Source: a bacterium | GTDB taxonomy: Bacteria; 4484-113; JAFGCY01 | Reading direction: 5' to 3' | NCBI GenBank assembly: GCA_020849855.1 | Contig: JADZFO010000038.1 | Span: forward strand, 108,010-172,009 | Length of the DNA stretch: 64,000 bases | Part shown: positions 1-64,000 of the stretch, piece by piece | Layout: each line of letters opens with the position of its first letter | How positions within the stretch are numbered: the first letter of the stretch is position 1 | Position numbers and translations under genes: made by a program | Notes under the pieces: model-generated | Databases searched by the model: none | Seen by the model: the letters and a program-made list of their open reading frames with translations, nothing else | Told to the model about the DNA's origin: nothing

Positions 1-168
1 TAAGCCGCATTTGCGCTTGCGCGCAAAGGCGGGCGATGGGTCATTTTAGCAGGTCAGCCTGAAGATGGCAAATCCACCAGCTGAGACTATCGACCGGCGG
101 ACTTTGTGCCTGCAGGCGGGCGGCCGCCGCGGGCAATATTAAATGTAGGCCAGCGGGGCGAAAGACCC

Positions 169-1035
169 CTAGAAGGGGTCAAGCTGGGAGGCATGGCGCA
201 GGTTTTCGCCCATCTGCTGCAGCTCGCCGGCGGCGAAGCGGCTGACCAGGGCGCGCAGGCGGCGGCGGCTGGAGGGCCGCGTCTGGGGATCGGCGGCCTC
301 CTTCGCATGGCGCAGGACCTGCTCGACGGTCTGCAGCGGGCCGCTTAGCGTCAGGCCCGCGCCGCGCAGACGGCGCTGCTCATGGGCCAGGCTGACCTCG
401 CGCAGCAGATCGGCATGCAGGCGCAGCACGCCTTGTGGTCCCTGCAGGCGCTCCAGCCACTGGCCCTCCTCAGCGCTCAGGGGCCAGGGCGCCAGGCCGC
501 GGTCCAGCTCGTCCTCCAGCGCGGTGTTCTGGCTCAGCGGGCCGGCCAGCTGCCACTGCGGCTCCTCGGGGCGCGGCTGGTCGAGGCCGCAAAGCTCCTC
601 GATGCCGCGCTGCAGGCCGAACCACTGCTGCACCAGGCCGCTGTTGAACTCCGCCAGGCTCTGGCCGGCGGCGGCGATGCGCTGGCTGCGCCCCTGCTCC
701 GGGCTGAGACCGGCACGGGCGTCGGCGACGGCCTCGTCGAAGCTTGGCAGGTCCGGCACGATCTGGCGCGGGCGGGCGGTCACGGCGCGATTGGCCTCGC
801 TGAAGGCGCGGCTGGCCGGGTCGCCGCGGCCAAAAGTGAGGTTGAAGAAGCTGCCACTCTGGGGCGCGCCGCCCTCGCCGGCGGGGCCAAAGCCGCTGAG
901 CCCGCGGGCGCGGCTGTAGACCGCCGCTGCGCCGCCCGCCAGCAGGATCAGGATGCGCCACCAGAGGAAACCGGCGTCGCTGGTGCCCTCGTCGGCGGAG
1001 GACTGCAGCCAGATTAGCAGCAGGCTGAGGTTCAT
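169..1035 (-). CDS. hypothetical membrane-anchored protein (N-terminal TM helix, Pro/Gly-rich linker, conserved C-terminal ...L(D/R)PF domain); paralog of 1083..2108
   Basis: 288-aa ORF; hydrophobic N-terminus (LLLIWL.., ILILLAGGAAAV). C-terminal ~70 aa alignable with next gene (GPL..VL..A..RxRLRxxVxxFxxxELxxMxxNLxxAxxLDPF vs ..DRPF). No recognisable catalytic motif. Confidence 0.45.
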   Translation of the reverse strand: MNLSLLLIWLQSSADEGTSDAGFLWWRILILLAGGAAAVYSRARGLSGFGPAGEGGAPQSGSFFNLTFGRGDPASRAFSEANRAVTARPRQIVPDLPSFDEAVADARAGLSPEQGRSQRIAAAGQSLAEFNSGLVQQWFGLQRGIEELCGLDQPRPEEPQWQLAGPLSQNTALEDELDRGLAPWPLSAEEGQWLERLQGPQGVLRLHADLLREVSLAHEQRRLRGAGLTLSGPLQTVEQVLRHAKEAADPQTRPSSRRRLRALVSRFAAGELQQMGENLRHASQLDPF

Positions 1036-1082
1036 GCTGATGCAGAGGATACCGCTTTTCCGGGCCGCCGCAAGGGCCGTTT

Positions 1083-2108
1083 CTAGAAGGGCCGGTCTTG
1101 CAGCTCCTCGGCCTGCCAGAGGTTCGCGCGCATGCGGGGCAGTTCGCTGAGCAGGAAGTGCCGCACCTGCTGGCGCAGGCGCTCGCGCTCCAGCGGCGCC
1201 ACCCGCTCGTCGCAGGCGGCGAAGGCTTCCAGCAGCACTGTGCGCGCCTCCTCCAGCGGGCCCTGCAGGCGCAGCGGGAAGCCCATCAGGGTCTGGGCCT
1301 CGGCCAGCTCGCCCATCTGGCGGCGCAGCGCGGTGAGCAGCACGCCAGGCCCCTGCTCGGCCTCCAGCACCTGGCGCCAGGCGCGCTCGCTGAAGGAAAG
1401 CGGGAACCAGGGCTGGCCGCGCTGCTGCTCCAGCCGGTCGGGGACGCCGTTGTGGTTGCGGTCCTCCTGGGCATGGCGCTCAAGCTGCTGGCGGCTGATC
1501 ATCAGCGGGCCGGCAGCCGGCTGCTCAGCAGCGGCTGGATCTGCCCAGCCCTCCCCGGCCTCAGCGCCCAGCGGCTCCGCGCCCGGGGCCAGTGCATGGG
1601 GGCTGTCCCAGTTGCCGGGCTCAGCGAGCGCGGCTTTCTCAAGCATGAGCATGGAGTCCGCGAGGGCTTCCCACTGCGCGTGCATCTCCAGGGAGATGCG
1701 CGGCAGCTCGCGGCGCATGCGCAGCCGGCGGTCCCGCAGCAGCTCCAGTTCCTCGGCCTGGCTCAGGCGCCGGCCGGGCGGCAGCGCTGCTGCCGGCGCG
1801 GCGGGGAGATCCATGCCGTCAAGGTCCTGGGCGGTGATTTCGCCGGTGGAGTCATCCAGCAGCTGGCGCGGCGCGGCGCCGGCCTGGGACGGCGGCGGGC
1901 CGGCGGCTTTCGTGCGCGGCGGCCGCGGGCTGGGCTTCCAGTTGCGGGCGTCGCCAAAGCCGTCGCCGCCCTGCCAGAACCAGCCCCCCAGCAGGCTCAT
2001 GCCGCTGTTGGCGCTGAGCCAGATGCGCACGGCGGTAATGAGAATGATGGCCAGAATGGTGAGAGGTAAGTCCCAGCCAGTCCCATCGGAAGCAAAGATG
2101 ACGCTCAT
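1083..2108 (-). CDS. hypothetical membrane-anchored protein, paralog of 169..1035
   Basis: ORF track gives 1083..2180. Start trimmed to ATG at 2108 (MSVIFASDGTGWDLPLTILAIILITAV, a TM helix) because the ORF upstream of 2108 overlaps the putative nuoA promoter. Shares the C-terminal domain with 169..1035. Confidence 0.45.
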   Translation of the reverse strand: MSVIFASDGTGWDLPLTILAIILITAVRIWLSANSGMSLLGGWFWQGGDGFGDARNWKPSPRPPRTKAAGPPPSQAGAAPRQLLDDSTGEITAQDLDGMDLPAAPAAALPPGRRLSQAEELELLRDRRLRMRRELPRISLEMHAQWEALADSMLMLEKAALAEPGNWDSPHALAPGAEPLGAEAGEGWADPAAAEQPAAGPLMISRQQLERHAQEDRNHNGVPDRLEQQRGQPWFPLSFSERAWRQVLEAEQGPGVLLTALRRQMGELAEAQTLMGFPLRLQGPLEEARTVLLEAFAACDERVAPLERERLRQQVRHFLLSELPRMRANLWQAEELQDRPF

Positions 2109-2158
2109 TGTGTGGCCCGCGCAGCCTAGAGCATAACCAGCGGCCGCGCATTTGCAAG

Positions 2159-2188
2159 TTAAATCGTCCGCCTGCTGCACCTATAATC
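2159..2188 (+). promoter_or_regulatory. putative sigma70-type promoter of the complex-I-like operon (-35 TTAAAT, 18-nt spacer, -10 TATAAT)
   Basis: TATAAT at 2183-2188 and TTAAAT at 2159-2164, upstream of the nuoA-like start at 2264. AT-rich hexamers stand out in GC-rich DNA. Confidence 0.3.
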
Positions 2189-2263
2189 CATAACCTTAGC
2201 CGTATCAGGGCGTCTTAGAGCTGAGGGGCCCGGCCGCGGGCGGCTGTCGCAGGACCAGAGGGG

Positions 2264-2662
2264 ATGAACACAACAGGCGAATACAACTGGGTGGCGCTGT
2301 TCCTATTTGGCGGCGCCTGTGTGCTGGGGCTGGCCTTCGCCCTGGCCGCCCTGCTGCGCCCCAGCAACCCCGGCCTGTTCAAGCGCCTGACCTTCGAGAG
2401 CGGCGCGCGGGCCCTGGGCGACGCGCTGGTGCGCTTTAACGTGCGCTTCTATATCCTGGCCATCGTCTTCCTGATGTTCGACGTGGACGTGGTCTTCATC
2501 TTCCCCTGGGCCGCGGCCTTCCGCCTGCTGGTCTTTGGCGAGGAGAACCGCCTCTTCACCCCGATGGGCCCGGCCTGCCTGTGGGAGATGTTTGTCTTCA
2601 TCGGCATCCTGATGCTGGGCTGGGCCTATGCCTACCGCAAGGGGGCGCTGGAATGGGTCTAG
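2264..2662 (+). CDS. nuoA: NADH-quinone oxidoreductase subunit A-like (NuoA/Nqo7 family) membrane subunit
   Basis: 132 aa, 3 TM helices, diagnostic NuoA motif FDVDVVFIFPWA and a loop region ERLTFESGARALGDA. Confidence 0.85.
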   Translation: MNTTGEYNWVALFLFGGACVLGLAFALAALLRPSNPGLFKRLTFESGARALGDALVRFNVRFYILAIVFLMFDVDVVFIFPWAAAFRLLVFGEENRLFTPMGPACLWEMFVFIGILMLGWAYAYRKGALEWV

Positions 2663-2667
2663 GGAAG

Positions 2668-2878
2668 AGTGCTGATTGCGGATTGCTGATTTCTGATTCT
2701 CCGGAGCGCCTTGCCCATGGCAGGGCGCGCGGCAATCCCAGCATAGGCGAGTCGGCCGGTCGCAGCACTTGCTTCGATTTCCCCAGCTTTGGCCTGGAAT
2801 CAGCAGAGGCTTCTGCAAAGCTGACAGCTCTTAACAATCATCAATCAGCAATCATCACTCAGCAATCCGGCGGTGACT
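2668..2878. repeat. MITE-like intergenic element with terminal inverted repeats (TGCTGATTGCGGATTGCTGATT ... AATCATCAATCAGCAATCATCACTCAGCAATCC)
   Basis: The region between the nuoA-like and nuoB-like genes is flanked by ATTGCTGATTGC / GCAATCAGCAAT-type inverted repeats. A second copy of the same TIR family lies at 6340..6480. Confidence 0.5.
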
Positions 2879-2882
2879 CGGC

Positions 2883-3428
2883 ATGAGTATCGCAACTTCG
2901 CTGGAAAAGCTGATCCGCGAGTGCACCGCCCGCAGCCTCTGGCCGCTGACCCTGGGCCTGGACTATGCAACCCTCGAGATCTTCTCTGCCATCGGCCCGC
3001 AGTACGACATTGCGCGCCTGGGCAGCGAGGTGATGCGCCCCAGCCCGCGGCAGGTGGACCTGCTGATCATCGGCGGGGCGGTGACGGCCAAGATGGCGCC
3101 GGTGCTGCGCGGCCTGTATGAAAGCATGGCCGAGCCGCGCTTTGTGATGGCGCTGGGCAACGGGGCGATCAGCGGCGCGCCCTACAGCGGCAGCTACAAC
3201 GTGCTGCCGGGCATCGACGGGCTCCTGCCGGTGGACATCTTTGTGCCCGGCGACCCGCCGCGGCCGCAGCAGATCATGGAAGCGATCCTGCAGCTTGGCG
3301 AGGCCATCGCCAGCGGGAAGGCCCGCGGCGCGCAGAGCCTGGGCCGCTACCACCCCGAGCGCCTGGCCTACCTGCCGGCCGCGATGGTGGCGGGCAACAT
3401 CTGGCCGGAGGAAGACAATGCTTCCTGA
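2883..3428 (+). CDS. NuoB/Nqo6-like (NiFe-hydrogenase small-subunit fold) protein LACKING all four Fe-S cluster N2 cysteines
   Basis: 181 aa; clear NuoB backbone (WPLT.GL...RxGxEVxRxSPRQxD..I..G.VT.KMAP.L...Y..M.EP..V...G..A.SG.PY..SY.V..G.D...PVD..VPG.PPRP). The canonical CC is DY here (GLDYATLE), GACA is GNGA, and PGCPP is PGDPP. Confidence 0.85.
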   Translation: MSIATSLEKLIRECTARSLWPLTLGLDYATLEIFSAIGPQYDIARLGSEVMRPSPRQVDLLIIGGAVTAKMAPVLRGLYESMAEPRFVMALGNGAISGAPYSGSYNVLPGIDGLLPVDIFVPGDPPRPQQIMEAILQLGEAIASGKARGAQSLGRYHPERLAYLPAAMVAGNIWPEEDNAS

Positions 3429-4377
3429 GGCCGCGCTGAGTCTGCTGCGCGAGGTCAGTGAAGCCCACGGCGGCTGCCTGCTGATTGATGGCCGGCGCGG
3501 CCGCGCGCTGCTGTCGGATACCGCACGCCTGCTGGATGTGTGCAAGGGCCTGCGCCGCGGCGGCTTCACCCGCGCGATTGATTTCACAGCGATGCATGTA
3601 GGGGCGAGTCTTGACTCGCCCTCTTCAACAATGCGAGCATCAGGGAAGGCGGGTCAAGACCCGCCCCTACAGAATCAGGCGGGTCAAGACCCGCCCCTAC
3701 AGAATCAGGCGGGCCAGGACCCGCCACTACAGAATCAGGCAGGTCAGGACCCGCCACTACAGGAAGCGGCGGGCACAGAGGCCCGTTCCACCGAAGACGG
3801 GCCGAGACAAGCTCGGCCCCTACAAAACGACTTCGCCTTCTTCCTGCAGCTGCGGGCGCCGAAGTTCGGGCACAGCGGCATTCTGCTGAAATGGAAGTGG
3901 AGCCTGATTGAGCAGGCCCACCCGAGCCTGAGCCTGGTCTGGGCCTCCTGCGGCCTGGCCGAGCGCGAGATGCTGGAGATGCTGGGCGTCCCCTTCGCCG
4001 GGAATCCCGACCTGCGCCCGCTGCTGCTGGACATGCGCTTCGCCGGCCATCCCCTGCGCCGCGATTTCAAGAGCCCGCCGCCCCAGGACTACGCCAGCGC
4101 CCTGCTGGCGGACCGGCATGAGGCCGGGCTGATCTTTGGCCTGCGGCAGGCGGCGGAGAACAGGGGCACAACTCGGCCCTCAGGTTCCGCTTCCGACAAT
4201 ACAGGCGCATCGACTTCGCTCGACAGTCCCGCGTCCCGAGTCCTGAGTCCTGACGCACAAAAGCGCTCCGCCGAGGCAATGGACTACAGCGCAGAGCTGG
4301 GTATAGGCGAGAAGGGACTCAGGACCCAGGACTCAGGACAGCCCGGAAGCAGCGCGACGGAGGGCACAGCACCATGA
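3418..4377 (+). CDS. NuoC/Nqo5-like (30 kDa subunit) protein with an in-frame repeat insertion (4x GQDPPLQNQA) and a low-complexity C-terminal tail
   Basis: ORF track gives 3241..4377, but its 5' part overlaps nuoB in another frame. Start set at ATG 3418 (MLPEAALSLL), overlapping the nuoB stop. NuoC C-terminal signature W.SL...W.S..W.EREM.EM.GV.F.G.PDLR.LL......GHPLRRDF is present. An inserted segment is encoded by palindromic DNA repeats. Confidence 0.75.
   Translation: MLPEAALSLLREVSEAHGGCLLIDGRRGRALLSDTARLLDVCKGLRRGGFTRAIDFTAMHVGASLDSPSSTMRASGKAGQDPPLQNQAGQDPPLQNQAGQDPPLQNQAGQDPPLQEAAGTEARSTEDGPRQARPLQNDFAFFLQLRAPKFGHSGILLKWKWSLIEQAHPSLSLVWASCGLAEREMLEMLGVPFAGNPDLRPLLLDMRFAGHPLRRDFKSPPPQDYASALLADRHEAGLIFGLRQAAENRGTTRPSGSASDNTGASTSLDSPASRVLSPDAQKRSAEAMDYSAELGIGEKGLRTQDSGQPGSSATEGTAP
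3599..3780. repeat. in-frame palindromic repeat block: GGGGCGAGTCTTGACTCGCCC followed by 4 tandem ~30-bp units each containing the hairpin GGCGGGTC-AA-GACCCGCC
   Basis: Seen directly in the DNA. It is translated within the nuoC-like ORF as VGASLDSP...(AGQDPPLQNQ)x4. The same units recur in the nuoD-like gene, metG and aacS. Confidence 0.8.
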
Positions 4378-5606
4378 CGCTCTCCTCAATCCGCCGCGTT
4401 GAAAAGAGATACGACCCGCTGCTGACCGAGACCATCGTGGTCTCCGTCGGACCGCAGCACCCCTCCCTGGTCAGCCCGGTGCAGCTGCACATCCAGGCCG
4501 ACGGTGAGCTGATCGAGCGCGTCACCGTCGAGCAGGGATTCATGCACCGCGGCATCGAGATGCTGTGCAGCCAGCGCGACTGGGCCGGCTGCGCCGCGCT
4601 GCTTTCCCGCACTGAATGGCTGGCCGGGATGAACGGCCACTTCCTGCTGAGCAGCGCCATCGAGGAGCTTTCCGGCCTTGAAGTGCCGCAGCGCGCCCAG
4701 TTCCTGCGCAGCCTGGTGCTGGAGCTGGGGCGCCTGAGCAGCCACCTGTACTGGTTTGGCGACCTGGGCCTGGAGGTTGGCGCGGTGACGCCGGTCTTCT
4801 GGGCCATGCGCGAGCGCGAGCCGCTGCTGGAGCTGCTGGACATGCTTTCCGGCCACCGCTGGCACGGGGCCTACATCGTCCCAGGCGGGGTCAGCCATGA
4901 GCCGCCGGCGGCCTTCTATCAGCGCCTGCGCGCCTGGCTGCCCCTGATGCGCCGGCGGATCAACTCCTATGAGGAGTACTTCAGCGATAACGCCATCTGG
5001 GTCAACCGCAGCGAGCTGATCGGCGTGCTGGAAACCGACTACGCAATCAAGAACGGGGCCTCCGGCCCGGTGGCGCGGGCCAGCGCGGTGGACTGCGACC
5101 TGCGCCGCGACGCCCCTTATGCCGCCTACGGCGAGCTGAGCTTCAAGGTGCCGCTGGGCGAGTACGGCGACGCCCTCGACCGCTTCCGCGTCCGCTTTAT
5201 GGAAATGCGCGAAAGCATGAACATGGTCGAGCAGTGCCTGGATGCACTGGCCGGGGCCGAGCTTGGGTCCGCCCGGCTTGTAGGGGCGAGTCTTGACTCG
5301 CCCTCTTTAGCAGCAGGTATACAAGGGAAGGCGGGTCAAGACCCGCCACTACAGAATCAGGCGGGTCAAGACCCGCCCATACAAATCCCCGCCGGCGAGG
5401 CCTTTGTGTCGGTCGAAGGGCCGCGCGGCGAGCTGGCGCTGAGCGTCGTTTCCGACGGCGGGCACGGCCCGGCCCGTGTGCACCTGCGCGGGCCGAGCAT
5501 GTACCACCTGCACCTGCTGGACGAGCTTTGCCGCGGCTATCTGCTGGCCGACCTCTTCGTTATCTATGCCAGCCTCGACATCATGGTTGGGGAGGCGGAC
5601 CGATGA
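4374..5606 (+). CDS. NuoD/Nqo4-like (NiFe-hydrogenase large-subunit fold) protein without NiFe cysteines and without the conserved quinone-site His; carries an in-frame palindromic insertion
   Basis: 410 aa; ATGA overlap with nuoC. N-terminal GPQHPS...HRGIE (NuoD-like HRGxEK region) with no RxCGxC. C-terminal SLDIMVGEADR resembles the NuoD end SLDIVFGEVDR, not the hydrogenase DPCxxCxxH. The usual NFGPQHPAAHGVLRL is GPQHPSLVSPVQL (His absent). Insertion ...VGASLDSPSLAAGIQGKAGQDPPLQNQAGQDPPIQ.. at nt 5276-5395. Confidence 0.85.
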   Translation: MTLSSIRRVEKRYDPLLTETIVVSVGPQHPSLVSPVQLHIQADGELIERVTVEQGFMHRGIEMLCSQRDWAGCAALLSRTEWLAGMNGHFLLSSAIEELSGLEVPQRAQFLRSLVLELGRLSSHLYWFGDLGLEVGAVTPVFWAMREREPLLELLDMLSGHRWHGAYIVPGGVSHEPPAAFYQRLRAWLPLMRRRINSYEEYFSDNAIWVNRSELIGVLETDYAIKNGASGPVARASAVDCDLRRDAPYAAYGELSFKVPLGEYGDALDRFRVRFMEMRESMNMVEQCLDALAGAELGSARLVGASLDSPSLAAGIQGKAGQDPPLQNQAGQDPPIQIPAGEAFVSVEGPRGELALSVVSDGGHGPARVHLRGPSMYHLHLLDELCRGYLLADLFVIYASLDIMVGEADR

Positions 5607-5611
5607 GAGAG

Positions 5612-5782
5612 ATGGCTAATGGCAAATGGCTAATGGCTAATGGAGAAGACTGCCGACAAGATGTCGGCGCTCCGTTCGAGACCATCGACGGCGCAATTTG
5701 CCTACCTCCATTTGCCTTTTGCCTTTCCGGGCGCACTCTGTGCGCCCCTACATTAGCCATTAGCCATTCGACATTAGCCATG
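5612..5782. repeat. inverted-repeat (MITE/REP-like) element: ATGGCTAATGGCAAATGGCTAATGGCTAATGG ... CATTAGCCATTAGCCATTCGACATTAGCCAT, containing the REP-like palindrome GGGCGCACTCTGTGCGCCC
   Basis: Direct inspection of the 196-bp gap between the nuoD-like gene and the next gene. The internal palindrome recurs at 53958..54016. A related ATGGCTAATGG fragment is at 10860..10960. Confidence 0.55.
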
Positions 5783-5802
5783 GCCGCGCCGGAGGCAAGG
5801 CC

Positions 5803-6339
5803 GTGAGCATCAACCGCTTTGACAAGTACAAGAACGAGGTGCCGACCGAGGCCGAGCTGGCCGCGCCGAAGTTCCAGGCGGACTTCACACGCCCGCTGCT
5901 GCAGCGGGTCTGGGCCTATTACATGTGGCGCCTGCTGGCGCTGCTGATGTCCATTGCCTGCTTTGTCTGGTATGGCTACTGGTCCGGCAAGGCGGCGATG
6001 GTGGCGCGGGACGACTACCCGAACCTTTACGTTGAGATCAACAATTACCTGGCCAGCCCCTTCAACCACTACTTCGTGGCGCTTTGCGGGATCCTGCTGC
6101 TGGCGATGGCCTTCAGCCCCCTGGGCCTGCGCGGCATGGCCATGCTGGGCAACTGGCAGCTGCTGGTGATCGCCTACTGGGGCGCGCTGGTGGTCTTCCT
6201 GGTCCTGAAGCTGACCGAGCATGTCATCGACTTCGAGGCGCCCTCGGCGCTGAAGGCGGTCTTTTACCCTTATGTGCTGGTGGCCATCGCCCTGAGCTTC
6301 ATGGAGCTGCGCTCGCTGGAAGAAGAGGTGGCCTCATGA
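5803..6339 (+). CDS. hypothetical integral membrane protein (about 4 TM helices) encoded inside the complex-I-like operon
   Basis: 178-aa ORF with hydrophobic segments (LLALLMSIACFVWYGYW, FVALCGILLLAMAF, LLVIAYWGALVVFLVL, YVLVAIALSF). No similarity to a known Nuo subunit recognised. Confidence 0.45.
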   Translation: MSINRFDKYKNEVPTEAELAAPKFQADFTRPLLQRVWAYYMWRLLALLMSIACFVWYGYWSGKAAMVARDDYPNLYVEINNYLASPFNHYFVALCGILLLAMAFSPLGLRGMAMLGNWQLLVIAYWGALVVFLVLKLTEHVIDFEAPSALKAVFYPYVLVAIALSFMELRSLEEEVAS

Positions 6340-6480
6340 GGCGATTGCTGATTGCGGATTGCGGATTGCTGATTGCAAAGAGTGCCTCGCAGGGCAGCAG
6401 CACTGTGCTGCTGACTTCCGCGCGGCTCCGGGAAGTCATCAATCATCAATCATCAGTCAGCAATTGCAGCAAGCGAGGTG
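6340..6480. repeat. second copy of the ATTGCTGATTGC-TIR MITE-like element
   Basis: GATTGCTGATTGCGGATTGCGGATTGCTGATTGC ... TCATCAATCATCAATCATCAGTCAGCAATTGC flanks a GC-rich core. Same TIR family as 2668..2878. Confidence 0.5.
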
Positions 6481-6499
6481 CGACATCCTGAGCACACCC

Positions 6500-15682: not shown

Positions 15683-15688
15683 ATAATC
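15683..15688 (+). promoter_or_regulatory. -10 hexamer TATAAT 8 nt upstream of the purN ATG (putative leaderless transcript)
   Basis: CCCTATAATCCCTGCGCCATGG; no SD possible in 8 nt. The pattern recurs at many genes in the window. Confidence 0.4.
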
Positions 15689-15696
15689 CCTGCGCC

Positions 15697-16413
15697 ATGG
15701 ACAGCGTCCACCCCAGCCTGCGCATCGCCGCCCTGATCAGCGGCAGCGGCTCCACCCTGCTGAACATCCTGCAGCGCATCGCGGACGGCCGCCTGCGCGG
15801 CGTGGAGGTTTGCGGCGTGGCGGCCAGCCGGGACTGCCCGGGCCTGGAGCATGCCCGCGCCTTTGGCATCCCCTGGGTGATTGTGCCGCGCACAGCGCCG
15901 CCGGCCGAGGCCCTGCAGCCGGCGGAGGCCAGCGCCTTCACGGCCGCTTTTGACGCCGCCGAGTTCTCAGAGCGCCTGAGCGCCGAGCTGGACCGCTGGC
16001 AGCCGCAGCTGGTGGTCTGCGCCGGCTTCCTGAGCCTTTACCTGCCTGCGCCGCAGTACCGCCACAAAGTGCTGAACGTGCACCCCGCGCTGTTGCCGGC
16101 CTTCGGCGGGCCGGGGATGTATGGGCAGCGTGTCCACGAAGCCGTGCTGGCGAGCGGGGCAAAGGTCAGCGGCTGCACGGTGCACCTGACGGACGAGCAC
16201 TATGACTCCGGGCCGATCATCGCCCAGCGCACTGTGGCCGTCCTGCCGGATGACACGCCGGAGACGCTGTCAGCGCGGGTGCAGGCAGCGGAGAGGGAGC
16301 TGTACCCCCTGGTGCTGCAGGGCTTTGCCGACGGGCGCATCCGCATCAGTGCGGAGGGCGCGGTGGAGCTGGACCCGCGGGTGCTGACGCAGGAGCCGGG
16401 TGGCGCGGGCTGA
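15697..16413 (+). CDS. purN: phosphoribosylglycinamide formyltransferase
   Basis: 238 aa; N-terminal AALISGSGSTL (GSGSNL-type), HPALLPAFGG (NIHPSLLP-type catalytic His region), and a C-terminal D...L fold typical of PurN. Confidence 0.8.
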   Translation: MDSVHPSLRIAALISGSGSTLLNILQRIADGRLRGVEVCGVAASRDCPGLEHARAFGIPWVIVPRTAPPAEALQPAEASAFTAAFDAAEFSERLSAELDRWQPQLVVCAGFLSLYLPAPQYRHKVLNVHPALLPAFGGPGMYGQRVHEAVLASGAKVSGCTVHLTDEHYDSGPIIAQRTVAVLPDDTPETLSARVQAAERELYPLVLQGFADGRIRISAEGAVELDPRVLTQEPGGAG

Positions 16414-16417
16414 GGCC

Positions 16418-16837
16418 CTAGGCGCCGAGCAGGTGGTGCCGGGCGCTGTAGGCCCCGACGACAGCCAAGAAGGCGCCGCCGATGGCGGTGGCGGCGAGGG
16501 ACATCGCGCTGGCGCTGAGCGCCAGATCGCCCACCGTCAGGGAAAGGGTGGTATCAGCGAGCTCAAAGTTCCAGGCGGCCAGCAGGCCGTCCACGCCGGG
16601 CAGGGCCATGGCGCAGAGGCCCAGCGCGCCGATGCCAAGGGCCAGCTTCTCGCCGGTGCCAAGACGCCGCAGGGTATCCCAGAGCCCGGAGATGCCGCGG
16701 GGCTTGGCCAGCAGGACAGGGGCCGGCAGGCGGCTGATTGAATCCATCACCGAGCGCTTGAAGCCGGGGGACAGCTCATGCGGCTTCCCGGCCCGCAGCA
16801 GGCGCTCCAGCTTTTCCATTTTCCTTTCGTCACTCAT
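16418..16837 (-). CDS. putative anti-sigma factor / small membrane protein cotranscribed with the ECF sigma factor
   Basis: 139 aa immediately downstream of the ECF sigma gene on the same strand, with a C-terminal hydrophobic region. Position-based inference only. Confidence 0.35.
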   Translation of the reverse strand: MSDERKMEKLERLLRAGKPHELSPGFKRSVMDSISRLPAPVLLAKPRGISGLWDTLRRLGTGEKLALGIGALGLCAMALPGVDGLLAAWNFELADTTLSLTVGDLALSASAMSLAATAIGGAFLAVVGAYSARHHLLGA

Positions 16838-16917
16838 CTCGTCGTGTCCCTACAGCAATAGTACCCGTGTGTAACCCTTCCTGCAGTCCCGGCCTGCGGG
16901 CGGACATCCGTCCGCCC

Positions 16918-17523
16918 CTACTCATCCAGCAGGGCCGGGTCCAGGATCTCGGCCAGGCGCAGCTTGCCCCGGCGGATATGGGTCCGCACGGTGTTCAGGT
17001 TGAGCTGCATGGCCTCGGCAATCTCTTCATAGCTCAGTTCTTCAAAGTAATACAGGCACAGCGCCACCCGCTGCAGCTCCGGCAGGCGCTTCAGCGCGCG
17101 GCCCAGATCGGTGTTCTGGGCGTGGCCGGCGCTGGCCGACTGGCGCAGGTCCTGGGGCTGGACGCCCACTTCGGCCTGCTCCTCAATGCTCGCGCTGCCC
17201 GGGCGGCTGGCCTTGCGCTTGAGGTGCTGGCGGGCCACATTTATGGCAATGCGGTAGATCCAGCTAGAAAGCTTGGCCTCTCCGCGGAAGCCGCCAAGGC
17301 CCTTATAAGCATTGACAAAGGTCAGCTGGGCCAGGTCCTCGACATCGCTTGCTTCAACGCCCTGGGCGGAGATCACGCCGGCGACCAGGCTGGAGTAGCT
17401 GTCCACAATGCGGGCGAACAAATGGCTCTCGCCGGCGGCAATCCGCCGGCACAAGGCAAGCTCGTCTGTGCCCGTCTCCACTTTTGGCGCCATCCCCAGC
17501 CAGGTGTTGATCCGTGTGAGCAT
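16918..17523 (-). CDS. ECF-type RNA polymerase sigma factor (sigma-70 regions 2 and 4)
   Basis: 201 aa; LAQLTFVNAYKGLGGFRGEAKLSSWIYRIAINVARQHL (region 2) and LPELQRVALCLYYFEELSYEEIAEAMQLNLNTVRTHIRRGKLRL (region 4 HTH). Confidence 0.85.
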   Translation of the reverse strand: MLTRINTWLGMAPKVETGTDELALCRRIAAGESHLFARIVDSYSSLVAGVISAQGVEASDVEDLAQLTFVNAYKGLGGFRGEAKLSSWIYRIAINVARQHLKRKASRPGSASIEEQAEVGVQPQDLRQSASAGHAQNTDLGRALKRLPELQRVALCLYYFEELSYEEIAEAMQLNLNTVRTHIRRGKLRLAEILDPALLDE

Positions 17524-17639
17524 TGTCGCACTTTAAGAGCATTGCCGGCGCGCCTGAGTTTCAGCGCCCGGGGAAAACTTCAGGCGGCGCGGAATCCATC
17601 GTTACAATGTTGGCAGGCTGATGCATCACGGGGGATAGC

Positions 17640-18152
17640 GTGGCTACTGAGAGGGAACTGCAGGCGCTGGACTGGGCCGAAGACCTTGCCCGCGAGCTGG
17701 CGCCCGAAGAGCTGGACCTGGCCGGGCCGCTGCTGCAGGCCTATCTTGATGGCAGCGACCAGCTGCGCCCGGCCAGCCCGCACGGGAGCTTTGGCGCGGG
17801 GCAGATTGTGGCCCTGCTGCCCTTCGTCTTCAAGGGCCTGGGGGCCAGCGGCCCGCTGCTGGCCGAGCTGCTGGGCAGCGGCATGCTGCTGAAGGTGCTG
17901 GAGACCTGCGGCGCGGCCCTGACCGTGGTTGAGCTGGGGCGTCAGGCCCAGAAGCTGATGGGCGGGCACAGCACGGAGAACCGCCAGCTGCAGTCGCTGG
18001 TGCGGGTGGCCGAGGAGCTGCCAAAAGAGCTGGCTGCCAGCGGCATTTCCGCCGAGGAGGCCGAGCGCGCCAGCCTGAAGGTGCTGCGCCTCCTGCTGCG
18101 CGACCCCGCCGGGGCGAGCGAGTTTCTGCAGCTGCTGGAGCGCAGGAAGTAA
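17640..18152 (+). CDS. hypothetical protein
   Basis: 170-aa GTG-initiated ORF with extended -10-like TTACAAT upstream. No recognisable motif. Stop overlaps the start of the next gene (TAATG). Confidence 0.4.
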   Translation: MATERELQALDWAEDLARELAPEELDLAGPLLQAYLDGSDQLRPASPHGSFGAGQIVALLPFVFKGLGASGPLLAELLGSGMLLKVLETCGAALTVVELGRQAQKLMGGHSTENRQLQSLVRVAEELPKELAASGISAEEAERASLKVLRLLLRDPAGASEFLQLLERRK

Positions 18153-19840
18153 TGGACAGCCTGGCGGCCAGCCGCAGCGCGGGCAGCAAGGCTGCCGCAC
18201 CGGACTGGAAAGCCTATGCCATGGCGCCCTCGCTGCTGGCTAAAAAGATGTCCGCGGGCTGGACGCAGCTGCGCCTTGAGAACGCCGGCGCCGTGCCCTG
18301 GGTCTGGCTGATGACCTTCGGCCTGGGCCTCAACCCGCTGGCCGCGCTGGTCTCGCTGGTCCGCTTTGTTTATGACTACCTGCTGGGGATTGCGCCGCTG
18401 AATGCCTCCGGCGCGGTAATGCAGCCCTTCATGCTGCTGGCCCTGCACCTGCCGCTGATGGCGCTGTCAGGGGGGATCCCGCTGCTGGCCATCGGCTATG
18501 GCTCGCTGATGGTCTTCTTCCCCTCCGTGCGCCGGCGGCGGCTGGAGAATAGCTATGAGCTGAGGCCCTGGGAGCCGCTGGGGCCGGTGCAGATCGCCAT
18601 CTATGCCTTCGCCCGGCGCCTGATGCCGGATGTGGTCTTCACGGCCAACCTGAAGCACAGCCATCTGCTGGCCTTCGTCTATCCCGGCAGCGCCACCGAG
18701 GCCCGCCTGGCCGTCTTCGGCGGCCTGCTGCTGCTCTGGCAGCGCGACCGCGAGGCGGCGCAGTCCGTGATCGCCCATGAGCTGGCGCACTTCAGGCGCG
18801 GCGAGGCCCTGCACCTGGGGGCGGGCTCCGGCCTGGAGACCGCGCTGAAGGCCGGCATCTTCTCAATGGCCGGCGCGCTGGTCTTCTGGCTGCTGCTGGG
18901 CCTGCTGAACTGGAAGCTCACCGGCATCCTGCTCAGCTCGGCCCTGGGCGCCTTTGGGATCTATGCGGTGCTGCTGGCGGCCTTCTGGTGCAGCGAGTTT
19001 CAGGCCGACCGCCTGGCGGCCGAGGAGCTGGGCTCCAGCGATGGCCTGCTGCGGGCGCTGGAGCAGCAGCAGGAGCGCGGCAGCAGCTTAAGCCGCCTGC
19101 TGGCGCGCCTGACCCACCCGCCCCTGAGCTGGCGGCGCGCGATGCTGCAGCGGGGGGCCAGCCACGCGCTGCTGCTGAGCAACCTGATCTTCCTCGGCGG
19201 CCTGAGCCTGCGCAGCCTGCTGCTGGCCTTCAGCCTCGCCGGCGGCTATTTCTTCCTGGGGCGCGAGACAGCGCAGAGCATCGGAGCGGCGATGCCCTAT
19301 GGCAACGTGATCCGCGATATCGCCTTCTCCGGCACAGGCTTCATGGTGGCCGGGATGGGCTTCTTCATCTGGCCCCTGCTGCACTATCGCTGGGCCACCC
19401 TGTGGAGCCGCCAGCCGGTGCAGACCCGCCGCGCGCCTCTGTGGCCCTGGGGCCTCTCGATCCTGATCAGCACCGTCCTTGGCATTTTCAGCATGCTGCT
19501 GACGGCCTTCTGCTACTTCGAGCTGCTGGGCGCGCCCAGCGAGGACCCGGCGGTGAAAGCGCAGCGCGAGCGTGAGCGCGAGGAGCTGCTGCGCGGCATC
19601 ACCGAGCAGAATAACCGGATGCTGGAGTACTGGAACAGCGAGCCCGGCCAGGGCATTCTGAACTTTGACCCAGAGAGCCTGCAGGCGCCGGCCGGAACTG
19701 AGGGCGAGGCCGCCCCACAGGACTGGAACTTTAGCGATGGGCAAAGCGGCGGCGCCGACAGCACGGATCAAAGCGTCTGGGACAGCTTTGAGAACCTGGA
19801 GCCACAGAGCCAGAGCGGCGACTCATCCGGCGGCTACTGA
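18152..19840 (+). CDS. polytopic membrane protein with HExxH zinc-metallopeptidase motif (M48/M56-like)
   Basis: 562 aa; VIAHELAHFRRGEALHLG (HExxH) embedded between hydrophobic segments. Acidic Gln/Glu/Ser-rich C-terminal tail. Confidence 0.5.
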   Translation: MDSLAASRSAGSKAAAPDWKAYAMAPSLLAKKMSAGWTQLRLENAGAVPWVWLMTFGLGLNPLAALVSLVRFVYDYLLGIAPLNASGAVMQPFMLLALHLPLMALSGGIPLLAIGYGSLMVFFPSVRRRRLENSYELRPWEPLGPVQIAIYAFARRLMPDVVFTANLKHSHLLAFVYPGSATEARLAVFGGLLLLWQRDREAAQSVIAHELAHFRRGEALHLGAGSGLETALKAGIFSMAGALVFWLLLGLLNWKLTGILLSSALGAFGIYAVLLAAFWCSEFQADRLAAEELGSSDGLLRALEQQQERGSSLSRLLARLTHPPLSWRRAMLQRGASHALLLSNLIFLGGLSLRSLLLAFSLAGGYFFLGRETAQSIGAAMPYGNVIRDIAFSGTGFMVAGMGFFIWPLLHYRWATLWSRQPVQTRRAPLWPWGLSILISTVLGIFSMLLTAFCYFELLGAPSEDPAVKAQREREREELLRGITEQNNRMLEYWNSEPGQGILNFDPESLQAPAGTEGEAAPQDWNFSDGQSGGADSTDQSVWDSFENLEPQSQSGDSSGGY

Positions 19841-19855
19841 CGCAGCAGGAAGCGG

Positions 19856-20425
19856 CTACTTCTCCAGCAGCCACTCCGCCAGGGCGCTGAGCTCGTTGTC
19901 CGGGAAGCGCTGCGGCGGCATGGGCACGCTGTACTTACCCTTGTTGGCGCTCAGGCGCGGGTCGTTGGCGGCATAGCCGGCGGGGTCCTTGAAGTAGGCC
20001 ACCAACTTGGGCACGTCCCAGTTGGCCTTCAGGTCGCGCAGGGGCGGCCCCAGGGGCGTGCCGTTCTGGTCCTGGCCGTGGCACATGCCGCAGTTGCCGC
20101 TCTTGTAAAGCTCTTCCGCGGTCAGCATGGTGCGCGGCGCTTCCATTTCGTCCTTGGTGCTGTCGGGGCCGGCCTGCGGCACCTTGTCGCCGGAGGCGTC
20201 CGCAGCTTCCTGCTGCTCCATCGGCGTGTCAGGCGTTTCACCCGCAGCGGCAGGGCTGTCGGTAGCGGCGGCTCCACTGGCAGCAGTGCTGTCAGCGCTG
20301 CCCGCAGCGCCGGCCGGCGTCTGGCCCTCATCCTGCGCCTGCTGCTTGGGGCAGGCTGTGCAAAGCAGGGCGATAAACAGCAGGCCCAGGAAGGCCAGGC
20401 GGCGCTGATCTGAAGAACTGAACAT
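19856..20425 (-). CDS. c-type cytochrome (single CxxCH), lipoprotein
   Basis: Heme motif CGMCHG. Lipobox LLCTAC. Start trimmed from 20503 to ATG 20425 (MFSSSDQRRLAFLGLLFIALLCTAC) because TTATAAT lies 8 nt upstream on the coding strand. Confidence 0.7.
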   Translation of the reverse strand: MFSSSDQRRLAFLGLLFIALLCTACPKQQAQDEGQTPAGAAGSADSTAASGAAATDSPAAAGETPDTPMEQQEAADASGDKVPQAGPDSTKDEMEAPRTMLTAEELYKSGNCGMCHGQDQNGTPLGPPLRDLKANWDVPKLVAYFKDPAGYAANDPRLSANKGKYSVPMPPQRFPDNELSALAEWLLEK

Positions 20426-20509
20426 GGCTGGGATTATAACCATCGCCAGCAGGACGCGCCGGGGCCGTCCGCTCTTCAGCAGTCTCAGCTCTGGCGGCGG
20501 CATGCGGGC

Positions 20510-21715
20510 CTAGAGATCAGCGGGCAGATCTGCGGCCAGGCGCAGGGCCGCTGCGGGATACCAGGCGCCAAAGCGGCCCTTGCGGATCTTCCTGCGGGCC
20601 TGGCGCATCAGGTCGTAATAGAACTGCAGGTTGTGCAGCGTAGCGAAACGGGCGTAGCTGTGCTCCTGCAGCTTGAGCAGGTGCCGCAGGTAGGCCCGGC
20701 TGTGCCCGGCGCAGGTGGGACAGGCGCAGCGCGGATCGACGGGGCGGGCATCGTCCCTGAAGCGCGCGTTGTTCATCCGCAGCAGGCCCTGGCGGGTGTA
20801 GAGCACTCCATGGCGGGCCATGCGCGTGGGCTGCACGCAGTCGAACATGTCAAAGCCGGCGGCGATCGCATGCAGCAGGTCTGCCGGGTTGCCCACGCCC
20901 ATCAGATAACGCACTTTGTCCGCGGGCAACAGAGGGCCGCAGAAGGCCGTCAGGCGCAGGAAGTCCTCGCGCGGCTCGCCGACGGCCAGACCGCCCACAG
21001 CCAGGGCATCGAAACCCTGAGCGGCGACAAACTGGGCGCTCTCGCGCCGCAGGTCCTCTTCCAGGCCGCCCTGCACGATGCCGAACAGCGCGGGAGGATG
21101 GACGCGGGATGAGGCATGGGCTGCCTTCCTGCCGCGTTCACCCTTGCGCGCCGCCGCTTGCTGCCGCGCCAGCAGCTCCGGCCAGAGCTGGGCCTGTTCC
21201 CGGGCCCAGGAATGGGTCAGGGCCATGTCCTTCGCGGTGCGCTCGCGGGTGGCCGGCAGGCCGGTGCAGATGTCCAGGGGCATGGCGAAGTCGACGCCGA
21301 AGCAGAGCTGGGCCCGCAGCACGAATTCCGGGCTGAAGTGCCAGCGCTGGCCGCCGATATGGTCGCTGAAGCGCACCCCGTCCGGGCGGATGCTGCGCCG
21401 CGCGGCGAGGCTGTAGACCTGGTAGCCGCCTGAGTCGGTCAGCACAGAGCCGGCCCAGCCGGAAAAGGGCTTGATCCCGCCGAAGCCGGCGATGCTCTCC
21501 AGGCCGGGGCGGACCACCAGGTGGTAGGTGTTCATAAGCACATGGCGGTAGCCGATGCGCCGCAGGTCCTGCCAGTCCAGGGTTTTGAGGCTGGCGGCGG
21601 TGGCCACGGGCTGGAAGAGCGGAGTGGGCAGGCGCCGGCCGTCCATGCTGCGCAGCCAGCCGCTCCGGGCCTGGGTGGCCGGGTCGCGCGCCTGCAGTTT
21701 CCATACGCCGGGCAA
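20510..21715 (-). CDS. tgt: queuine tRNA-ribosyltransferase (tRNA-guanine transglycosylase)
   Basis: 401 aa; DSGGYQ, LFGIVQGG, YLMGVGNPADL, FDCVQPTRMARHG and the zinc site CACPTCAGH (CxCxxC...H) are all present. Confidence 0.9.
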   Translation of the reverse strand: MPGVWKLQARDPATQARSGWLRSMDGRRLPTPLFQPVATAASLKTLDWQDLRRIGYRHVLMNTYHLVVRPGLESIAGFGGIKPFSGWAGSVLTDSGGYQVYSLAARRSIRPDGVRFSDHIGGQRWHFSPEFVLRAQLCFGVDFAMPLDICTGLPATRERTAKDMALTHSWAREQAQLWPELLARQQAAARKGERGRKAAHASSRVHPPALFGIVQGGLEEDLRRESAQFVAAQGFDALAVGGLAVGEPREDFLRLTAFCGPLLPADKVRYLMGVGNPADLLHAIAAGFDMFDCVQPTRMARHGVLYTRQGLLRMNNARFRDDARPVDPRCACPTCAGHSRAYLRHLLKLQEHSYARFATLHNLQFYYDLMRQARRKIRKGRFGAWYPAAALRLAADLPADL

Positions 21716-21930
21716 GGGGCGCTATTCTAAGCTTTGCGCCGCAGACAGTGCGGGGAACTGAGCAGCCCGAAGGCTGGTCAGTTCAAGACCGGTGAAATCG
21801 CCGCCAGAGCAAAACCTTTTGCCCGGCTTTTTCGTCTGAACAGTGGGTATCAGTTATTGCCGGGCTGATGCGGCGAAGCAGTAGCCACACTGGTGTGGTA
21901 GTAAGACTGTCTCGCCGAGGGGGTTAACAG

Positions 21931-22446
21931 ATGCTCGACAAACAGAAACTGGCACAGGCGCTGGAGACCCTGCGCTCCGGAATTTTCGTGGTGACGAGCC
22001 AGGATGCCGGCAAGGCCGCCGGCTGTACGGCGGTCTGGGTCACGCGGGCTTCATTCAATCCGCCGCTGCTGTGCGTGACACTTTCGCCCACGCGGCACAC
22101 TTTCTCAGTGCTGCAGGCAGCGGGGAAGTTCTGCATCAATGTGCTGGGCGAAAGCAGCCTTGATGTGGCCCGCCGCTTCGGCTTCAACACGGGGCCGGAG
22201 AGCGGCAAATTTGACCAGGTGCCGAGCCACCTGGGCGAGAACGGCATGCCGATCCTTGACAACGCCGTGGCCTGGTTTGAATGCCGGGTCAGCCAGGTTC
22301 TGGAGGTTGGCGACCACCGCCTGGTGATCGGCGAGGTGCTGGCCTCAGCGCTGCAGAGCAATGAGGCGCCGGCGGTGTATGTGGCGGAGTCCTTCTACAG
22401 CGAAAGCCAGAATCAGGTCCGGGCCGGCGGCGGTTCCGGGGACTAG
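21931..22446 (+). CDS. flavin reductase-like (FMN-binding split-barrel) domain protein
   Basis: 171 aa; pattern FVVTS..G...G.T..W......PPLL.V.L......F.V.Q....F.INVL.......A..F typical of the HpaC/flavin reductase family. SD GAGGGGG upstream. Confidence 0.7.
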   Translation: MLDKQKLAQALETLRSGIFVVTSQDAGKAAGCTAVWVTRASFNPPLLCVTLSPTRHTFSVLQAAGKFCINVLGESSLDVARRFGFNTGPESGKFDQVPSHLGENGMPILDNAVAWFECRVSQVLEVGDHRLVIGEVLASALQSNEAPAVYVAESFYSESQNQVRAGGGSGD

Positions 22447-22552
22447 GCTGCAGGCCGTCAGGCCGCAAAAAGGGGAATAATGAAAGGCCGGGGCATGCCC
22501 CGGCCTTGTGCTTAAGCTGTCTGCTTGCCGGCCTGTGCTGCCGGCGGGCGCC

Positions 22553-23596
22553 TTACTTGTCGCCTTCCTTGCCCTTGCCGCCCTCAGACTTGTTCTCCGG
22601 GTCTGTGGCAGTGCTGCCCTCAGAACCGCTGAGCTTGCGCTTGGCTTCCTCGAACTCGGCCGCTTCGCGCTTGAGGTCTTCCTCGGTGCGCGGCTTGTTG
22701 CCTGAGCCGACCTTCTCATAGACCGTGTACTGGTAGTCCTGCATGCCCTTGACGTAGATCAGCTTCTTCTCGCTGGGGCGGTCCATGATCAGCAGCTCTT
22801 CAAAGACTGATCCGTCCGCCGTGCGCAGCTGCAGCTTTCCGGTGGCCTTGTCAAAGGTCCAGGGATAGTTGCCGTCGGAGACGATCTTGCCCTCGCGGAA
22901 CTCCTGGTAGCGGCAGATGCCGGAGTAGAAGATCTGCAGCAGCTTGTAGTACTGGTCGTTATGTTCGACGCGCACTTCGGCATCCGCATCCAGCACCTCT
23001 TTGGTGCTCTTCCACTCGCCCACCGGGTCCACGCAAAAGCGCAGGCTTTCCACGGCCATCGCCGCCGCCGGATCCACAGCCTGATTGTTCATCAGCTCGC
23101 CGGCGCCTTCGAAGTCCTTCATCACCGCCTTGGCGGCCTCTGGATCGCTCGCCTTGGCCTGGATCATGGCGATGAAGCGGGACTTGAAGGTGGTAATGGC
23201 CTTGGCGCGGATAGCGGGGTCATTCGCCCCGCCCTGGTTGATCGCCTCGCTGTAGACCAGGGGCACGATGTTGGCCACCGATACGCCGCCCTCGGGAAGG
23301 GGCGAGCCGGTGATGCTGTCCGTGTCCTTGGCATACTTGAAGCCGTCCTTCTCAAAGGCGACGATCAGCTCATCGCGGAGCTTCTTTTCGTCTTCGGGGT
23401 TCGGCAGGCCCGAGCCCACGGTCTCGTTGATCTCGATATTGCCCTGGCCGGCATCACCAGGCTTGATATCCGCCGGCTGGCGCAGCTCGGCGCTGGCGCC
23501 GTCGCGGTTCTCAGCCGCACGGTTGCCATTCTTGTTGCAGCCCAGCGCACAGATGAAGAGCATCAGTGCCAGTACCTGCAGGATAAACTTGAACAT
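22553..23596 (-). CDS. hypothetical lipoprotein
   Basis: 347 aa; signal peptide plus lipobox (LMLFICALGCNK). Lys/Glu-rich C-terminus. Confidence 0.5.
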   Translation of the reverse strand: MFKFILQVLALMLFICALGCNKNGNRAAENRDGASAELRQPADIKPGDAGQGNIEINETVGSGLPNPEDEKKLRDELIVAFEKDGFKYAKDTDSITGSPLPEGGVSVANIVPLVYSEAINQGGANDPAIRAKAITTFKSRFIAMIQAKASDPEAAKAVMKDFEGAGELMNNQAVDPAAAMAVESLRFCVDPVGEWKSTKEVLDADAEVRVEHNDQYYKLLQIFYSGICRYQEFREGKIVSDGNYPWTFDKATGKLQLRTADGSVFEELLIMDRPSEKKLIYVKGMQDYQYTVYEKVGSGNKPRTEEDLKREAAEFEEAKRKLSGSEGSTATDPENKSEGGKGKEGDK

Positions 23597-23651
23597 CCTC
23601 GTCTGCCTCCTAAGTCCCCGCCGCAGCGGGCTCAGCCAGTGCTGCTATGAC

Positions 23652-23684
23652 GCTAAAAGGACGCGCCTGCGCGCGTCCCGGTTC
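23652..23684 (-). terminator. rho-independent terminator downstream of metG
   Basis: GGGACGCGCGCAGGCGCGTCC hairpin followed by TTTTAGCG on the minus strand, just 3' of the metG stop. Confidence 0.55.
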
Positions 23685-23769
23685 ATGACCGATTAATAAT
23701 ACCCCTGGACCAGCCAGGAGATCGGCAAATCCGGCCCGGACTGAAGCTCCGCGGCCCCGCCGCCCGCGC

Positions 23770-25857
23770 CTAGCGCACCACGACGCCGGGATCCAGCGGC
23801 TGCTCAGGGGAGACCAGCGCCAGCTTGCCGCTGTCGCCGCCCGCCGCCAGCACCATGCCCTCGCTCATAAGTCCGCGCATCTTGCGCGGGGCCAGATTCG
23901 CCACGAACACGATCTGCTTGCCGACCAGGCTTTCCGGCGCGTAATACATGGCGATGCCGGCCAGGATGGTGCGCTCGCGCTCGCCGTCAAAAACGGTCAG
24001 CTTAAGCAGCTTGTCGGCGCCTTCCACCTTATCTGCGGCGCGGATTTCGCCGACCCGCAGCTGGACTTTGGCGAAGTCGTCAATCGTAATGAAGGCGTCG
24101 GGGGTTGCGGTCTCGGTGCGGCTCGGCGTGGCGGCGGGTCCTGACCCGCCTTCTCCCTGCTTGGCTTTGGGCGAGTCAAGACTCGCCCCAGCAGGAGCGG
24201 ACCCAGCCCCCGCGCCTGACTCCGCCAGCTTCTTTTCCCAGTCCACACGCATGAAGACCGGCTCGCTGGAGCCGGCCTTGTGTCCCGCGGGAATGCGCTC
24301 ATTTAGCGCGTCAGCCTGCAGGTCCTCAAGCCGGCCGCTGAGGCCCAGGATGCCCCAGAAGCGGTTGGCCGCGCCGGGGATGACCGGATAGGCCAGCAGC
24401 AGCACGGTGCGCAGCACCTGCATCAGGCGGTTGAATACCGTGCTGACCTCGTCCCGGCGCTCGGGCTTCTTCTTCAGCTCCCAGGGCTTCTTTTCGTCGA
24501 TGTACTTGTTGGCTTCGCCGATCAGCTCCCAGATGGCCTGCAGGGCTTCGCTGTACTGCAGGTTCTCAAAGTGCGCCTGGGCTTCATGGATGCTGCGCTT
24601 GCGGCGCTCTTCCAGGGCGTCGTCAAGGTCGCTGACGGCCAGCTCGTCGGGCACGACGCCCTCGAAGAGCTGGTCCAGCATGCTGACCGTGCGGTGCACC
24701 AGGTTGCCCAGGTCGTTGGCCAGGTCATAGTTGAAGCGCTTGACCAGGCGCTCGTGGCTGAAGTCGCCGTCGAGGCCCAGGGGCACCTCGCGGGCCAGGA
24801 AATAGCGCAGGCCGTCCACGCCGACCAGGGCCATGGCGTCCTGCGGGCTGACCACGTTGCCCAGGGACTTGCTCATCTTCTCGCCTTCGAAGTCCCAGTA
24901 GCCGTGGACCAGGAACTGCTTGGGCAGGGCCAGGCCGTAGCTTTCCAGCACCGCCGGGAAGATGATGCAGTGGAACCAGGGGATGTCCTTGGCCATGATG
25001 TGCAGGTCGCAGGGCCAGCGGTTCTGCGCCGGCTGGCTCTTCAGGTCCGCGCGGGTCACGCTGTAAAGGTCGCCGGGCGCCTCGCTGGAGCGGCTGGCCC
25101 AGTTGCCGGGCTCAAAGGTCTTTTCATAGGTATCTATGTCAAAGCCCGAGCCGGTGACATAAGTCAGCAGGGCGTCCATCCAGACATAGAAGACATGCTG
25201 CTCGTCCCAGGGCAGCTTGACGCCCCAGTCGGTGGAGGTGCGGCTGATGCAGATGTCCTTCAGGCCGCCGCGGATGCGGTTGAGCATCTCGTTGCGGCGC
25301 GAGTCCGGGGTGATCAGGCCGGGGTGGGTCTCATGCAGGGCCAGCAGCCAGTCCTGGTAGCGGCTGAGGCGGAAGTAATAGGCCTCTTCGGTCAGGTGCT
25401 TGAGGCGCGGGTGGCTTTCGGGGTTCTCCGGCACCTCGTCCTCGTCCAGGAAGCGGTTGTCGCTGGTGTGGTACCAGCCGCTGTAGGAGCCCTTATAGAT
25501 ATCGCCCTTCTGGTAGATGCGGTTGAAGAAGGTGCGCACCAGGTGATGGTGCCGGGGGTCGCTGGTGCGGTGGAACTCATAGCTCTGGATGTTCACCGCG
25601 GCCCAGGTGTCCCGGAAGCTCGGGACGATTTCATCGCAGAACTGCTGCGGGCTAAGGCCCCTGGCGGCGGCGAGGTCGGCGATGTTCTGGCTGTGCTCGT
25701 CGGAGCCGGTGACCAGCAGGGCCTCGCGGCCCATGAAGCGCGCATGGCGGCAGGCGATGTCCGCGATGATCGTCGTATAGCTGGTGCCGATGTGCGGCTT
25801 GCTGTTGACGTAATAGATCGGCGTCGTGACGTAAAAGCGCTTGTCGTGCTGACTCAT
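23770..25857 (-). CDS. metG: methionine--tRNA ligase with C-terminal tRNA-binding (EMAP/Trbp111-like) domain; carries an in-frame palindromic insertion
   Basis: Start at MSQHDKRFYVTTPIYYVNSKPHIGTSYTTI (HIGH motif). KMSKS motif present. C-terminal ...ITIDDFAKVQLRVGEIRAADKVEGADKLLKLTVFDG.. Insert AGASLDSPKAKQGEGGSGPAATPS is encoded by GGGCGAGTCAAGACTCGCCC and GGCGGGTCCTGACCCGCC at nt 24120-24200. ORF track extends to 25941 but the region upstream of 25857 lacks aaRS sequence. Confidence 0.9.
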   Translation of the reverse strand: MSQHDKRFYVTTPIYYVNSKPHIGTSYTTIIADIACRHARFMGREALLVTGSDEHSQNIADLAAARGLSPQQFCDEIVPSFRDTWAAVNIQSYEFHRTSDPRHHHLVRTFFNRIYQKGDIYKGSYSGWYHTSDNRFLDEDEVPENPESHPRLKHLTEEAYYFRLSRYQDWLLALHETHPGLITPDSRRNEMLNRIRGGLKDICISRTSTDWGVKLPWDEQHVFYVWMDALLTYVTGSGFDIDTYEKTFEPGNWASRSSEAPGDLYSVTRADLKSQPAQNRWPCDLHIMAKDIPWFHCIIFPAVLESYGLALPKQFLVHGYWDFEGEKMSKSLGNVVSPQDAMALVGVDGLRYFLAREVPLGLDGDFSHERLVKRFNYDLANDLGNLVHRTVSMLDQLFEGVVPDELAVSDLDDALEERRKRSIHEAQAHFENLQYSEALQAIWELIGEANKYIDEKKPWELKKKPERRDEVSTVFNRLMQVLRTVLLLAYPVIPGAANRFWGILGLSGRLEDLQADALNERIPAGHKAGSSEPVFMRVDWEKKLAESGAGAGSAPAGASLDSPKAKQGEGGSGPAATPSRTETATPDAFITIDDFAKVQLRVGEIRAADKVEGADKLLKLTVFDGERERTILAGIAMYYAPESLVGKQIVFVANLAPRKMRGLMSEGMVLAAGGDSGKLALVSPEQPLDPGVVVR

Positions 25858-25993
25858 CGAAATGCCCCTTCGCCCAAGCGCAGCGGCAGATGAGCCGCAG
25901 CCTGTGTTCGGGCGAAGGGGAAGTATAACGCGGGCGGGCATAGGCTGCCTGGATCTTTACGGCGGCCCGCCCCGCTAAGGGAGCTGCCTGGGC

Positions 25994-26350
25994 CTAGAGC
26001 CCCAGGCTCTTTCGAGAAGCCTGCACAAGTCTCTCTATCAGCTCCTCCGGAAGAGGCTTGGCAGGACTGAAGGTGATCCCGGTCTTGGTGGCCTTGAAGC
26101 CGGCGGCGGCGATCTCTTCGCTAAGTGAAGCGATGGCTTCCGGGCTGAGATAGATGCCGCACTGCTTGCTGAAGGCCGCATAGCCAGCAATGGTCTTGCC
26201 GGAGATGGCGAAGCCCGGCATGTTGTAGGCAATGATCTCCTCGGCGTCAGGCAGAAGATGGCGAAGCCGGCCGCGCAGTTCGCTTAGCGCCTGCCGCAGC
26301 GGCTCCGCCGCCTGAGCGATGTAGTCATCATGAGAGTCAACTTTGTTCAT
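25994..26350 (-). CDS. DUF1801 (YdhG-like) domain protein
   Basis: 118 aa; central ...EEIIAYNMPGFAISGKTIAGYAAFSKQCGIYL.. matches the conserved YNMPGF / I.G..A.KxHxxL core of the DUF1801 family. Confidence 0.6.
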   Translation of the reverse strand: MNKVDSHDDYIAQAAEPLRQALSELRGRLRHLLPDAEEIIAYNMPGFAISGKTIAGYAAFSKQCGIYLSPEAIASLSEEIAAAGFKATKTGITFSPAKPLPEELIERLVQASRKSLGL

Positions 26351-26439
26351 GCCGGGGCGATGGTAGCACGCCCGGCCGCATGTCTCTGTCAGGAATCAGC
26401 GGCGCGCTAGGCAGGTTGCCTGTGCCCAGCACGGAGATT

Positions 26440-26560
26440 AAACCGACTGCCTGCCCTGCCAGGCGGCTCCACGAAGGCTGCCCCGCACTGCCATGCGGGG
26501 CCACGAAAGCTGCCCGCACTGCCAGGCGGGGCCACATGCCAGAGGGTTATACTCAGCGGG
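26440..26560. repeat. about 3 imperfect tandem ~31-bp repeats (GCCAkGCGGsbCCACGAArGCTGCCCsGCACT) in the upstream region of the large lipoprotein gene
   Basis: ctgccctgccaggcggctccacgaaggctgccccgcact / gccatgcggggccacgaaagctgcccgcact / gccaggcggggccacatgcc, read directly. Confidence 0.5.
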
Positions 26561-26585
26561 CCGGTGCATCCGGCCGGGGAGAGCC

Positions 26586-29500
26586 ATGCTGCTGCTGTCT
26601 GGAAAGCCTGCCTGCCGGCAGTTGAGGTTTACTGGAGTACTGCTGATCACCCTGCTTTGCGCCGCCTGCGGCGGGCGCGGAAGCATCCAGCCCGAGGCCA
26701 TGCTGACAGAAGGCGAAGTGCTGAATAGCCGCAGCGCCAGTGTGCGGATTCTTCCCGAGACCTATCTGGCCGGCGGCAGTGCACGGGCCATCACGCTGAG
26801 CGAGCGCGAGGAAGGCGATGCGGTGCTGCTGGAACTGCGGGCGCAGGATGCGCAGCAGCTCAAGGCCCTGTACCTGCACCTGGAGTATGACCCCGCGCAG
26901 CTTTCGCCGGCCGGCGTGGAGAGCGCCTGGGCCTTTGCCGCGGAGCAGGACAGCCTGCAGCTGCTGCTTGCCGGCGAGCCCGGCGTGCTGGAGTATGGCG
27001 AGCAGTGCATCCGGCCGCAGGTAGCGGACCAGAGCGCGGCGCGCGGAGGCCTCAGCGGCGATGGCCTGCTGGCGACGATCCGCCTGGCCCGGCGGCCCTT
27101 CAGCCCTCTGCAGCGCGAAGCGGCGGCGCCGACGATCGCTGACCGCAGCCAGTCGATACTAAGCCTTGATGTGGACAGCTTCACCCTGAGCTGGGGTTAT
27201 GCCAGCAACGGCGACTACAACCAGAACGGCACGGTGGCTGTAACCGACCTGACGCCCATCGGCGCGCATTTTGGCGAGGATGTGCCGGATGAGGACCAGA
27301 GCACCATTCAGTCGGTGATTGATGGCAATGGCGACGGCAAGATCGGGGTGGCTGACCTGACCGCGATCGGACTCAACTTCCAGATCAGCGTGAACAGCTA
27401 CAACATCTACGCCGCCAACAACATTGATGCAGTGCCAACCAGCAATGCCGGGCCGAACGGCGCAGGGGCCGAACTGCGCGGAACAGTTCCCTTTGACCAG
27501 GTCCAGGGCGACCAGTTCTCAGCCCGGCGCAGCTTCAGCTTCGCGCTGCCAGTCAGCCAGATTGGCTGGTTCTACTGGGTGCGGCCGAACGACGCGGAGG
27601 ATGGCACAGGCGCGGACGGCACGCCCAGCAGTGTGGCCAGCTTCGGCGGCAAGCCCGAGAACCTCGACCCCCTGGCTGTGTTGAGCGCGGATCCTACAAG
27701 CGGCGACATCCCTCTGGAGGTGAGCTTTGACGCCAGCGGCTCCAGCGACCCGGACGGTCTAGCCGCAGACATCAGCGACATCGTGCAGTTCCAGTGGGAC
27801 TTTGACGGCAACGGTTTGATTGACGACGTGAGCTCTGAGCCGACCATCAGCCATACCTACCGGCGCGGCGGGCTTAAGCAGGCCAGGGTGCGGGTCTTCG
27901 ACAGCGGCGCTGCTTCCTCCGAGGCCGCGGTCAGTATCCTGGCCGGCGCGGCTGGCAACGAAGTCCCGGTTGCGGTTCTCAACGCATCGCTCAGCAGCGG
28001 CCAGGTACCGCTGACTGTGTTGTTCAGCACTGCAGGATCGGGCAGCGGTGATGCGGTTTCGAATGTGATCCAGACCGAGTTTGACTTTGAGGGCGATGGC
28101 ATCTTCGATGTTGCATCCGGCTTCCTCAGAAGCGAAATCTCACATACCTTCACTGAGATTGGCACTTTCAACACGACGGTGAGAATCACGGACAGTTTCC
28201 AGCTGCAGGCCACTGCCAACATTGAGATTACGGTAACACCGAATGTGGGCAACCAGGCACCTTTGATTGTGATCCAGCCGGACCCGCTGGTGTTTGACCT
28301 CGTGGACCAAGACTTCCAGGTGGTCGAGATCGACGTCAGCGGATGCAGCGACCCGGATGGAACAGTGCAGCGCATCGAGCTCGATGTCAGGTCAGATGGC
28401 TTTCCAGAAGCGTTCTACCAGAATGACGGAATCCGTCCGCCGGACCGGCTCTTCGTGCAGGTGGTCCCAATGCTCTCGACTATCACGATTTCAGTGGTTG
28501 ACGAGCTTGGCACCCAGACTCAGGAAGTACGGGACTTCAGGGTGTCGAAGAATGGCAACTTCCCGCCCCAGCTGGCATTAAGCCAGAACATTGTCGCCGG
28601 GGACAAACCCCTGCAGGTTGATTTCGACGCTTCCGCCAGCACAGACATTGACGGCAGCATCGTCAACTTCCGCTTTGAATTCAATGACAGCAGCCCGGCG
28701 TTGGATGACCCCGACGGGGTGCTGAGCCACATCTTTGAGAGCGGTGGCGACTTCTTTGTAAGCATCACGGCTGTGGATGACGATGGCCTGGAGGCCTCGG
28801 TGAACCGAGCTATCGAAGTGAACGCACCGAATAACCAGCCGCCCCAGGCGGCCTTCAGCTTGAGCGTCAGCAGCGGGGATGCCCCCCTGACCGTAACTAT
28901 TGACCCTTCCGCCAGCAGCGACCCTGACGGGAGCATCAGCGAGCTGGCCTGGGATTTCTCGGGGGACGGCTTTTTTGCGCCGCTTGATGATCCCACAACG
29001 CTTGCCCCCTTCGAGCAGACCTTCGTGCAGGATGGCAGTCGGCAGATCAGCCTCAGAGTCACCGACAACGATGGCGGGCAGGACACCTTTTCACTTCCGC
29101 TCACAGTAAGCGGCGGCATCCAGCTGGGAGTTGCTGTAGAGGACTTCTCTCAGCAGCGCTCGGATGACGACACGCTTTCTGCAGCGGTTATCCCTGCCGG
29201 GAACTCCGGGCTGGACAAGGCCGCGATAGCCTTCGTGCCAAACAGGAACGTAAACGTTTTCCCCTTCAGCGCTTTCTACACGGAGTGCCAGCCGGCTGAT
29301 CCCCTGCAGTGGTCAACGCCCGCGCCGGTCTTTGAAATGATTGACGAGAACGGTGACGGCATCGCGCAGCTCGGCTTCGTGGCCCGCAACATCAAGCTGC
29401 TGGAGGTAGGCGGCAACCCCGCGCTGGCCTTCGACGGCAATGGCAAGCGCACAGATGAGCTGACCGCCCCCAGTGAAGACGGCGTGTTCTTTGTGCGGGC

Positions 29501-30386
29501 AGAAGACAACAGCGGCTCCCTGTGGGGTGACCCGGTCAAGATCCCGCTGCTGGACGGCGACCTGGAAGGTGAGTTCAACAACACCTTTGTCTTTGAGGAC
29601 ATTGCCGCGGCAAAGATCATCAGCGGCCGGCCGGCAATGGCTTACGCCTTTACGAGGGGCGACTTCCAGAGGCGAGCCGTGCGCTATGTGCGGGCGCTGG
29701 ACAGCCTTGGCAGCCAGTGGCCACCGCCAGTGGAAGTGGATTCAGTACCGGATAACTCGATATTCTTCACTGACCTGAACTTGGAGGTTTTTGACGGGGT
29801 ACCAAGCCTGCTTTTCGCCAGGAACACGAACTCAGGCAGCCCGGCAGTCGAGCAGCCCAGCTATTCGCGGGCTGTTGATTCTGAAGGCTCGGCCTGGAGC
29901 CTGCCTGAGTCTGTTGAGGACGGAGACATTAACTCTGTCAGATCGCGCGGTTCACTGCTGCTGCGCAGTTCCGGCGGCCTGCCGGCTGCCTTTTACAACC
30001 GTCCTGACGGCCAGTCGCAGGGCGAACTTGGCAGCAGCGTGAGCGGCGGCTTTAGCGGCCCGCCAACGGTGGTGCCCTTTGATTCCGGAAGCAGGATGCA
30101 GGTAATCGACCTCTTCGAGAGCGGCGGCGACAGCTATGCGCTGCTCTTCGGCTTCCGCAGCTCGGCGCTCAACGATGGCTTTGTGAGCTCGATCTTCCTG
30201 TCCAGGGCGCTGAGCGAAGATCTGAGCAGCTGGGGCAACCCTGTCGTGGTGGCCAATTCCGGCAGCCGGATGTCTGCGCTTTCAGCCGCGGTGCTGAAGC
30301 TTAACGGGGACCTGGTGATCATCTTCGCGGACTCTGACGCCGGTAATGTGAAGGTGGCCGTCCTGCCGGACTTTGTGGGTTTCTAA
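26586..30386 (+). CDS. large surface lipoprotein: cohesin-like N-terminal domain, dockerin-type double Ca-binding repeat, four PKD-like domains, C-terminal beta-propeller-like repeats
   Basis: Start at MLLLSGKPACRQLRFTGVLLITLLCAACGG (lipobox). LKALYLHLEYDPAQL resembles the cohesin FxxxYDPxxL strand. DYNQNGTVAVTDLTPIGAHFGE...DGNGDGKIGVADLTAIGLNF is a dockerin-like tandem of 12-residue EF-hand loops. PKD-like PLEVSFDASGSSDPDG, PLTVLFSTAGSGSGD, PLQVDFDASASTDIDGSI, PLTVTIDPSASSDPDGSI. ORF track 26493..30386. Confidence 0.65.
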   Translation: MLLLSGKPACRQLRFTGVLLITLLCAACGGRGSIQPEAMLTEGEVLNSRSASVRILPETYLAGGSARAITLSEREEGDAVLLELRAQDAQQLKALYLHLEYDPAQLSPAGVESAWAFAAEQDSLQLLLAGEPGVLEYGEQCIRPQVADQSAARGGLSGDGLLATIRLARRPFSPLQREAAAPTIADRSQSILSLDVDSFTLSWGYASNGDYNQNGTVAVTDLTPIGAHFGEDVPDEDQSTIQSVIDGNGDGKIGVADLTAIGLNFQISVNSYNIYAANNIDAVPTSNAGPNGAGAELRGTVPFDQVQGDQFSARRSFSFALPVSQIGWFYWVRPNDAEDGTGADGTPSSVASFGGKPENLDPLAVLSADPTSGDIPLEVSFDASGSSDPDGLAADISDIVQFQWDFDGNGLIDDVSSEPTISHTYRRGGLKQARVRVFDSGAASSEAAVSILAGAAGNEVPVAVLNASLSSGQVPLTVLFSTAGSGSGDAVSNVIQTEFDFEGDGIFDVASGFLRSEISHTFTEIGTFNTTVRITDSFQLQATANIEITVTPNVGNQAPLIVIQPDPLVFDLVDQDFQVVEIDVSGCSDPDGTVQRIELDVRSDGFPEAFYQNDGIRPPDRLFVQVVPMLSTITISVVDELGTQTQEVRDFRVSKNGNFPPQLALSQNIVAGDKPLQVDFDASASTDIDGSIVNFRFEFNDSSPALDDPDGVLSHIFESGGDFFVSITAVDDDGLEASVNRAIEVNAPNNQPPQAAFSLSVSSGDAPLTVTIDPSASSDPDGSISELAWDFSGDGFFAPLDDPTTLAPFEQTFVQDGSRQISLRVTDNDGGQDTFSLPLTVSGGIQLGVAVEDFSQQRSDDDTLSAAVIPAGNSGLDKAAIAFVPNRNVNVFPFSAFYTECQPADPLQWSTPAPVFEMIDENGDGIAQLGFVARNIKLLEVGGNPALAFDGNGKRTDELTAPSEDGVFFVRAEDNSGSLWGDPVKIPLLDGDLEGEFNNTFVFEDIAAAKIISGRPAMAYAFTRGDFQRRAVRYVRALDSLGSQWPPPVEVDSVPDNSIFFTDLNLEVFDGVPSLLFARNTNSGSPAVEQPSYSRAVDSEGSAWSLPESVEDGDINSVRSRGSLLLRSSGGLPAAFYNRPDGQSQGELGSSVSGGFSGPPTVVPFDSGSRMQVIDLFESGGDSYALLFGFRSSALNDGFVSSIFLSRALSEDLSSWGNPVVVANSGSRMSALSAAVLKLNGDLVIIFADSDAGNVKVAVLPDFVGF

Positions 30387-30435
30387 GGCCGGGCCCAGCC
30401 ACAGCGCCTGCTGCGACGGCCTGCCTTTACTTCGC

Positions 30436-30441
30436 TATAAT
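30436..30441 (+). promoter_or_regulatory. -10 TATAAT upstream of frr (28-nt leader with AAGGATAAG Shine-Dalgarno)
   Basis: CTTCGCTATAATTTCCCTTCGAGCTTTACGAAGGATAAGTATG. Confidence 0.4.
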
Positions 30442-30469
30442 TTCCCTTCGAGCTTTACGAAGGATAAGT

Positions 30470-31033
30470 ATGAGCACGCTGAAGGATTACATCGAAAAAG
30501 CGCAGTCGCACATGGAGAGCAGCATCCACGCCTTTGAGCGTGAGATCAGCCATCTGCGGGCCGGCCGCGCCTCGACCGCGCTGGTTGAGCACATCAAGGC
30601 CGCCGTTTATGGCGCAGAGATGCCGCTGAACCAGATCTCGACGATCACCACCCCGGACGCCACCACCATTGCCATCGTGCCTTATGACAAGGCCAACCTG
30701 GGGGCGATCGACAAGGCCCTGCGCCTTTCCGAGCTGAACCTGACCCCGATGAACGACGGCACAACGGTGCGCCTGACCCTGCCGCCCCTGACCGAGGAGC
30801 GCCGCAAGGAGCTGATCAAGCTGGTGCACAAGCACGCCGAGGAGGGCCGCGTGGCCCTGCGCAACGTGCGCCGCGACGCCAACGACCACATCAAGAAGCT
30901 GCAGAAGAACAAGGAATGCAGCGAGGACGAGATGCACGACGCGCTGGCCCGCATCGATAAGTTGCTGGAAAAGGAGCTAGCCAGCCTGGAAGCGCTGCTC
31001 AAGGCGAAAGACAAGGAGATCACCGAGTTCTAG
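30470..31033 (+). CDS. frr: ribosome-recycling factor
   Basis: 187 aa, full-length RRF (…LRAGRASTALVEHIKAAVYG...NDGTTVRLTLPPLTEERRKELIKLVHKHAEEGRVALRNVRRDAN...). Confidence 0.9.
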   Translation: MSTLKDYIEKAQSHMESSIHAFEREISHLRAGRASTALVEHIKAAVYGAEMPLNQISTITTPDATTIAIVPYDKANLGAIDKALRLSELNLTPMNDGTTVRLTLPPLTEERRKELIKLVHKHAEEGRVALRNVRRDANDHIKKLQKNKECSEDEMHDALARIDKLLEKELASLEALLKAKDKEITEF

Positions 31034-31798
31034 ATGGCCACGGTGCTGCAAGCCTGCGCCCCCGAGAAGGCCGAGGAGATCCTCGCCTCGCTTGACCTGC
31101 AGGCGCTGCCCCGGCATGTGGCGATCATCATGGACGGCAACGGCCGCTGGGCCGAGGGCCGCGGGCTGTCGCGCTGCGAGGGCCACAGCGCCGGGGTGGA
31201 GGCGATCCGCCGCGCGGTGAACTCGGCCGACGACCTGGGTATCCGCTATCTGTCCATCTACAGCTTCAGCACCGAGAACTCCGAGCGGCCGGTGGAAGAG
31301 GTGGCTTACCTGTATGACCTCTTCACCCGCGTGCCGATGGCCGAGGCGCCCGAGCTGAACGCCAAGAACGTGCGCATGGTGGTCACGGGCCTGCTGGACT
31401 GGCTGCCCGAGGCGCCGGCGGCTAAGTTCCGCGAGGCGATTGAGCTGACTGCCGGCAACACCGGCCTGACCCTGAACATCTGCGTCATGTACGGCGGCCG
31501 CACGGAGATCCTTGACGCCGCGCGCTCGATGGCCGACGCAGCCATGCGCGGCGACTTCGACCTGACGCGCCTGACGGAGAACTCCTTCCGGCGCTTCCTG
31601 TACCACCCGGATATCCCCGACCCCGACATGGTGATCCGCACCTCCGGCGAGCAGCGTATCTCTAACTTCCTGCTCTGGCAGATCGCCTACAGCGAGCTGA
31701 TCTTCACCGAGGTGCTGTGGCCTGACTTCAGCAACGCTGACTTCCTGGCTGCGGTGCAGGAATATCAGGTGCGGCACCGCCGCTTTGGCAGGCTCTGA
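31034..31798 (+). CDS. uppS: ditrans,polycis-undecaprenyl-diphosphate synthase
   Basis: [13 protein letters not shown] catalytic motif; [11 protein letters not shown]; C-terminal RFGRL. Conserved frr-uppS-cdsA order. Confidence 0.9.
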
Positions 31799-32667
31799 TG
31801 CTGCAGCGCACCCTGACGGCGCTGCTGGGCGGGGCGCTATTCCTGTTTCTGTGCCTGCAGGGTTTCTGGTGGGCCCTGGGCGCGATGCTGCTGGCCAACC
31901 TGCTGGCGCAGATTGAGTACTTCCGCCTGATCCCCGGCCTCAGCCTGGCCCTGCGCCTGAGCTTCATCGGCCTGGGCGGCCTGCTGACGACGGCTACCGC
32001 GCTGGCCCTGATCAAGTGGACTTCCCTGCCGCTGCTGCCGGTGCTGCTCTTCATCATCTTTGGCGTCTGCTGCGCTGTGGCCCTGGCCGACTATGAGAAG
32101 GGCGGCGGGGGCGAGCGCGCCTGGCAGCTCTTGCGCGGCGCGCTGCTGATCAGCCTGCCGCTGGGCATCGCGGCGGCCATCGCCAGCTGGCCCGGGGACT
32201 ACCCCTATCTGCTGCTGCTGATCGGCGCTTCCTGGGGCGCGGACACGGGCAGCATCTGGGCCGGCAAGCTGGCGGGCAAAACACAGCTTTGCCGCGTCAG
32301 CCCCAAGAAGACTGTCGAGGGCCTGCTGGGCGGCGCGCTGGCCGCCGGGATGTGCTGGCTGGCCACGGCCGCCTTCTTCGGCCGCGAGCTGCAGTTCCTG
32401 GGCCACCGTCTGGACAGCCTGCGCATCGCCGCTGCGCCGGCGGATGGGCCCCTGGCGCTGCTCGGCCCGCTGGGCCTGATGTTCGTCTGCGGCGGCGTGG
32501 TCTCGCTGGCCGGGGTGCTGGGTGACCTGAGCTTCAGCCTGCTCAAGCGCCAGGCTGGGGTGAAGGACTATGGCGGCCTGCTGCCGGGACACGGCGGCAT
32601 CCTGGACCGCTTCGACAGCCTGATCTTCGTCGCCCCGCTGCTGTACCTTCTGCTGCTGGCGGTGTAA
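31798..32667 (+). CDS. cdsA: phosphatidate cytidylyltransferase
   Basis: 289 aa polytopic; [14 protein letters not shown] (SPxKTxEG CdsA signature) and C-terminal [10 protein letters not shown]. Confidence 0.85.
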
Positions 32668-32688
32668 AACTGCGCAGCCGGCGCGCCA

Positions 32689-32790
32689 GGGGTCTGAGTT
32701 TCACTTGCACATACAATGAAGCATGGATACAGGCCCGGCGCAGGGGACACATGAACAGGCCGCGCGCCAGCTTGAGCAGCTGCTGCTGGC
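32689..32790. repeat. direct repeat copy A (~100 bp, near-identical to 35569..35668), containing a truncated copy of the TPR-gene promoter and first 21 codons
   Basis: GAGTTTCACTTGCACATACAATGAAGCATGGATACAGGCCCGGCGCAGGGGACACATGAACAGGCCGCGC is identical at both sites. Copy A ORF MDTGPAQGTHEQAARQLEQLLLAV* terminates after 25 codons. Confidence 0.8.
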
Positions 32791-32805
32791 CGTGTGAAGC
32801 GGAGC

Positions 32806-35457
32806 TTATTGCGGCCTGAGCAGCACATTGTTCAATTCTTCGTCATAACCCGAGCTGAGGGGCAGGCCCGTGCCATCGATCAGACTCCAGAGCGAAAGCG
32901 GCTGCATGCACTCACTGACCCAGTCGTCACTCTCAGCCGGCTCCTCGACCAGGGCCGCGCAGTGGATGTTAACGCTGTTGTTGTAGTTATTGAGCCAAAT
33001 GCTGTACTGCACAACCAGCTTGCCGCCTACCAATGCTGTGGCATTCAGGCCAACGTCACCGCCAAGTGGCTTTGCAATCGTATAGTCTGCCCAGTCGCTG
33101 CTGTCGTCTGGCTCGGACTGCGCGGATTCCCAGTGAAACAGGTCAGCGTTGCTCTCGGCAATGAAGTGTGGATGACCATTAATGACATGCAGGGTATCGG
33201 TCACCCATTTCTCGCCTTCGACGGCCTGGGCCACCAGATGCTCCAGCCAATCGTCGCCGCTGTCTGGGTTACTCTGGACCGCGCGGATGTAGTGAAGCTC
33301 TTGCCCGCCGCCTGCAATGAAGGCTGGCCGCCCGGAAATGTCAACTATCGTTGTGTAGTCATCAAAGTAGAACGCCGCCGGCAGGCTCAGGGCGGTACTA
33401 AACTGCCAGTCCGATTGATCCTGCGGCTGAGAGCTGAGCGCGGCGGCGTAGCTAAGCGCGCCGGAGCCTGTCTGGTTATGCTTGAACATGAGTGCAGGAG
33501 TGCCGTTGACTACTGATAGCCGCAGTCCGCTGTAACTCTCACCTGGGGGCAGCGACTGAACTTCATGGCTTGTCCAGTCCTGCGGGCTGTCAGGCTGGGC
33601 TGAGCCGGCCAGCAACAGGTTGATGGAGTCCTGGGTCTGCCAGGCGATCGCGGGCCTGCCCTCATGCTCGGCGAGATAAAGCCAAGAACTGCCCAGGGCC
33701 ACATTGCCCGGATCGTGGGCCAGAGTGGTGATCCAGTCGTCCGGGCTGTCCGGCGTGGGCTCGACCGCCTGCACCAGGTAGATGGAATCGAAGGCTTCGC
33801 TCTTGCCCTCCATGGGGCCAACTGCCGCGAAAGCCGGGCGGCCGCCGACGGAGACCAGACGGGTGAAGGACAGATCATCGAGCATGTCAATCATTGTCCA
33901 ACGCGAGCGGTAACCAAGTTTCAGCGCGGTCGGCACGCTTTCATCAAGCCCTGCAGCCGACACTACATAGTAGTTGTGTGGCAGCAGATCCTGGGTTTGC
34001 AGGTCGGTGTAGTCGGCATCGCTGCTGACTCCAAGGAGAGTGTCATCGCTGCTATCACCACTGTCGATGTAGACTTTGTAGGCCACCGCGCCAGCTACAG
34101 GATTCCAGTTGAGCTCCACGCGGTCGGGGAGACCTTGTGAAACCTGCAGGCCGATTGGCGGGCTCAGCTCGCGGCGGCCGGTGTCCACCGGACTCCAGTG
34201 CGGGCTCGTGTCAGCGCCAAGCACGGCCCTGACCCGATACTCATAGCGGGTACGGTGCAGACTTTCCTTGCCCGGTGGAGAATTGAAGAAGTGGCTGAAT
34301 TTAGGCGAGGCATCGACGGTCTCGGCAAGCGGCACCCATAGCACCGGCTCACCACCATCGGCGTTTCGATACTCAATCTGATAGGCCTCGGCCTCTGGCA
34401 CAGCGGTCCAGACCAGGTCAATTCGGTCACCCAGCGTCGCAGGTTGCCATGGGTCGCTGTTGTCGTACTCGTCATAGGTGGCCGCAAGGAAGTCGACATC
34501 CCCGAGTGTTCGCAGACCGGCGACGCCAAATCCTGCCTCGCCGGTCAGCCCAACCCGCTGCAGGCGTAGACGGTAATAGACATTAACACCATAGGGCAGC
34601 AGGTTGGCCGCGCCGACTGCTTCCGAGTGCACATCGCTGTAGCTGTTCACGCCGGGCGGCAGGGTGGCCAGAGGCTCAAAGATGTAGGGCGGCTGCTGGG
34701 AGACGCTGCGCTCCAGTACGACGGCGTCGTACTGCAGGCCAGGATAACTGGCCGCCGGGTCATCCCAGCTCAGCTCAATGCGCCCGGGGTAGTCTCCGTA
34801 GCTCGCTGTCAGCCCCTGCGGGACCGGAAGCGCCGCATCCAGTTCCAGGCTGAGCCGCGAGACGCTGGCCTGCTGGGCGCCGTCGATCAGCACAATGCAG
34901 AACAGCGAGCCGTCAGGGCTGAGGGGCTCAAGCCCGGCAGCCAGGCTGAGCGTGTTTTCCGGCAGAGGCAGCGCCAGCCGGTACCAGCGCCAGCTCTGGC
35001 TGGCATAATCGCTGACAGCCAGCCAGGCCCTTTGCGGAAGTGGCTGGGCCAGCTCCAGCTTCAGGCTGAAGGTGGCGTCCTGCGGGCTGAGACCGCTGAA
35101 CTCGAACAAGGCCCAGCCAGGCTGGCCAGGGCTGGAGCTGAGCAGGGCAGTCTTACTGAAGGGGTTCACCATGGTGCTGGGGGCGGCTACGCTGAACTGC
35201 GATCCCGGCAGCACTATGGACCCCATGGCAAGCGCGGTGTGGGGCAGGCCGGAGCCGCCAGCTGGCAGCGCCGGAAGGCCGGACTGCTGCGGCAGGGCTG
35301 GAAGCTCAAGCCGCGGCGCGGCAGGGTCGACAAGTGGGGCCGCGGAATCAGTCGATGTTGTGACCGGCGCAGTCAAGGCGCCCGCGCCGCAGGATGACAG
35401 CATTAACGCGCAGAAGAGCAAAGCCAGACGCTGTGCGCCGTATCCCCACCTGACCAT
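32806..35457 (-). CDS. large surface lipoprotein (signal/lipobox, unknown conserved N-terminal module, FN3-like middle, beta-propeller-like C-terminal repeats)
   Basis: 883 aa; MVRWGYGAQRLALLFCALMLSSCGAGA lipobox. N-terminal module motif AWLAVSDYASQSWRWYRL is shared with the 43555..44997 and 58303..60210 proteins. Repeated P.DS.DDW / SxxDW blades in the C-terminal half. Gene is bracketed by the direct repeats. Confidence 0.55.
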   Translation of the reverse strand: MVRWGYGAQRLALLFCALMLSSCGAGALTAPVTTSTDSAAPLVDPAAPRLELPALPQQSGLPALPAGGSGLPHTALAMGSIVLPGSQFSVAAPSTMVNPFSKTALLSSSPGQPGWALFEFSGLSPQDATFSLKLELAQPLPQRAWLAVSDYASQSWRWYRLALPLPENTLSLAAGLEPLSPDGSLFCIVLIDGAQQASVSRLSLELDAALPVPQGLTASYGDYPGRIELSWDDPAASYPGLQYDAVVLERSVSQQPPYIFEPLATLPPGVNSYSDVHSEAVGAANLLPYGVNVYYRLRLQRVGLTGEAGFGVAGLRTLGDVDFLAATYDEYDNSDPWQPATLGDRIDLVWTAVPEAEAYQIEYRNADGGEPVLWVPLAETVDASPKFSHFFNSPPGKESLHRTRYEYRVRAVLGADTSPHWSPVDTGRRELSPPIGLQVSQGLPDRVELNWNPVAGAVAYKVYIDSGDSSDDTLLGVSSDADYTDLQTQDLLPHNYYVVSAAGLDESVPTALKLGYRSRWTMIDMLDDLSFTRLVSVGGRPAFAAVGPMEGKSEAFDSIYLVQAVEPTPDSPDDWITTLAHDPGNVALGSSWLYLAEHEGRPAIAWQTQDSINLLLAGSAQPDSPQDWTSHEVQSLPPGESYSGLRLSVVNGTPALMFKHNQTGSGALSYAAALSSQPQDQSDWQFSTALSLPAAFYFDDYTTIVDISGRPAFIAGGGQELHYIRAVQSNPDSGDDWLEHLVAQAVEGEKWVTDTLHVINGHPHFIAESNADLFHWESAQSEPDDSSDWADYTIAKPLGGDVGLNATALVGGKLVVQYSIWLNNYNNSVNIHCAALVEEPAESDDWVSECMQPLSLWSLIDGTGLPLSSGYDEELNNVLLRPQ

Positions 35458-35568
35458 TTCCTACCGTCCTGAATGCAGTTGCATCAAACAAGCTGCCCAA
35501 GCTTGCCCGCTCTCAGAACAGTTATACCCGCAAGCGCGTTCAGCGCGCCAGTCAGCGCCGGCGCGGCG

Positions 35569-35668
35569 GGGTTATGAGCTTCACTTGCACATACAATGAA
35601 GCATGGATACAGGCCCGGCGCAGGGGACACATGAACAGGCCGCGCAGCAGCTTGAGCAGCTGCTGGCC
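35569..35668. repeat. direct repeat copy B (intact promoter and 5' end of the TPR gene)
   Basis: See copy A. Contains TACAAT 5 nt upstream of the ATG at 35603. Confidence 0.8.
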
Positions 35669-36229
35669 GACGAGCAGCAGCGGCGCAGCCAGGGCCTGCA
35701 GCTTGACCCCGACCAGGTCCTGCGGCGCGGCAACCTGCTGGCCTTCCTTGGCCGCTTCGAGGATGCCCTGATGGCCTACAGCGAGGCCGCCGCCCTGCGC
35801 ACAGCGCTTGGCCTGGGGCCTGACCCCGACATTGAGATGAACCGCGGCAACTGCTATGACAGCATGGGCCGCAGCGCCGACGCCGCGGCCTGCTATACCC
35901 GCGCCGAGCAGCAGCAGGCCATCGGCCCGCCGGACTGGCGCCTGGCGGCCAACCGCGGCTCCAGCCACTACGGGGCGCGGCGCTTCATGGAGGCCCGGCG
36001 CGAGTTTGAGCTGGCCCAGAGCATCCGCGCGCAGCAGGGCCAGCAGCCCGATCCGGAGCTGTGCATCTTTCAGGCCATCGTGGACATGGAACTGGGCGAC
36101 AAGGCCGCCGCCTGCCGCCATGCCCGCCTGGCCCGCGACATCTACAGCGCCTCACAGCCCGCCGGCGAGCTGATCGAGGTGCCGCAGGTACTGGTGGCCC
36201 TGCTGCAGGAATGCAGCGATAAGTTCTAA
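35603..36229 (+). CDS. TPR-repeat protein
   Basis: 208 aa; three or four 34-residue helical repeats with small/large residue periodicity (e.g. GNLLAFLGRFEDALMAYSEAAAL, RGNCYDSMGRSADAAACYTRAE, RGSSHYGARRFMEARREFELAQ). Confidence 0.55.
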   Translation: MDTGPAQGTHEQAAQQLEQLLADEQQRRSQGLQLDPDQVLRRGNLLAFLGRFEDALMAYSEAAALRTALGLGPDPDIEMNRGNCYDSMGRSADAAACYTRAEQQQAIGPPDWRLAANRGSSHYGARRFMEARREFELAQSIRAQQGQQPDPELCIFQAIVDMELGDKAAACRHARLARDIYSASQPAGELIEVPQVLVALLQECSDKF

Positions 36230-36277
36230 GCCCGCAGCCCTGCGGCCGCAGCCAGACGCACTCTGCCCTGCCGGGAG

Positions 36278-38047
36278 CTAATGCGCCTGAACATGCGCAT
36301 GCTCTTCTTCCTGCGCGTGCTCGTCTTCGTGCCCATGCTCTTCTTCATGCCCATGCTCGTCTTCATGCTCGTGCCCATGCCCATGAGCGTGATCATGCTC
36401 GTGCTCTTCCTCGCTGTGGCCCGGCACCTCAAAGCTGGCGTCACCGGCGGGATGGTGGTGGCCGCCGATGCTCCAGTCGATGCCCAGCCAGAGGCTGCCA
36501 ACCCTGCGGCCCAGGTGCTGGGCGTCGTCGTGGTTGTACTGCAGGCGCACCCGCGTCGCCTCGCTGGGGTACCAGGCCAGCAGCGGGCTGATGCGGCTGC
36601 GCTCGTCGCGCAGGGGGTCGTGCTCGCTGCCGCCCACGCTTTCGCCGCTGCTGCCGGCAAACTCATAGCGCAGGCCGGCGGCCCACTGCGGGCGGAAGCC
36701 GTAGAGCAGCTGGCTGTAGGCCGCGCTGTCACGCAGGCTCAGAGCCGGCAGGTCTATCGGGTTTGCCAGGTCGCTGTCATCCTGCAGGGCCGCAGCATCA
36801 TAGCTGCGCAGGGCGTACTCGCTTTCCCAGAGCACAAAGGGCCATTCGCCCGGACAGGGCTGGTAGAGATAGCTCAGGTCCGCGCCATAGATGCTGGTTC
36901 GGCTGCCGGCACCGCTGCCATTGGGCCCCCACATGCCAGACAGGCCCAGGCGCCAGCGCGAGCTCTCCGACTGCCAGGTGTTCTCCCAGCGCAGTGTGGC
37001 GAGCAGGGCGGCTGAATCGTCCAGCTGCGGGCGCAGGCCCGGGCCGAGGCTTTCATAGCGCTCTTCCAGCAGCAGCAGCAGCGGGTCTTCCTCCTCTTCC
37101 TCCCCGCCGTGCTCCTCTTCCTCGCCATGGCTGTGGCCGGCGCCGCGGAAGCTGACCATGCTCTCGTCGGCGGCATTCTGCACACCGATGACCAGGCGGC
37201 TTTGCCAGTCTTCGTCCTCGTCCCAGTCCTCGCCGCTGTTCTTGTTCCAGGCCAGGGCCACACCACCGGCGCGGCCGCCTTCGGAGCCGAAGAAGCGGCT
37301 GACCAGCAGCTGCTGGTCCATCCAGCTCCAGCTGTGCGGGTGGCGCGCATTGTGCAGGCCGAAATCTGTATAGAACTGGCCGGCCTTCAGCTCGAAGCCG
37401 CGCCCGAGCTGGCTGAGCAGGTAGGCCTCCTCCAGCTCGGCGCCTTCCTCCCCAAAGCTGATGTTCAGCTGGCCGCGGGCGCGCGCTGTGACCCAGCCGC
37501 CGAGGCTGAGCTCGGCAATCGGCGTGCTGAAACCCTGGGCGCGCGGGTCATGGTGGCCGGCCTGCAGAGCTTCCAGCTCGGCGTCCTCCGCATCGCTGAA
37601 GCCCAGGTAGGACATCACGTTCAGGCCCAGCTCCAGCGGCAGGTCGTGGAAGTGCTCATGCCATGTGGCCGGCGGCTCGCAGTGCGTGGCCTCTGCCTGC
37701 TGCGGTGCCAGGGCGACCTCGACGCTGTCGCCGGCATGCGCCTCATGCGCCGCATGCCCTTCATGCCCGGCACCTTCAGCATGCTCATGCTCAGCATGTC
37801 CTGCTTGCTCTGCATGCCCGGCATTCTCGGCATGGGCCTGACCCGCTTCATGCTGGTGCCCGGCCTCATGCTCATCCTCAGCCGCAGCCGCGGTGAAGAG
37901 AGCGCTGCCCGGTACCACGCCCAGGGTCAGAACTAGGATCAGGCCCAGGAGCAGGCACAGCAGTCCATAGGCCCTGCTTGCCTTGACAAGGCCCGGAAAA
38001 CTACGCGGCTGGCAGCGCGGGCGAAAGGTGATGCACGGATTGCTCAT
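36278..38047 (-). CDS. His-rich metal-binding protein, probable outer-membrane/porin-like, predicted Zur/Fur-regulated
   Basis: 589 aa; signal peptide; N-terminal (HEAGHQHEAGQAHAENAGHAEQAGHAEHEHAEGAGHEGHAAHEAH) and C-terminal (HSEEEHEHDHAHGHGHEHEDEHGHEEEHGHEDEH) His/Glu-rich blocks. Middle region has alternating-polarity beta-strand-like stretches. Start codon abuts a Fur-box palindrome. Divergent from a Fur-family gene. Confidence 0.5.
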   Translation of the reverse strand: MSNPCITFRPRCQPRSFPGLVKASRAYGLLCLLLGLILVLTLGVVPGSALFTAAAAEDEHEAGHQHEAGQAHAENAGHAEQAGHAEHEHAEGAGHEGHAAHEAHAGDSVEVALAPQQAEATHCEPPATWHEHFHDLPLELGLNVMSYLGFSDAEDAELEALQAGHHDPRAQGFSTPIAELSLGGWVTARARGQLNISFGEEGAELEEAYLLSQLGRGFELKAGQFYTDFGLHNARHPHSWSWMDQQLLVSRFFGSEGGRAGGVALAWNKNSGEDWDEDEDWQSRLVIGVQNAADESMVSFRGAGHSHGEEEEHGGEEEEEDPLLLLLEERYESLGPGLRPQLDDSAALLATLRWENTWQSESSRWRLGLSGMWGPNGSGAGSRTSIYGADLSYLYQPCPGEWPFVLWESEYALRSYDAAALQDDSDLANPIDLPALSLRDSAAYSQLLYGFRPQWAAGLRYEFAGSSGESVGGSEHDPLRDERSRISPLLAWYPSEATRVRLQYNHDDAQHLGRRVGSLWLGIDWSIGGHHHPAGDASFEVPGHSEEEHEHDHAHGHGHEHEDEHGHEEEHGHEDEHAQEEEHAHVQAH

Positions 38048-38077
38048 GATAATGATAATAGCTTCTCATTATCATGA
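38044..38077. promoter_or_regulatory. Fur/Zur-box-like operator: perfect 12-bp inverted repeat TCATGATAATGA-N10-TCATTATCATGA (contains GATAATGATAAT)
   Basis: AT-rich palindrome in GC-rich DNA, at the 5' end of the His-rich protein gene and 250 bp upstream of the fur-family gene. Matches the classic Fur-box GATAATGATAATCATTATC. Confidence 0.6.
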
Positions 38078-38331
38078 TCGTCAAGCGATCTTAAGCGTGC
38101 AGACATATCAAACTGTTTGAGACAAAGGAACCTGCCGGCAGCGTCTTCAGGGCGTCTCACGGGCAGCACTGACACGGAACGGATCCTGCAGGGCCGCTGC
38201 CCTGCGGGTCCTTTTTTGAATTCATCCAGCACAGTAGAGACTGCAATCATGCTGGCGGCCCTGACCTGCTGGCTTAGTAAGCGGCTCTGCTGTCTGCAAG
38301 CCGCGCGGCGCAGCCCCGGTATAATCGGCCT

Positions 38332-38712
38332 GTGATGCAGCGCAACACCCGCCAGCGCGAGGTGATCCGCCGCGCCTTCGAGCGCGCGGCGCGGCCCCTG
38401 TCGCCGCAGCAGCTTCTGGCCCTGGCGCAGCAGGAGATGCCCAGCCTGGGCCTGGCGACGGTCTACCGCAGCCTCAAGGCCCTGAGCGAGGAAGGCTGGC
38501 TCACCACCGTGGAGCTGCCCGGCTCGATCCAGCACTATGAGATCGCCGGCCAGGCGCACCACCACCACTTCCACTGCCGGGCCTGCGACGGCGTGTTCGA
38601 GGTCCATGGCTGCCCGCCGCGGATCGACCAGCTCACCCCGCGGGGCTTCAAGCTGGAACAGCATGAGATCGTGCTCTACGGCCTCTGCGCCGACTGCAGC
38701 CGGGCCGCCTGA
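38332..38712 (+). CDS. zur: Fur-family metalloregulator (Zur-like)
   Basis: 126 aa; DNA-binding helix region LATVYRSLKAL (TVYRTL motif); metal sites HHHHFHC..CG and C-terminal C..C. TATAAT at 38320-38325 lies 6 nt upstream of the GTG at 38332 (9 nt from the in-frame ATG at 38335). Confidence 0.8.
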   Translation: MMQRNTRQREVIRRAFERAARPLSPQQLLALAQQEMPSLGLATVYRSLKALSEEGWLTTVELPGSIQHYEIAGQAHHHHFHCRACDGVFEVHGCPPRIDQLTPRGFKLEQHEIVLYGLCADCSRAA

Positions 38713-38821
38713 GCACTGCTGCAGCCACCATCGGCGGGCTTAACCTGAATTTCCCAACTCCATGCGCTGTGCGCCTGTGTGCCCGACGGGCTGTGGTGTT
38801 ACACTTGGCCCGGGAGGAACT

Positions 38822-39295
38822 ATGGCAATCTTCCGCGGCATCCTGGGCATCCTGGTCGGCGTGGGTCTGGCTTATCTGGCCGGCATTCTGCTGGACTATT
38901 TCAACCTCTACAAAGGGGCGGATTACACCCGGGTCTATCCCTTCCTGACCTCCCTGGGCGGCGCGGTGGCGGCCTTTGTCGCCATGCTGATCCGCGGCAC
39001 CGGCGGCAGCGCGCGGGTCGTGGTGGAGCGCGCCTCGAAGGTGCAGGCCAAGGATGACGCCATGAGCCGTCTGGCCCAGACCATGAGCACGCCAGCGGCC
39101 GGCGGCGGCAAGGCCACGCCGGGCGAAGGGCCCGGGCGCGTGACCACCCTGGGCGGCGCCTTCGGCTCCGGCAGCCCGGGCGATGGCCGCGTGAGCGTGG
39201 GCGAGAGCCGCGATGTGCCGGGGATGCCCAGCTTTGACGTGAAGCCCGCCAAGCCCGCCGAGGGTGGCGGCTCGCGGCCGAAGGTGCAGCAGTGA
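38822..39295 (+). CDS. hypothetical membrane protein with Gly-rich C-terminal tail
   Basis: Start taken at ATG 38822 (MAIFRGILGILVGVGLAYLAGILL, TM). ORF track 38762..39295. No motif recognised. Confidence 0.4.
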   Translation: MAIFRGILGILVGVGLAYLAGILLDYFNLYKGADYTRVYPFLTSLGGAVAAFVAMLIRGTGGSARVVVERASKVQAKDDAMSRLAQTMSTPAAGGGKATPGEGPGRVTTLGGAFGSGSPGDGRVSVGESRDVPGMPSFDVKPAKPAEGGGSRPKVQQ

Positions 39296-39870
39296 TGCAG
39301 GATGAAACGCAGCAGAAGGCGGCGCAGAGCGCAGAGCCCGGCGCGCCGGCCAGCCCCTGGTTTGACCGCCTGAAGCTGGTACAGGGCGATATCGCCCAGG
39401 CCAATACCGAGGCCATCGTCAACGCCGCGAACCACGAGCTGTGGATGGGCAGCGGGGTCGCCGGGGCGCTGAAGAAGGCCGGCGGCGCCAGCATAGAAGA
39501 AGAAGCCCTGCGCCAGGCGCCGATAGACGTGGGCGGCGCGATCATTACCGGCGCCGGCAGGCTGCAGGCCCTGCACGTGATCCACGCCGCGGCCCAGGCC
39601 GCCGGCCGGCCGACCACCCCCGAGGCGGTCTATGAGGCCACCCGCGCGGCCCTGCGCCTGGCCGCGGAGAACCGCATCGAGTCCATCGCCTTCCCGGCCC
39701 TGGGCACCGGGGCAGCCGGCCTGGGCTTTGGCGACTGCGCCAACAGCATGTTCCTGGCCTTCCGCGAGCACTGCCAGCACCACGCCCTGCCCGAGCGCAT
39801 TGAGCTGTGGCTCTGGGGCGACAACGCTCTGGCGGTCTTTGACGAGGCGCTGCAGAGCTTCATGAGCTGA
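39292..39870 (+). CDS. macro-domain (ADP-ribose-binding / O-acetyl-ADP-ribose deacetylase-like) protein
   Basis: 192 aa; LVQGDIAQANTEAIVNAANHELWMGSGVAGAL (macro N-terminal signature NAAN..L..GGGV.GA) and SIAFPALGTGAAGL (P-loop-like G.G..G of macro domains). Confidence 0.75.
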   Translation: MMQDETQQKAAQSAEPGAPASPWFDRLKLVQGDIAQANTEAIVNAANHELWMGSGVAGALKKAGGASIEEEALRQAPIDVGGAIITGAGRLQALHVIHAAAQAAGRPTTPEAVYEATRAALRLAAENRIESIAFPALGTGAAGLGFGDCANSMFLAFREHCQHHALPERIELWLWGDNALAVFDEALQSFMS

Positions 39871-39976
39871 CAGGCGCGCCAAAGCACCTGTCATGCGTGT
39901 AGTTTTCCCCGCTTAGCCGCCGCCCGGCGGAAATTTTCCAGGCTTTTCGTTACCGCTGCACTGGTAAACTGTCTGC

Positions 39977-40633
39977 ATGGGCGTGGGTTCATCCAGCCAG
40001 TACCGCCACGAGGGCCGCGAGGAGCAGGCAATGCCTGCTGGCGCGCCTCTGGATGCGCGGGCTGAGGATGGGCGGCGGCAGCAGTTCCTTGACCTGCTGA
40101 TGCCGTTTTATCCACAGGCGCTGGCCTACGCCCAGTCCATTACGGGCAGCCTGATGGACGGCGAAGACCTGGTCAGCGACGCAGTGCTGCGGGCCTATGA
40201 AGGGCTTGACACCCTCAAGGACCGCGGAAAGTTCAAGGAATGGTTCTTTTCGATCCTCCTGAACCGTTTCCGAAACCTGCGCAGCAGATCCCTGCTGCGG
40301 CCACTGACGCTGGTAGCCGATTTTGCCGGACCATCAGTTCTAAGGGAAGCCACGACCCGTGTAAGCGGTGATCCTGCAGAACTCGGCTACCAGCTCACCC
40401 TGGTCAAGGAACTCCTGGCCAGGCTCCAGCCTCGGGAACGCGACATCCTGCTTCTGCTCGGCCCCGCCGGCTTTTCCGTTGACGAAGTTGCTTCCATCCA
40501 GCGCGTCTCCAAGCGCGCAGTGATCCAGTGCGCCTACCGCGCCCGCCGCAAGCTGGCCCGCGCGCTGCCTGCCGACGCCCTGCCCTTTGCCTTTGGCGCT
40601 GAGGCCGCGGAGATTGAAGGAGGGCAGCAGTAA
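39977..40633 (+). CDS. ECF-type sigma factor
   Basis: 218 aa; region-2-like DLVSDAVLRAYEGLDTLKDRGKFKEWFFSILLNRFRNL and region-4 HTH LQPRERDILLLLGPAGFSVDEVASIQRVSKRAVIQCAYRARRKL. Confidence 0.7.
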   Translation: MGVGSSSQYRHEGREEQAMPAGAPLDARAEDGRRQQFLDLLMPFYPQALAYAQSITGSLMDGEDLVSDAVLRAYEGLDTLKDRGKFKEWFFSILLNRFRNLRSRSLLRPLTLVADFAGPSVLREATTRVSGDPAELGYQLTLVKELLARLQPRERDILLLLGPAGFSVDEVASIQRVSKRAVIQCAYRARRKLARALPADALPFAFGAEAAEIEGGQQ

Positions 40634-41349
40634 TGCCTGAGAACTTCAATCCGCGTCCTGATTCCTCTGCTGAGAAGCTGATCCATGAGGTCTTCGGCAC
40701 CCTGGAGCGCGAGGCCGACCCCACCATTGCCCGCCAGCGCCTGGCCAACCAGCTGCGCCGCGGCCGCGAGGACAACAGCGCGGCGGCGGTGGCCGCCCGG
40801 CCGCTGATGCGCCCCGTGTTCAAGGTGGCGGCCTTCCTCTGCGGCCTGATCCTGATGGCCTCCTTCGCCGGCAATATCCAGATCCCGGGCTGGGATGACG
40901 GCCAGCAGGTCACCCTGCTGCTGCCCCAGAGCTTCGAGGCCGACGACTACAACCACTGGGTGGCGCTGTTCGCCAACCGCGCCGACAACCTGGCGGCGGA
41001 CGGCGGGCACAGCCTGGTGGTGGACTACTACGAGGACGAGGGCCGCTGCTACCTCAAGCTCAACATCCTGGGCGTGAGCTACAGCGAGGCCAACGAATGG
41101 GTCCGCGGCGTGATGGCCACCATCCCCGACCTGGACCACACGCCCTACAGCATCCAGCAGCCCCTGGTGCCCTACTCCGTCACGGTGCGCGACATGCTGG
41201 CCTTCCAGCTTGGCAATACCGACGGCGTGGAGCGCAGTGTGATGCGCGCCTGGTATGCCGAGGGCCAGCGCCCCAGCCGCAACTGCTACATGTTCCTGGT
41301 GGCGCGTCCCAAGGACGCCCCGCGCCCGATCTTCGGCGAGAGCTTCTAG
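40633..41349 (+). CDS. putative cognate anti-sigma factor / membrane-anchored hypothetical protein
   Basis: ATGA overlap with the sigma gene; one TM helix (VFKVAAFLCGLILMASFAG) followed by a ~150-aa extracytoplasmic domain. Assignment is by context only. Confidence 0.35.
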   Translation: MPENFNPRPDSSAEKLIHEVFGTLEREADPTIARQRLANQLRRGREDNSAAAVAARPLMRPVFKVAAFLCGLILMASFAGNIQIPGWDDGQQVTLLLPQSFEADDYNHWVALFANRADNLAADGGHSLVVDYYEDEGRCYLKLNILGVSYSEANEWVRGVMATIPDLDHTPYSIQQPLVPYSVTVRDMLAFQLGNTDGVERSVMRAWYAEGQRPSRNCYMFLVARPKDAPRPIFGESF

Positions 41350-41397
41350 GCTGTCGCTTTCCGAACCACAGGCCAAACCTATAATGCAGGCGGACGG

Positions 41398-41886
41398 ATG
41401 TGGTTCCATTCAAGATATAGCCTGACTAAGCCTCGAGCAATCATTCAGAGTCTGCTGGCCCTTGCCTTAATTGGGACTGTCGCCGCAGCCATTCTGTGGC
41501 ACTACAACACTTTACTAAAACGTGACTATCCGATTCGGAATCTGGAGACCCTTGGCTCAATCTTGGAGTTTACCTACGAGGGGCCTTTCCCACTGAAGTC
41601 CATTCACCTGGTTCGACTTGATCAGGACCTGGGACCAGGCTTCAGCAATAAAATCAGTACGATTGATGACAACGTTGAGTTCGAAGGACTGGATGGGTGT
41701 GAGATTGTCTTCTCAGTGTTGGATCCGGAGCCAGTTGGAAAACGTGTTCCGTTTCCCCGAATCCTGTCGAACTCAATGGAATACGATTACAGAATTCCCG
41801 CAGCACCCTCAAGCCCTGCCGGGTTCACGTACCTGTTCATTCAACGGAACTCGTGGCAGGTCAACTGCTTCAAACTTACAGATTGA
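41398..41886 (+). CDS. hypothetical protein in a low-GC islet
   Basis: 162 aa; local G+C visibly lower (about 48%) than flanks. N-terminal TM helix. TATAAT 12 nt upstream of the ATG. Confidence 0.4.
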   Translation: MWFHSRYSLTKPRAIIQSLLALALIGTVAAAILWHYNTLLKRDYPIRNLETLGSILEFTYEGPFPLKSIHLVRLDQDLGPGFSNKISTIDDNVEFEGLDGCEIVFSVLDPEPVGKRVPFPRILSNSMEYDYRIPAAPSSPAGFTYLFIQRNSWQVNCFKLTD

Positions 41887-42068
41887 CTGACAACACAGCG
41901 CACATTGCAGCAAAACACAGCGCACCTTTTGCAAACCGAACTCGCATGCGAAAGCCGATTTCTACTTGAGGCGAGCTGCTCTATCTTGAGCTCTGCGGCT
42001 CCTTGGCTCCGGTGAACCGTGAGAAGGGCGGCGACTGCGCGCCGCCCCAACAGGGATAATGCATCTGC

Positions 42069-43382
42069 GTGCTACTCGCCGTTTACAACGCGCTGATCAG
42101 CGTGCTCTGGCCGCTGCTCTACCTTTACCCGCCCTTTCGGGGCACGATCCGCGCGCGCCTGGGGCACTTTGAGCTGGGCAGCTATGACCCCGCCGCGCCG
42201 GGGCTCAAAGTGCTGGTCAACGCAGTATCCGCCGGCGAGGTTGTCGCGATCAGCTCCTTTATCCGCGAGCTGAAGCGCCGGCGGCCGGACTGCCAGGTGG
42301 TCCTGCTGACCACCACCGACAGCGGGCAGGAGATGGCGCGGCAGAAGCTGGCCGATGCTGTGTCCCTGGCCTGTTATTTCCCCCTCGCCGACCTGCCCTT
42401 TGTGGTCAAGCGCTACCTGGATAAGCTGCGGCCGGAGCTTTACATCTCCTGCGAGTCCGAGCTGTGGCCCAACATCCAGAGCCAGTGCCGGCGGCGCGGG
42501 ATACCGGTGGCCCTGGTCAACGCGCGCCTGTACCTGCATAACAAGACCGGCCTGCGCGGCGCTGTCGTGCGCGGCCTGTATCAGCTTTGCGACCTGATTG
42601 TCTGCCAGGACGAAGACCAGCGCGGGAACTTCCTGAAGTTCGGCCTGCCGGATCAGGTGCTTGCCGTGAGCGGCAACACCAAGTTCGACTTCGAGGTTGA
42701 GGCCTGGGACGAGTGGCGCCTGGCCCAGTGGCGCGAGCTTTTCGCACTGGACCCGCAGCAGCCGGTGCTGGTGGCCGGCTCGACCCACCCCGGGGAGGAA
42801 GCGCTGATCTTCAGCGCCGTGCAGGAGCTGCGCGGCCGCGGAATGCATCTGCAGCTTGTCCTGGCGCCGCGGCACATTGAGCGCATCAGCGAGGTGCAGC
42901 AGAGCGCGCTGCAGGCCGGCTTCCGCCCGCGCCTGCTGAGCCAGCTGCAGGCGCCGGAGGAACACCACGCCAGCCTTGGGGCGCACCACCGCCACGACCT
43001 GGTGCTGGTGGACAGATACGGCGTGCTGCTGGACTGCTACCGCCTGGCGGATCTGGTGCTCATGGGCGGCACCTTCCATCCGAAGGTGGGCGGGCACAAC
43101 ATCCTGGAGGCGACGATCCTGGGCAAGCCGGTGCTGGCCGGGCCGCATGTCTACAGCATCCTGGCCCAGACAGCGATGCTGGAGCGCGCCGAGGCCCTGC
43201 TGCGCGCGGACTGCGACATCTCCAGCGCCGACGGCCCGGCCGCGCTGGCTTCCGCGCTGCAGACCCCGCTGCAGCATCCGGCCCGCAGCGCGGAGCTAGG
43301 GGAGCGCGCGCGCAAGCTGACCCTGGCCAACCAGGGCTCGGCAAAGCGCGCGGTGGACGCAGTGCTGAAGCTGATCCGCTAG
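42069..43382 (+). CDS. waaA: 3-deoxy-D-manno-octulosonic acid (Kdo) transferase
   Basis: 437 aa; LKVLVNAVSAGEVVAISSFIREL (WIHAVSVGE-type motif), CESELWPNI (ETELWPN motif), C-terminal GGTFHPKVGGHNILEATILGKPVLAGPHVYS (glycosyltransferase GT30 C-domain). GTG start with GATAAT 8 nt upstream. Confidence 0.85.
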   Translation: MLLAVYNALISVLWPLLYLYPPFRGTIRARLGHFELGSYDPAAPGLKVLVNAVSAGEVVAISSFIRELKRRRPDCQVVLLTTTDSGQEMARQKLADAVSLACYFPLADLPFVVKRYLDKLRPELYISCESELWPNIQSQCRRRGIPVALVNARLYLHNKTGLRGAVVRGLYQLCDLIVCQDEDQRGNFLKFGLPDQVLAVSGNTKFDFEVEAWDEWRLAQWRELFALDPQQPVLVAGSTHPGEEALIFSAVQELRGRGMHLQLVLAPRHIERISEVQQSALQAGFRPRLLSQLQAPEEHHASLGAHHRHDLVLVDRYGVLLDCYRLADLVLMGGTFHPKVGGHNILEATILGKPVLAGPHVYSILAQTAMLERAEALLRADCDISSADGPAALASALQTPLQHPARSAELGERARKLTLANQGSAKRAVDAVLKLIR

Positions 43383-43554
43383 AGCCTGTACTTGCAAGGG
43401 TGCAGGCCTGCCTGCACTTGTAGGGTGCAGGCCTGCCTGCACCATTTCCGGAGGTGCACGCACGCCTGCACCCTACCGACCTCGATAGCAGAGCGCCCGG
43501 GCGGGATGCCCGGGCGCAATGTCACCTGACTCGCAGGTCAGCCGATAGAGATGA

Positions 43555-44997
43555 CTAAGGTTGGAAGGCCCCGTCTTCCCACTTCTGGAAGAGGGCCTTC
43601 TGGGAGTCCGTCAGGTTGATGGTCGCGTGGAAGCCGAAGGGCGGCATGGAGCCGCTCTGAGCGCGCGAGTTGCCGTGTTGCTTGAAGGTCAAGTCCGTTC
43701 CACCATATGTGTCCCAGTTAACATCCGGATGTGCGCCGTGCCGCTCAGCCCCGGTATAGGCGCTGTTATGGCAGTTCATGCAGACCGGCTCAAAGACCAG
43801 GGGCTTCATGTGCGTGGCATAGCTCACGGTGTCAGGAATCGTGTAGGCCGTCGCCGTGAAGTCCTGGGTCTGGTCATGGTCTCCGGTGAGGAAGGCTTTG
43901 GGTGGATCAAAGCTGAAGCCGCTCAGCAGGGGCACCACGCGGAAGTCCTCGATCTCATTCAGGATCTCGAAGCTGTAGTTACCCTGCGCGTCGGTCACGG
44001 TATCCAGCTGCTCAAAGGGCACCATCACGGTCACGCCGGCCAGCGGAGTATCGCCGTCCATGATCTTGCCGCTGATGGTGAAGGGCGGGCCGCCGCCCTG
44101 CAGGGTGCCGACAAAGTTCTGGCCGCTGACATCCGCGTTGCTCACCGTCACGTCCCGGTTGGGCGGGGCGAAGGTGAAGCCCGTCAGGCTGGGGGTCAGC
44201 GTGTAGTCCCCGGCTTCGATATCCTCAAAGCTGAAACTGCCGTCAATGCCGGACTGGGCCACATGGCCGCCGGGCTGCAGGCTGAGGTTGACGCCGGGCA
44301 GCGCGACGGAGCCCGCGCTGTTGGTGACGGTGCCGCTGACGGTGAAGCTGGGGGTCTGGCCGTCGTCGACGGTCAATTGGACCTGCTGCACCGAAGCGGT
44401 GGTGGAGTCATAGGCGAGGGCCAGGCCATAAACCCGGCCGCCGGGGGACTTGTAATTCCCGTTGTTGAGGTTCAGGAAGGCCTTGGCGCCGGCCAGTGTG
44501 GGATAAGGCCCCTTGAAGTCCCAGGCCAGGCGCTCATAGTTGGCGATGGCGATCCAGGCGCTGCCCGGGGAGCTGACGTCCATGGTGAAGACAAGGGCCT
44601 GCAGCGTACCGGCGGGCGGGGTGAACTCAAACATGCCGTACTCGAAGCCGCCGGCAGGCGCGACGAGGGACAGGTTGGAGCCGTCGTTGACGGCGCCGGC
44701 CGAACGCGGGCTGGCCTGGCTGCCGGTGAGGGTCAGGGTCTGCAGCACCGTGGCCCCGCGCGCGCTGTCCATCGGGATAGGCGGCAGGCCGCGCAGCATG
44801 GCAGCCAGCGGTGGCTGGGAGCCGGGACGCGCATCCGAGGGGCGTGCGTCCGTCTGGCGTGCGTCGGTCTGGCGCAGGTTCTCAAGGCTGCCGCTTTCCG
44901 GCCTGCCTGCGCAGGCGGAGAGTGCTGCTGCGAGCAGACAGACTGCGACAGTCTGAACAGCCCGGATAAACAAGGGGACACTGGTCTTTATGCTCAT
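43555..44997 (-). CDS. secreted lipoprotein with shared N-terminal module, two carboxypeptidase-regulatory-like (Cna-B/CarbopepD_reg) domains and a C-terminal CxxCH heme-binding domain
   Basis: 480 aa; lipobox LLAAALSACAG. AWIAIANYERLAWDFKGP N-module motif. Two ~80-aa segments with G.V...G.P..G..V.L......T...G.Y.F pattern. C-terminal VCMNCHNSAYTGAERHGAHPD. Confidence 0.55.
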   Translation of the reverse strand: MSIKTSVPLFIRAVQTVAVCLLAAALSACAGRPESGSLENLRQTDARQTDARPSDARPGSQPPLAAMLRGLPPIPMDSARGATVLQTLTLTGSQASPRSAGAVNDGSNLSLVAPAGGFEYGMFEFTPPAGTLQALVFTMDVSSPGSAWIAIANYERLAWDFKGPYPTLAGAKAFLNLNNGNYKSPGGRVYGLALAYDSTTASVQQVQLTVDDGQTPSFTVSGTVTNSAGSVALPGVNLSLQPGGHVAQSGIDGSFSFEDIEAGDYTLTPSLTGFTFAPPNRDVTVSNADVSGQNFVGTLQGGGPPFTISGKIMDGDTPLAGVTVMVPFEQLDTVTDAQGNYSFEILNEIEDFRVVPLLSGFSFDPPKAFLTGDHDQTQDFTATAYTIPDTVSYATHMKPLVFEPVCMNCHNSAYTGAERHGAHPDVNWDTYGGTDLTFKQHGNSRAQSGSMPPFGFHATINLTDSQKALFQKWEDGAFQP

Positions 44998-45217
44998 TCC
45001 TTACCTCCCGTATCAGCCGTGAAGAAAGAAAGCCCGGAGGCTGTCTGTGCGGAAGAACCAGCCCACCCGGGCAGTGAGTCAGACCCGTGTGCGAGCAGCC
45101 GGTTCCCGCATTATTAGGATACCCTTGAATCAGGCCGAGTCAGTTAAGGCTGGGTTTAGTCCGCAGACAAGCATGTGGATCATTCCAGCTTTGACAGGGT
45201 GCTGGCGCTGGCCGCGA

Positions 45218-45843
45218 CTAGCGGATCTCCGGCTCGCCGTCGATCTCGACCCAGACATTGATCTGGCCGAAGTCCTGCTTGAGGGTGTCGACGGCATAGT
45301 CCAGCAGCGCGTCGATGCCGCTTTCCGGCAGGCCGAGCATGTAGCGCCGCATGGGCTCGTGGTAGAGCTGGCCTTCATAAACCCAGGCGCCCTGCGCATC
45401 AGAGCGGGTGAAGCCGCCGGCCAGTTCGCACAGGCGCTTCTCCAGGGCATCCAGCTGGGCGGCCGGGATCGGCTCGCCGCTGTTGAAGTTCACGGGGCAG
45501 TGGAAGACGAAAGTGTGCAGCTCCGGGCTGCTGTCAGCCGGCAGCGGCTGCGCCTGTGTTGTCTCGACCACCAGGGCCGCGCCCTCGGCCTCGATCGCAG
45601 CGCTGCTGCTGGCGCCAATGGCGATGCCGCCGCCGCCGGCCTCGATCATGTCGGCATAGGGGCCGAGATAGAAGCCGTACTGGGCCAGCACCTTGAGCAC
45701 GGCATCAGCATCGATGGAGGCGCTGGCCGCCGCCGCGGTGTTGTCGCAGCACTCATCACAGCAGCATTCGTGGGCGCGCGCCAGCACAGGCGCGCTGAGC
45801 ATCAGGGTCGCAAAGACAGCCAGCAGGCTGATGGTGATACGCA
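45218..45843 (-). CDS. secreted hypothetical protein with N-terminal HECCCDECCD cysteine cluster
   Basis: Start at ATG 45843 (MRITISLLAVFATLMLSAPVLA signal peptide), then HECCCDECCDNT. ORF track 45218..45955. CTACCAT -10-like hexamer just upstream of the ATG. Confidence 0.45.
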
Positions 45844-45891
45844 TGCGGGGATGGTAGCACGGTAGGCTGCACGCGTGCCTGCACCTCTGGG

Positions 45892-46341
45892 ATGGGAACC
45901 CGATCCAACGCAGAGGCGCAGAGAACGCAGAGTTTCGCTGAGGAAGACCATGCACTTGAGGCTATACTCGCATTGGTGCGACCCGGCAACCAGCCGTGCG
46001 GTTGCGCGACGCTATTGGCAGTTTACTCATATGACGAACTCGTCAAGATAGTGATGGAGCATCCTTCTCACAGAGTACTCTGGGACAAGGATGTTAAGGC
46101 CGACGACATCCTAAACATAAGTTTTGGAAGCAGCACCATTCACTTTGGATCGTTTCAAGCCTACCTGCACGGGCATCGCGGCGAAGTGCTTCTTTACTTC
46201 GACGCGAATGGTGACTTGTTAGACATCGAGATTTGCTCTTTCCCAAAATCTTCCTGGTCTGCCACAGGCCGTAAGCAGCCCACCATAGCCATCCGCTGGC
46301 TCAACTTCGTTGACAGACTTCGCTGGGCTCTCAGGATCTAG
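45892..46341 (+). CDS. hypothetical protein in a low-GC islet
   Basis: 149 aa; G+C of 45990-46330 visibly about 47%. No motif recognised. Confidence 0.35.
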   Translation: MGTRSNAEAQRTQSFAEEDHALEAILALVRPGNQPCGCATLLAVYSYDELVKIVMEHPSHRVLWDKDVKADDILNISFGSSTIHFGSFQAYLHGHRGEVLLYFDANGDLLDIEICSFPKSSWSATGRKQPTIAIRWLNFVDRLRWALRI

Positions 46342-46505
46342 GTCAGTTTATTCGGCTCTGCGTAACTCTGCGCCCTCTGCGTCTCTGCGTTTGGATCGGA
46401 ACGCAGCATTCGTGCGAGCTGTAACGGATAGAAGAATGCCGGCTAAAGCCGGCGCTCCGACAGGAAGGGGAAGGTGCAGGCACGCATGCATCCTACAATA
46501 ATGCG

Positions 46506-48836
<2,331 letters not shown>

Positions 48837-48867
48837 GAGGCTCTTAAAGGGAGCCAGCCTGGGGGTA

Positions 48868-49335
48868 GTGATGGAGCGAGCAGTACAGCTGGCTTTGTTG
48901 TGTCTTGCAGTTGCGTGGATGTCGTCGGCCTGCACGCCGGAAGCCGGCGGCAGGACCACTGAATGGATATCGAGATACTCCTCTCCTTTCTTCTTTACCA
49001 GTCTGGAGCCTTATACGCAGCTTGAGTCCAATACTGTAGTTACTACGGAGACAGTTCTGTACGCCTATGTTTATACATACGGCCACACCGGCGAGCGCTA
49101 CGACTCCTGGGTCAAGGTCGAGATAGACCTGGGTGATGGAACTGGCTGGATCGATATCACCGACAAGACGCGCAGCTATTACAAGAAGGGGGCCAGGGAG
49201 TTTAATGCGCTGGCGGTTACTTATGGACGCCCAGGCACCTATCATGTGCGGTCGCGAACAACTTTCAGAGGTGGCGAAATTGTCTACTCCAATAGCTTTG
49301 GAGAATCAACAGGCCTGGTCGTAAGCGCTCCCTAA
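48868..49335 (+). CDS. hypothetical lipoprotein (lower-GC)
   Basis: 155 aa; LLCLAVAWMSSACT lipobox. Thr/Tyr-rich beta-type composition. G+C about 50%. Confidence 0.4.
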   Translation: MMERAVQLALLCLAVAWMSSACTPEAGGRTTEWISRYSSPFFFTSLEPYTQLESNTVVTTETVLYAYVYTYGHTGERYDSWVKVEIDLGDGTGWIDITDKTRSYYKKGAREFNALAVTYGRPGTYHVRSRTTFRGGEIVYSNSFGESTGLVVSAP

Positions 49336-49383
49336 TGTACTGACCTGACGGATCCACCAGTCGGCTCAGGACTGCTACACTGA

Positions 49384-50289
49384 TTGCAGATGCAACAGGA
49401 GCGCAGAGCCGGGCAATTGCAGGCCGATGGACTACTTCCAGAGCTGGAGTCAGTCGCGCTTAACACCTCTACCGACTCGCAGCCGGCTGAAGGCGGCCTG
49501 GGCGACGACTTGCTGGCCAGAATTGAAGTCCGACTGGGGCGGAAGCTGGCCCCCACTGAGCGAGCAATCCTCGCGCGCCCACCTGCCAAAGAGCCCAGTC
49601 TTTCCTTCCTGGCTTACCAGATCCTCGGCGAGCTGCGCCATCGGCGCGAGAAGCTGCTGCTGCCGCTCAGCAGCGTGCTTACAAACGATCTCACGGCAAG
49701 CGGCATGGAAATGCGTTCGCGCCCCTGGGCCGAAATCCTGCTGGGTCTGTGGCCGGTGCCTTTTATTGTTTCTGATTACGCAGGCGGCGGCCAGCCCAGC
49801 CTGCTGCTGCCAGGGCTGCTGGTGCTGGGCGTCGTGCAGACGGTCCTGGTGCTGGCCAGTGAGCTGCGTCTCAAGAAGAAGGTCGATGCGGGCCTGCGGG
49901 ACATCAGCCTGATCATGCGCGCGATTGAAGCTGACCCGGGGCTGCTGGAGATCCGCGAGCACGTGCCGCCACCCTGGAGCTGGCTTTTCTTTAGCGGGAA
50001 GTACAGGAGCCTGAAGGATTATGTCGCCCTGCTAAGCGCCAACCTGGACTGGTATCTGGGCCCGCCGCGGATGCTGCTGCGCTGGAGCTGGATCACGGGC
50101 CCGCTGGGCGCGGCGGCACTGGCCAGCGCAGTGTGGTTCTGGGGCCTCGGCCCCGGCGGCGCGCCAGGCGTAAACACCATGGCAGTCGCAATGGCGGGCT
50201 TTTACCTGCTGGTATATGCCTTGCGGCATGAGTCATCGCGCCGGGCCTACTTTATCGACAAGCTGATTGAAGTGCTGCGGACCCCCTGA
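49384..50289 (+). CDS. hypothetical polytopic membrane protein
   Basis: 301 aa; several TM helices (LLGLWPVPFIVSDY, LLLPGLLVLGVVQTVLVLA, WSWITGPLGAAALASAVWFWGL, AVAMAGFYLLVYAL). Confidence 0.4.
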   Translation: MQMQQERRAGQLQADGLLPELESVALNTSTDSQPAEGGLGDDLLARIEVRLGRKLAPTERAILARPPAKEPSLSFLAYQILGELRHRREKLLLPLSSVLTNDLTASGMEMRSRPWAEILLGLWPVPFIVSDYAGGGQPSLLLPGLLVLGVVQTVLVLASELRLKKKVDAGLRDISLIMRAIEADPGLLEIREHVPPPWSWLFFSGKYRSLKDYVALLSANLDWYLGPPRMLLRWSWITGPLGAAALASAVWFWGLGPGGAPGVNTMAVAMAGFYLLVYALRHESSRRAYFIDKLIEVLRTP

Positions 50290-50308
50290 AACTTCAGGCG
50301 GTCGCGCC

Positions 50309-50956
50309 TCAGACCGGTCGCAGGCGCAGACCCGGCTGCATCTCGCGCATCAGCAGGTACATATCCAGCGCGCAATAGCGCTGTAACGTTTCCGGTGTGC
50401 CCCGCAAGCTGTGGCACAGCCGCGGAAGATCCGGTTCATTCCCGCGCAGAAGGCTGATCATCGCCAGTGCGTTGTCCTTCTCCCAGACGAACTCGTGCTC
50501 ATCCGAGGCGGCGATCCGCTCGGTGCTGGCGATCAGCAGCCGCAGGTCGCCAAGGAAATAGGCGAGGCTGGCGGCGCGCACCGCGGCAATCATGCCATGA
50601 CGCAATTGAAAGTCGAAGTACTGCTTCAGGCAGCGCGGATCGTCCAGCCGTGCTGCAACCATAATGTAGTCAAGGCAGAAGGCGTCCCAGCCGACAAGGC
50701 TTGAGCCGCCTGAAACCTGAATGCGTCCGGCGAACCGGGCGAGGTTGTCAAGGGGTCGGCGGTCGAAGGTGCGGCTGCAGGTATAGGCGGCCACGTAGGC
50801 CGTCTGCAGCGGCCAGCGCTCATCCCCGAAATCGCTGTGGGCGGACAGTTCGCAGAACCTGTTCATCGCAGTGAGCGACGACAGGAACAGCCTTGATTCT
50901 ACAAACCTGCTGTAAAGCACTCTCCCCCACCTCGCTGTAACAGCCTTGCCAGCCAC
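50309..50956 (-). CDS. uncharacterized ~220-aa all-alpha-type protein, paralog 3 of a tandem triplet
   Basis: 215 aa; shares with 51104..51778 and 51829..52497 the blocks Y(V/I)(E/D)S..F(L/I)SS...M..F, ERWP(L/I)..AY.AAYTCSRTFD, Y.MVAARLDDP..L..YF, AAVR.ASLAY.LG. No known catalytic motif recognised. Confidence 0.45.
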   Translation of the reverse strand: MAGKAVTARWGRVLYSRFVESRLFLSSLTAMNRFCELSAHSDFGDERWPLQTAYVAAYTCSRTFDRRPLDNLARFAGRIQVSGGSSLVGWDAFCLDYIMVAARLDDPRCLKQYFDFQLRHGMIAAVRAASLAYFLGDLRLLIASTERIAASDEHEFVWEKDNALAMISLLRGNEPDLPRLCHSLRGTPETLQRYCALDMYLLMREMQPGLRLRPV

Positions 50957-51103
50957 CAGATACTAACGAACAAATCAGATATGCGCTGGAGTTTGGCCCC
51001 AAGTTTGCACGGAGCGCACCAGCGCTGATGCAGGCAATAAGAAAGAGTGCGGATAAATGCACTATGCCGGACAAGCAGGGAATTGACTGACGGTCAGCTT
51101 GCG

Positions 51104-51778
51104 TCAGGCAGCTTCCGTACGCAGACCTGGATGCATCAGTCGCAGCAGGAGATTCAGGTCGAGCGTGCAGTACTGCATATGTTCCGGCTGAGCATGTTTC
51201 AGCTGTCTGCACAGTGCCGGCAGGTCCGGCGATCTGCGCCGCAGCAGGCGGTACAGCGCGGTCGCGTTCTCGGCTTCCCAGCGGAAACTCGGCTGCGGGT
51301 CAGCCTTGATGCGTTCTATGCTCTCGGCTAGCAGCTCCGGCATTCCGAGATAGTGCGCCAGGCTCGCCGTGCGGACAGCAGTTATCGTTCCGCGGTAGTC
51401 AGGGTTGGCAAAGTAGGGGCGCAGGACCTGCGGATCATCCAGTCTTGCTGCAACCATCACGTAATCGGCGCAGAAAGACTCCCACCAGCTCAGCGAACCC
51501 TGCAGAAAGCTGCTCTCCCTGGCTAAGAGCAGCGCAATCTCTTCAAGCGCAGGCGCATCGAAAGTCCGGCTGCAGGTATAAGCTGCGAGGTAGGCGGTGC
51601 GAATCGGCCAGCGCTCGTTCTGCAGGCCCAGCCGGCAGGTGTCGCGCACGAAGCTGCGCATCCCGTTGCTGGATGACAAGAAGAGCCCCGACTCGACATA
51701 CTTGCTGCAGAGCATCGCCTTTAGAATCCGAAGCCGCCTTCGGGTCTCGAATTCTAACATGCCAGGTCGCATGTACAT
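51104..51778 (-). CDS. uncharacterized ~220-aa protein, paralog 2 of tandem triplet
   Basis: 224 aa; see paralog block description (CSKYVESGLFLSSSNGMRSF...NERWPIRTAYLAAYTCSRTFD...YVMVAARLDDPQVLRPYF). Confidence 0.45.
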   Translation of the reverse strand: MYMRPGMLEFETRRRLRILKAMLCSKYVESGLFLSSSNGMRSFVRDTCRLGLQNERWPIRTAYLAAYTCSRTFDAPALEEIALLLARESSFLQGSLSWWESFCADYVMVAARLDDPQVLRPYFANPDYRGTITAVRTASLAHYLGMPELLAESIERIKADPQPSFRWEAENATALYRLLRRRSPDLPALCRQLKHAQPEHMQYCTLDLNLLLRLMHPGLRTEAA

Positions 51779-51828
51779 GCAAGTGTTCGCCGCCTGTAAC
51801 AGCGAATTCGCTTAGCAGCCAGGAGTGC

Positions 51829-52497
51829 TTAGGCGCTGCCTGTTGTGCCGCCGGGGCAGCGGGCCAGACTGCGCTGGAGGATCTGCACATCTGTTGAAAC
51901 ATAGGGCAGGTAGCTGCAGCCCTCAAGGCGGCTGGCCGTCCGGCACAGGCTGACAAGGTCCGCCCGGCCGCACTTGAGCGCGGAGTACATCGCCTCCGCG
52001 AACTCCAGCTCCCATTCCTTGTCCGGCGGCGCGATGGGACGGCGGTTAATCTCCGCGCGCTGCGCGCGCACGCTGGCGAAGAGCAGCACCTCATCGCGGA
52101 GAAAATAGGCCAGCGAGGCTATGCGCGTCGCGCAGCGGAATGCGTCGTCGCCTTCAAGCTCAAGGTAGGGCAGCAGCACTGCGCTGTCGAGCTCCCGCGC
52201 GGCAACCAGAGCATAGTTGTAGCGAAACTCGTCTTCCCAGCTCTCGATGCGCGAGGCGTAATGGTGCGCAAGCTGCGCCATGCGGGGCAATGGCCGTTCA
52301 TCCCACATCCGTGTGCAGGTAAAAACAACCACAGCGATCACGCGCAGCGGGTTGCGCTCCTTGTCGAAGTCCGCGGTCAGAGACTCTTCCAGGAAGGCCT
52401 CCATGGACACCAGCGATGAAATGAAGGCACACGAATCGATGTAGCGGTCGAAGAGCGATCCTTCAATCTTCTTTACTTCTGTTGTTAGAGTATTCAC
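51829..52497 (-). CDS. uncharacterized ~220-aa protein, paralog 1 of tandem triplet (most divergent)
   Basis: 222 aa; FDRYIDSCAFISSLVSMEAF...KERNPLRVIAVVVFTCTRMWD...YALVAARELDSAVLLPYL. GTG start overlaps the stop of the small ORF (GTGA). Confidence 0.45.
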   Translation of the reverse strand: MNTLTTEVKKIEGSLFDRYIDSCAFISSLVSMEAFLEESLTADFDKERNPLRVIAVVVFTCTRMWDERPLPRMAQLAHHYASRIESWEDEFRYNYALVAARELDSAVLLPYLELEGDDAFRCATRIASLAYFLRDEVLLFASVRAQRAEINRRPIAPPDKEWELEFAEAMYSALKCGRADLVSLCRTASRLEGCSYLPYVSTDVQILQRSLARCPGGTTGSA

Positions 52498-52718
52498 GAA
52501 TCACCTGGGCAGTCTTTCAGACAGTAACAGCGGTACAGGGCATTGGCGACTTGCGGCAGGCTCATGGCGTTGATTGTGGCTGGTGCCAAGGGCGGAACCC
52601 CTCCGTCTGGATAGTCATAAACTATCCACCAGGCATCCCAGCGCCATTGGTTAGTGGTACCAGAAGTCATCGACATCAACTGGCCCAGAATCTGCTGTTC
52701 TGAATACTGGCAAGCCAT
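52494..52718 (-). CDS. small Trp/Cys-rich protein (74 aa) translationally coupled to the paralog triplet; possible precursor-peptide-like gene
   Basis: MACQYSEQQILGQLMSMTSGTTNQWRWDAWWIVYDYPDGGVPPLAPATINAMSLPQVANALYRCYCLKDCPGDS. On its coding strand: TATAAT, 27 nt, GGGGGA SD 5 nt before the ATG. Stop overlaps the next gene's GTG. Confidence 0.4.
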   Translation of the reverse strand: MACQYSEQQILGQLMSMTSGTTNQWRWDAWWIVYDYPDGGVPPLAPATINAMSLPQVANALYRCYCLKDCPGDS

Positions 52719-52877
52719 AACGTCCCCCGAAACTCGGAGACATTATATCTGCGCAGACTTTGGCCCTGCGGCAGCGGCATAGTGATTTAACCTGATTTTA
52801 GGCCTGCCAGAACCGCCGTCAGCACACATCAATTCAGTGCTCGCCCTGATGCCGCAGCAGCAGTGCTATAACGGGAA

Positions 52878-53930
52878 ATGCGCTACGGAATACGTCCTGA
52901 CAACCTGCCTGAGCATTTGGCGCTTCTCGCAAAGCAGGTGCCGCTGCCAGTCGTGGACACGCTGCTGGCACTGCTGCAGGCGCGTGGAATCATGGCCGCG
53001 GTGAAGCTGGGACTCTTTGAAGCCATGCGCGAGGAGCGCAGCCACAGCGCCGCCGAGCTGGCCGGCCGGATGGGCTGCGACGCGCCCTGCCTGGAATTGC
53101 TTCTGCGCCAGCTTGTGTCCTCTGGGTACATGGAGCGCCGCCCGGGCGGCTTCAGCCTCAGCGCGGCGGCGCGGCGCTGGCTGCTTCGCGGCAGCCAGTT
53201 TGACCTCAGCGCATCCGTGCTGTTCTGCTTCCACGAACTGCGCATGCTGGACTCGCTGGAAGAGCTGATCCGCAGCGGCCGCGGCCTGGACTTCCATTCC
53301 AGTCTTGAGGACCCCGAAGTCTGGCAGGTCTACCAGCGCAGCATGTTTGAGCTGGCGCGCGGGGAAGCCCCGCATCTGGCCGGCCTGGTGCAGCTGGCGC
53401 CGGGTGCCCGGCTGCTGCTGGACATCGCCGGCAGCCACGGCTATCTGGGGGCGGAGCTGTGCCGGCGCAACCCGCCCCTGAAGAGCATCGTGCTGGACCT
53501 GCCGGCGGCGCTGCCGCATGCGCGGGCGCTGGCGCAGGAGGCCGGGATCACGGATGTCGTGGAGCACCGCGAAGGCAATATGCTGGCGGGCGAGTTCCCC
53601 GGCCCGGCAGACGCAGTGCTGCTGAGCAACATCCTGCATCACTTCAGCGAGGCGCAGATCATCGACATCCTGAAACGCGGCCTGCGCGCCCTGAACCCCG
53701 GCGGCAGCCTGCTGATCTGGGATGCCGAGCGGCGCGCCGACAACGCCCGGCCGGACATCGCCGGCGATGCCCTGGCGCTGTGGTTCCGCCTGACCAGCGA
53801 GAGCCAGGTCTATGAAGACAAGGACTACGTGCGCTTCATGAAAGCGGCAGGCTTCAGCAGGGTCAAGGTCAAGCGCAGTATTCTGTCGCCAGTGATGGTC
53901 TGCGTCCAGGGGCAGAAGGCTCAGGGTTGA
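52878..53930 (+). CDS. class I SAM-dependent O-methyltransferase (N-terminal dimerisation/winged-helix domain plus Methyltransf_2-type catalytic domain)
   Basis: 350 aa; LLDIAGSHGYLGAEL (SAM motif I, VDVGGG.G-like), IVLDLP...(DLP motif), NILHHFSE (motif typical of plant/bacterial OMTs, NxLH.W.D-like). TATAAC 7 nt upstream of the ATG. Confidence 0.75.
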   Translation: MRYGIRPDNLPEHLALLAKQVPLPVVDTLLALLQARGIMAAVKLGLFEAMREERSHSAAELAGRMGCDAPCLELLLRQLVSSGYMERRPGGFSLSAAARRWLLRGSQFDLSASVLFCFHELRMLDSLEELIRSGRGLDFHSSLEDPEVWQVYQRSMFELARGEAPHLAGLVQLAPGARLLLDIAGSHGYLGAELCRRNPPLKSIVLDLPAALPHARALAQEAGITDVVEHREGNMLAGEFPGPADAVLLSNILHHFSEAQIIDILKRGLRALNPGGSLLIWDAERRADNARPDIAGDALALWFRLTSESQVYEDKDYVRFMKAAGFSRVKVKRSILSPVMVCVQGQKAQG

Positions 53931-53957
53931 GGGCTGAGCGTACAGGCTCAAAGTATC

Positions 53958-54016
53958 GCGCCGGGCGCAGGCTGTGCGCCCCCACATATCGGATCCGGGC
54001 GCACTCTGTGCGCCCC
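53958..54016. repeat. two REP-like palindromes (GGGCGCAGGCTGTGCGCCC and GGGCGCACTCTGTGCGCCCCTAC) in the convergent gap between the methyltransferase and kinase-like genes
   Basis: Same palindromic unit as at 5718-5740. Could double as a bidirectional terminator. Confidence 0.5.
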
Positions 54017-54061
54017 TACCCTTCAGCAACACTGCCTTGTGCCTTGCGACTTTTGTCCTGA

Positions 54062-57000
54062 TTAGCCCAGGTCCTCTTCGCTGACGTCGATCTCCGGGTT
54101 GTCGTGGATCCTCGTGCGGCCGTCGTCGGACAGGCGGGCGCGCGGCGGGACGAGCATCTTCAGCAGCTTGGTATCCAGCGCGCCGCGGCGCTTCACCGCC
54201 AGCATGCGGTCGCGGAAGGCCGTCCCATGCTGCGGGTTCAGCTCCAGGGCGTGGCTGCAGTAGAGGATTGCCTCGTCATAGTTGCGCACCGCCAGCAGCT
54301 CGCGGCCCAGCAGGGCATAGAGGTCGGCGTCGCGGCAGCCCTCGGCCACCGCCTTGCGCAGCAGGGGCAACACTTCGCGCTGGCGCTTGAGCTGGCGCAG
54401 GATGTCCACAATCTCGATGTAGCTCGCCGCCAGCTTGGAGTTCAGCTCCAGGGCGCGGTCAAAGCAGCTCTGGCTGTAACTGAACAGGCCCTTACGCTTG
54501 TAGGCCACGCCAAGCTGGTGGTGCAGGATGGCGAAGTTCGGGTTGATCTGCAGGGCCTGGTTGTACTGCTCGATGGCCTCGTCAATGCGGCTGTCGTTCA
54601 GGAAGGTGTCGCCCTGGGCCAGGAAGTTGCGGGCCAGCAGGCCCTTCTTGGAGTGGCTGACGCCCTCCTCAGCGAATACCGCCGTGTTACCGACACCCAG
54701 CAGCACGCAGGAGATGGTGCCCTCGAGGCGGCGGCGGATGGCGTCGCCCTTGATCAGCTCCATGGCCTGGGCCGGCTCGCTGGTACTGGTGATCAGCTCC
54801 TTGATCTCGGAGATCGACAGCGCGCTGGAAAGGTTGCGGCTGAGCAGCAGCAGCTGGTCGCCATCCTTCAGGCGGCGCTTCAGACGGTGCACGCGGGCCA
54901 GCTCGCCAAAGCCCAGACGGTCGTGGATCGTGTTTGACAAGGCTTTCTCACCGTCGCCGATGACGACCTCGTCGTTGATGGTCCACTTGTCGTCCGAATG
55001 GTCCAGCAGGTGTCCCTGGGCCAGGATGGTGAAATCAGCCTCGCCGCAGCTGTGCAGATAAAGCGTGTTCTCCTGCACCATGCCGACGATGGCGGACAGG
55101 CCATAGTGCCCGGTCTTGCCAAGGCCAAAGGCCTCGCGGTAGAGGCGCTGGTTCAGCAGGTCAAGCACCTGGTCCAGGAACTTCTCGGGGTCGGTCTTCT
55201 GCATCTTGGCCAGCTCAGGGCTGACCGCGCCGGCGCTGAAAAGCAGCTCACGCATGCTCTTGAGGGCGCTGGTGGCCGCGCGGCTGGAATCGCCCAGTTC
55301 ATTGCCGTGGCCGACCAGCAGGGCAATCGCGCCGCGGGCACGGTTGTTTACCGCAGGCAGGCGGATGGCCAGGGTTTCCTCACCCTTCTCGCGGGTGTTC
55401 TTGCCCACCATCGACAGCTCGGCGAAATCAAAGCGCAGGTTTGGCACCTGGACCTGCTGCTTCTTGTCGTAGCCCAGCAGGTGGCTGAGTTCCTCGCCCA
55501 GCTCGCCGGCCGCCGCATAGCGCCCGGTGGGGTTCTTCTCCAGCATCCGGATCAGCATGTCCTTGATCTCGGGATGCAGCAGCGAGGCCTCAACACGGGT
55601 GGCCGCGTTCAGGTGCAGGTGTTCGTCGCGGATCTCCTGCTCCACCTTGAAGCAGAAGGGCGGGTGGCCCACCATCATCTCGAAGAGCAGGATGCCCAGC
55701 TGGTAGATATCGCTGCGCTGGTCCTGGCTCTGCTGGCGGATGAACTCCGGGGTGTAATACTCGGCGCCGATGAAGTTCAGGTTGCCATTCTGCAGGAAGG
55801 CATCCGCCACCAGCGGGTCGGCGATCTTGACCGAGCGCAGGTCCGTGGTCAGGAAGATATTGCTCGGGCGCAGGGCGCCGTGATAAGGCAGGTGGTGGAA
55901 GTAGAGGCCCTCAAGGCCCTTGCAGATCTGGAAAACGATGCGGCCGGCATCAGGCATCGGCAGGGTGCCGCGCTTGATCAGCAGCTGCTCGAGGCTCTGC
56001 AGGCCGGACTCCATGGCGATATAGCCGTTCTCGAAGTGGATGCCGACGTCATAGACCTGCAGGACATTCTCGTGATGGATGTTCGGCAAGGCCTTGAAGC
56101 GGGTCTGGAACAGACCCTGCAGCTCGGGATGGCTGCGCAGGTCGACCAGCTTGACCACGCAGCGCTGCTGGCCGTCCTCGGAGCGGGTGTCGATCGCGGA
56201 ATAGATGCGGCTGACGCGGCCCGAGCCGATCTCGGAGACCAGCTTGAAGCGGCCGTTGATCAGGGTATCGAGGATGAAGGTCTGGAAGCGCAGGCCGGAC
56301 TGTTCTTCGCCGCAGAGCTTCTGGACATCATCCAGGGCCTGCTTGAAACCGCCGTAGCGCTGCTCCAGGACCGGAGAAAGCAATTTGTATAGCAGCTCCT
56401 GCACCGGCAGGGGCAGCTTGGTTTCGTCACTGAGCACCTGGCGCAGGCGGTCGGGACGCAGGCGCTCGGCCGGCGGGAAGATGGCGCTGGCCGGGGTGGC
56501 CGTGGCCAGCTCCAGCGCGATCAGGCCGAGGCCGTAAAGGTCGCACTGCTGCGCGGAGAAGAGGCCGCTGGGCGCGCCGTCGAAACCCTCGGGCAATGCG
56601 CCCGCCTCGCCGGCGGCGCCGTTATCCTGGCCCGCCTCAAAGCCGTGGCCGCTCTCCAGGGCCGGCAGTCCGGCCAGCAGCTCGCGTGGCGGCAGATAGG
56701 CCAGCAGGTTGGCGGCTTCAGAAGTCAGCGCCAGATCGTCATGGATCGTGACCGTCGGATAGCCAAAGAAGCCCAGCTTGACCTGGCCCTGTTCCAGGCT
56801 GATGCGGATGTTGTCCGGGTGAACACTCTGGTGCGAAAGCACTTCCTTGCTCTCGGCAAAGAGCAGCGCGCGCAGCACACCGCGCATCAGCACCAGCAGC
56901 TCAGCCGGCGGCAGGGCCTTGAGGTTCTCGAACTGGCTCAGGGGCCGGCCGAAATCGGGATAGACAAGGTAGGGACGCCCTTCCTTGCCGCCGAAGGCCA

Positions 57001-57352
57001 GCGGCCGCAGCACGTTCTCGTGCTCTTTCTGGGCCAGGATGATGTTGACGCGCTTGAGCTCCTCGAGCTGCTCGACGGAAATCAGCGGATCGTTGATCAG
57101 CAGACAGACCACTGGCTGCTGGTCCTCAAGGCTGAAACCTGAGTAGCGGTCGCCCAGAACGCCCTGCGATTGCAGGTTATTAATGTGAAATCTGTCTACC
57201 TGGAAGGGTATCTGCATGCCTCGCCCCAATCGTTCCTGATTATATCGGGCTGGCAGCGTCTGCCCTGCACTCTCCATGCCCCCATTGATTCCCCCGAACT
57301 CGATGGTGTCATGCGCACCGTTGACTGATGTCTCCGGCAGTCCTAGACCCAT
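54062..57352 (-). CDS. multidomain signalling protein: two degenerate Ser/Thr-kinase-like (pseudokinase) domains, PP2C/SpoIIE-like phosphatase domain, C-terminal TPR repeats
   Basis: 1096 aa. Kinase-like 2: IGSGRVSRIY (Gly loop), CVVKL (VAIK), HHENVL, YHGALRPSNIF in place of HRDLKPxN (catalytic Asp absent), YYTPEF (APE). Kinase-like 1 similarly degenerate (SHQSVHPDNI). LLVGHGNELGDSSRAATSAL and following region are PP2C-like. C-terminal TPRs (AILHHQLGVAYKRKGLFSYSQSCFDRALELN.., ADLYALLGRELLAVRNYDEAILYCSHALELNP). Confidence 0.65.
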   Translation of the reverse strand: MGLGLPETSVNGAHDTIEFGGINGGMESAGQTLPARYNQERLGRGMQIPFQVDRFHINNLQSQGVLGDRYSGFSLEDQQPVVCLLINDPLISVEQLEELKRVNIILAQKEHENVLRPLAFGGKEGRPYLVYPDFGRPLSQFENLKALPPAELLVLMRGVLRALLFAESKEVLSHQSVHPDNIRISLEQGQVKLGFFGYPTVTIHDDLALTSEAANLLAYLPPRELLAGLPALESGHGFEAGQDNGAAGEAGALPEGFDGAPSGLFSAQQCDLYGLGLIALELATATPASAIFPPAERLRPDRLRQVLSDETKLPLPVQELLYKLLSPVLEQRYGGFKQALDDVQKLCGEEQSGLRFQTFILDTLINGRFKLVSEIGSGRVSRIYSAIDTRSEDGQQRCVVKLVDLRSHPELQGLFQTRFKALPNIHHENVLQVYDVGIHFENGYIAMESGLQSLEQLLIKRGTLPMPDAGRIVFQICKGLEGLYFHHLPYHGALRPSNIFLTTDLRSVKIADPLVADAFLQNGNLNFIGAEYYTPEFIRQQSQDQRSDIYQLGILLFEMMVGHPPFCFKVEQEIRDEHLHLNAATRVEASLLHPEIKDMLIRMLEKNPTGRYAAAGELGEELSHLLGYDKKQQVQVPNLRFDFAELSMVGKNTREKGEETLAIRLPAVNNRARGAIALLVGHGNELGDSSRAATSALKSMRELLFSAGAVSPELAKMQKTDPEKFLDQVLDLLNQRLYREAFGLGKTGHYGLSAIVGMVQENTLYLHSCGEADFTILAQGHLLDHSDDKWTINDEVVIGDGEKALSNTIHDRLGFGELARVHRLKRRLKDGDQLLLLSRNLSSALSISEIKELITSTSEPAQAMELIKGDAIRRRLEGTISCVLLGVGNTAVFAEEGVSHSKKGLLARNFLAQGDTFLNDSRIDEAIEQYNQALQINPNFAILHHQLGVAYKRKGLFSYSQSCFDRALELNSKLAASYIEIVDILRQLKRQREVLPLLRKAVAEGCRDADLYALLGRELLAVRNYDEAILYCSHALELNPQHGTAFRDRMLAVKRRGALDTKLLKMLVPPRARLSDDGRTRIHDNPEIDVSEEDLG

Positions 57353-57451
57353 TTCGTCACCACCCCATGGTTTGTCACTTATATAGAGTATGTCTTACCC
57401 GCTTAGGTTGCGTTAGAAGAAGGACAAAGTTTGGATAAGTCAGGCAACAAG

Positions 57452-57476
57452 CAATCAAAAGCCGGGTCGAATGCAG
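57452..57476 (-). terminator. putative rho-independent terminator after the lipoate-ligase-like gene
   Basis: GAATGCAGGCC-T-GGCCTGCATTC hairpin followed (minus strand) by CTTTTG. Confidence 0.4.
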
Positions 57477-57489
57477 GCCTGGCCTGCAT

Positions 57490-58179
57490 TCAGGCCGCTC
57501 CGGCCGCAGCTGTAAATTCTGCTTCCAGGGCTGCCATCACGTCCTCCGCGCTGCAGTCGAGCCCCTGCTCCTCCAGGCTGGTGACGAAATCGCTGTGCCG
57601 TACCCCGGGGCGGTTGGGCGGAATAGGAAGGTAGCGCTCAATGGCGGCAATGTCGCAGCGCAGCATCAGGGTGGCGTGGTGCAGCACAAGGCCGCTGGAC
57701 AGGCGCATGGCAGAGCCGCTGACCTTGCGGCCGCTCAGTGCTATGTCAGACAGGCCGCTGGCGCTGAAGCCCGGGCCGAGGCGGGCAAAGGCGCGCAGGG
57801 CCAGGCCGCGGAAGTACTCGATGAAATGCGTGGTCGCCGGCCCGCCGGGCTGTCCGGTCTGCGCCGCCTCCACGCTGGCCCGCGAGAGTATGAAGCTAAA
57901 GTTCAGGTTATGCAGGTCGTGATAGACCGTGCCGCCGCCGGAGAAGCGCCGCAGCACCGGGATGCCGTCCGCCGCGCAGGCCTGCTGGTCGACCCACTCC
58001 TCATCCCTGTTGCTGCGGCCCAGGACCACGCAGGGCGAATTGACATAGAACAGCAGGGTCGGCCGGACTGCTGCGCTGTTTTGCGGCCGCAGGCTGTCAT
58101 ATAGCGCTTCTTCATGGGCGAGGTTGGCGGCGGGATCGTGCCCCGCCCGGCGGAGTACCTGGATCTGCACACTTCGCAT
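57490..58179 (-). CDS. lipoate-protein ligase / octanoyltransferase family (BPL_LplA_LipB catalytic domain) protein
   Basis: 229 aa; RRFSGGGTVYHDLHNLNFSFI (RRxSGGGAVxHD LplA/LipB signature) and a downstream conserved Lys region (SGRKVSGSA). Confidence 0.65.
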   Translation of the reverse strand: MRSVQIQVLRRAGHDPAANLAHEEALYDSLRPQNSAAVRPTLLFYVNSPCVVLGRSNRDEEWVDQQACAADGIPVLRRFSGGGTVYHDLHNLNFSFILSRASVEAAQTGQPGGPATTHFIEYFRGLALRAFARLGPGFSASGLSDIALSGRKVSGSAMRLSSGLVLHHATLMLRCDIAAIERYLPIPPNRPGVRHSDFVTSLEEQGLDCSAEDVMAALEAEFTAAAGAA

Positions 58180-58302
58180 TCTAGGCTCTGCCTTCGCTCG
58201 TCAGATCCTGGCCCGGACGCTCCATCAAAAGCTGCATAAAGGTGAAACTATGAACGCTGGCCGCTGCTCTTAGCCCGGTTTGCCCAAGCCATGGAGGTTG
58301 AA

Positions 58303-60210
58303 ATGCAAACGGCAAGAAGCAATTGGAAGCGCGTCCCCGGCACATTGTGTGTGCTGCTGATCCTCTCCGCACTGGGCTGCGGCGGCGGCCATGAGGGCGC
58401 CTTCGGCAACACCCTGGAGAACAGCACCGCCCCGGCAAGCCTGCCGGGCAGCACGCTTAGTCCCGCGCCGCCGGCTTTGGCTGCGCCCGCTGCCCGGGTC
58501 AGTTCCGGCATCTTCGAGCCGGGCGAGCTGTACCAGAGCAGCGCCTCCGGCGCAAGCTGGAGCGGCAGCACTGTGAGCCTTGACGCCGGCGGACTGGACC
58601 TGGCCTACAGCGTGGTGGGCCTCAATGCAGACGCCGGACTGCTGGAGCAGGTCAGCCTGCAGGGCAGCGGCAGCGCGGTCTGGCTGGGCGTCAGCAACTA
58701 TGCCAGCTCTGCCTGGGACTGGGTCGCCGGCCCGCTGGACGCTGAAACTGAAACGACCCTGCATGTACTGGACAGCAGCAGCCCGGACTGCTATTCGCCG
58801 GACGGCAGCATCTATCTGGCGCTGGTGACGACCGCGCAGGCCAGCCTGAGGCTGGAATGCAGCTTCAGCGACGCTCAGCTCAGCGTGGCGCTGAGCGGGC
58901 CGGACATCGGCAATGAGTGCCTGCCCCTGCTGGGCGTCAACGCCGGCCCCTACCCTTCTGGCGAGCCAGGCAACCCGGACCTGATTGAGCAGTACCACGC
59001 CGTCGGGGTGAACTATGTCCGCACCCACGACTTCTATGGCCCGCTGGACCTGGCACAGATGTATCCCGACCGCGATGCGAACCCGACACTGGAGTCCAGC
59101 TTCGACTTCACAGAGAGCGATCTGCGCTGGCAGGCGATCCTGGACAGCGGCGCGCGGCCTTATCTGCGCCTGGGCGACAGCTTTAACAACCCGACACCTC
59201 CGGAGAACCCGATGCAGCGGGCGCGGATGGCTGAGGCCTGCGTGCAGATCATCAAGCACTACATGGAGGGGCAGTGGGGCGGCTTCAACACACCCATCGA
59301 CTACGTTGAGATCTGGAACGAGCCGGACGGCCAGTTCTGGCCCGGCCACAGCCAGGCTGAGTTCTTCCAGTTCTTCGCCGCCGTAGAGAACGCGATCCAC
59401 GCCCAGTGGCCGGTGCTCAAGGTTGGCGGTCCGGGCTTCACCCCGGCCGGCTATCTGACCCCTTCAGGCCAGGCTTATGTCATTGACTTCCTGGACTATA
59501 TGTCGGTCTATGCCACGCGCCTCGACTTCATCTCCTGGCACATGTACTCCAACAACCCGCAGGATTTCGCTGAGGCCGCAGCCTGGTACCGCGTGCAGCT
59601 TGACGACAACGGCTTCGCCGCCGCCGAGAACCACATCACGGAGTGGAACACCTCCATCAGCAATGACGGAACGCAGACGGATGAAGAGATCGAGCTGCGC
59701 AGCGGGCCGACGGGCGCGGCCCTGCTGAGCGCGAGCTGGATCGAGCTGCAGCAGAGCGATGTGGCGGTGTCCTGCTTCTATCGCGGGCCGGACCCGAACA
59801 TTGAAGTCCCCAGCTTCTATGGGATGTGGTACGCCGATGGAACGCCGAAGAAGATCGGCGAGGCCTTTGCCCTCTGGCGCGAGTTCTGCCACAGCGGCAG
59901 CTTCCAGAGCCTTGAGCTGAGCGGAGAGGGCGCGGAGCAGCTCTATGCCCTCGTCGGCCGCGACAGCGAAAGTGACTATCTGCTGCTGCTGGCGAACACC
60001 TCAGACAACGCGGTGACCTACAGCCTGGACTTCCAGGACATCATCAGCGGCGAGCTCAGCCCGGTGCAGGAACTGTACCGCTGCACCCTTCGCGAGGTCA
60101 GCGCCGATGACGACGGCCGCGCGATACATGACCTGCCGCTGAGCACCGTCTCCATCCCGGCACACGCTGTGCAGCTGCTGAAGGTGGACTGGTACGACAG
60201 CGACGACTAA
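58303..60210 (+). CDS. clan GH-A glycoside hydrolase lipoprotein (GH39/GH5-like) with shared N-terminal module
   Basis: Start at ATG 58303 (SD GGAGG 5 nt upstream; MQTARSNWKRVPGTLCVLLILSALGCGGG lipobox). ORF track 58291. N-module motif VWLGVSNYASSAWDWVAGP. Catalytic core with acid/base EIWNEPD (NEP) and nucleophile ITEWN, separated by ~110 aa as in (beta/alpha)8 GH-A enzymes. Confidence 0.65.
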   Translation: MQTARSNWKRVPGTLCVLLILSALGCGGGHEGAFGNTLENSTAPASLPGSTLSPAPPALAAPAARVSSGIFEPGELYQSSASGASWSGSTVSLDAGGLDLAYSVVGLNADAGLLEQVSLQGSGSAVWLGVSNYASSAWDWVAGPLDAETETTLHVLDSSSPDCYSPDGSIYLALVTTAQASLRLECSFSDAQLSVALSGPDIGNECLPLLGVNAGPYPSGEPGNPDLIEQYHAVGVNYVRTHDFYGPLDLAQMYPDRDANPTLESSFDFTESDLRWQAILDSGARPYLRLGDSFNNPTPPENPMQRARMAEACVQIIKHYMEGQWGGFNTPIDYVEIWNEPDGQFWPGHSQAEFFQFFAAVENAIHAQWPVLKVGGPGFTPAGYLTPSGQAYVIDFLDYMSVYATRLDFISWHMYSNNPQDFAEAAAWYRVQLDDNGFAAAENHITEWNTSISNDGTQTDEEIELRSGPTGAALLSASWIELQQSDVAVSCFYRGPDPNIEVPSFYGMWYADGTPKKIGEAFALWREFCHSGSFQSLELSGEGAEQLYALVGRDSESDYLLLLANTSDNAVTYSLDFQDIISGELSPVQELYRCTLREVSADDDGRAIHDLPLSTVSIPAHAVQLLKVDWYDSDD

Positions 60211-60307
60211 GGCGTGAAGCTGCGCAGCAGCAGGCTTCGCCAGCGATGGCACCAGCCCAGGCGGCCCGTGTAATGCGGGCCGCCGCTGCGCTGTATCATC
60301 CCCTGCT

Positions 60308-61213
60308 GTGATCTGGATCTACATTGTCGCCGGGCTCCTGATCGCGCTGCTCGGGGCGCGGCTGCTTGGCCGTCTGCGCTGGCGCAGCGCCTCGGCCCGG
60401 CTGGTGGAAAACCTGCGCAGCCACAAGCTGGCAGACGGCCCCGCGCCCCTGTCCGCTGCTGCACTTGAGGGCCTGCCGGCACCGGTAGCGCGCTATCTGA
60501 AGCTGGCACTGGGCGATGCGCTCTCGGCCGGCTCGACACTGCCCGGCTGGGTCAGCCTGCAGCAGCGCGGCGAGATGCGTCTTGGCGAGGGGCCGCAGGC
60601 CTGGAAGCCCTTCACGGCGACGCAGAACATCTGCGCCCGGCGGCCAGGCTTCGTCTGGGAGGCGGTATTCAACATGGGCCCCGCGATGAGCGTGCTGGTG
60701 CGGGACAGCTACTGCGCCGGCGAGGGGGCGATGCAGGCCTCCATGCTGGGCCTGCTTGGCATCGTCAACCAGCATGGCACAGCCCAGATCGGCGCCGCAT
60801 CGCTCCAGCGCTGGCTGGCCGAGGCGCCCTGGCTGCCGACGGCCCTGCTGCCCGAGAGCATCGAGGCCCGGGCCCTGCATGCCGCAGGCGCGGGAGCAGA
60901 AGGCGGCGGCGCATCGCTGCGCTGGGAGGGCATCGACGAGCGGCGGGCGCTCGCGCTGCTGCGCGACGGCGCGCTGGAAGTCAGCGTGGAATTCCGCTTC
61001 AACGCCGCCGGCGAAGTGGAGAGCATCTACTGCCCGGCGCGCTTCAGGGATGTGAAGGGCACGCCGGTGGCCACACCCTGGGAAGGCCGTTTCAGCGAGT
61101 ACCGCGCCTTCGATGGCCTGCGCATCCCGACGCGCGCCGAGGTCGGCTGGCACATCGACGGCGAGTACCAGCCCTACTGGCGCGGGGAGATTGAGAGCGC
61201 GAGTGTCAGTTGA
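60308..61213 (+). CDS. hypothetical protein with N-terminal TM helix
   Basis: 301-aa GTG-initiated ORF (IWIYIVAGLLIALLGARLLG). TATCAT 8 nt upstream. No motif recognised. Confidence 0.4.
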   Translation: MIWIYIVAGLLIALLGARLLGRLRWRSASARLVENLRSHKLADGPAPLSAAALEGLPAPVARYLKLALGDALSAGSTLPGWVSLQQRGEMRLGEGPQAWKPFTATQNICARRPGFVWEAVFNMGPAMSVLVRDSYCAGEGAMQASMLGLLGIVNQHGTAQIGAASLQRWLAEAPWLPTALLPESIEARALHAAGAGAEGGGASLRWEGIDERRALALLRDGALEVSVEFRFNAAGEVESIYCPARFRDVKGTPVATPWEGRFSEYRAFDGLRIPTRAEVGWHIDGEYQPYWRGEIESASVS

Positions 61214-61285
61214 CGGCATGCTGAGGAACGAGCCTGGTCCTGCCGTCCGGCACACTGTCAGCAGCCACGAGGGTATACTCCAGGC

Positions 61286-61507
61286 ATGAAAGCAGTGGTT
61301 GCCATGCACCAGGACGAGGATGGCATGTGGATCGCCGAGTGCCTCAGCATGCCGGGCTGTGTTTCGGAAGGCGCAAGCCGGGCCGAAGCACTGAAGATGC
61401 TGCAGGACGCAATGCAAGGCTGGCTGGCGGTGATGCGAGAAGATCACCCCGGCATTGATCTTCCACTACTTGCAGTTGAAGTCAGCGAGATTGAGGTGGC
61501 CGCTTAG
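61286..61507 (+). CDS. hicB: HicB-family antitoxin (UPF0150 / RNase-H-like fold)
   Basis: 73 aa; MKAVVAMHQDEDGMWIAECLSMPGCVSEGASRAEALKMLQDAMQGWL matches the HicB N-domain consensus (Y......EDGGY.A.VP.LPGC.S.G.T.EEA..N..EA...). TATACT 6 nt upstream of the ATG. Confidence 0.7.
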   Translation: MKAVVAMHQDEDGMWIAECLSMPGCVSEGASRAEALKMLQDAMQGWLAVMREDHPGIDLPLLAVEVSEIEVAA

Positions 61508-61534
61508 TTGCCACCCCTTCCTTCCGCCTCAGGC

Positions 61535-61741
61535 ATGGAAGTTCTGGCTGCATTCGAGCGCCTTGGCTGGATCTACCGGCGCCGTGAATCGAGCCACATG
61601 ATTTTGACCAGGCCAGGCGTCTTTGGCGCTCTAGCCATTCCGAATAAGCCGGCAGTTGCAAGAGGAACGCTACGCGCACTGCTTAGAGTTGTCGGGGTCA
61701 GTGTAGAAGAGTTCACAGCGGCGCTCCGGAGCAAGTCTTAA
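61535..61741 (+). CDS. hicA: HicA-family mRNA-interferase toxin (YcfA-like)
   Basis: Start placed at ATG 61535 (MEVLAAFERLGWIYRRRESSHMILTRPG....IPNKPAVARGTLRALLRVVGVS), matching HicA (M...L.K.L...GW...R..GSH........G...IP.H....I..GTL..ILKQAG) including the catalytic His in SSH. ORF track starts at TTG 61508. Confidence 0.65.
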   Translation: MEVLAAFERLGWIYRRRESSHMILTRPGVFGALAIPNKPAVARGTLRALLRVVGVSVEEFTAALRSKS

Positions 61742-61756
61742 CACTTCAAAAGTCGA

Positions 61757-61790
61757 AACAAAAAGGCCGCCCATTCGGGCGGCCTTCTTC
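61757..61790. terminator. bidirectional rho-independent terminator between hicA(+) and pilT(-)
   Basis: AAAAAGGCCGCCC-ATTC-GGGCGGCCTTCTTCG: 8-bp GC stem with A-run upstream and T-rich run downstream, so it reads as a terminator in both orientations. Confidence 0.6.
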
Positions 61791-61828
61791 GTACGCTTTG
61801 TAATACCCGCGCGCGGCGGGTCTGAAAA

Positions 61829-62992
61829 CTAGACGCCGATGCTGGCGCCTTCGAGGGTCGGGCCGCGGTCGGAGCCGCCGCGCCCGCCGGGGCGGCTGCC
61901 CTTGCCCGGGCCGCCCTGCTCGCCGGCCACTGCCGAGGAGATCAGGCGCTGCAGGTTGCCGACGTTGCCGGCGTGGGCCATCGCCACCTCGAGGCTGATC
62001 AGGCGGTCCAGATAGCGGTCCCTCAGGCACTGGTCCATCGTCATCATACCCAGCTTGGAGTGGGTCATCATGACCGAGTGGATCTGGAACTCCTTCTTTT
62101 CGCGGATGAGGTTGCGGATCGCCGGGATGTTGAGCATGACCTCAAAGGTCGCCACGCGGCCGCCGCCTTCCGCCAGCGGCAGGAGCTGCTGGGACATGAT
62201 GCACTGCAGGGAGTTGGCCAGCTGGGCGCGGATCTGGTCCTGCTGCTCTGAGGGGAACACGTCGACGATACGGTCGATGGTCAGGGGCGCGTTGTTGGTG
62301 TGCAGGGTGGCGAAGACCAGGTGGCCGGTTTCCGCCGCGGTGATCGCGGTGGAGATGGTTTCCAGGTCGCGCATCTCGCCCACCAGGATCACGTCCGGGT
62401 CCTGACGCAGCACGCGCTTCAGCGCGCCGGCGAAGGACAGGGTGTCGGAGCCGATCTCGCGCTGGTTGACGTTGCAGCGCTTGTGCTGGTGCACGTACTC
62501 GATCGGGTCCTCCATCGTGACGATGTGGATGTCCTTGGTTTCGTTGATCACGTTGAGCATCGCGGCCAGCGATGTCGACTTACCCGAACCGGTCGGGCCG
62601 GTCACGAGACACAGGCCGCGGGGCAGCATGATCACTTCCTTCATGATGGGCGGAAGGATCAGCTCCTCCATGGTCGGGATCTTCTCGGAGATCGCTCGCA
62701 TGACCATGTACACGCTTTCGCGCTGGAAGGCCATGTTGCAGCGGAAGCGGCCGATACCCTTCTGGCTGTAGCCGAAGTCCAGCTCGCGCTCCATTTCCAG
62801 CTTCTTACGCTGGTCTTCACGGATCATCGAGAAGGCCAGGGCGCGCACGTCGTCCGGCGTCAGCGGCTTGTAGTCCAGACGGACCAGCTTGCCGTGGACG
62901 CGCAGCGTGGGGGGCACGCCAGCCGTCAGGTGCAGATCGGAAGCGCCATGCTCCACCAGCTGCACGAGGAGGTCGAGAATCGTATAGTCCAT
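61829..62992 (-). CDS. pilT: twitching-motility ATPase PilT (type IV pilus retraction) with Gly/Arg-rich C-terminal extension
   Basis: 387 aa; Walker A GPTGSGKST, Asp box/Walker B DVILVGEMRDLETI, His box LVFATLHTNNA; PilT-type N-terminus MDYTILDLLVQLVEHGASDLHLTAG. Extra C-terminal ~40 aa GEQGGPGKGSRPGGRGGSDRGP. Confidence 0.9.
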   Translation of the reverse strand: MDYTILDLLVQLVEHGASDLHLTAGVPPTLRVHGKLVRLDYKPLTPDDVRALAFSMIREDQRKKLEMERELDFGYSQKGIGRFRCNMAFQRESVYMVMRAISEKIPTMEELILPPIMKEVIMLPRGLCLVTGPTGSGKSTSLAAMLNVINETKDIHIVTMEDPIEYVHQHKRCNVNQREIGSDTLSFAGALKRVLRQDPDVILVGEMRDLETISTAITAAETGHLVFATLHTNNAPLTIDRIVDVFPSEQQDQIRAQLANSLQCIMSQQLLPLAEGGGRVATFEVMLNIPAIRNLIREKKEFQIHSVMMTHSKLGMMTMDQCLRDRYLDRLISLEVAMAHAGNVGNLQRLISSAVAGEQGGPGKGSRPGGRGGSDRGPTLEGASIGV

Positions 62993-63051
62993 ATGCCGTC
63001 CCTGCTCCGGCGGGCGCCGGAGTAACCATTAATTTTAACATGCAGGGCGGC

Positions 63052-63852
63052 TCAGGTGGCCCTCAGCCCGGCTGAATCTGGCTGCGCGGGGCTTTCGGGC
63101 TCCAGATCCGCGCCGTCAGGGGCCGGCTGCGCCCCCTTGGCCGCGCTGCTGTCTGCCTTCGCGGCTGCTCCGGCCGCCGCCACCTGCGCCGCCTGCATGG
63201 CAGCCAGGCCTTCCGCGGGCTCATTGCGGTAGCTGTCCAGCAGGTACAGGAACAGCTCCTCGCTGCGCAGGTTGTAGTCCCGGCCGAGCCCCACGCGGCG
63301 GATCGCGCTGCTTAGCACCATTTGCAGCAGAAAGGGCTGGGTGATCAGGCCCCACCAGCCATGGATGTTCTGCCGCGAGGCGTACATGCCGACAAAGAAC
63401 GCGACCCACAGCGCCTGGGCCGTCCAGTAGAAGCGCGGGCTGAGCATGGCGGCGCAGATCGTCCGGCCGGCACTGATTGGCTTGTCGGGGTCGAGGTACC
63501 AGTCGAGGAAGGTGCAGACATGCAGAGCCAGCTCACTGTTGCTGCGCGGACGCAGGAAGGGCGCGCACCAGCGCATCCAGGGGCTGCTTTCGAATATGTC
63601 CGGCAGCATGTCAAGACCGGCGGGCAGGACTGCCGCCAGGCCGCTCTGCCGCAGCCGCAGGCGCAGTTCCCGCCGCGGCCCCTCGCTGAACTCAACTGGC
63701 AGCTTGCGCTCCCGCAAGCGCTGGTAGAAGCCGCCGCTGCCGCCGTAGTTGTCGTCCTCACTGAGCGCAATCAGCATGTCCAGCGCCGGGCGGCTGGCAA
63801 GCAGCTCGCCCAGAAACTCACGCGCTGGACTGGTTTTGAGCTTCGGCGCCAC
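63052..63852 (-). CDS. hypothetical protein (helical, one or two hydrophobic segments, Ala-rich C-terminal tail)
   Basis: 266-aa ORF. No motif recognised. Confidence 0.35.
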   Translation of the reverse strand: MAPKLKTSPAREFLGELLASRPALDMLIALSEDDNYGGSGGFYQRLRERKLPVEFSEGPRRELRLRLRQSGLAAVLPAGLDMLPDIFESSPWMRWCAPFLRPRSNSELALHVCTFLDWYLDPDKPISAGRTICAAMLSPRFYWTAQALWVAFFVGMYASRQNIHGWWGLITQPFLLQMVLSSAIRRVGLGRDYNLRSEELFLYLLDSYRNEPAEGLAAMQAAQVAAAGAAAKADSSAAKGAQPAPDGADLEPESPAQPDSAGLRAT

Positions 63853-64000
63853 GGGCAGAGTATAGGGTTCTCCTGCTTAGCCGGCTGTGCGAATCCATGC
63901 TGCGCAGGGCTGAGGTGCTTACCGGCTTGCTACACTTGACCTGCAAATGCCGGAGCCGCATTACAGCCCGCACATTGGCACCAGCCGCAGCATCTGGCCG

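What the first reader, a model, noticed from the sequence alone, without database searches (positions are those of the whole stretch)
26586..30386. Giant lipoprotein combining cohesin-like and dockerin-like modules with four PKD domains and a propeller-like C-terminal half
Cohesin (FxxYDPxxL strand) and dockerin (two DxNxDGxVxxxD loops) in the same non-cellulosomal protein suggests self-assembly or docking to other surface proteins. In this window, three other big lipoproteins and a GH39/GH5-like hydrolase occur, so this might be the scaffold of a cell-surface polysaccharide-degrading or adhesion assembly.
Basis: partly seen in the sequence, partly recalled or inferred. Interest (0 to 1): 0.5.

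Follow-up and report, generated by a model that had tools for sequence, protein, structure and literature searches.

The report
Surface lipoprotein with cohesin–dockerin head
This gene encodes a large, probably non-enzymatic cell-envelope lipoprotein of an uncultivated bacterium that carries distant versions of the cellulosome "plug and socket" modules (dockerin and cohesin) side by side next to its lipid anchor; it belongs to a large family of such proteins that has only generic annotations and is not a cellulosome scaffold.

Summary
The sequence features are real. ORF 26586-30386 (+) encodes 1266 aa. In order it has a signal peptide with a conserved Cys, a divergent cohesin-fold module, a dockerin-type double Ca2+ loop, an unassigned beta-sandwich, five PKD repeats (Pfam finds four) and a six-blade Asp-box (sialidase-like) propeller.

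- **Dockerin:** this protein scores just below the Pfam cut-off (22.1 against 22.9 bits). Relatives pass it, and the family profile's best PDB hit is a true dockerin (E 2e-7).
- **Family:** at least 187 protein clusters carry the cohesin-like module, and 139 of 140 full-length ones have the dockerin-like module directly after it. At least 301 metagenome loci carry the dockerin-plus-sandwich unit, many without the cohesin-like part and some as tandem paralogues.
- **No cellulosome:** none of 61 relatives scanned has a catalytic domain. No other ORF in the window, including the GH39-like one, has either module.

The polysaccharide-degrading-scaffold reading is therefore not supported. My best guess, which is inferred, is a binding protein whose anchor-proximal cohesin/dockerin pair links family members on the cell surface.

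The parts
26586..26669 (+). Signal peptide with probable lipobox; Cys28 is the likely lipidated residue
   Evidence: Read from the sequence. GGAG lies upstream of ATG 26586. A Cys at this position is at least 90% conserved in 61 relatives, and relatives show L-x-[AGS]-C N-termini. No dedicated predictor was run.
26715..27200 (+). Divergent cohesin-fold beta-sandwich (aa 44-205). The core is about aa 50-170. The conserved terminal hairpin ...LSLDVDSFTLSWGY is kept even in relatives that lack the core
27207..27383 (+). Dockerin-type duplicated Ca2+-binding loop plus short helix (aa 208-266)
   Evidence: Pfam Dockerin_1 scores 22.1 bits against a cut-off of 22.9 on the module. 29 of 40 relatives match, best E 7.8e-8, and P0012 scores 32.5 bits. 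The family profile's best PDB hit is dockerin 4fl4 (E 2.3e-7), followed by the CelD dockerin 1clc and by 2y3n_B. Asp occupies loop position 12 in both loops.
27384..27641 (+). Conserved beta-sandwich of unassigned family (aa 267-352; motifs SYNIY and WFYWVRPND...GTPS), always following the dockerin-like module
27660..29102 (+). Five tandem PKD-type Ig-like repeats (aa 359-451, 458-549, 556-646 degenerate, 658-743, 750-839)
   Evidence: Pfam PKD_4 scores E 5e-35 with 4 stretches, and PKD scores E 8e-23. A self-profile detects five repeats with i-E values from 1e-9 to 5e-32.
29163..30383 (+). Asp-box (BNR/sialidase-like) six-blade beta-propeller-type repeat domain (aa 860-1266), probably non-catalytic
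   Evidence: Blade-profile matches fall at aa 880-914 (very weak), 938-986, 1011-1052, 1066-1110, 1129-1144 (weak) and 1196-1222. Relatives have 6 regular blades plus a partial seventh, with a period of about 50 aa. All 8 PDB hits of family profile A4 are sialidases NanB/NanC, best E 0.0014. A4 against this region gives hhalign probability 99%, E 2e-18. Pfam gives no hit on the target itself.
26447..26535 (.). 31-nt tandem repeat (2.8 copies) in the 5' leader or intergenic region. It contains the alternative upstream ATG 26493
   Evidence: Tandem Repeats Finder gives score 120 and 84% matches. The sequence was read. Its function is unknown.

Best explanation
Shown. The gene encodes a 1266-aa secreted protein, probably lipid-anchored. 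From the anchor outward it consists of a divergent cohesin-fold module, a dockerin-type double Ca2+ loop, a conserved beta-sandwich, a stalk of five PKD Ig-like repeats, and a distal six-blade Asp-box propeller of the sialidase-like superfamily. It belongs to a large paralogous family from MAGs deposited only as 'bacterium' (one as Planctomycetales). In that family the dockerin-like module and the sandwich are always present, the cohesin-like module is present in a large subset, and the C-terminal payloads are non-catalytic Ig-like repeats and propellers.

Inferred. The protein is a surface binding protein or adhesin, with the propeller as its ligand-binding (possibly glycan-binding) head. The anchor-proximal cohesin-like and dockerin-like modules mediate Ca2+-dependent association between family members on the same cell. 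In this model the dockerin of one lipoprotein, including paralogues that have only the dockerin, plugs into the cohesin-like module of another, giving dimers, chains or a lateral coat. It is not an enzyme-collecting cellulosome.

Rough probabilities: architecture about 0.85; homology of the two modules to cohesin and dockerin about 0.8; intermolecular docking between family members about 0.4. The confidence given for this entry (0.45) is for the statement as a whole, including the inferred mechanism.
For: Architecture.

Family. 187 clusters at E<=1e-3 share the cohesin-like module, almost all directly after a lipoprotein-type signal. 139 of 140 full-length members have the dockerin-like module immediately after it.

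Independent search. A search that started from the dockerin-plus-sandwich unit found at least 301 metagenome loci. In the best 80 loci, 33 ORFs have cohesin-like plus dockerin-like modules and 55 have the dockerin-like module only.

Co-occurrence. Both classes occur as adjacent genes: L028 has coh+doc, doc-only, coh+doc in tandem, and L020, L057 and L067 are also mixed. The MAG orthologue locus L004 has three tandem dockerin-only paralogues. A docking network needs exactly this kind of co-occurrence.

Other points.
- No catalytic domains were found in 61 relatives.
- Non-cellulosomal cohesin-dockerin pairs have been shown to bind (PMC9012536 citing Haimovitz 2008; PMC9705933).
- Both dockerin repeats keep the same LTPIGxNFG segment, as expected for a conserved partner surface.
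Against: No binding was or could be tested.

- The near-obligatory 1:1 adjacency, with a fixed 4-residue spacing between the WxY strand and the first Ca2+ loop, looks more like one integrated structural unit than like freely shuffled docking modules.
- Pfam thresholds are not reached by this protein for either module.
- The first AF2 model gave no confident dockerin structure or inter-module packing.
- MI-APC covariation on 172 sequences showed fewer inter-module pairs than expected by chance (28 of the top 100 against 46% of all pairs), with only isolated high pairs such as Y96-T223.
- Surface exposure, as opposed to a periplasmic location, is assumed and not shown.
Confidence: 0.45

Rival explanations
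1. Cis structural pedestal. The cohesin-like module, the dockerin-like Ca2+ loops and the following sandwich form one rigid, Ca2+-stabilised base, analogous to the X-module-dockerin dyad of type II dockerins. This base simply holds the PKD stalk and the propeller away from the membrane. There is no intermolecular docking.
For: 139 of 140 full-length proteins with the cohesin-like module have the dockerin-like module directly after it. The junction WxYxxxGDY has invariant length and there is no Pro/Thr-rich linker. Some proteins repeat the whole cassette as a unit (P0012, P0017). A few high inter-module covariation pairs exist, such as Y96-T223 and G138-T223.
Against: The dockerin-like module plus sandwich occurs very often without any cohesin-like module: 55 of 97 ORFs, and the three L004 paralogues. 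It therefore does not need that module to fold. Inter-module covariation is overall depleted. The internal two-fold symmetry of the dockerin-like module is what partner-binding dockerins show.
Confidence: 0.3
2. The protein is the scaffold of a cell-surface polysaccharide-degrading (cellulosome-like) assembly that recruits the GH39-like hydrolase and the other large lipoproteins of the region.
For: Cohesin-like and dockerin-like modules are present. A GH39-like lipoprotein lies about 28 kb away.
Against: Only one cohesin-like module is present and there is no CBM. No other ORF in the window has a dockerin- or cohesin-like module, by pattern or by family HMM. No catalytic domain occurs among 61 cassette-bearing relatives. 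The flanking genes are housekeeping genes, and the same holds at relative locus L007.
Confidence: 0.05
3. The C-terminal propeller is an active sialidase or exo-glycosidase. The protein would then be an anchored enzyme, like the C. perfringens GH33 and GH84 enzymes that carry cohesin or dockerin modules.
For: All PDB hits of the family profile are GH33 sialidases. Relative P0005 has a sub-threshold BNR_2 hit. A cohesin module is found on a C. perfringens GH33 enzyme, 2vo8.
Against: The similarity is confined to the Asp-box and blade pattern, with E 0.0014 at best. The blades in relatives are near-identical consensus repeats, which is typical of binding or structural propellers. No FRIP/RIP motif is seen in aa 860-1266 (read). 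Pfam finds no GH33/BNR domain in the target.
Confidence: 0.07
4. Chance resemblance. The N-terminal module is a generic beta-sandwich and the loops are an ordinary EF-hand pair, neither related to cohesin or dockerin.
Against: Three independent lines all single out cohesin: the fold ranking, the profile search of PDB sequences and the per-member Pfam scan. The single-sequence search also reached a protein with 12 canonical Pfam Cohesin repeats (P0133, E 1e-6). Relatives pass the Dockerin_1 threshold. NCBI names a relative 'dockerin type I repeat-containing protein'. The loops have Asp rather than Glu at position 12 and no preceding E-helix, which is the dockerin F-hand pattern (own knowledge of the family).
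Confidence: 0.1

Closest known systems
Non-cellulosomal cohesin/dockerin proteins (Peer et al. 2009, cited in PMC9012536), for example Archaeoglobus fulgidus AF2375 (cohesin structure 2xdh), which from my own recollection carries a cohesin and a dockerin in one polypeptide
   Different: Here the two modules are directly fused at the N-terminus of a lipoprotein, followed by an obligatory sandwich module. They are far more divergent, below Pfam thresholds. They form a family of hundreds of paralogues with PKD and propeller payloads.
Clostridium perfringens toxin-complex glycoside hydrolases (GH33 NanJ cohesin 2vo8; GH84 NagJ cohesin-Fn3 2w1n and 2o4e)
   Different: Those are secreted, catalytically active Gram-positive enzymes in which cohesin and dockerin sit on different proteins. 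Here the propeller is a regular repeat with no catalytic signature, and both modules are in the same chain next to a lipid anchor.
Cellulosomal scaffoldins and type II X-module-dockerin dyads (C. thermocellum CipA, Sca proteins)
   Different: There are no repeated cohesins, no CBM, no SLH or sortase anchoring, no dockerin-bearing enzymes and no Pro/Thr linkers. Anchoring is by N-terminal lipidation.
Dockerin/cohesin surface proteins of ANME archaea (PMC9012536)
   Same: Numerous non-cellulolytic envelope proteins carry dockerin or cohesin. They are proposed to organise the cell surface, and their function is still unknown.
   Different: The ANME proteins match the standard domain models and include proteins with up to five cohesins, combined with S-layer or solute-binding domains. 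The present family is bacterial, lipoprotein-anchored and has a fixed N-terminal triad.

Membership tests
Cohesin (Pfam PF00963) | Score at or above the Pfam gathering threshold (24.1 bits) | tested here: not met
   There is no hit on the full protein. The isolated module scores 12 bits, E 0.25. The best relative scores 22.1 bits. 22 of 46 relatives give sub-threshold hits, and no other family recurs.
Cohesin (Pfam PF00963) | Beta-sandwich fold superposable on solved cohesins | tested here: met
Cohesin (Pfam PF00963) | Binds a dockerin | not testable with these tools
Dockerin type I (Pfam PF00404) | Score at or above the Pfam gathering threshold (22.9 bits) | tested here: not met
   The full protein scores 17.5 bits and the module alone 22.1 bits, so it misses narrowly. 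Relatives pass: P0012 scores 32.5 bits and the best E among 61 relatives is 2.3e-11.
Dockerin type I (Pfam PF00404) | Two duplicated segments, each a 12-residue Ca2+ loop (D/N at positions 1, 3 and 5, Asp at 12) followed by a helix, with no preceding E-helix | tested here: met
   The loops are DYNQNGTVAVTD-LTPIGAHFG and DGNGDGKIGVAD-LTAIGLNFQ, with starts 36 residues apart. The first loop follows a beta-strand (WGY). The helices are predicted to be short, with Pro and Gly in them. The profile aligns over both repeats with dockerin 4fl4.
Dockerin type I (Pfam PF00404) | Ca2+-dependent binding to a cohesin | not testable with these tools
   No experiment or multimer model was possible.
PKD domain (PF18911 / PF00801) | Pfam threshold and tandem Ig-like repeats | tested here: met
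   PF18911 scores 119.8 bits with 4 stretches, and PF00801 scores 80.8 bits. A self-profile finds five repeats.
BNR/Asp-box six-blade propeller (sialidase-like; PF13088 BNR_2) | Pfam threshold | tested here: not met
   The target's C-terminal half gives no hit. Relative P0005 scores 25 bits against a cut-off of 31.4.
BNR/Asp-box six-blade propeller (sialidase-like; PF13088 BNR_2) | Six repeated four-strand blades with an Asp-box-like D-x-x-G-x-x-W turn | tested here: met
   Relatives show 6 blades plus a partial seventh with a period of about 50 aa. The target has four significant and two weak blade matches. The turns are ALDSLGSQW, AVDSEGSAW, EDNSGSLW and SEDLSSW; the spacing is one residue longer than the canonical SxDxGxTW. 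The family profile hits only sialidases in the PDB.
GH33 sialidase (catalytic) | FRIP motif, Arg triad, Tyr/Glu nucleophile pair | tested here: inconclusive
   No FRIP/RIP motif was seen on reading aa 860-1266.
Cellulosomal scaffoldin | Several cohesins, usually a CBM, and partner enzymes bearing matching dockerins in the genome | tested here: not met
   There is one cohesin-like module and no CBM. No partner ORF occurs in the window. No enzymes occur among 61 relatives. The rest of the genome was not available.
Bacterial lipoprotein (SPase II substrate) | Signal peptide ending in a lipobox [LVI][ASTVI][GAS]C | tested here: inconclusive
   The sequence is LLITLLCAAC28GG. Positions -1 and -2 fit, -3 is Cys, which is not canonical, and -4 is Leu. 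The Cys is conserved in at least 90% of 61 relatives, most of which have canonical boxes. No LipoP or SignalP was available.

The most novel reading that the evidence does not exclude
The fixed N-terminal triad (cohesin-like, dockerin-like, sandwich), together with the abundant dockerin-only paralogues, is an undescribed non-cellulosomal self-assembly system. Lipoproteins of an uncultivated bacterial lineage would plug into one another through a very divergent cohesin-dockerin pair next to the membrane, building a Ca2+-dependent surface coat or lattice that displays propeller heads. That would be a structural use of the cohesin-dockerin pair rather than an enzyme-collecting one.
Probability: 0.25. 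Interest if true: 0.6.

Novelty: new variant of a known kind. Interest (0 to 1): 0.38.

Why it matters
Cohesin-dockerin pairs are among the strongest known protein-protein interactions and are widely used as orthogonal connectors in synthetic biology.

A large family in which both partners sit side by side at the lipid-anchored end of non-enzymatic surface proteins would extend the known biology of these modules beyond cellulosomes. The family has at least 187 clusters with the cohesin-like module and at least 301 metagenome loci with the dockerin unit. The cohesin-like part is invisible to Pfam at threshold, and relatives are deposited as 'hypothetical' or 'PKD domain-containing' proteins.

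Three things would follow:
- new, very divergent and probably orthogonal binding pairs;
- a handle on how an uncultivated bacterial lineage builds its cell surface;
- a concrete set of natural test cases for who binds whom, in the tandem coh+doc and doc-only gene arrays.

If the modules prove to be purely structural, the finding is an ordinary multidomain surface protein.

Tried and rejected

2. The search for homologous proteins found only 3 hits for the N-terminal region and 5 for the C-terminal region, and none with alignment A2. The exhaustive HMMER search found 187. The word index evidently misses this family, and the third search was wasted.

3. Exact look-ups of the target, P0001 and P0013 found no contig.

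4. Single-sequence searches of PDB sequences returned only calmodulins for the N-terminal region and nothing meaningful for the C-terminal half.

5. Pfam on the C-terminal halves of the target, the 883-aa neighbour and the L004 paralogues found nothing.

6. Profile searches for the third module (A7) found nothing credible.

7. I ran MI-APC covariation between the cohesin-like and dockerin-like modules on 172 sequences (Neff 156). Intra-dockerin pairs at equivalent positions of the two repeats dominate. Inter-module pairs are under-represented, with a few isolated high pairs. The result is confounded by phylogeny and does not discriminate between cis and trans binding.

8. The hit P0036 (34 stretches) proved to be a eukaryotic coiled-coil false positive.

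9. Literature searches found no description of this cassette. Peer et al. 2009 is not held in the library.

10. The organism could not be placed. Relatives are deposited as '[bacterium]', and one as 'Planctomycetales bacterium'.


Full report
**What is at the coordinates**

The window holds an ORF from 26493 to 30386 on the + strand.
- GGAG lies 4 nt upstream.
- The closest orthologue, P0009 (71% identity in the N-terminal module, 1273 aa), begins at the equivalent position.
- The upstream ATG 26493 lies inside a 31-nt tandem repeat at 26447-26535.

The N-terminus reads MLLLSGKPACRQLRFTGVLLITLLCAAC28GG, which is a signal peptide with a probable lipobox. The -3 residue is not canonical. A Cys at this position is at least 90% conserved among 61 relatives, and most of those have textbook boxes. 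No dedicated predictor was available, so I call it a "probable lipoprotein".

**Plain domain scan**

Pfam finds PKD domains (PF18911, E 5e-35, four stretches). Dockerin_1 scores 17.5 bits, below its 22.9-bit cut-off, and Cohesin gives no hit. NCBIfam adds nothing.

**The family**

The word-indexed protein search found only three relatives of the N-terminal region. An exhaustive HMMER search with aa 41-205 against 1.84 billion cluster representatives found 187 proteins at E<=1e-3 and 49 at E<=1e-10. Nearly all of them have a lipoprotein-type signal, then this module at about residues 40-190, then a pair of Ca2+-loop motifs at about 190-235.

With HMMs built locally, 139 of 140 full-length proteins that carry the module also carry the dockerin-like unit directly after it. 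Two proteins, P0012 and P0017, carry the whole cassette twice. The one exception, P0133, is a Bacteroidota-type T9SS protein with 12 canonical Pfam Cohesin domains (E 7e-116). That exception gives a transitive sequence link to true cohesins. Another multi-stretch hit, P0036, is a coiled-coil false positive.

**Is the first module a cohesin?**

Three independent lines point the same way.
1. **Profile against PDB sequences.** A 46-sequence profile (A2) gave 13 hits at E<=10. Ten are cohesins (3l8q, 2vn5, 1g1k, 5g5d, 2y3n, 1tyj and others), best E 0.008.
2. **Per-member Pfam scan.** Scanned one by one, 22 of 46 members give sub-threshold Pfam Cohesin hits (best E 1.5e-4), and no other family recurs.

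**Is the second module a dockerin?**

The two loops are DYNQNGTVAVTD and DGNGDGKIGVAD. They have D/N at positions 1, 3 and 5 and Asp at position 12. Each is followed by LT(P/A)IGxxF, and their starts are 36 residues apart. The first loop follows a beta-strand rather than a helix. This is the dockerin F-hand pattern (family knowledge).

A 40-sequence profile (A3) has the C. thermocellum dockerin 4fl4 as its best PDB hit (E 2.3e-7, one alignment over both repeats), followed by the CelD dockerin (1clc, 4cj0) and 2y3n_B. Calmodulins score close behind, as expected for EF-hand relatives.

Pfam Dockerin_1 matches 29 of 40 members (best E 7.8e-8). The target's module alone scores 22.1 bits. Relatives clear the threshold (P0012 scores 32.5 bits; best E 2.3e-11). 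NCBI names one relative "dockerin type I repeat-containing protein".

**The rest of the protein**

- **aa 267-352:** a conserved sandwich (SYNIY...WFYWVRPND...GTPS) that always follows the dockerin-like unit. Neither Pfam nor PDB sequences match it. Only a low-confidence model suggests an Fn3/Ig fold.
- **aa 359-839:** five PKD repeats, the third degenerate.
- **aa 860-1266:** repeats of a roughly 40-residue blade core of the form φφφ.G.PA.φφ....φ.YvRA.D..G..W..P. Better-preserved relatives have six regular copies plus a partial seventh, with a period of about 50 aa, and some proteins have two such sets. A seven-sequence profile of these propellers (A4) aligns with the target's C-terminal half at hhalign probability 99%, E 2e-18. 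In the PDB it hits only GH33 sialidases (NanC and NanB, eight of eight hits, best E 0.0014), through the Asp-box turns.

The target itself gets no Pfam hit in this half, and I saw no FRIP motif. The near-identical consensus blades argue for a binding or structural propeller rather than an enzyme.

**Context**

The flanking genes are housekeeping: metG upstream, and frr, uppS and cdsA downstream. The 883-aa lipoprotein at 32806-35457 (-) shares the blade repeats weakly but has neither N-terminal module. The GH39-like ORF 58291-60210 is real and also has a lipobox. Family HMMs and the loop pattern find cohesin- or dockerin-like modules in no other ORF of the window.

A Pfam scan of 61 cassette-bearing relatives shows only PKD, Big_9, cadherin-like and CarboxypepD_reg-type Ig-like domains and similar, with no catalytic domain. 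A relative's locus, L007, is likewise embedded among housekeeping genes and Lpt genes, which suggests a diderm envelope.

**The dockerin unit is the wider element**

The orthologue in MAG AC1.30 (L004, 33% identity over aa 103-1261) is one of three tandem paralogues. All three have a short helical N-terminus in place of the cohesin-like core, yet keep the ...LxWGY hairpin, the dockerin-like unit, the sandwich, five PKD repeats and the propeller.

A metagenome scan that started from the dockerin-plus-sandwich alignment (A6) found at least 301 loci. In the best 80 loci, 33 ORFs have cohesin-like plus dockerin-like modules, 55 have the dockerin-like unit only, and 40 of the 97 ORFs carry three or more blade repeats. 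Fifteen loci hold two or three such genes. These include mixed tandem arrays, such as L028 (coh+doc, doc-only, coh+doc with gaps of about 30 nt) and L020, L057 and L067.

**How it probably works**

The architecture is shown: lipid anchor, cohesin-like module, dockerin-like module, sandwich, Ig-like stalk and propeller head. The function is inferred.

I favour a surface binding protein whose anchor-proximal modules link family members in a Ca2+-dependent way, with the dockerin of one protein plugging into the cohesin-like module of another (about 0.4). Four observations fit this.
- Genomes hold both coh+doc and doc-only paralogues side by side.
- The dockerin unit is internally symmetric and highly conserved.
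- Non-cellulosomal cohesin-dockerin pairs do bind (PMC9012536, PMC9705933).
- Placing both modules next to the membrane favours lateral contacts on the same cell.

The main rival (about 0.3) is a purely structural, cis-packed pedestal like an X-module-dockerin dyad. The near-obligatory 1:1 adjacency and the fixed 4-residue junction support it. A covariation test did not separate the two models.

The cellulosome-scaffold reading (about 0.05) lacks every supporting feature I could test. An active-sialidase reading (about 0.07) and pure chance resemblance (about 0.1) remain possible.

**Comparison with what is known, and novelty**

Non-cellulosomal cohesin- and dockerin-like modules are known to be widespread (Peer et al. 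2009, as cited in PMC9012536), for example in A. fulgidus and in the C. perfringens glycosidases. The kind is therefore known.

The new element is the variant. It is a very divergent cohesin-like module, below Pfam detection, fused directly to a dockerin-type unit and an unassigned sandwich at the lipidated N-terminus. It occurs in hundreds of non-enzymatic PKD and propeller proteins of bacteria known only from MAGs, alongside dockerin-only paralogues. I found no paper describing it. Database names are "hypothetical protein", "PKD domain-containing protein" or "dockerin type I repeat-containing protein".

My verdict is a new variant of a known kind, of moderate interest.

Noticed in passing
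window 26447-26535: A 31-nt tandem repeat (2.8 copies, 84% matches; consensus CTGCCCGCACTGCCAGGCGGCGCCACGAAAG) lies in the leader just upstream of the start codon. It contains the alternative ATG 26493 of the longest ORF. Its function is unknown.
   Followed up: partly
window 32806-35457 (-): An 883-aa probable lipoprotein (lipobox LSSC) has an Fn3 hit and the same Asp-box blade repeats as the target's C-terminal half (family blade HMM, E 4e-9), but no cohesin- or dockerin-like module. It is a distant paralogue of the payload only.
   Followed up: partly
window 58291-60210 (+): A GH39-like protein (PF01229, E 2e-13) has a lipobox (LSALGCGG). It has no dockerin-like module, so nothing links it to the target.
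   Followed up: partly
window 54062-57352 (-): A 1096-aa Ser/Thr protein kinase has an N-terminal extension of about 370 aa and C-terminal TPR repeats.
   Followed up: no
window 6359-8314 (+): This NuoH-like ORF (PF00146) is listed at 651 aa. The Pfam match starts only at residue 268, so either there is a long N-terminal extension or the true start lies further downstream. It is part of a nuo/Mrp-type cluster at 6-16 kb.
   Followed up: no
L004 6361-16683 (MAG AC1.30, contig JAWLAZ010000001.1): Three tandem paralogues of 1089-1126 aa each have a helical N-terminus, the dockerin-like unit, five PKD repeats and the same propeller. All three lack the cohesin-like core.
   Followed up: partly
L028 1343-7533 (metagenome contig Ga0315287_10001020): An operon-like array of three family genes in the order coh+doc, doc-only, coh+doc, each with 6-7 blade repeats and gaps of about 30 nt. 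It is a natural test set for who binds whom.
   Followed up: partly
P0012 (aa 39-244 and 816-1025) and P0017 (aa 33-240 and 422-590): Some relatives carry the whole cohesin-like plus dockerin-like cassette twice in one polypeptide, so the cassette duplicates as a unit.
   Followed up: partly
alignment of 172 cassettes, target numbering aa 210-257: The strongest covarying pairs are equivalent positions of the two dockerin repeats (212-248, 219-255, 214-248 and others, an offset of 36). This fits either contact between the two loops or concerted evolution of the repeats.
   Followed up: partly

What the first reader, a model, noticed from the sequence alone, without database searches (positions are those of the whole stretch)
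32689..35668. ~100-bp near-identical direct repeats (32689..32790 and 35569..35668) bracket the 883-aa lipoprotein gene; the upstream copy is a truncated duplicate of the TPR-gene promoter plus first 21 codons
About 70 bp are identical and the rest nearly so. Copy B is the genuine 5' end (TACAAT + ATG) of the TPR gene. Copy A, immediately after cdsA, encodes MDTGPAQGTHEQAARQLEQLLLAV-stop. This architecture is what one expects if the lipoprotein gene was inserted as a cassette with duplication of the target, or if it can be excised or inverted by recombination between the repeats (which would restore cdsA-TPR adjacency).
Basis: seen in the sequence. Interest (0 to 1): 0.55.

Follow-up and report, generated by a model that had tools for sequence, protein, structure and literature searches.

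The report
Recombination scar flanking a surface-lipoprotein gene
A 109-bp copy of the start of a neighbouring TPR gene lies on the far side of a surface-lipoprotein gene; it is a real scar of the recombination event that placed that gene in a small, fast-changing island between cdsA and fur, which is an ordinary kind of genome plasticity and not a new mobile element.

Summary
Window 32677-32785 and 35557-35665 are direct repeats: 109 nt, 7 mismatches, a 66-nt identical core, spaced 2880 bp. They bracket the minus-strand 883-aa lipoprotein gene. Copy B is the true TACAAT box plus 5' end of the TPR gene. Copy A is a truncated duplicate that ends in an 18-mer matching the last 18 nt of cdsA (16/18).

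The closest genome (cdsA 87% identical) has no TPR gene. At the same place it carries two divergent paralogues of the lipoprotein (35-42% identical). Each is followed by a near-identical fragment of the cdsA 3' end (156 nt and 87 nt). A more distant relative has cdsA directly next to fur.

So cdsA-fur is a small hypervariable island of compositionally atypical surface-protein genes. Its cassettes are separated by partial copies of flanking gene ends. No integrase, transposase, inverted repeats or attC-like sites occur within about 17 kb on either side.

The best reading is a scar of homologous plus microhomology-mediated recombination: either single-crossover (Campbell-type) insertion of a circularised segment, or a tandem duplication. 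RecA could delete the gene across the 66-nt core.

This is a new member of a known kind, of modest interest. No population data were available to show excision.

The parts
31798..32667 (+). cdsA (phosphatidate cytidylyltransferase), last gene of the frr-uppS-cdsA block. Its stop codon is the exact left edge of the variable island.
   Evidence: Pfam PF01148, 1.9e-43. blastn synteny with the sister genome ends at 32666.
32650..32667 (+). Terminal 18-mer of cdsA, CTGCTGCTGGCGGTGTAA.
   Evidence: The pattern search finds it only here and at 32780-32797; expected by chance 0.03.
32677..32792 (+). Repeat copy A: truncated duplicate of the TPR upstream region, TACAAT (32712-32717), ATG (32723) and 21 codons.
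32723..32797 (+). 24-codon remnant ORF (MDTGPAQGTHEQAARQLEQLLLAV*), a TPR head fused to a cdsA-type tail.
32780..32797 (+). cdsA-tail-like 18-mer CTGCTGCTGGCCGTGTGA at the end of copy A. This is the novel junction, overlapping the TPR sequence in CTGCTGGC(C) (8-11 nt of microhomology). It lies 8 nt from the lipoprotein stop codon.
   Evidence: 16/18 to the cdsA tail. In the sister genome the cdsA fragments sit 16 and 6 nt from the lipoprotein stops.
32806..35457 (-). 883-aa predicted surface lipoprotein: signal peptide with LSSC lipobox, fn3 domains, C-terminal all-beta propeller-like repeats with SxDW motifs. It is the cargo between the repeats.
   Evidence: Pfam fn3. Alignment with the two paralogues. 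AlphaFold model and Foldseek hits to fn3 arrays and ROS1/Sevenless ectodomains (low overall confidence). GC3 0.73.
35435..35530 (-). Conserved 5' end, 5' UTR and -10-like box (GGGTATAAC on the minus strand) of the lipoprotein gene. It is 83.5% identical to the upstream region of lipo878 in the sister genome. Conservation stops at GTTATACCCG in both.
   Evidence: blastn; sequences.
35557..35669 (+). Repeat copy B: genuine upstream region, TACAAT (35592-35597) and 5' end of the TPR gene.
35603..36229 (+). 208-aa TPR protein gene. Native-like composition (GC3 0.88). No homologue found other than itself.
36278..38047 (-). 589-aa His/Glu-rich protein gene. Part of the island and absent from the sister genome.
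   Evidence: No family hit.
38332..38712 (+). fur. Synteny with the sister genome resumes at 38314, just upstream of its GGTATAAT box, which is the right edge of the island.
   Evidence: Pfam PF01475, 3.3e-21; blastn.

Best explanation
The repeat pair is a scar of general recombination, not site-specific recombination, inside a small hypervariable island bounded by the cdsA stop codon and the fur promoter.

Proposed steps:
1. A 2.88-kb segment running from the last ~18 nt of cdsA, through the convergent lipoprotein gene and its promoter, to codon 21 of the TPR gene was joined head to tail at an 8-11-nt G-rich microhomology (CTGCTGGC). The product was either a circle or a tandem-duplication junction.
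2. Homologous recombination in the TPR head then placed it in a chromosome. The result is: cdsA / TPR-head::cdsA-tail (copy A) / lipoprotein gene / complete TPR gene (copy B).

Copy A is therefore a pseudo-5' end that encodes no useful protein. It still carries an intact -10 box and start codon, and it points into the 3' end of the lipoprotein gene. The 66-nt identical core is a substrate for RecA-dependent deletion of the lipoprotein gene, which would leave cdsA next to an intact TPR gene.

Shown: the repeat anatomy, the hybrid junction, the parallel cdsA-fragment scars in the sister genome, the island boundaries, and the absence of recombinase genes nearby. Inferred: the order of events, a circular or tandem intermediate, a donor from another strain, and the capacity for deletion.
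For: (1) Geometry. The direct repeats flank the cargo, the downstream copy is the complete gene, and the upstream copy is truncated at a novel junction.

(2) The junction. Copy A ends in CTGCTGCTGGCCGTGTGA, which matches the cdsA terminal 18-mer at 16/18. This is the only other occurrence in the window (expected 0.03). The lipoprotein stop lies 8 nt beyond it. In the sister genome the lipoprotein stops lie 16 and 6 nt beyond cdsA-type stops.

(3) An independent parallel. L001 reads cdsA / two foreign small ORFs / 156-nt cdsA 3' fragment / lipo878 / 87-nt cdsA 3' fragment / lipo860 / fur. This is what two successive single-crossover insertions at the cdsA tail would give. The fragments are 157/163 and 87/89 identical to that genome's own cdsA, while the adjacent lipoproteins are only 35% identical to each other. 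Five of 7 differing codons are synonymous, so the fragments came from functional cdsA alleles and are not decayed pseudogenes. Two other read sets give contigs that break 30 nt into the 87-nt fragment, so the repeat is real there.

(4) Island status. Synteny stops exactly at the cdsA stop and resumes at the fur -10 box. The outgroup has cdsA-fur 60 nt apart. Core genes are 87-92% identical between the two genomes, against 41% for the lipoproteins. Island genes have low GC3 (0.55-0.73 against 0.88-0.95).

(5) Mismatch pattern. In the window repeat, 5 mismatches fall in the 23 nt upstream of the -10 box, none in the 66 nt covering the -10 box, start and codons 1-14, and 2 in codon 15. This fits two alleles that diverged while both were functional better than decay after an in-genome copy.

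(6) No recombinase. No integrase or transposase Pfam hit occurs in window 15.7-52.5 kb or in the L001 cargo ORFs. There are no terminal inverted repeats.

(7) Literature. Microhomology junctions of 4-15 bp, G-rich, are the documented signature of duplication junctions in E. coli (PMC1428787). Islands for exposed structures are exchanged by homologous recombination in flanking core genes (PMC4033161).
Against: No genome or read data show the insert-free (cdsA-TPR) allele, a circle or a deletion product. The TPR gene is known only from this genome.

The cdsA-tail remnant in the window is short. Beyond the CTG-rich part shared with TPR only about 6 nt are diagnostic, and the search pattern was designed after seeing both copies.

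A Campbell insertion needs a recipient lacking the lipoprotein gene. The sister genome suggests the common ancestor had a lipoprotein gene here, so at least two steps are needed under any model.

The synonymous/non-synonymous argument rests on 7 codons.

A trans-acting recombinase encoded outside the 64-kb window cannot be excluded.
Confidence: 0.55

Rival explanations
1. A purely intragenomic history. A microhomology-mediated tandem duplication of [cdsA tail - lipoprotein gene - TPR head] produced two lipoprotein copies. The cdsA-proximal copy was later deleted, leaving only the junction (copy A).
For: The TPR-head::cdsA-tail hybrid is exactly the novel junction a tandem duplication of this segment would create. 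Junction microhomology is typical of such events (PMC1428787). The sister genome has two tandem lipoprotein genes, and a remote relative has a tandem pair.
Against: It needs a second, nearly precise deletion from just after the cdsA stop to the TPR upstream region. The left 23-30 nt of copy A differ from copy B at about 25% of positions while the next 66 nt are identical, which is unexpected for a recent in-genome copy. In L001 the cdsA fragments are 96-98% identical to cdsA, but the flanked lipoproteins are 35% identical. Simple duplication and divergence fails there unless gene conversion is invoked.
Confidence: 0.2
2. Site-specific integration. The lipoprotein gene (and the L001 cassettes) would be integrase-less cis-mobilisable cassettes inserted by a tyrosine or serine recombinase encoded elsewhere. 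The element would supply a replacement gene end, as prophage e14 does at icd.
For: Partial copies of a housekeeping gene's 3' end at the far side of inserted DNA, differing mostly at synonymous sites, closely resemble icd/icdC around e14 (PMC13626634). Tandem arrays separated by att-like repeats are known for accreted elements (own knowledge).
Against: No recombinase gene lies within about 17 kb on either side of the repeats in the window or in the L001 cargo. The repeat lengths differ (156, 87 and 109 nt). Two unrelated sequences are duplicated (cdsA tail in L001, TPR head here) for the same cassette family, so there is no common att core. Other members of the lipoprotein family sit at other loci without any flanking repeats.
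Confidence: 0.07
3. A selected, functional arrangement. The repeats would form an on-to-off deletion switch for a surface antigen, and/or copy A's intact promoter would drive antisense transcription into the lipoprotein gene to modulate it.
For: The -10 box, the ATG and the first 14 codons of copy A are 100% conserved while the adjacent upstream sequence is not. Copy A points into the 3' end of the convergent lipoprotein gene. The lipoproteins are hypervariable, as expected for targets of phage or predator recognition (PMC4033161).
Against: There is no conservation test, because only one genome has this repeat. No sigma-70-type promoter is called by the consensus scan. There is no significant RNA structure (z = -1.0) and no Rfam match. 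Deletion would be irreversible without an external donor. The conservation pattern is equally explained by a recent event between two alleles.
Confidence: 0.1
4. An assembly artefact: a chimeric join of two strain haplotypes, or a false duplication in a metagenome-assembled contig.
For: The window comes from a MAG (the proteins are named '[bacterium]' with IT575 locus tags). No reads are available to check.
Against: The copies differ at 7 positions and are internal to a 224-kb contig. The hybrid junction shares only about 10 nt with either parent, far below assembler k-mer sizes. The 66-nt identical core is shorter than typical reads. An independently assembled relative shows the same class of structure, supported by two further read sets.
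Confidence: 0.05

Closest known systems
Campbell-type (single-crossover homologous) insertion of circular DNA; duplication-insertion structures
   Same: The insert is flanked by direct repeats equal to the homology segment. One copy is complete and the other is truncated at the circle's closing junction. The structure can resolve by homologous recombination between the repeats. No dedicated recombinase is needed.
   Different: This would be a natural event with a 109-nt homology. The intermediate was not observed. The closing junction uses 8-11 nt of microhomology. The insert-free recipient allele is hypothetical.
Prophage e14 (and phage 21) at icd, with the icdC 3' pseudogene fragment in E. 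coli K-12 (PMC13626634 and Hill et al. 1989 cited there)
   Same: A partial copy of a housekeeping gene's 3' end lies at the far side of the inserted DNA and differs mainly at synonymous sites. The target gene stays intact, and loss of the insert fuses the two copies. The L001 cdsA fragments (156 and 87 nt) look just like this.
   Different: e14 is a 15-kb prophage with its own integrase and a fixed att core. Here the cargo is 1.4-2.9 kb with no recombinase. The fragment lengths vary. In the window the duplicated piece is the 5' end and promoter of a different gene (TPR).
Microhomology-mediated tandem duplication or amplification junctions (Slack et al. 2006, PMC1428787)
   Same: The novel junction forms at a short G-rich direct microhomology. 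The documented range is 4-15 bp, and here it is CTGCTGGC (8-11 nt). The repeats are direct.
   Different: Only one copy of the cargo gene is present now, so a later deletion would be required.
Replacement/additive flexible genomic islands encoding exposed structures (Lopez-Perez et al. 2014, PMC4033161)
   Same: The island lies between conserved syntenic core genes and its boundaries fall at the gene ends. Its contents are highly divergent (35-42% aa) while the core is 87-92% identical. The products are surface-exposed and the composition is atypical.
   Different: It is very small (5.6-7.2 kb, 2-4 genes). It contains internal partial copies of flanking gene ends, which those islands are not described as having.
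Integron gene-cassette arrays
   Same: Single-gene cassettes are stacked next to a fixed chromosomal point and separated by a recurring sequence.
   Different: There is no IntI and no attC-type imperfect palindromes. The recurring sequence is a fragment of the neighbouring housekeeping gene. The cassettes carry their own -10 box and 5' UTR.

Membership tests
Campbell-type / homologous single-crossover insertion (or tandem-duplication) scar | Direct repeats in the same orientation flank the insert, and each repeat equals a segment of a gene adjoining the insert | tested here: met
   32677-32785 and 35557-35665 are direct and 94% identical. Copy B is the real TPR 5' end.
Campbell-type / homologous single-crossover insertion (or tandem-duplication) scar | One repeat copy ends at a novel (closing) junction that joins two sequences normally apart, typically at microhomology | tested here: met
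   Copy A ends in a cdsA-tail 18-mer (16/18), the only other occurrence in the window (expected 0.03). It overlaps TPR in CTGCTGGC. The remnant is short, so the support is moderate.
Campbell-type / homologous single-crossover insertion (or tandem-duplication) scar | Existence of the insert-free allele, the circular form or the deletion product | not testable with these tools
   No reads are available. TPR has no homologue. Metagenome scans were empty.
Site-specific integrative element (e14/icd-like island, or cis-mobilisable element) | Integrase or recombinase gene in or beside the element | tested here: not met
   Pfam scans of window ORFs across 15.7-52.5 kb and of the L001 cargo ORFs found no recombinase or transposase family.
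Site-specific integrative element (e14/icd-like island, or cis-mobilisable element) | A common att core of fixed extent shared by all junctions | tested here: not met
   The duplicated pieces are 156 and 87 nt of the cdsA tail in L001 and 109 nt of the TPR head in the window. They share no sequence apart from the last 18 nt of cdsA.
Site-specific integrative element (e14/icd-like island, or cis-mobilisable element) | The target gene remains intact because a replacement end is supplied | tested here: met
   cdsA and TPR are both full-length. In L001 cdsA is full-length and the fragments lie downstream.
Transposon / insertion sequence with target-site duplication | Transposase, terminal inverted repeats and a short (2-15 bp) target duplication | tested here: not met
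   There is no transposase. No inverted repeats occur at the cargo ends. The duplication is 109 bp.
Integron cassette array | An IntI integrase with attI, and attC recombination sites (imperfect palindromes) at cassette ends | tested here: not met
   No integrase was found. The copy A region folds no better than shuffles (z = -1.0). There is no Rfam match. The repeats are gene fragments.
Flexible genomic island for exposed cell structures | A fixed position between conserved syntenic core genes, with different gene content in related genomes | tested here: met
   Synteny breaks exactly at the cdsA stop and resumes at the fur -10 box. The interval is 5.6 kb here, 7.2 kb in L001 and 60 nt in the outgroup.
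Flexible genomic island for exposed cell structures | Encodes surface-exposed, rapidly diverging products, often of atypical composition | tested here: met
   The product has a lipobox, fn3 domains and a propeller-like region. It is 35-42% identical to its paralogues against 87-92% for neighbouring genes. GC3 is 0.55-0.73 against 0.88-0.95. Surface exposure is inferred, not shown.

The most novel reading that the evidence does not exclude
The cdsA-fur interval of this little-sampled lineage would be an integrase-independent cassette-stacking locus. Surface-lipoprotein cassettes (from the -10 box to the stop codon) would travel between strains as small circles or fragments. Each would carry a piece of whichever core gene end lay next to it. 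These portable homology anchors would let RecA capture, stack and shed cassettes reversibly. The result would be population-level antigenic shuffling. The retained intact promoter of copy A would add antisense control of the captured gene.
Probability: 0.1. Interest if true: 0.6.

Novelty: new member of a known kind. Interest (0 to 1): 0.3.

Why it matters
The locus is a clean natural example of single genes being added to a bacterial chromosome without a mobile-element recombinase. The traces left are partial copies of flanking gene ends and a microhomology junction. Two sister genomes record independent events at the same small island, one using the cdsA tail and the other the TPR head.

For annotation, the 24-codon ORF and the 50-aa 'CTP_transf_1' fragment in the relative should be treated as recombination scars, not genes.

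For biology, it marks the 883-aa lipoprotein family as a hypervariable, probably surface-exposed target. It also predicts that lipoprotein-minus variants arise by deletion across a 66-nt repeat. The mechanism class is well known, so the finding does not open a new question.

Tried and rejected
1. Exact-protein look-ups of the window's TPR, cdsA and lipoprotein found nothing on record.
2. A metagenome scan with a cdsA alignment and a second scan with the 34-nt repeat core both found nothing. No strain variants could therefore be examined.
3. A viral-contig scan with the lipoprotein alignment found nothing.
5. The word-index search suggested the lipoprotein family had only three members. The exhaustive profile search corrected this. 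It found many remote full-length relatives of about 850-940 aa and thousands of fn3 hits.
6. I looked for flanking partial-gene repeats at two other loci carrying family members and found none. I therefore rejected the idea that the repeats are an intrinsic part of the cassette.
7. The sigma-70 consensus scan called no promoter in 32500-36400, and its terminator hits were at chance level.
8. Rfam gave only one chance-level hit.
9. The RNA fold of the copy A region was not better than shuffles. I rejected a structured RNA or terminator role.
10. PADLOC and NCBIfam gave nothing for the island proteins. I rejected a known defence system.
11. The AlphaFold model of the lipoprotein from a 3-sequence alignment was poor overall (pLDDT 55.7). 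I used it only for the domain class.
12. A one-step templated-insertion model (copying 109 nt from downstream during break repair) was considered and set aside. It does not explain the duplicated cdsA 18-mer or the unrelated 12-nt spacer after the cdsA stop.


Full report
**1. The observation**

The sequence and the repeat finder (whole window) show one pair of direct repeats, 32677-32785 and 35557-35665. They are 109 nt long, 94% identical and spaced 2880 bp apart. A base-by-base comparison gives identical blocks of 9, 66 (32700-32765) and 18 nt, with seven mismatches. Five mismatches lie in the 23 nt upstream of the TACAAT box. Two lie in codon 15 (CGC against CAG). With a 3-nt indel the match runs to 32792/35669. 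Apart from a local 30-nt tandem array near 3.6-5.4 kb, it is the only long dispersed repeat in the window.

The repeats bracket ORF 32806-35457 on the minus strand, 883 aa. Copy B carries TACAAT (35592-35597) and the first possible start of the 208-aa TPR ORF (ATG 35603; Pfam TPR_1). Copy A carries the same box and ATG (32723). It encodes MDTGPAQGTHEQAARQLEQLLLAV-stop, against MDTGPAQGTHEQAAQQLEQLLADEQ... for the gene.

**2.

Copy A does not simply stop. Its last 18 nt (32780-32797, CTGCTGCTGGCCGTGTGA) match the last 18 nt of cdsA (32650-32667, CTGCTGCTGGCGGTGTAA) at 16 of 18 positions. A degenerate pattern fitting both occurs nowhere else in the window, with 0.03 matches expected by chance. 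I designed that pattern after seeing both copies, and much of it is CTG-rich, so on its own this is moderate evidence.

The TPR sequence (CAGCTGCTGGCCGAC) and the cdsA tail overlap in CTGCTGGC. Copy A is therefore a hybrid, TPR head::cdsA tail, joined at 8-11 nt of microhomology. The stop codon of the lipoprotein gene lies 8 nt beyond the hybrid's stop.

**3. Gene content**

Upstream lie frr, uppS and cdsA (Pfam). Between the repeats lies the 883-aa protein. It has a signal peptide with an LSSC lipobox whose Cys is invariant in all homologues. It also has fn3 domains and a C-terminal all-beta region of regular four-strand units with SxDW motifs. The AlphaFold model is poor overall (pLDDT 55.7) but reaches 65-91 over residues ~530-800. 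Foldseek returns fn3 arrays and fn3-plus-propeller ectodomains.

Downstream lie the TPR gene, a convergent 589-aa His/Glu-rich ORF with no family match, and fur (38332-38712). Pfam scans of the plausible ORFs from 15.7 to 52.5 kb found only housekeeping families. No integrase, transposase or other recombinase was found.

**4. Relatives**

The window's proteins are annotated at NCBI as hypothetical proteins of an unclassified 'bacterium' on a 224-kb contig. The TPR protein has no detectable homologue but itself.

One close genome exists, a MAG labelled uncultured Planctomycetales (locus L001). Its frr, uppS and cdsA are 88, 92.5 and 87% identical at the protein level. Nucleotide synteny between the two genomes ends exactly at the cdsA stop codon (window 32666, L001 10869). 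It resumes just upstream of the fur GGTATAAT box (window 38314, L001 18110).

Between these points the window has 5.6 kb: copy A, lipoprotein, TPR and the 589-aa ORF. L001 has 7.2 kb, in this order:
- two small ORFs with no family match and GC3 0.55;
- a 156-nt fragment of the cdsA 3' end;
- an 878-aa paralogue of the lipoprotein;
- an 87-nt fragment of the cdsA 3' end;
- an 860-aa paralogue.

A more distant relative (cdsA 56% identical) has frr-uppS-cdsA followed directly by fur, 60 nt away. Still more distant ones have unrelated genes after cdsA. The cdsA-fur interval is thus an insertion hotspot in this small clade. The lipoprotein family is resident there in both sister genomes. TPR and the 589-aa ORF are specific to the window's lineage.

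**5. The parallel scars in L001**

Both cdsA fragments end exactly at a cdsA-type stop codon and lie 16 and 6 nt from the stop of the following convergent lipoprotein gene. That is the same arrangement as the 18-mer in the window. The fragments are 157/163 and 87/89 identical to L001's own cdsA. The lipoproteins they separate are only 35% identical to each other and 41-42% identical to the window's.

Five of the seven codons that differ between the fragments and cdsA are synonymous changes. One of the two replacements (F to Y) restores the residue found in the window's cdsA. The fragments therefore derive from functional cdsA alleles rather than from long-decayed copies.

Two other read sets (Logan assemblies of SRR14271333 and SRR14271334) give contigs that carry the 860-aa gene. 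These contigs break 30 nt into the 87-nt fragment, as expected at a true repeat.

The upstream region of the window's lipoprotein gene (35435-35530) is 83.5% identical to that of the 878-aa paralogue. In both genomes the conservation stops at GTTATACCCG, the complement of a GGGTATAAC -10-like box. The N-terminal half of the window protein is closest to the 878-aa paralogue (60-65%). Its middle is closest to the 860-aa one (45-54% against 29-38%). The C-terminal region is 20-30% identical to both. This pattern suggests mosaicism or very uneven rates.

**6. Composition**

Core genes have GC3 of 0.88-0.95 and TPR has 0.88. The 589-aa ORF has 0.80, the window lipoprotein 0.73, the L001 paralogues 0.66-0.68, and the L001 small ORFs 0.55. 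The cargo genes are atypical, whereas the TPR gene looks native.

**7. The wider family**

The word-index search found only the three proteins. An exhaustive profile search found many remote full-length relatives of about 850-940 aa (E 1e-50 to 1e-150), besides thousands of fn3 hits. One relative sits in a tandem pair convergent with gpsA in another organism. Another is a third paralogue elsewhere in the L001 genome. Neither locus has flanking partial-gene repeats. The cdsA-tail motif occurs only in the cdsA island. The repeats are therefore a property of events at this island, not of the cassette.

**8. Mechanism**

The structure cdsA / TPR-head::cdsA-tail / lipoprotein / complete TPR is what results when two steps occur. 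First, a segment running from the cdsA tail to TPR codon 21 is closed head to tail at a microhomology. Second, it recombines with a chromosome through the TPR head. The L001 structure is what two such events through the cdsA tail would give.

The closing junction could arise as a circle, followed by Campbell-type insertion. It could also arise as a tandem duplication, followed by loss of the proximal copy. I favour an event between two different alleles for three reasons:
- The mismatches between the copies avoid the 66 nt that hold the -10 box, the start and codons 1-14. They crowd into the 23 nt upstream.
- The 12 nt after the cdsA stop match nothing nearby.
- In L001, near-identical cdsA fragments flank very divergent paralogues.

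None of this is proof. Either route requires at least two steps, because the common ancestor probably already had a lipoprotein gene here. G-rich microhomologies of 4-15 bp are the documented signature of duplication junctions in E. coli (PMC1428787). Exchange of surface-structure islands by homologous recombination in flanking core genes is documented in aquatic bacteria (PMC4033161).

The 66-nt identical core should support RecA-dependent deletion of the 2880-bp unit. This follows from general knowledge of minimal homology lengths and was not tested here. The deletion would leave cdsA 55 nt upstream of an intact TPR gene.

**9. Rivals**

A site-specific element acting in trans is attractive because the L001 fragments look like icdC beside prophage e14 (PMC13626634). 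Three observations argue against it. There is no recombinase nearby. The fragment lengths differ. Two unrelated sequences are duplicated for the same cassette family.

A selected function remains possible but untestable with one genome. It would be either a deletion switch or an antisense promoter, since copy A keeps its -10 box and ATG and points into the lipoprotein gene. The consensus promoter scan, Rfam and folding gave nothing.

An assembly artefact is unlikely. The copies differ at seven positions. The hybrid junction shares only about 10 nt with either parent. An independent assembly with two further read sets shows the same class of structure.

**10. Comparison and verdict**

The finding works like a Campbell-type or duplication scar inside a small flexible genomic island for a surface protein. 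It fails the defining tests for transposons, integrons and integrase-bearing islands. It is a new member of a known kind.

Its interest is modest (0.3). It is a tidy double example of recombinase-free gene addition, and it is useful for annotation: the 24-codon ORF here and the 50-aa cdsA fragment in the relative are scars, not genes. It also flags a hypervariable surface protein. It does not challenge current understanding.

The most novel reading not excluded is an anchor-carrying cassette-shuffling locus that is used reversibly. I give that about 10%.

Noticed in passing
window 3612-3830 and 5294-5400; L001 18076-18103: Tandem 30-nt hairpin units (GGCGGGTCAAGACCCGCC-CCTACAGAATCA) occur at these window positions. 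A related hairpin, GGGCCGAGACAAGCTCGGCCCCTACAA (3798-3825), is 28/28 identical to a site in the sister genome. That site lies right at the fur-side edge of the sister genome's island. This looks like a REP-like element family shared by both genomes.
   Followed up: partly
window 38048-38080: A Fur-box-like inverted repeat, GATAATGATAAT-N8-ATTATCATGATC, abuts the start codon of the 589-aa His/Glu-rich ORF. It lies 250 nt from fur, which suggests a Fur-regulated metal-related envelope protein.
   Followed up: no
window 36276-36413 and 37735-37870: The 589-aa ORF contains 18-nt and 9-nt periodic coding repeats giving His/Glu-rich runs at both ends of the protein. It has no Pfam, NCBIfam or PADLOC match and is absent from the sister genome.
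   Followed up: partly
window 25931-30427: This is a second variable region. The 1297-aa PKD-domain protein between metG/DUF1801 and frr has no counterpart in the sister genome, which has about 6.2 kb of different sequence there. It also has lowered GC3 (0.76).
   Followed up: no
window 39873-39948 vs L001 19736-20623: The sister genome has an extra 249-aa PG_binding_1 gene between the macro-domain gene and the sigma-70 gene. The window lacks it.
   Followed up: no
window 35592-35605, 38318-38334, 35521-35530: Three genes at the island (TPR, fur, lipoprotein) each keep a conserved -10-like box (TACAAT, GGTATAAT, GGGTATAAC) with no recognisable -35 box. The TPR ATG lies only 5 nt after its box, which suggests a leaderless mRNA.
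   Followed up: no
window 50309-52497: Three tandem minus-strand ORFs (215, 224 and 222 aa) have no Pfam match and share a 59-nt, 81% identical repeat between the first two. They are probably a small paralogous family.
   Followed up: no
L001 10989-12191: Two small ORFs (151 aa, Cys-rich and secreted-looking; 245 aa) have strongly foreign composition (GC3 0.55) and no family match. They are flanked by the cdsA 3' end and its 156-nt copy, making a clearer 'foreign insert between gene-end repeats' than the case in the window.
   Followed up: partly

What the first reader, a model, noticed from the sequence alone, without database searches (positions are those of the whole stretch)
32806..35457. 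Unknown ~120-aa N-terminal module shared by three otherwise different lipoproteins (32806..35457, 43555..44997, 58303..60210)
Right after their lipoboxes, the 883-aa propeller protein, the 480-aa CarbopepD_reg/cytochrome-c protein and the 639-aa glycoside hydrolase share a module with motif ...S.AW(L/I)(A/G)(V/I)(S/A)(N/D)Y.....W.(W/F)...P. A common N-terminal module on functionally diverse lipoproteins suggests a sorting, anchoring or partner-binding domain (analogous to SusD-binding or PorSS-type signals but N-terminal).
Basis: seen in the sequence. Interest (0 to 1): 0.5.

Follow-up and report, generated by a model that had tools for sequence, protein, structure and literature searches.

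The report
Uncatalogued CBM-like first domain of lipoproteins
Three unrelated-looking lipoproteins in this window do share a real ~135-residue domain placed just after their lipid anchor; it is an uncatalogued, sugar-binding-module-like beta-sandwich that an uncultured bacterial lineage uses as the fixed first domain of hundreds of lipoproteins, but what it binds is unknown.

Summary
Proteins A (32806-35457, -), B (43555-44997, -) and C (58291-60210, +) each have a lipobox, a short Pro/Ala-rich tether and a homologous ~125-135-aa module (pairwise BLASTP E 2e-5 to 8e-4). No other ORF in the window has it.

An exhaustive HMMER scan of 1.84 billion proteins found 422 cluster representatives. All 150 listed carry one copy, which starts near residue 56 in those that look full-length, and 111 of 126 full-length ones have a strict lipobox. 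A conserved LPxLPxD/R motif sits 9-14 residues before the module in 92 of 133.

Traceable carriers come from one deep uncultured lineage (submitters' label "UBP7"). Downstream domains vary: PKD, CarboxypepD_reg, repeat/propeller-like regions, GH39-like, CxxCH. A complete module-only lipoprotein also exists, and neighbouring genes are housekeeping.

Best reading: an autonomous membrane-proximal binding or pedestal domain, analogous to BACON/DUF1735 of Bacteroidota but with a different fold. The ligand is unknown. A sorting-signal role is not supported but is not excluded.

The parts
32806..35457 (-). Protein A, 883 aa: lipoprotein carrying the module, then fn3-like repeats and a C-terminal repeat region
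   Evidence: ORF. Identical to NCBI MCC7478767.1 (IT575_09960, 'hypothetical protein [bacterium]'). Pfam finds only fn3 at residues 432-501.
35389..35457 (-). A: signal peptide and lipobox (residues 1-23, MLSS-C23)
   Evidence: Read from the sequence. Fits the family-wide pattern of 111/126 strict lipoboxes.
35263..35304 (-). A: two LPALP motifs (residues 52-56 and 61-65), the conserved N-terminal extension of the module
   Evidence: In the family, the motif lies at a fixed 9 or 12-14 residues before HMM position 1 in 92/133 carriers.
34822..35229 (-). A: shared module, residues 77-212; predicted CBM-like beta-jelly-roll
32809..33912 (-). A: C-terminal repeat region (residues ~516-883), 5-6 'GxPAxx' repeats; propeller-like but unverified
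   Evidence: Repeat positions 538, 600, 651, 709, 760. No Pfam or PDB match. The same repeat type dominates the consensus of 77 carriers.
43555..44997 (-). Protein B, 480 aa: lipoprotein with module, two CarboxypepD_reg domains and a C-terminal CxxCH region
   Evidence: ORF. Identical to NCBI MCC7478777.1 (IT575_10010). Pfam results.
44911..44997 (-). B: signal peptide and lipobox (residues 1-29, ALSA-C29)
   Evidence: Read from the sequence.
44350..44787 (-). B: LPPIP motif (residues 71-75) plus shared module (residues 75-216)
   Evidence: HMM E = 3e-40. Motif located.
43768..43782 (-). B: single CxxCH (CMNCH, residues 406-410), a putative haem c site
   Evidence: The region is 48% identical to the C-terminus of a second module-bearing gene in L085.
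58291..60210 (+). Protein C, 639 aa: lipoprotein with module and a GH39-like catalytic domain
   Evidence: ORF. Glyco_hydro_39 E = 2e-13, residues 235-422. The orthologue P0003 in the sister MAG also hits GH39.
58291..58380 (+). C: signal peptide and lipobox-like site (residues 1-30, ALG-C30)
   Evidence: Read from the sequence. The -3 residue is atypical (A).
58489..58905 (+). C: shared module (residues 67-205); no LPxLP motif upstream
   Evidence: HMM E = 3e-19. Motif absence shown.

Best explanation
The shared segment is an autonomous, previously uncatalogued protein domain of about 125-135 aa. Its predicted fold is the CBM6/35/36/86-type beta-jelly-roll (galactose-binding-domain-like). One deep, uncultured, high-GC diderm lineage uses it as the obligatory first folded domain of a large paralogous set of lipoproteins.

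Architecture (shown): SPII signal and lipobox Cys, then a ~25-aa Pro/Ala/Gly-rich tether, an LPxLPxD/R motif, the jelly-roll, and then variable 'cargo' (PKD, CarboxypepD_reg, repeat/propeller-like regions, GH39-like, CxxCH domain) or nothing.

Proposed mechanism (inferred): the lipid anchor and short tether hold the jelly-roll close to the membrane. There it binds a ligand common to all paralogs, most likely a glycan of the cell's own envelope or surface layer. In doing so it acts as a rigid pedestal that positions and orients the variable C-terminal domains. The family grew by tandem duplication and domain shuffling while keeping the signal-tether-module cassette.
For: Homology and extent:
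- Pairwise E = 2e-5 to 8e-4.
- 422 cluster representatives at E <= 1e-3 and 55 at E <= 1e-10 among 1.84 billion proteins.

Fixed position:
- All 150 listed hits carry one copy, and the envelope starts at a median residue of 56.
- 111/126 full-length hits have a strict lipobox, and most of the rest have a near-lipobox.
- The LPxLP motif lies at a fixed offset in 92/133 carriers, against 1.8 per 1000 aa downstream. The Cys-to-motif distance has a median of 25 aa.

Uncatalogued:
- 147 module segments show no consistent Pfam hit at E <= 1.
- No NCBIfam hit and no PDB sequence hit.

Fold:
- AF2 with 147 sequences gives pLDDT 95.7 and pTM 0.89, with 10 strands.
- Foldseek top hits are CBM6, Cry domain III, CBM86 and CBM35, at E ~1e-4 and TM ~0.6.

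Autonomy and shuffling:
- The window has three different architectures.
- Of 77 carriers, 27 have PKD and 16 have CarboxypepD_reg, with various propellers and few enzymes.
- L085 has three tandem carriers next to a KdtA orthologue, including a complete 190-aa module-only lipoprotein.
- The sister MAG has a tandem pair, P0041 + P0004, where the window has A alone.

Lineage:
- MetRS relatives at 61-86% identity are eight MAGs labelled UBP7, 'bacterium' or 'Planctomycetales'; everything else is <= 41%.
- Traceable carriers map to four of those genomes.
- There are 0 hits in 1.27 Mb from 72 loci of other phyla.

Precedent: DUF1735 and BACON in Bacteroidota are phylum-restricted N-terminal beta-sandwich domains of SPII lipoproteins with varied C-termini (PMC11216935).
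Against: No ligand or partner is identified, so the function is inference from fold, position and analogy.

The most conserved residues (W69/A71/A73 paired across a hairpin with W80/F82/G84; W39/Y42/F44) follow the aromatic-against-small pattern expected of core packing. This comes plus the secondary structure and is my inference. Conservation alone therefore does not prove a binding site, and I could not inspect model coordinates.

Most cargo domains are not CAZymes, unlike those attached to classical CBMs.

Whether the proteins face the periplasm or the cell surface is unknown.

Lineage restriction rests on a few traceable carriers and a small negative control.
Confidence: 0.45

Rival explanations
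1. Passive spacer or pedestal only. The domain has no ligand. Like the role proposed for BACON and DUF1735, it simply distances the C-terminal domains from the membrane and gives them mobility.
For: It has the same architecture as BACON and DUF1735: an SPII signal, then an N-terminal beta-sandwich, then variable C-termini, restricted to one lineage (PMC11216935). Its position after a short tether is fixed. The conserved residues look like core residues.
Against: A complete module-only lipoprotein exists (L085), and 9/150 hits have <= 30 residues after the module (the other eight were not checked for truncation). A spacer without cargo has no obvious use. The fold is that of binding modules rather than Ig-like linkers. 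Strict retention of D/N74, Y75 and W80 across paralogs of ~25% identity is stronger than expected for a mere linker.
Confidence: 0.2
2. Classical substrate-targeting carbohydrate-binding module. The domain binds an environmental polysaccharide and concentrates the attached enzymes or binding proteins on that substrate.
For: The top structural neighbours are CBM86, CBM6, CBM35 and CBM36. Protein C and its orthologue are GH39-like enzymes. Some carriers have Sde0182_C, BNR_2 or carrageenase-type propellers.
Against: CBMs occur at N-terminal, C-terminal or internal positions and often in tandem, whereas this domain is always single and always first after the lipobox. Most cargo domains are PKD, CarboxypepD_reg, repeat regions or a CxxCH domain, not CAZymes. 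There is no sequence relationship to any CBM family in Pfam or PDB. No PUL-like or CAZyme clusters lie around carriers.
Confidence: 0.15
3. Sorting or export determinant. The LPxLP motif plus the jelly-roll is recognised by a lineage-specific machinery that flips or secretes these lipoproteins to the cell surface, or that docks them onto a scaffold.
For: The position is strictly N-terminal and immediately follows the lipid anchor. A short linear motif is conserved at a fixed offset. The element is shared by dozens of otherwise unrelated secreted proteins, as with the T9SS CTD or the Bacteroidota LES. The +2 residue is almost never Asp (1 of 111).
Against: Known lipoprotein sorting signals are short peptides, not 130-aa folded domains. 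The module exists alone without cargo. Protein C lacks the LPxLP motif. No candidate transporter is conserved next to carriers. Nothing here tests localisation.
Confidence: 0.15
4. Chance or compositional similarity in Ala/Pro/Gly-rich N-terminal regions of high-GC proteins.
For: The window is 65% GC, and the tethers are rich in A, P, L, G and S.
Against: Composition-corrected BLASTP is significant for all three pairs. The family has 422 members. Specific aromatic, Gly and Pro columns are conserved, including a 100% conserved Trp. The AF2 model is highly confident.
Confidence: 0.01

Closest known systems
BACON domain (PF13004) and DUF1735 (PF08522) of Bacteroidota
   Same: Each is a phylum- or lineage-restricted beta-sandwich domain placed at the N-terminus of multimodular proteins. 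These proteins mostly carry a lipoprotein (SPII) signal (96% of DUF1735 and 76% of BACON proteins) and have many different C-terminal domains. Multiple copies occur per genome. BACON and DUF1735 are thought to hold cargo near the outer membrane (PMC11216935). The module here shows the same logic.
   Different: There is no sequence relationship: no BACON or DUF1735 hit at E <= 1 in 147 segments. The fold is a ~130-aa CBM6/35-like jelly-roll, not an ~80-90-aa Ig-like sandwich. Carriers are not in PULs and have no SusC/D neighbours. Cargo is mostly non-CAZyme. The host is a different, uncultured lineage. A conserved LPxLPxD/R motif precedes the domain.
CBM6 / CBM35 / CBM36 / CBM86 carbohydrate-binding modules (galactose-binding-domain-like jelly-roll)
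   Different: Sequence identity is about 10%, and no profile-level match to any CBM was found in Pfam or PDB. The position behind a lipobox is fixed rather than free. The module is mostly attached to non-enzymatic domains. Carbohydrate binding has not been shown.
Cry toxin domain III and podophage tail nozzle jelly-roll domains
   Different: The context is unrelated (toxins, virions). There is no sequence similarity and no lipoprotein anchoring. They share the fold class only.

Membership tests
BACON (PF13004 / PF19190) and DUF1735 (PF08522) | Significant match to the family profile | tested here: not met
   hmmscan of 147 module segments at E <= 1 gave no BACON or DUF1735 hit. The full-length proteins gave none either.
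BACON (PF13004 / PF19190) and DUF1735 (PF08522) | [quoted passage not shown] | tested here: not met
   The AF2 model is a 10-strand jelly-roll of ~130 aa whose neighbours are CBM6/35/86, not Ig-like domains.
BACON (PF13004 / PF19190) and DUF1735 (PF08522) | N-terminal position behind a lipoprotein signal, with variable C-termini and lineage restriction (functional analogy) | tested here: met
   The comparison data are in PMC11216935.
CAZy carbohydrate-binding modules (CBM6/35/36/86 type) | Beta-jelly-roll fold | tested here: met
CAZy carbohydrate-binding modules (CBM6/35/36/86 type) | Sequence membership in a defined CBM family | tested here: not met
   No CBM family in the Pfam scan of 147 segments. 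The profile against PDB sequences found nothing below E = 0.3.
CAZy carbohydrate-binding modules (CBM6/35/36/86 type) | Appended to a carbohydrate-active enzyme | tested here: inconclusive
   True for C (GH39-like) and a few carriers. Most of the 77 scanned carry PKD, CarboxypepD_reg or repeat domains.
CAZy carbohydrate-binding modules (CBM6/35/36/86 type) | Demonstrated carbohydrate binding; ligand-site residues (paired aromatics plus Asn/Asp, often Ca2+) | not testable with these tools
   Conserved W, Y and D/N columns exist, but model coordinates could not be inspected and no binding assay is possible.
Bacterial lipoproteins (SPII substrates) | Signal peptide ending in a lipobox [LVI][ASTVI][GAS]C | tested here: met
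   A has LSS-C23 and B has LSA-C29. C has ALG-C30, which is atypical at -3. 111/126 full-length relatives pass a strict pattern. Lipidation itself is not testable here.
Lipoprotein or secretion sorting signals (Bacteroidota LES, T9SS CTD, Slam substrates) | Short export motif directly after Cys+1 (LES), a C-terminal sorting domain (T9SS), or a dedicated translocon encoded nearby (Slam) | tested here: not met
   The conserved motif lies ~25 aa after the Cys and belongs to a folded domain. No Por_Secre_tail appears among the top 25 families in carriers. No translocon-like neighbour was seen in seven loci.

The most novel reading that the evidence does not exclude
The LPxLP motif plus the jelly-roll is the common docking element of a lineage-specific cell-surface display system. 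Every carrier, tens per genome, is lipid-anchored and also plugs non-covalently into one shared envelope receptor, such as an LPS or S-layer glycan or an outer-membrane protein. Alternatively, the aromatic-lined domain of one molecule binds the polyproline-like LPxLP of another, assembling a lipoprotein lattice. This would be an N-terminal counterpart of SLH, cohesin-dockerin or T9SS-CTD/A-LPS anchoring in a phylum with no cultured member.
Probability: 0.15. Interest if true: 0.65.

Novelty: new variant of a known kind. Interest (0 to 1): 0.4.

Why it matters
The finding defines a new domain family of at least 422 clusters at 50% identity that is absent from Pfam, NCBIfam and the PDB. It gives the family clear boundaries, a high-confidence predicted fold and a diagnostic motif. 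This would let dozens of 'hypothetical proteins' per genome be annotated in a deep, uncultured bacterial lineage.

It also shows that the design 'lipobox, then a lineage-specific beta-sandwich, then interchangeable cargo', known from Bacteroidota (BACON, DUF1735), arose independently with a different fold. That supports the idea that a membrane-proximal adaptor domain is a general solution for building a lipoprotein-based cell surface.

If the domain binds a defined envelope component, it would be a handle for predicting the surface proteome of this lineage, and a candidate affinity tag for studying it in enrichment cultures.

Tried and rejected
1. The search for homologous proteins with the 3-sequence and the 147-sequence module alignments returned nothing, even though A and B are themselves in that collection. 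The word index seems blind to this family, so I relied on the exhaustive HMMER search.

I used the single genome scan on the neighbouring MetRS instead, which gave taxonomy and synteny.

3. The first AF2 run with only three sequences was mediocre (pLDDT 64), and I did not use it for fold search.

4. The AFDB50 fold library was unavailable.

5. I looked for a fourth copy in the window, including the N-terminus of the neighbouring 1297-aa PKD lipoprotein, and found none.

6. I looked for a conserved partner or transporter gene next to carriers in the window, the sister MAG and contigs L001, L084 and L085. I found only housekeeping genes: CdsA, UppS, KdtA, an ECF sigma factor, LplA, FUR and ABC transporters.

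7. I considered assigning the lineage to GTDB phylum UBP7 (Ca. Bimafiota). That group is described as having 0.83-1.39 Mb genomes at 36-53% GC (PMC11382960). This does not fit the 61-69% GC loci and the 1.88-Mb contig seen here, so I treat 'UBP7' only as a submitter label.

8. I tried to decide from strand periodicity whether the conserved aromatics are surface-exposed or buried. The hairpin register suggests a buried core, but without coordinates this stays unresolved.

9. A's C-terminal repeat region against PDB sequences gave no hit.
Full report
**1. Checking the observation**

The three ORFs exist.
- A is 883 aa at 32806-35457 (-).
- B is 480 aa at 43555-44997 (-).
- C is 639 aa at 58291-60210 (+).

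Each begins with a hydrophobic signal peptide ending in a lipobox-type Cys: A at C23, B at C29, C at C30.

B has two CarboxypepD_reg domains (E = 3e-14 to 9e-18). C has a GH39-like domain (E = 2e-13). A has one fn3 hit. B has one CxxCH at residues 406-410. A's 'propeller' is so far only 5-6 'GxPAxx' repeats with 52-60-aa spacing; it has no Pfam or PDB match.

After the lipobox and a Pro/Ala-rich stretch, the three proteins align over about 135 residues. BLASTP with composition correction gives E = 2e-5, 7e-5 and 8e-4 for the three pairs. An HMM of the segments finds only these three ORFs in the six-frame translation of the window.

**2. How big the family is**

The word-indexed protein search found nothing. 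An exhaustive HMMER search of 1.84 billion cluster representatives with the three-sequence profile found 422 proteins at E <= 1e-3 and 55 at E <= 1e-10.

In the 150 listed hits:
- The match is always single and N-terminal, with the envelope starting at a median residue of 56.
- A median of 397 residues of variable sequence follows the module.
- 111 of 126 apparently full-length proteins have a strict lipobox. Most of the other 15 have a near-lipobox.
- The residue after the Cys is A, G, S or T in 99 of 111, and Asp only once.
- A short motif, [LFM]P-x-[LIVF]-P followed by D/G-R, lies 9 or 12-14 residues before HMM position 1 in 92 of 133 proteins. The same pattern occurs only 1.8 times per 1000 residues downstream.
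- The lipobox Cys lies a median of 25 residues before the motif.

The unit is therefore: lipobox, ~25-aa tether (15% A, 14% P, 12% G, 12% L), LPxLPxD/R, module. A has two LPALP copies, B has LPPIP, and C has none.

**3. What the module is**

None of 147 module segments gives a consistent Pfam hit, even at E <= 1. NCBIfam finds nothing in the N-terminal regions. Profiles against all PDB sequences find nothing below E = 0.3.

With only three sequences, AlphaFold2 gave a mediocre model (pLDDT 64). With the 147-sequence alignment A3 it gave pLDDT 95.7 and pTM 0.89, an all-beta domain of ten strands.

The fold is thus the galactose-binding-domain-like / CBM jelly-roll. At the sequence level it is a family of its own.

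Conserved columns, numbered from A residue 77 = 1, are: G9, S16, G23, L28, L30, W39, [AG]40, Y42, F44, W69, [AG]71, [AS]73, [DN]74, [YF]75, W80 (100%), G84, P88, S104, P105, G107, Y110, V113 and V123.

From the predicted hairpin register (strands 67-74 and 79-86, four-residue turn), W69/A71/A73 would face the same side as G84/F82/W80. That is aromatic-against-small packing typical of a core. This is my inference, and I could not inspect coordinates. Conservation by itself therefore does not prove a ligand site.

**4. Who carries it**

A and B are NCBI proteins MCC7478767.1 and MCC7478777.1 (locus tags IT575_09960 and IT575_10010). They come from a MAG named only 'bacterium', on a 223,974-bp contig. 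The window encodes KdtA, CdsA, UppS and MetRS, so it is an ordinary chromosomal region of an LPS-making diderm.

A scan of one genome per GTDB species with the window's MetRS gave the following:

| Identity | Relatives |
|---|---|
| 86% | one MAG (GCA_964512635.1) |
| 61-64% | seven MAGs, labelled 'UBP7 HKST-UBA01/03', 'AC1.30', 'Planctomycetales' or 'Myxococcales' |
| <= 41% | everything else |

The lineage is deep and uncultured. The label UBP7 is doubtful, because GTDB's UBP7 is described as having 0.8-1.4 Mb genomes at 36-53% GC (PMC11382960), whereas these loci are 61-69% GC and one contig is 1.88 Mb.

Every carrier that could be traced to a named assembly maps to this group:
- P0002, P0003, P0004, P0005 and P0041 map to the sister MAG.
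- P0089 maps to HKST-UBA03.
- P0153 maps to AC1.30.

Contig L085 is syntenic with the window's B locus; its KdtA is 52-56% identical. The module HMM found nothing in 1.27 Mb from 72 loci of other phyla. That is a small but clean negative control.

**5. Context and evolution**

The sister MAG contig is collinear with the window. Its gene order is: C-like, LplA, Ser/Thr kinase, AMP-binding enzyme, B-like, KdtA, ECF sigma factor, FUR, P0041, A-like, CdsA, UppS. A, B and C are therefore old paralogs, each with its own orthologue. Orthologue modules are 47-57% identical, against 23-30% between paralogs.

The sister has a tandem pair (P0041 + A-like) where the window has A followed by a TPR protein and a His-rich porin-like protein. 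It has four strong and two weak carriers in about 60 kb, against three in the 64-kb window.

In L085 the B locus holds three tandem carriers:
- module + CarboxypepD_reg repeats + a CxxCH region;
- module + a B-like CxxCH region (48% identity);
- a complete 190-aa lipoprotein consisting of the module alone.

Among 77 carriers, Pfam finds PKD in 27, CarboxypepD_reg in 16, various propellers, and only a few enzymes. The alignment consensus shows that the A-type 'GxPAxxY...W' repeat region is the commonest cargo.

No transporter, SusC/D-like gene or other gene is conserved next to carriers.

**6. Mechanism**

Shown: this is a discrete, autonomously folding, lineage-specific domain. It always occurs once and always as the first domain after a lipobox and a short tether. 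It is combined with many cargos or with none. The family has spread by duplication and shuffling.

Inferred: the domain sits near the membrane and supplies a function common to all paralogs. Three facts point to binding of a common ligand, most plausibly an envelope glycan, with a pedestal effect for the cargo:
- its fold is that of carbohydrate- and receptor-binding modules;
- it exists on its own, where a mere spacer or export tag would be pointless;
- D/N74, Y75, W80 and other residues are retained across paralogs of ~25% identity.

I put this at about 0.45. Rivals are a passive spacer as proposed for BACON and DUF1735 (0.2), a classical substrate-targeting CBM (0.15) and a sorting or docking determinant (0.15). 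Chance similarity is excluded.

**7. Comparison with what is known**

In architecture the closest precedents are BACON and DUF1735 of Bacteroidota (PMC11216935). Those are phylum-restricted, N-terminal, sit behind SPII signals and have variable C-termini. The module fails membership on both profile match and fold, and it is not PUL-associated.

In structure it resembles CBM6/35/36/86. It fails sequence membership there too, and it differs in its fixed position and mostly non-CAZyme partners.

It is best described as a new domain family of a known fold, used in a known way (a membrane-proximal adaptor of lipoproteins) in a new lineage.

**8. Verdict**

This is a solid domain discovery of moderate interest (0.4). 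The ligand or partner, the cellular face and the role of the LPxLP motif remain open.

Noticed in passing
window 26493-30386 (+): This is a 1297-aa lipoprotein (..LLCAAC) with three or more PKD domains (PKD_4 E = 6e-35). It lacks the module. Its N-terminal region contains a duplicated 'DxNxNG/DGNGDGKIGVADL' segment with a sub-threshold Dockerin_1 hit (E = 0.003). Its C-terminal ~350 aa carry the same 'GGxPAxAF/Y' repeats as protein A (BLASTP E = 0.001). The repeat or propeller cargo is therefore combined with at least two different N-terminal modules in this genome.
   Followed up: partly
window 36278-38047 (-): This 589-aa protein has extremely His/Glu-rich N- and C-terminal tails (HEHxH, HGHEEEH repeats) flanking a region with weak porin-like hits (Porin_O_P E = 0.014). 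It may be a metal-binding outer-membrane barrel. In the sister MAG this position is occupied by a second module-bearing lipoprotein (P0041) next to a FUR gene.
   Followed up: partly
L085 10001-13637 (JGI 3300063263 contig Ga0604673_0000874): Three tandem module-bearing lipoprotein genes (606, 362 and 190 aa) lie beside a KdtA orthologue. Together they split the domains that are fused in the window's protein B, and they include a module-only gene. An 881-aa Kelch/PKD protein and a 1003-aa PKD protein lie upstream.
   Followed up: yes
window 43768-43782 (-) and L085 genes 1 and 2: B's C-terminal ~90 aa, with a single CxxCH (CMNCH), is conserved at 48% identity in another genome. A related CTECH region ends the 606-aa L085 protein. 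No cytochrome family in Pfam matches (only Tll0287-like at E = 0.06). This may be an uncatalogued mono-haem domain on lipoproteins.
   Followed up: partly
L004-L011, lineage of the window: Submitters' names for the eight closest MAGs disagree (UBP7, Planctomycetales, Myxococcales, 'bacterium'). The published description of GTDB UBP7 (0.8-1.4 Mb, 36-53% GC) does not fit these loci at 61-69% GC or the 1.88-Mb contig of AC1.30. The taxonomy of this lineage needs checking.
   Followed up: partly
window 54062-57352 (-): This 1096-aa protein has a Ser/Thr kinase domain (Pkinase E = 5e-35) and C-terminal TPR repeats. It is conserved in position in the sister MAG, between the B and C loci.
   Followed up: no
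window 43561-45117 (+), 34627-35397 (+), 58270-59400 (-): Long ORFs of 256-518 aa lie antisense to proteins A, B and C. They are Arg/Ala/Gly-rich mirror ORFs typical of 65%-GC DNA and should not be taken for genes.
   Followed up: no
tool behaviour: The word-indexed protein search returned no hit for module alignments whose sequences include proteins present in that same collection. Negative results from that tool are not informative for this family.
   Followed up: yes

What the first reader, a model, noticed from the sequence alone, without database searches (positions are those of the whole stretch)
36278..38712. Predicted zinc/iron-responsive module: His-rich outer-membrane-like protein, Fur-box palindrome, divergent Fur/Zur regulator
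The 34-bp AT-rich element TCATGATAATGA-N10-TCATTATCATGA (a near-perfect classic Fur box) abuts the start of a 589-aa protein. Both termini of that protein are HxH/HE-rich (about 40 His in 90 residues) and its centre looks beta-barrel-like. A Fur-family gene with the Zur-type HHHHFHC..CG metal site lies 250 bp away and is leaderless. It is probably a metal-scavenging porin/metallophore receptor under Zur control. The His-rich architecture on a putative barrel is unusual.
Basis: partly seen in the sequence, partly recalled or inferred. Interest (0 to 1): 0.5.

Follow-up and report, generated by a model that had tools for sequence, protein, structure and literature searches.

The report
Zinc-regulated outer-membrane porin with histidine tails
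This is a metal-repressed gene for an outer-membrane pore from an uncharacterised protein family that nearly always sits next to zinc-import genes, so it is probably the unidentified outer-membrane step of zinc uptake in many environmental bacteria; this copy also carries unusual histidine-rich tails.

Summary
A 34-bp AT-rich palindrome (38044-38077) overlaps the promoter and start codon of a 589-aa gene (36278-38047, minus strand). A Fur-family gene (38332-38712) lies 254 bp away.

Only 6 of 122 sequences (the query, listed also as P0001, plus P0002-P0006) carry His-rich tails, which tandem repeats encode. By porin topology both tails should be periplasmic.

A 65%-identical regulator heads a zur-znuABC operon. 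The same palindrome type lies beside related regulators and ZnuA-family genes in other phyla.

Best reading: zinc-loaded Zur blocks a leaderless promoter, and under zinc shortage the acidic porin admits Zn2+.

Caveats:
- In the closest relatives the regulator gene has no porin next to it.
- One similar palindrome serves a Mn/Fe-type transporter.
- The window has no znuABC.
- No binding or transport was tested.

I rate it a new variant of a known kind, of moderate interest.

The parts
36278..38047 (-). Gene for the 589-aa outer-membrane porin. It is identical to NCBI MCC7478769.1, 'hypothetical protein IT575_09970 [bacterium]'.
   Evidence: ORF. Identical database entry. No Pfam or NCBIfam hit. 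646 homologues. Contains the family motifs HPHSWSWMDQ and RLQYNHDDA that served as search patterns.
37883..38047 (-). N-terminal export signal region (residues 1-55): a long positively charged start, then a hydrophobic helix at residues 20-42.
   Evidence: Helix 20-42 in the AlphaFold2 model. I found no alternative in-frame start before the hydrophobic segment when reading the sequence.
37712..37882 (-). N-terminal His/Glu/Ala-rich segment (residues 56-112, 12 His). It takes the place of the coiled coil found in most family members. Predicted periplasmic.
   Evidence: Composition. Low-confidence helix at residues 58-92. Coiled-coil N-termini of homologues. Encoded by degenerate 9/18-nt tandem repeats at 37731-37834.
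36464..37636 (-). 16-strand beta-barrel (residues 138-528). It is strongly acidic (63 D+E against 28 K+R) and carries conserved His/Asp/Glu motifs in loops L1 (HDP) and L3 (HPHxWxWxDQ).
37007..37174 (-). Long loop L4 (residues 292-347) containing GHSHGEEEEHGGEEEEED. By strand counting it is extracellular. It could be a surface metal-capture loop.
   Evidence: Sequence and composition. 23 of 88 aligned family members have 3 or more His in this loop. The side of the membrane is inferred from the strand order.
36281..36463 (-). C-terminal His/Glu-rich tail (residues 529-589, 19 His, 16 Glu). It extends beyond the position where most homologues end in Tyr or Phe. Predicted periplasmic.
   Evidence: only the query (also listed as P0001) and P0002-P0006, 6 of 122 sequences, have a long His-rich tail, and 107 of 115 others end in Y or F. 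The model is disordered here. Encoded by 18/30/36-nt tandem repeats at 36292-36404.
38044..38077 (.). 34-bp palindromic operator: 12-bp perfect arms with a 10-bp spacer, or 15-4-15 with one mismatch. It is built of GATAAT-type hexamers.
   Evidence: The same 9-N10-9 core lies between Fur-family genes and ZnuA, ZnuC or receptor genes in other phyla.
38055..38084 (-). Predicted porin promoter: -35 TTGACG (38084-38079), 18-nt spacer, -10 TATTAT (38060-38055), then 7 nt to the ATG. The mRNA would be leaderless. The operator covers about -30 to +4.
   Evidence: Promoter scan: 10 of 12 matches, with 3 sites found against 0.1 expected from shuffles. There is no Shine-Dalgarno sequence. Several other genes in the window show the same layout.
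38320..38325 (+). -10 box TATAAT of the regulator gene, 6 nt before the GTG and 9 nt before the ATG. This implies a leaderless or near-leaderless mRNA.
   Evidence: Sequence. The same box and spacing are conserved in L161 and L158-L160.
38332..38712 (+). Fur-family metalloregulator, 125-126 aa, probably Zur. It has four Cys (CxxC twice) and an HHHHFHC motif.
   Evidence: PF01475 at E=3e-21. 65% identical to the regulator that heads a FUR-ZnuA-ZnuC-ZnuB operon. 44-45% identical to the regulators next to the same palindrome type.

Best explanation
This is a zinc-starvation-inducible outer-membrane zinc porin under Fur-family (Zur-type) repression.

Shown:
- The 589-aa protein folds as a 16-strand OprP/DcaP-like porin.
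- It belongs to an uncurated family whose genes are almost always followed directly by a zinc-type (three-His) ZnuA gene.
- A unique 34-bp palindrome overlaps the spacer, the -10 box, the predicted transcription start and the ATG of a promoter-like site.
- A Fur-family gene lies 254 bp away, and a 65%-identical relative of it heads a zur-znuABC operon.

Inferred:
- With zinc sufficient, Zn-loaded regulator binds the palindrome, probably as two dimers because the arm centres are 22 bp apart, and blocks RNA polymerase.
- With zinc scarce, the repressor leaves and a leaderless mRNA is made.
- The exported protein forms a trimeric, strongly acidic, cation-selective channel. Its conserved His/Asp/Glu residues in loops L1 and L3 favour Zn2+.
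- A His/Glu-rich surface loop may concentrate the metal at the cell surface.
- The two repeat-encoded His-rich tails, which are specific to this small subclade, lie in the periplasm. There they act as a zinc sink or hand-off point for a ZnuA-type binding protein encoded elsewhere in the genome.
For: - Diderm host: a Kdo transferase gene lies at 42069-43382.
- Family context: the order porin-ZnuA-ABC_tran-ABC-3 occurs in three distant genomes, two with a divergent FUR gene and one with ZIP and CDF genes as well. ZnuA follows directly on the same strand in 57 of 61 metagenome loci.
- Zinc type: 67 of 69 binding proteins in the set, references included, have the His-His-His ligand set. Their best solved relatives are Synechocystis and E. 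coli ZnuA.
- Closest homologue: P0002 has the layout FUR <-> porin -> ZnuA, with a His-rich loop in ZnuA and the operator GATAATGATAGGCTATTATC.
- Operator: unique and non-random, overlapping TTGACG-N18-TATTAT-N7-ATG.
- Same 9-N10-9 core elsewhere: next to FUR and ZnuC (Burkholderiales), ZnuA (Trueperaceae), FUR and a ZnuA-family gene (Chloroflexia), and FUR and a receptor-like barrel (Eremiobacterota). Their regulators share GHHHHFxCxxC and the ATVYR helix.
- Regulator: a 65%-identical protein is the first gene of a FUR-ZnuA-ZnuC-ZnuB operon.
- Charge: the barrel has a net charge of -35, against a family mean of -22.
Against: - No znuABC and no other copy of the palindrome occur in the 64-kb window. 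Unlike 93% of its family, this porin gene stands alone.
- In the closest relatives the regulator gene (75-87% identical) sits next to cdsA, the 883-aa fn3 gene or an unrelated membrane protein. No porin is called next to it, and the two with DNA held (L161, L158) show no palindrome. Adjacency here is therefore recent and could be coincidental.
- The 65%-identical Zur-like regulator has a different operator, ATTGAGA-N6-TCTCAAT. That operator type is absent from the window.
- One locus with the same palindrome type (Chloroflexia L010) serves a His-His-Glu, Mn/Fe-type binding protein. The operator type is therefore not zinc-specific.
- By sequence the regulator scores best against Campylobacter Fur. 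It reaches no NCBIfam equivalog cut-off, and by my reading of the alignment it lacks the site-2 Cys of Mycobacterium Zur.
- Channel selectivity, the side of the membrane on which the tails lie, and trimer formation are inferred, not computed.
Confidence: 0.62

Rival explanations
1. The module responds to iron or manganese. The palindrome would be the operator of the genome's true Fur or Mur, encoded elsewhere. The porin would import Fe2+, Mn2+ or another divalent metal, and the adjacent Fur-family gene would be an unrelated neighbour.
For: - The element equals the classical Fur-box consensus split by 7 bp (sequence).
- The regulator's best solved relative is Campylobacter Fur.
- Adjacency of regulator and porin is not conserved in close relatives.
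- The same palindrome type precedes a His-His-Glu (Mn/Fe-type) binding protein in Chloroflexia.
Against: - The porin family is coupled to three-His ZnuA genes in 57 of 61 loci.
- The closest homologue has a Fur-box-like operator together with a ZnuA that carries a His-rich loop.
- A 65%-identical regulator sits in a zur-znuABC operon.
- GATAAT-type boxes also precede zinc-type ZnuA genes in Trueperaceae.
Confidence: 0.17
2. The protein is mainly a metal buffer or resistance factor. The His-rich tails would bind excess Ni, Co, Zn or Cu in the periplasm, with the barrel serving only as a membrane anchor. Expression would respond to metal excess rather than shortage.
For: - 31 His and many Glu lie in disordered tails made by repeat expansion.
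- Linkage to znuA has been lost in this copy.
- DUF2946-type leader genes in related loci also occur with efflux systems (PMC4176598, PMC9973294).
Against: - The barrel is highly conserved with the uptake-linked family, including all invariant channel residues.
- The operator overlaps the -10 box and the transcription start, which is the layout of a repressor released on metal loss in Fur-family systems (PMC6103462).
- No efflux genes lie nearby.
Confidence: 0.08
3. The palindrome is not an operator. It would be a chance AT-rich inverted repeat or the scar of a mobile element at the edge of an inserted segment (TPR gene plus porin gene).
For: - Relative to the closest relative, the segment 35.6-38.3 kb is an insertion between the fn3 gene and the regulator gene.
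- The palindrome sits at one end of that segment.
Against: - Shuffles gave 0 matches.
- The element is precisely positioned over a strong promoter-like site.
- Its hexamer composition is that of Fur-family operators.
- It recurs next to Fur-family and ZnuA genes in unrelated high-GC genomes.
- No transposase or matching repeat was seen at the other end.
Confidence: 0.03

Closest known systems
OprP/OprO phosphate-specific porins of Pseudomonas aeruginosa (PDB 2o4v)
   Different: No match to the Porin_O_P Pfam model. The barrel here is strongly acidic (net -35) and has conserved His/Asp/Glu, in place of the arginine ladder of the anion channel. The gene neighbours are zinc importers, not phosphate genes.
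DcaP of Acinetobacter baumannii (PDB 6eus)
   Different: In the window's protein the coiled coil is replaced by a His/Glu/Ala-rich repeat segment and a C-terminal His tail is added. Sequence identity is only 11%.
ZnuD, ZnuK and ZnuL: Zur-regulated TonB-dependent zinc receptors (Neisseria, Caulobacter; PMC2895646, PMC4176598)
   Same: Outer-membrane component of a Zur-controlled zinc uptake route that feeds ZnuABC.
   Different: Those are 22-strand, plug-containing, energy-dependent receptors. This protein is a 16-strand passive porin with no plug and no TonB-dependent receptor Pfam match.
Zur and Fur operators and repression by promoter occlusion (E. coli Zur on the znuABC promoter, PDB 4mtd; review PMC6103462)
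   Same: An AT-rich palindrome overlaps core promoter elements. Its size fits two dimers, as for E. coli Zur on the znuABC promoter.
   Different: The sequence is of the GATAAT (Fur-box) type with arms 22 bp apart centre to centre. It is not the enterobacterial or actinobacterial Zur box. It overlaps the start codon because the mRNA is leaderless.
MspD porin of Mycobacterium smegmatis, with an accessory role in zinc homeostasis (PMC13098993)
   Same: A non-TonB porin implicated in zinc passage across an outer membrane alongside ZnuABC.
   Different: From my own knowledge, MspD is an MspA-type general porin of the mycomembrane with an unrelated fold. I read only the abstract listed.

Membership tests
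Fur family of metalloregulators (PF01475) | Match to the family profile above the curated cut-off | tested here: met
   76.1 bits against a cut-off of 23.1, E=3.3e-21, covering residues 4-116.
Fur family of metalloregulators (PF01475) | Structural zinc site made of two CxxC pairs, and a His cluster before the first pair | tested here: met
   HHHHFHCRAC and CADC are present and invariant in alignment A2.
Zur (zinc uptake regulator) subgroup | Curated equivalog profile for Zur | tested here: not met
   NF008646 (E. coli-type Zur) scores 32.8 bits against a cut-off of 167. Fur and PerR profiles score higher, but none reaches its cut-off.
Zur (zinc uptake regulator) subgroup | Genetic association with znuABC or other zinc-starvation genes | tested here: inconclusive
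   A 65%-identical protein heads a FUR-ZnuA-ZnuC-ZnuB operon, and 44-45%-identical ones lie next to ZnuA or ZnuC genes. The window itself has no znuABC, and the nearest relatives lack any zinc gene beside the regulator.
Zur (zinc uptake regulator) subgroup | Zinc-dependent binding to the operator | not testable with these tools
   Needs gel-shift or footprinting with purified protein with and without Zn and TPEN.
Classical 19-bp Fur box (GATAATGATAATCATTATC) | Contiguous match to the consensus | tested here: not met
   By my own count on the sequence, the best contiguous match is 13 of 19. The consensus is reproduced exactly only if 7 bp (AGCTTCT, 38060-38066) are removed.
Phosphate-selective porin O/P family (PF07396) | Match to the family profile | tested here: not met
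   No Pfam family at E<=0.01. Homologues give only weak BBP2 (PF07642) hits below the cut-off.
Phosphate-selective porin O/P family (PF07396) | 16-strand porin fold | tested here: met
Phosphate-selective porin O/P family (PF07396) | Basic (Arg/Lys) channel lining for anions | tested here: inconclusive
   The barrel has 63 acidic and 28 basic residues, which argues against an anion channel. Which residues line the pore was not computed.
TonB-dependent receptors (ZnuD-like) | N-terminal plug domain, TonB box and 22-strand barrel | tested here: not met
Uncurated ZnuA-linked porin family (this work; at least 566 clusters at 50% identity) | Conserved motifs GGxHDP, LELEEA, HPHxWxWxDQ and RLQYNxDxA | tested here: met
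   All are present in the query and invariant or nearly invariant among 88 sequences.
Uncurated ZnuA-linked porin family (this work; at least 566 clusters at 50% identity) | ZnuA gene immediately downstream | tested here: not met
   This holds for 57 of 61 loci. Here the next gene is a convergent TPR gene, and no ZnuA occurs in the window.
Uncurated ZnuA-linked porin family (this work; at least 566 clusters at 50% identity) | Upstream small ORF ending in R[AG]PP (DUF2946/CruR-like) | tested here: not met
   Present in 37 of 53 loci. It is absent here: the promoter abuts the ATG and tblastn found nothing.
Uncurated ZnuA-linked porin family (this work; at least 566 clusters at 50% identity) | C-terminal aromatic residue as the last residue | tested here: not met
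   107 of 115 short-tailed members end in Y or F. The query continues for about 50 residues after the corresponding ...ASF.

The most novel reading that the evidence does not exclude
An uncharacterised OprP-like porin family would be the dedicated, zinc-selective outer-membrane entry step of the ZnuABC pathway in many environmental diderm phyla. It would often be controlled twice: by a Zur operator and by a CruR-like leader peptide ending in the RAPP ribosome-arrest motif, previously tied to copper. The window's copy would represent a subclade that replaced the trimerising coiled coil with metal-binding His repeats and added a periplasmic His tail, turning the porin itself into a zinc sink that passes metal to ZnuA.
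Probability: 0.4. Interest if true: 0.72.

Novelty: new variant of a known kind. Interest (0 to 1): 0.55.

Why it matters
How zinc crosses the outer membrane is settled only for bacteria that have TonB-dependent receptors such as ZnuD. Elsewhere the literature assumes diffusion through non-specific porins (PMC3323870, PMC4176598).

A porin family that is followed by a zinc-type znuA gene in 93% of loci, yet has no Pfam or NCBIfam model and is annotated only as 'hypothetical protein', is a concrete candidate for that missing step. It can be tested directly by bilayer electrophysiology, liposome swelling, or knockouts in a cultivable host.

The His-tailed variant in this window adds a testable idea: a porin that also holds metal on its periplasmic side.

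The locus also gives clean examples of operator-over-start-codon repression of leaderless mRNAs in an uncultivated lineage.

Tried and rejected
- Rfam scan of 37950-38400 gave only chance-level hits.
- Folding 38080-38220 as an RNA gave z=-1.28, so nothing beyond the terminator hairpin is notable.
- No credible small ORF lies between the palindrome and the regulator gene.
- ZepA, the cyanobacterial Zur-regulated zinc exoprotein (PMC10957091), was read and rejected. It is a beta-sandwich PEP-CTERM protein unrelated to this barrel.
- A profile search of the family against PDB sequences gave only coiled-coil noise.
- The genome-contig scan for the palindrome did not include the window's own genome, so its regulon could not be listed. 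Most of the 69 hits are in AT-rich genomes and I took them as chance without checking them.
- The afdb50 fold library was unavailable.
- Literature searches for a zinc porin, a Zur-regulated porin, or OprP together with znuA found no description of this family.
- The intergenic region does not align with close relatives beyond the regulator's -10 box.
- The TPR genes next to the porin here and in L006 are not homologous.
- The TTGAGA-type Zur box of the 65%-identical regulator is absent from the window.
- Simple regular-expression searches found no shared operator type across the 53 metagenome loci. Operators appear to be lineage-specific.
- Taxonomy from MetRS stayed unresolved. The nearest named relatives are labelled 'bacterium', Planctomycetales, Planctomycetota or Myxococcales at 60-64% identity.
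Full report
**Observation**

The sequence features are as described.
- A 589-aa ORF runs from 38047 down to 36278 on the minus strand.
- The element TCATGATAATGA-N10-TCATTATCATGA occupies 38044-38077. It is unique in the window, and none of 100 dinucleotide-preserving shuffles produced a match even with three mismatches allowed.
- The repeat finder extends the arms to 15 nt (14/15 complementary) with only 4 nt between them. It also finds a second register shifted by 6 bp, which I read as consistent with arrays of GATAAT hexamers in Fur-family operators.
- Read by eye, the element is the 19-bp Fur-box consensus (recalled from memory) interrupted by 7 bp. It is not a contiguous near-perfect Fur box.
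- The termini are His-rich but less so than stated: 12 His in residues 56-112 and 19 in residues 529-589.
- Both tails are encoded by degenerate tandem repeats of 9-36 nt.
- The Fur-family gene at 38332-38712 matches PF01475 at E=3e-21.

**What the protein is**

It has no Pfam or NCBIfam match and no sequence relative among solved structures.

A Kdo transferase gene at 42069-43382 indicates a lipopolysaccharide-bearing outer membrane.

The barrel is strongly acidic, with 63 D+E against 28 K+R and a family mean net charge of -22. The invariant residues include HDP in loop 1, ELEE in strand 4 and HPHxWxWxDQ in loop 3. Loop 3 is the constriction loop in general porins. That identification rests on established knowledge plus my strand counting; the pore lining itself was not computed.

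**Family and context**

Homologues are numerous: 646 in the word-indexed search and 566 clusters at 50% identity with E<=1e-10. Every homologue that carries a source name is called 'hypothetical protein'. They come from MAGs labelled Phycisphaerales, Binatia, Gammaproteobacteria, Deltaproteobacteria, Thermodesulfobacteriota and Methylomirabilis.

In three distant genomes the gene is followed by ZnuA, an ABC ATPase and an ABC-3 permease. Two of these have a divergent Fur-family gene, and one also has ZIP and CDF genes.

In 80 metagenome loci, a ZnuA gene follows directly on the same strand in 57 of the 61 loci that have enough downstream DNA. In an alignment of 69 binding proteins, reference sequences included, 67 have the His-His-His ligand set. 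That set is typical of zinc-specific cluster A-I binding proteins (established knowledge of ZnuA against PsaA/MntC). The Chloroflexia protein has Glu at the third position and one cut-off protein has Arg. The best solved relatives of the linked proteins are Synechocystis and E. coli ZnuA.

The family is therefore linked to zinc import, not to iron or manganese.

**How the window's copy differs**
- It stands alone. The next gene is a convergent TPR gene, and the window contains no znuABC.
- It lacks the small upstream ORF found in 37 of 53 family loci.
- Most members start with a coiled coil and end in Tyr or Phe (107 of 115). The query (also listed as P0001) and its five closest homologues P0002-P0006, at 43-46% identity, instead have a His-rich N-terminal segment and a His-rich tail beyond the terminal aromatic position.
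- With 16 strands, both termini lie on the periplasmic side (inference from porin topology). The tails therefore cannot scavenge metal outside the cell. The His/Glu-rich loop L4 (residues 292-347) is the candidate surface site, and 23 of 88 members have at least 3 His there.
- The closest homologue, P0002, keeps the full arrangement: a Fur-family gene, 38 bp, the porin, then a ZnuA with a His-rich loop. Its operator is GATAATGATAGGCTATTATC.

**Regulation**

On the minus strand the scan finds TTGACG-N18-TATTAT, ending 7 nt before the ATG. Three promoter-like sites were found in the scanned region, against 0.1 expected from shuffles. No Shine-Dalgarno sequence is present. The palindrome spans about -30 to +4, so a bound repressor would exclude RNA polymerase.

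The regulator gene has TATAAT 6 nt before its GTG. That box and spacing are conserved in relatives whose upstream DNA is otherwise unalignable. At least ten other genes in the window show a -10-like hexamer 5-10 nt before the start and no Shine-Dalgarno sequence. Leaderless mRNAs therefore seem common in this organism.

**Which regulator binds the palindrome**

Evidence for the neighbouring gene:
- Proteins 44-45% identical to it share GHHHHFxCxxC and the ATVYR helix. They lie beside the same 9-N10-9 palindrome in Burkholderiales (next to an ABC ATPase operon), Chloroflexia (next to a ZnuA-family gene) and Eremiobacterota (next to a receptor-like barrel). The same palindrome also precedes a zinc-type ZnuA in Trueperaceae.
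- A 65%-identical protein is the first gene of a FUR-ZnuA-ZnuC-ZnuB operon.

Evidence against:
- That 65%-identical regulator has a different operator, ATTGAGA-N6-TCTCAAT, shared with a Phycisphaerales porin-znuABC operon.
- The Chloroflexia binding protein is of the Mn/Fe type.
- The regulator's best solved relative is Campylobacter Fur.
- In the nearest relatives (regulator 87%, 78% and 75% identical) the gene lies next to the 883-aa fn3 gene, an unrelated membrane protein, or cdsA. No porin is called next to it, and the two with DNA held show no palindrome. The TPR gene, the porin gene and the palindrome therefore look like an insertion beside a pre-existing regulator gene.

I put the Zur reading at about 0.6 and a Fur/Mur reading at about 0.17.

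**Comparison with known systems and novelty**

Known Zur-controlled outer-membrane components are TonB-dependent receptors (PMC2895646, PMC4176598, PMC6103462). Reviews state that zinc otherwise enters through non-specific porins (PMC3323870, PMC4176598). Searches of the paper library found no description of a znuA-linked OprP-like porin, although subscription journals are not covered.

The module works like a substrate-specific porin under Fur-family repression. It fails the membership tests for Porin_O_P (profile), for TonB-dependent receptors (plug) and for E. coli-type Zur (equivalog score). I rate it a new variant of a known kind. The family-level link to ZnuA is the more interesting result, and the His-tailed, stand-alone copy in this window is an atypical member of that family.

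Noticed in passing
Related loci: L005 107-487, L006 2568-2951, uncalled ORFs in L001 (about 7600-7890), L002 (about 7500-7890) and L004 (about 7490-7890), and 37 of 53 metagenome loci L076-L155: A small ORF lies directly upstream of most porin-znuA operons. It has an N-terminal membrane helix, a His cluster, a CxxC motif and a C-terminal R[AG]PP. Some copies reach the DUF2946 (PF11162) cut-off. DUF2946/CruR proteins are copper-sensing leader peptides that act through RAPP ribosome arrest (PMC9426467, PMC9973294). Here the same device heads zinc-uptake operons, which suggests a zinc-sensing version. The window has none.
   Followed up: partly
window 38185-38217 (+): A strong terminator-like hairpin (10-bp stem, 8 G-C pairs, then TTTTTT) lies on the plus strand between the palindrome and the regulator gene, with no gene upstream of it on that strand. 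The palindrome also reads as a weak symmetric promoter on the plus strand. A Zur-controlled RNA of about 130 nt, or an insulator for the regulator gene, is possible. There is no Rfam hit, the fold z-score is -1.28, and the region is not conserved in relatives.
   Followed up: partly
window 35603-38250, compared with L161 and the P0125 contig: In close relatives the regulator gene directly follows cdsA (RRF-UppS-CdsA-FUR) or faces the 883-aa fn3 gene. In the window the TPR gene, the porin gene and the palindrome lie between them, so this segment looks like a lineage-specific insertion.
   Followed up: partly
window-wide, e.g. starts at 15697, 20510(-), 25994(-), 35603, 39977, 46506, 60308 and 63052(-): Many first genes of operons have a TANNNT hexamer 5-10 nt before the start codon and no Shine-Dalgarno sequence, whereas genes inside operons have GGAG-type sites. 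Leaderless translation appears common in this uncultivated lineage.
   Followed up: partly
window 32806-35457 (-): An 883-aa secreted-looking protein with one weak fibronectin type III match and otherwise no Pfam domain. A 43%-identical homologue occupies the same position in the closest relative (L161). Function unknown.
   Followed up: no
L002 about 7460-7490 and L162 about 5945-5970: A second operator type, ATTGAGA-N6-TCTCAAT, precedes a Phycisphaerales porin-znuABC operon and a zur-znuABC operon in another genome. It is a candidate Zur box for those lineages.
   Followed up: partly
L010 6158-6185 and L070 4986-5013 (one Chloroflexia MAG): Two near-identical copies of FUR <-> palindrome <-> ZnuA-family gene occur on two contigs of one MAG. 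The binding protein has a His-His-Glu (Mn/Fe-type) site. The same palindrome type therefore serves a different metal there.
   Followed up: partly
window 4374-15667 (+): A NADH dehydrogenase (complex I) gene cluster. Its NuoH-like subunit (6359-8314) is unusually long at 651 aa, with the NADHdh domain covering only residues 268-545.
   Followed up: no
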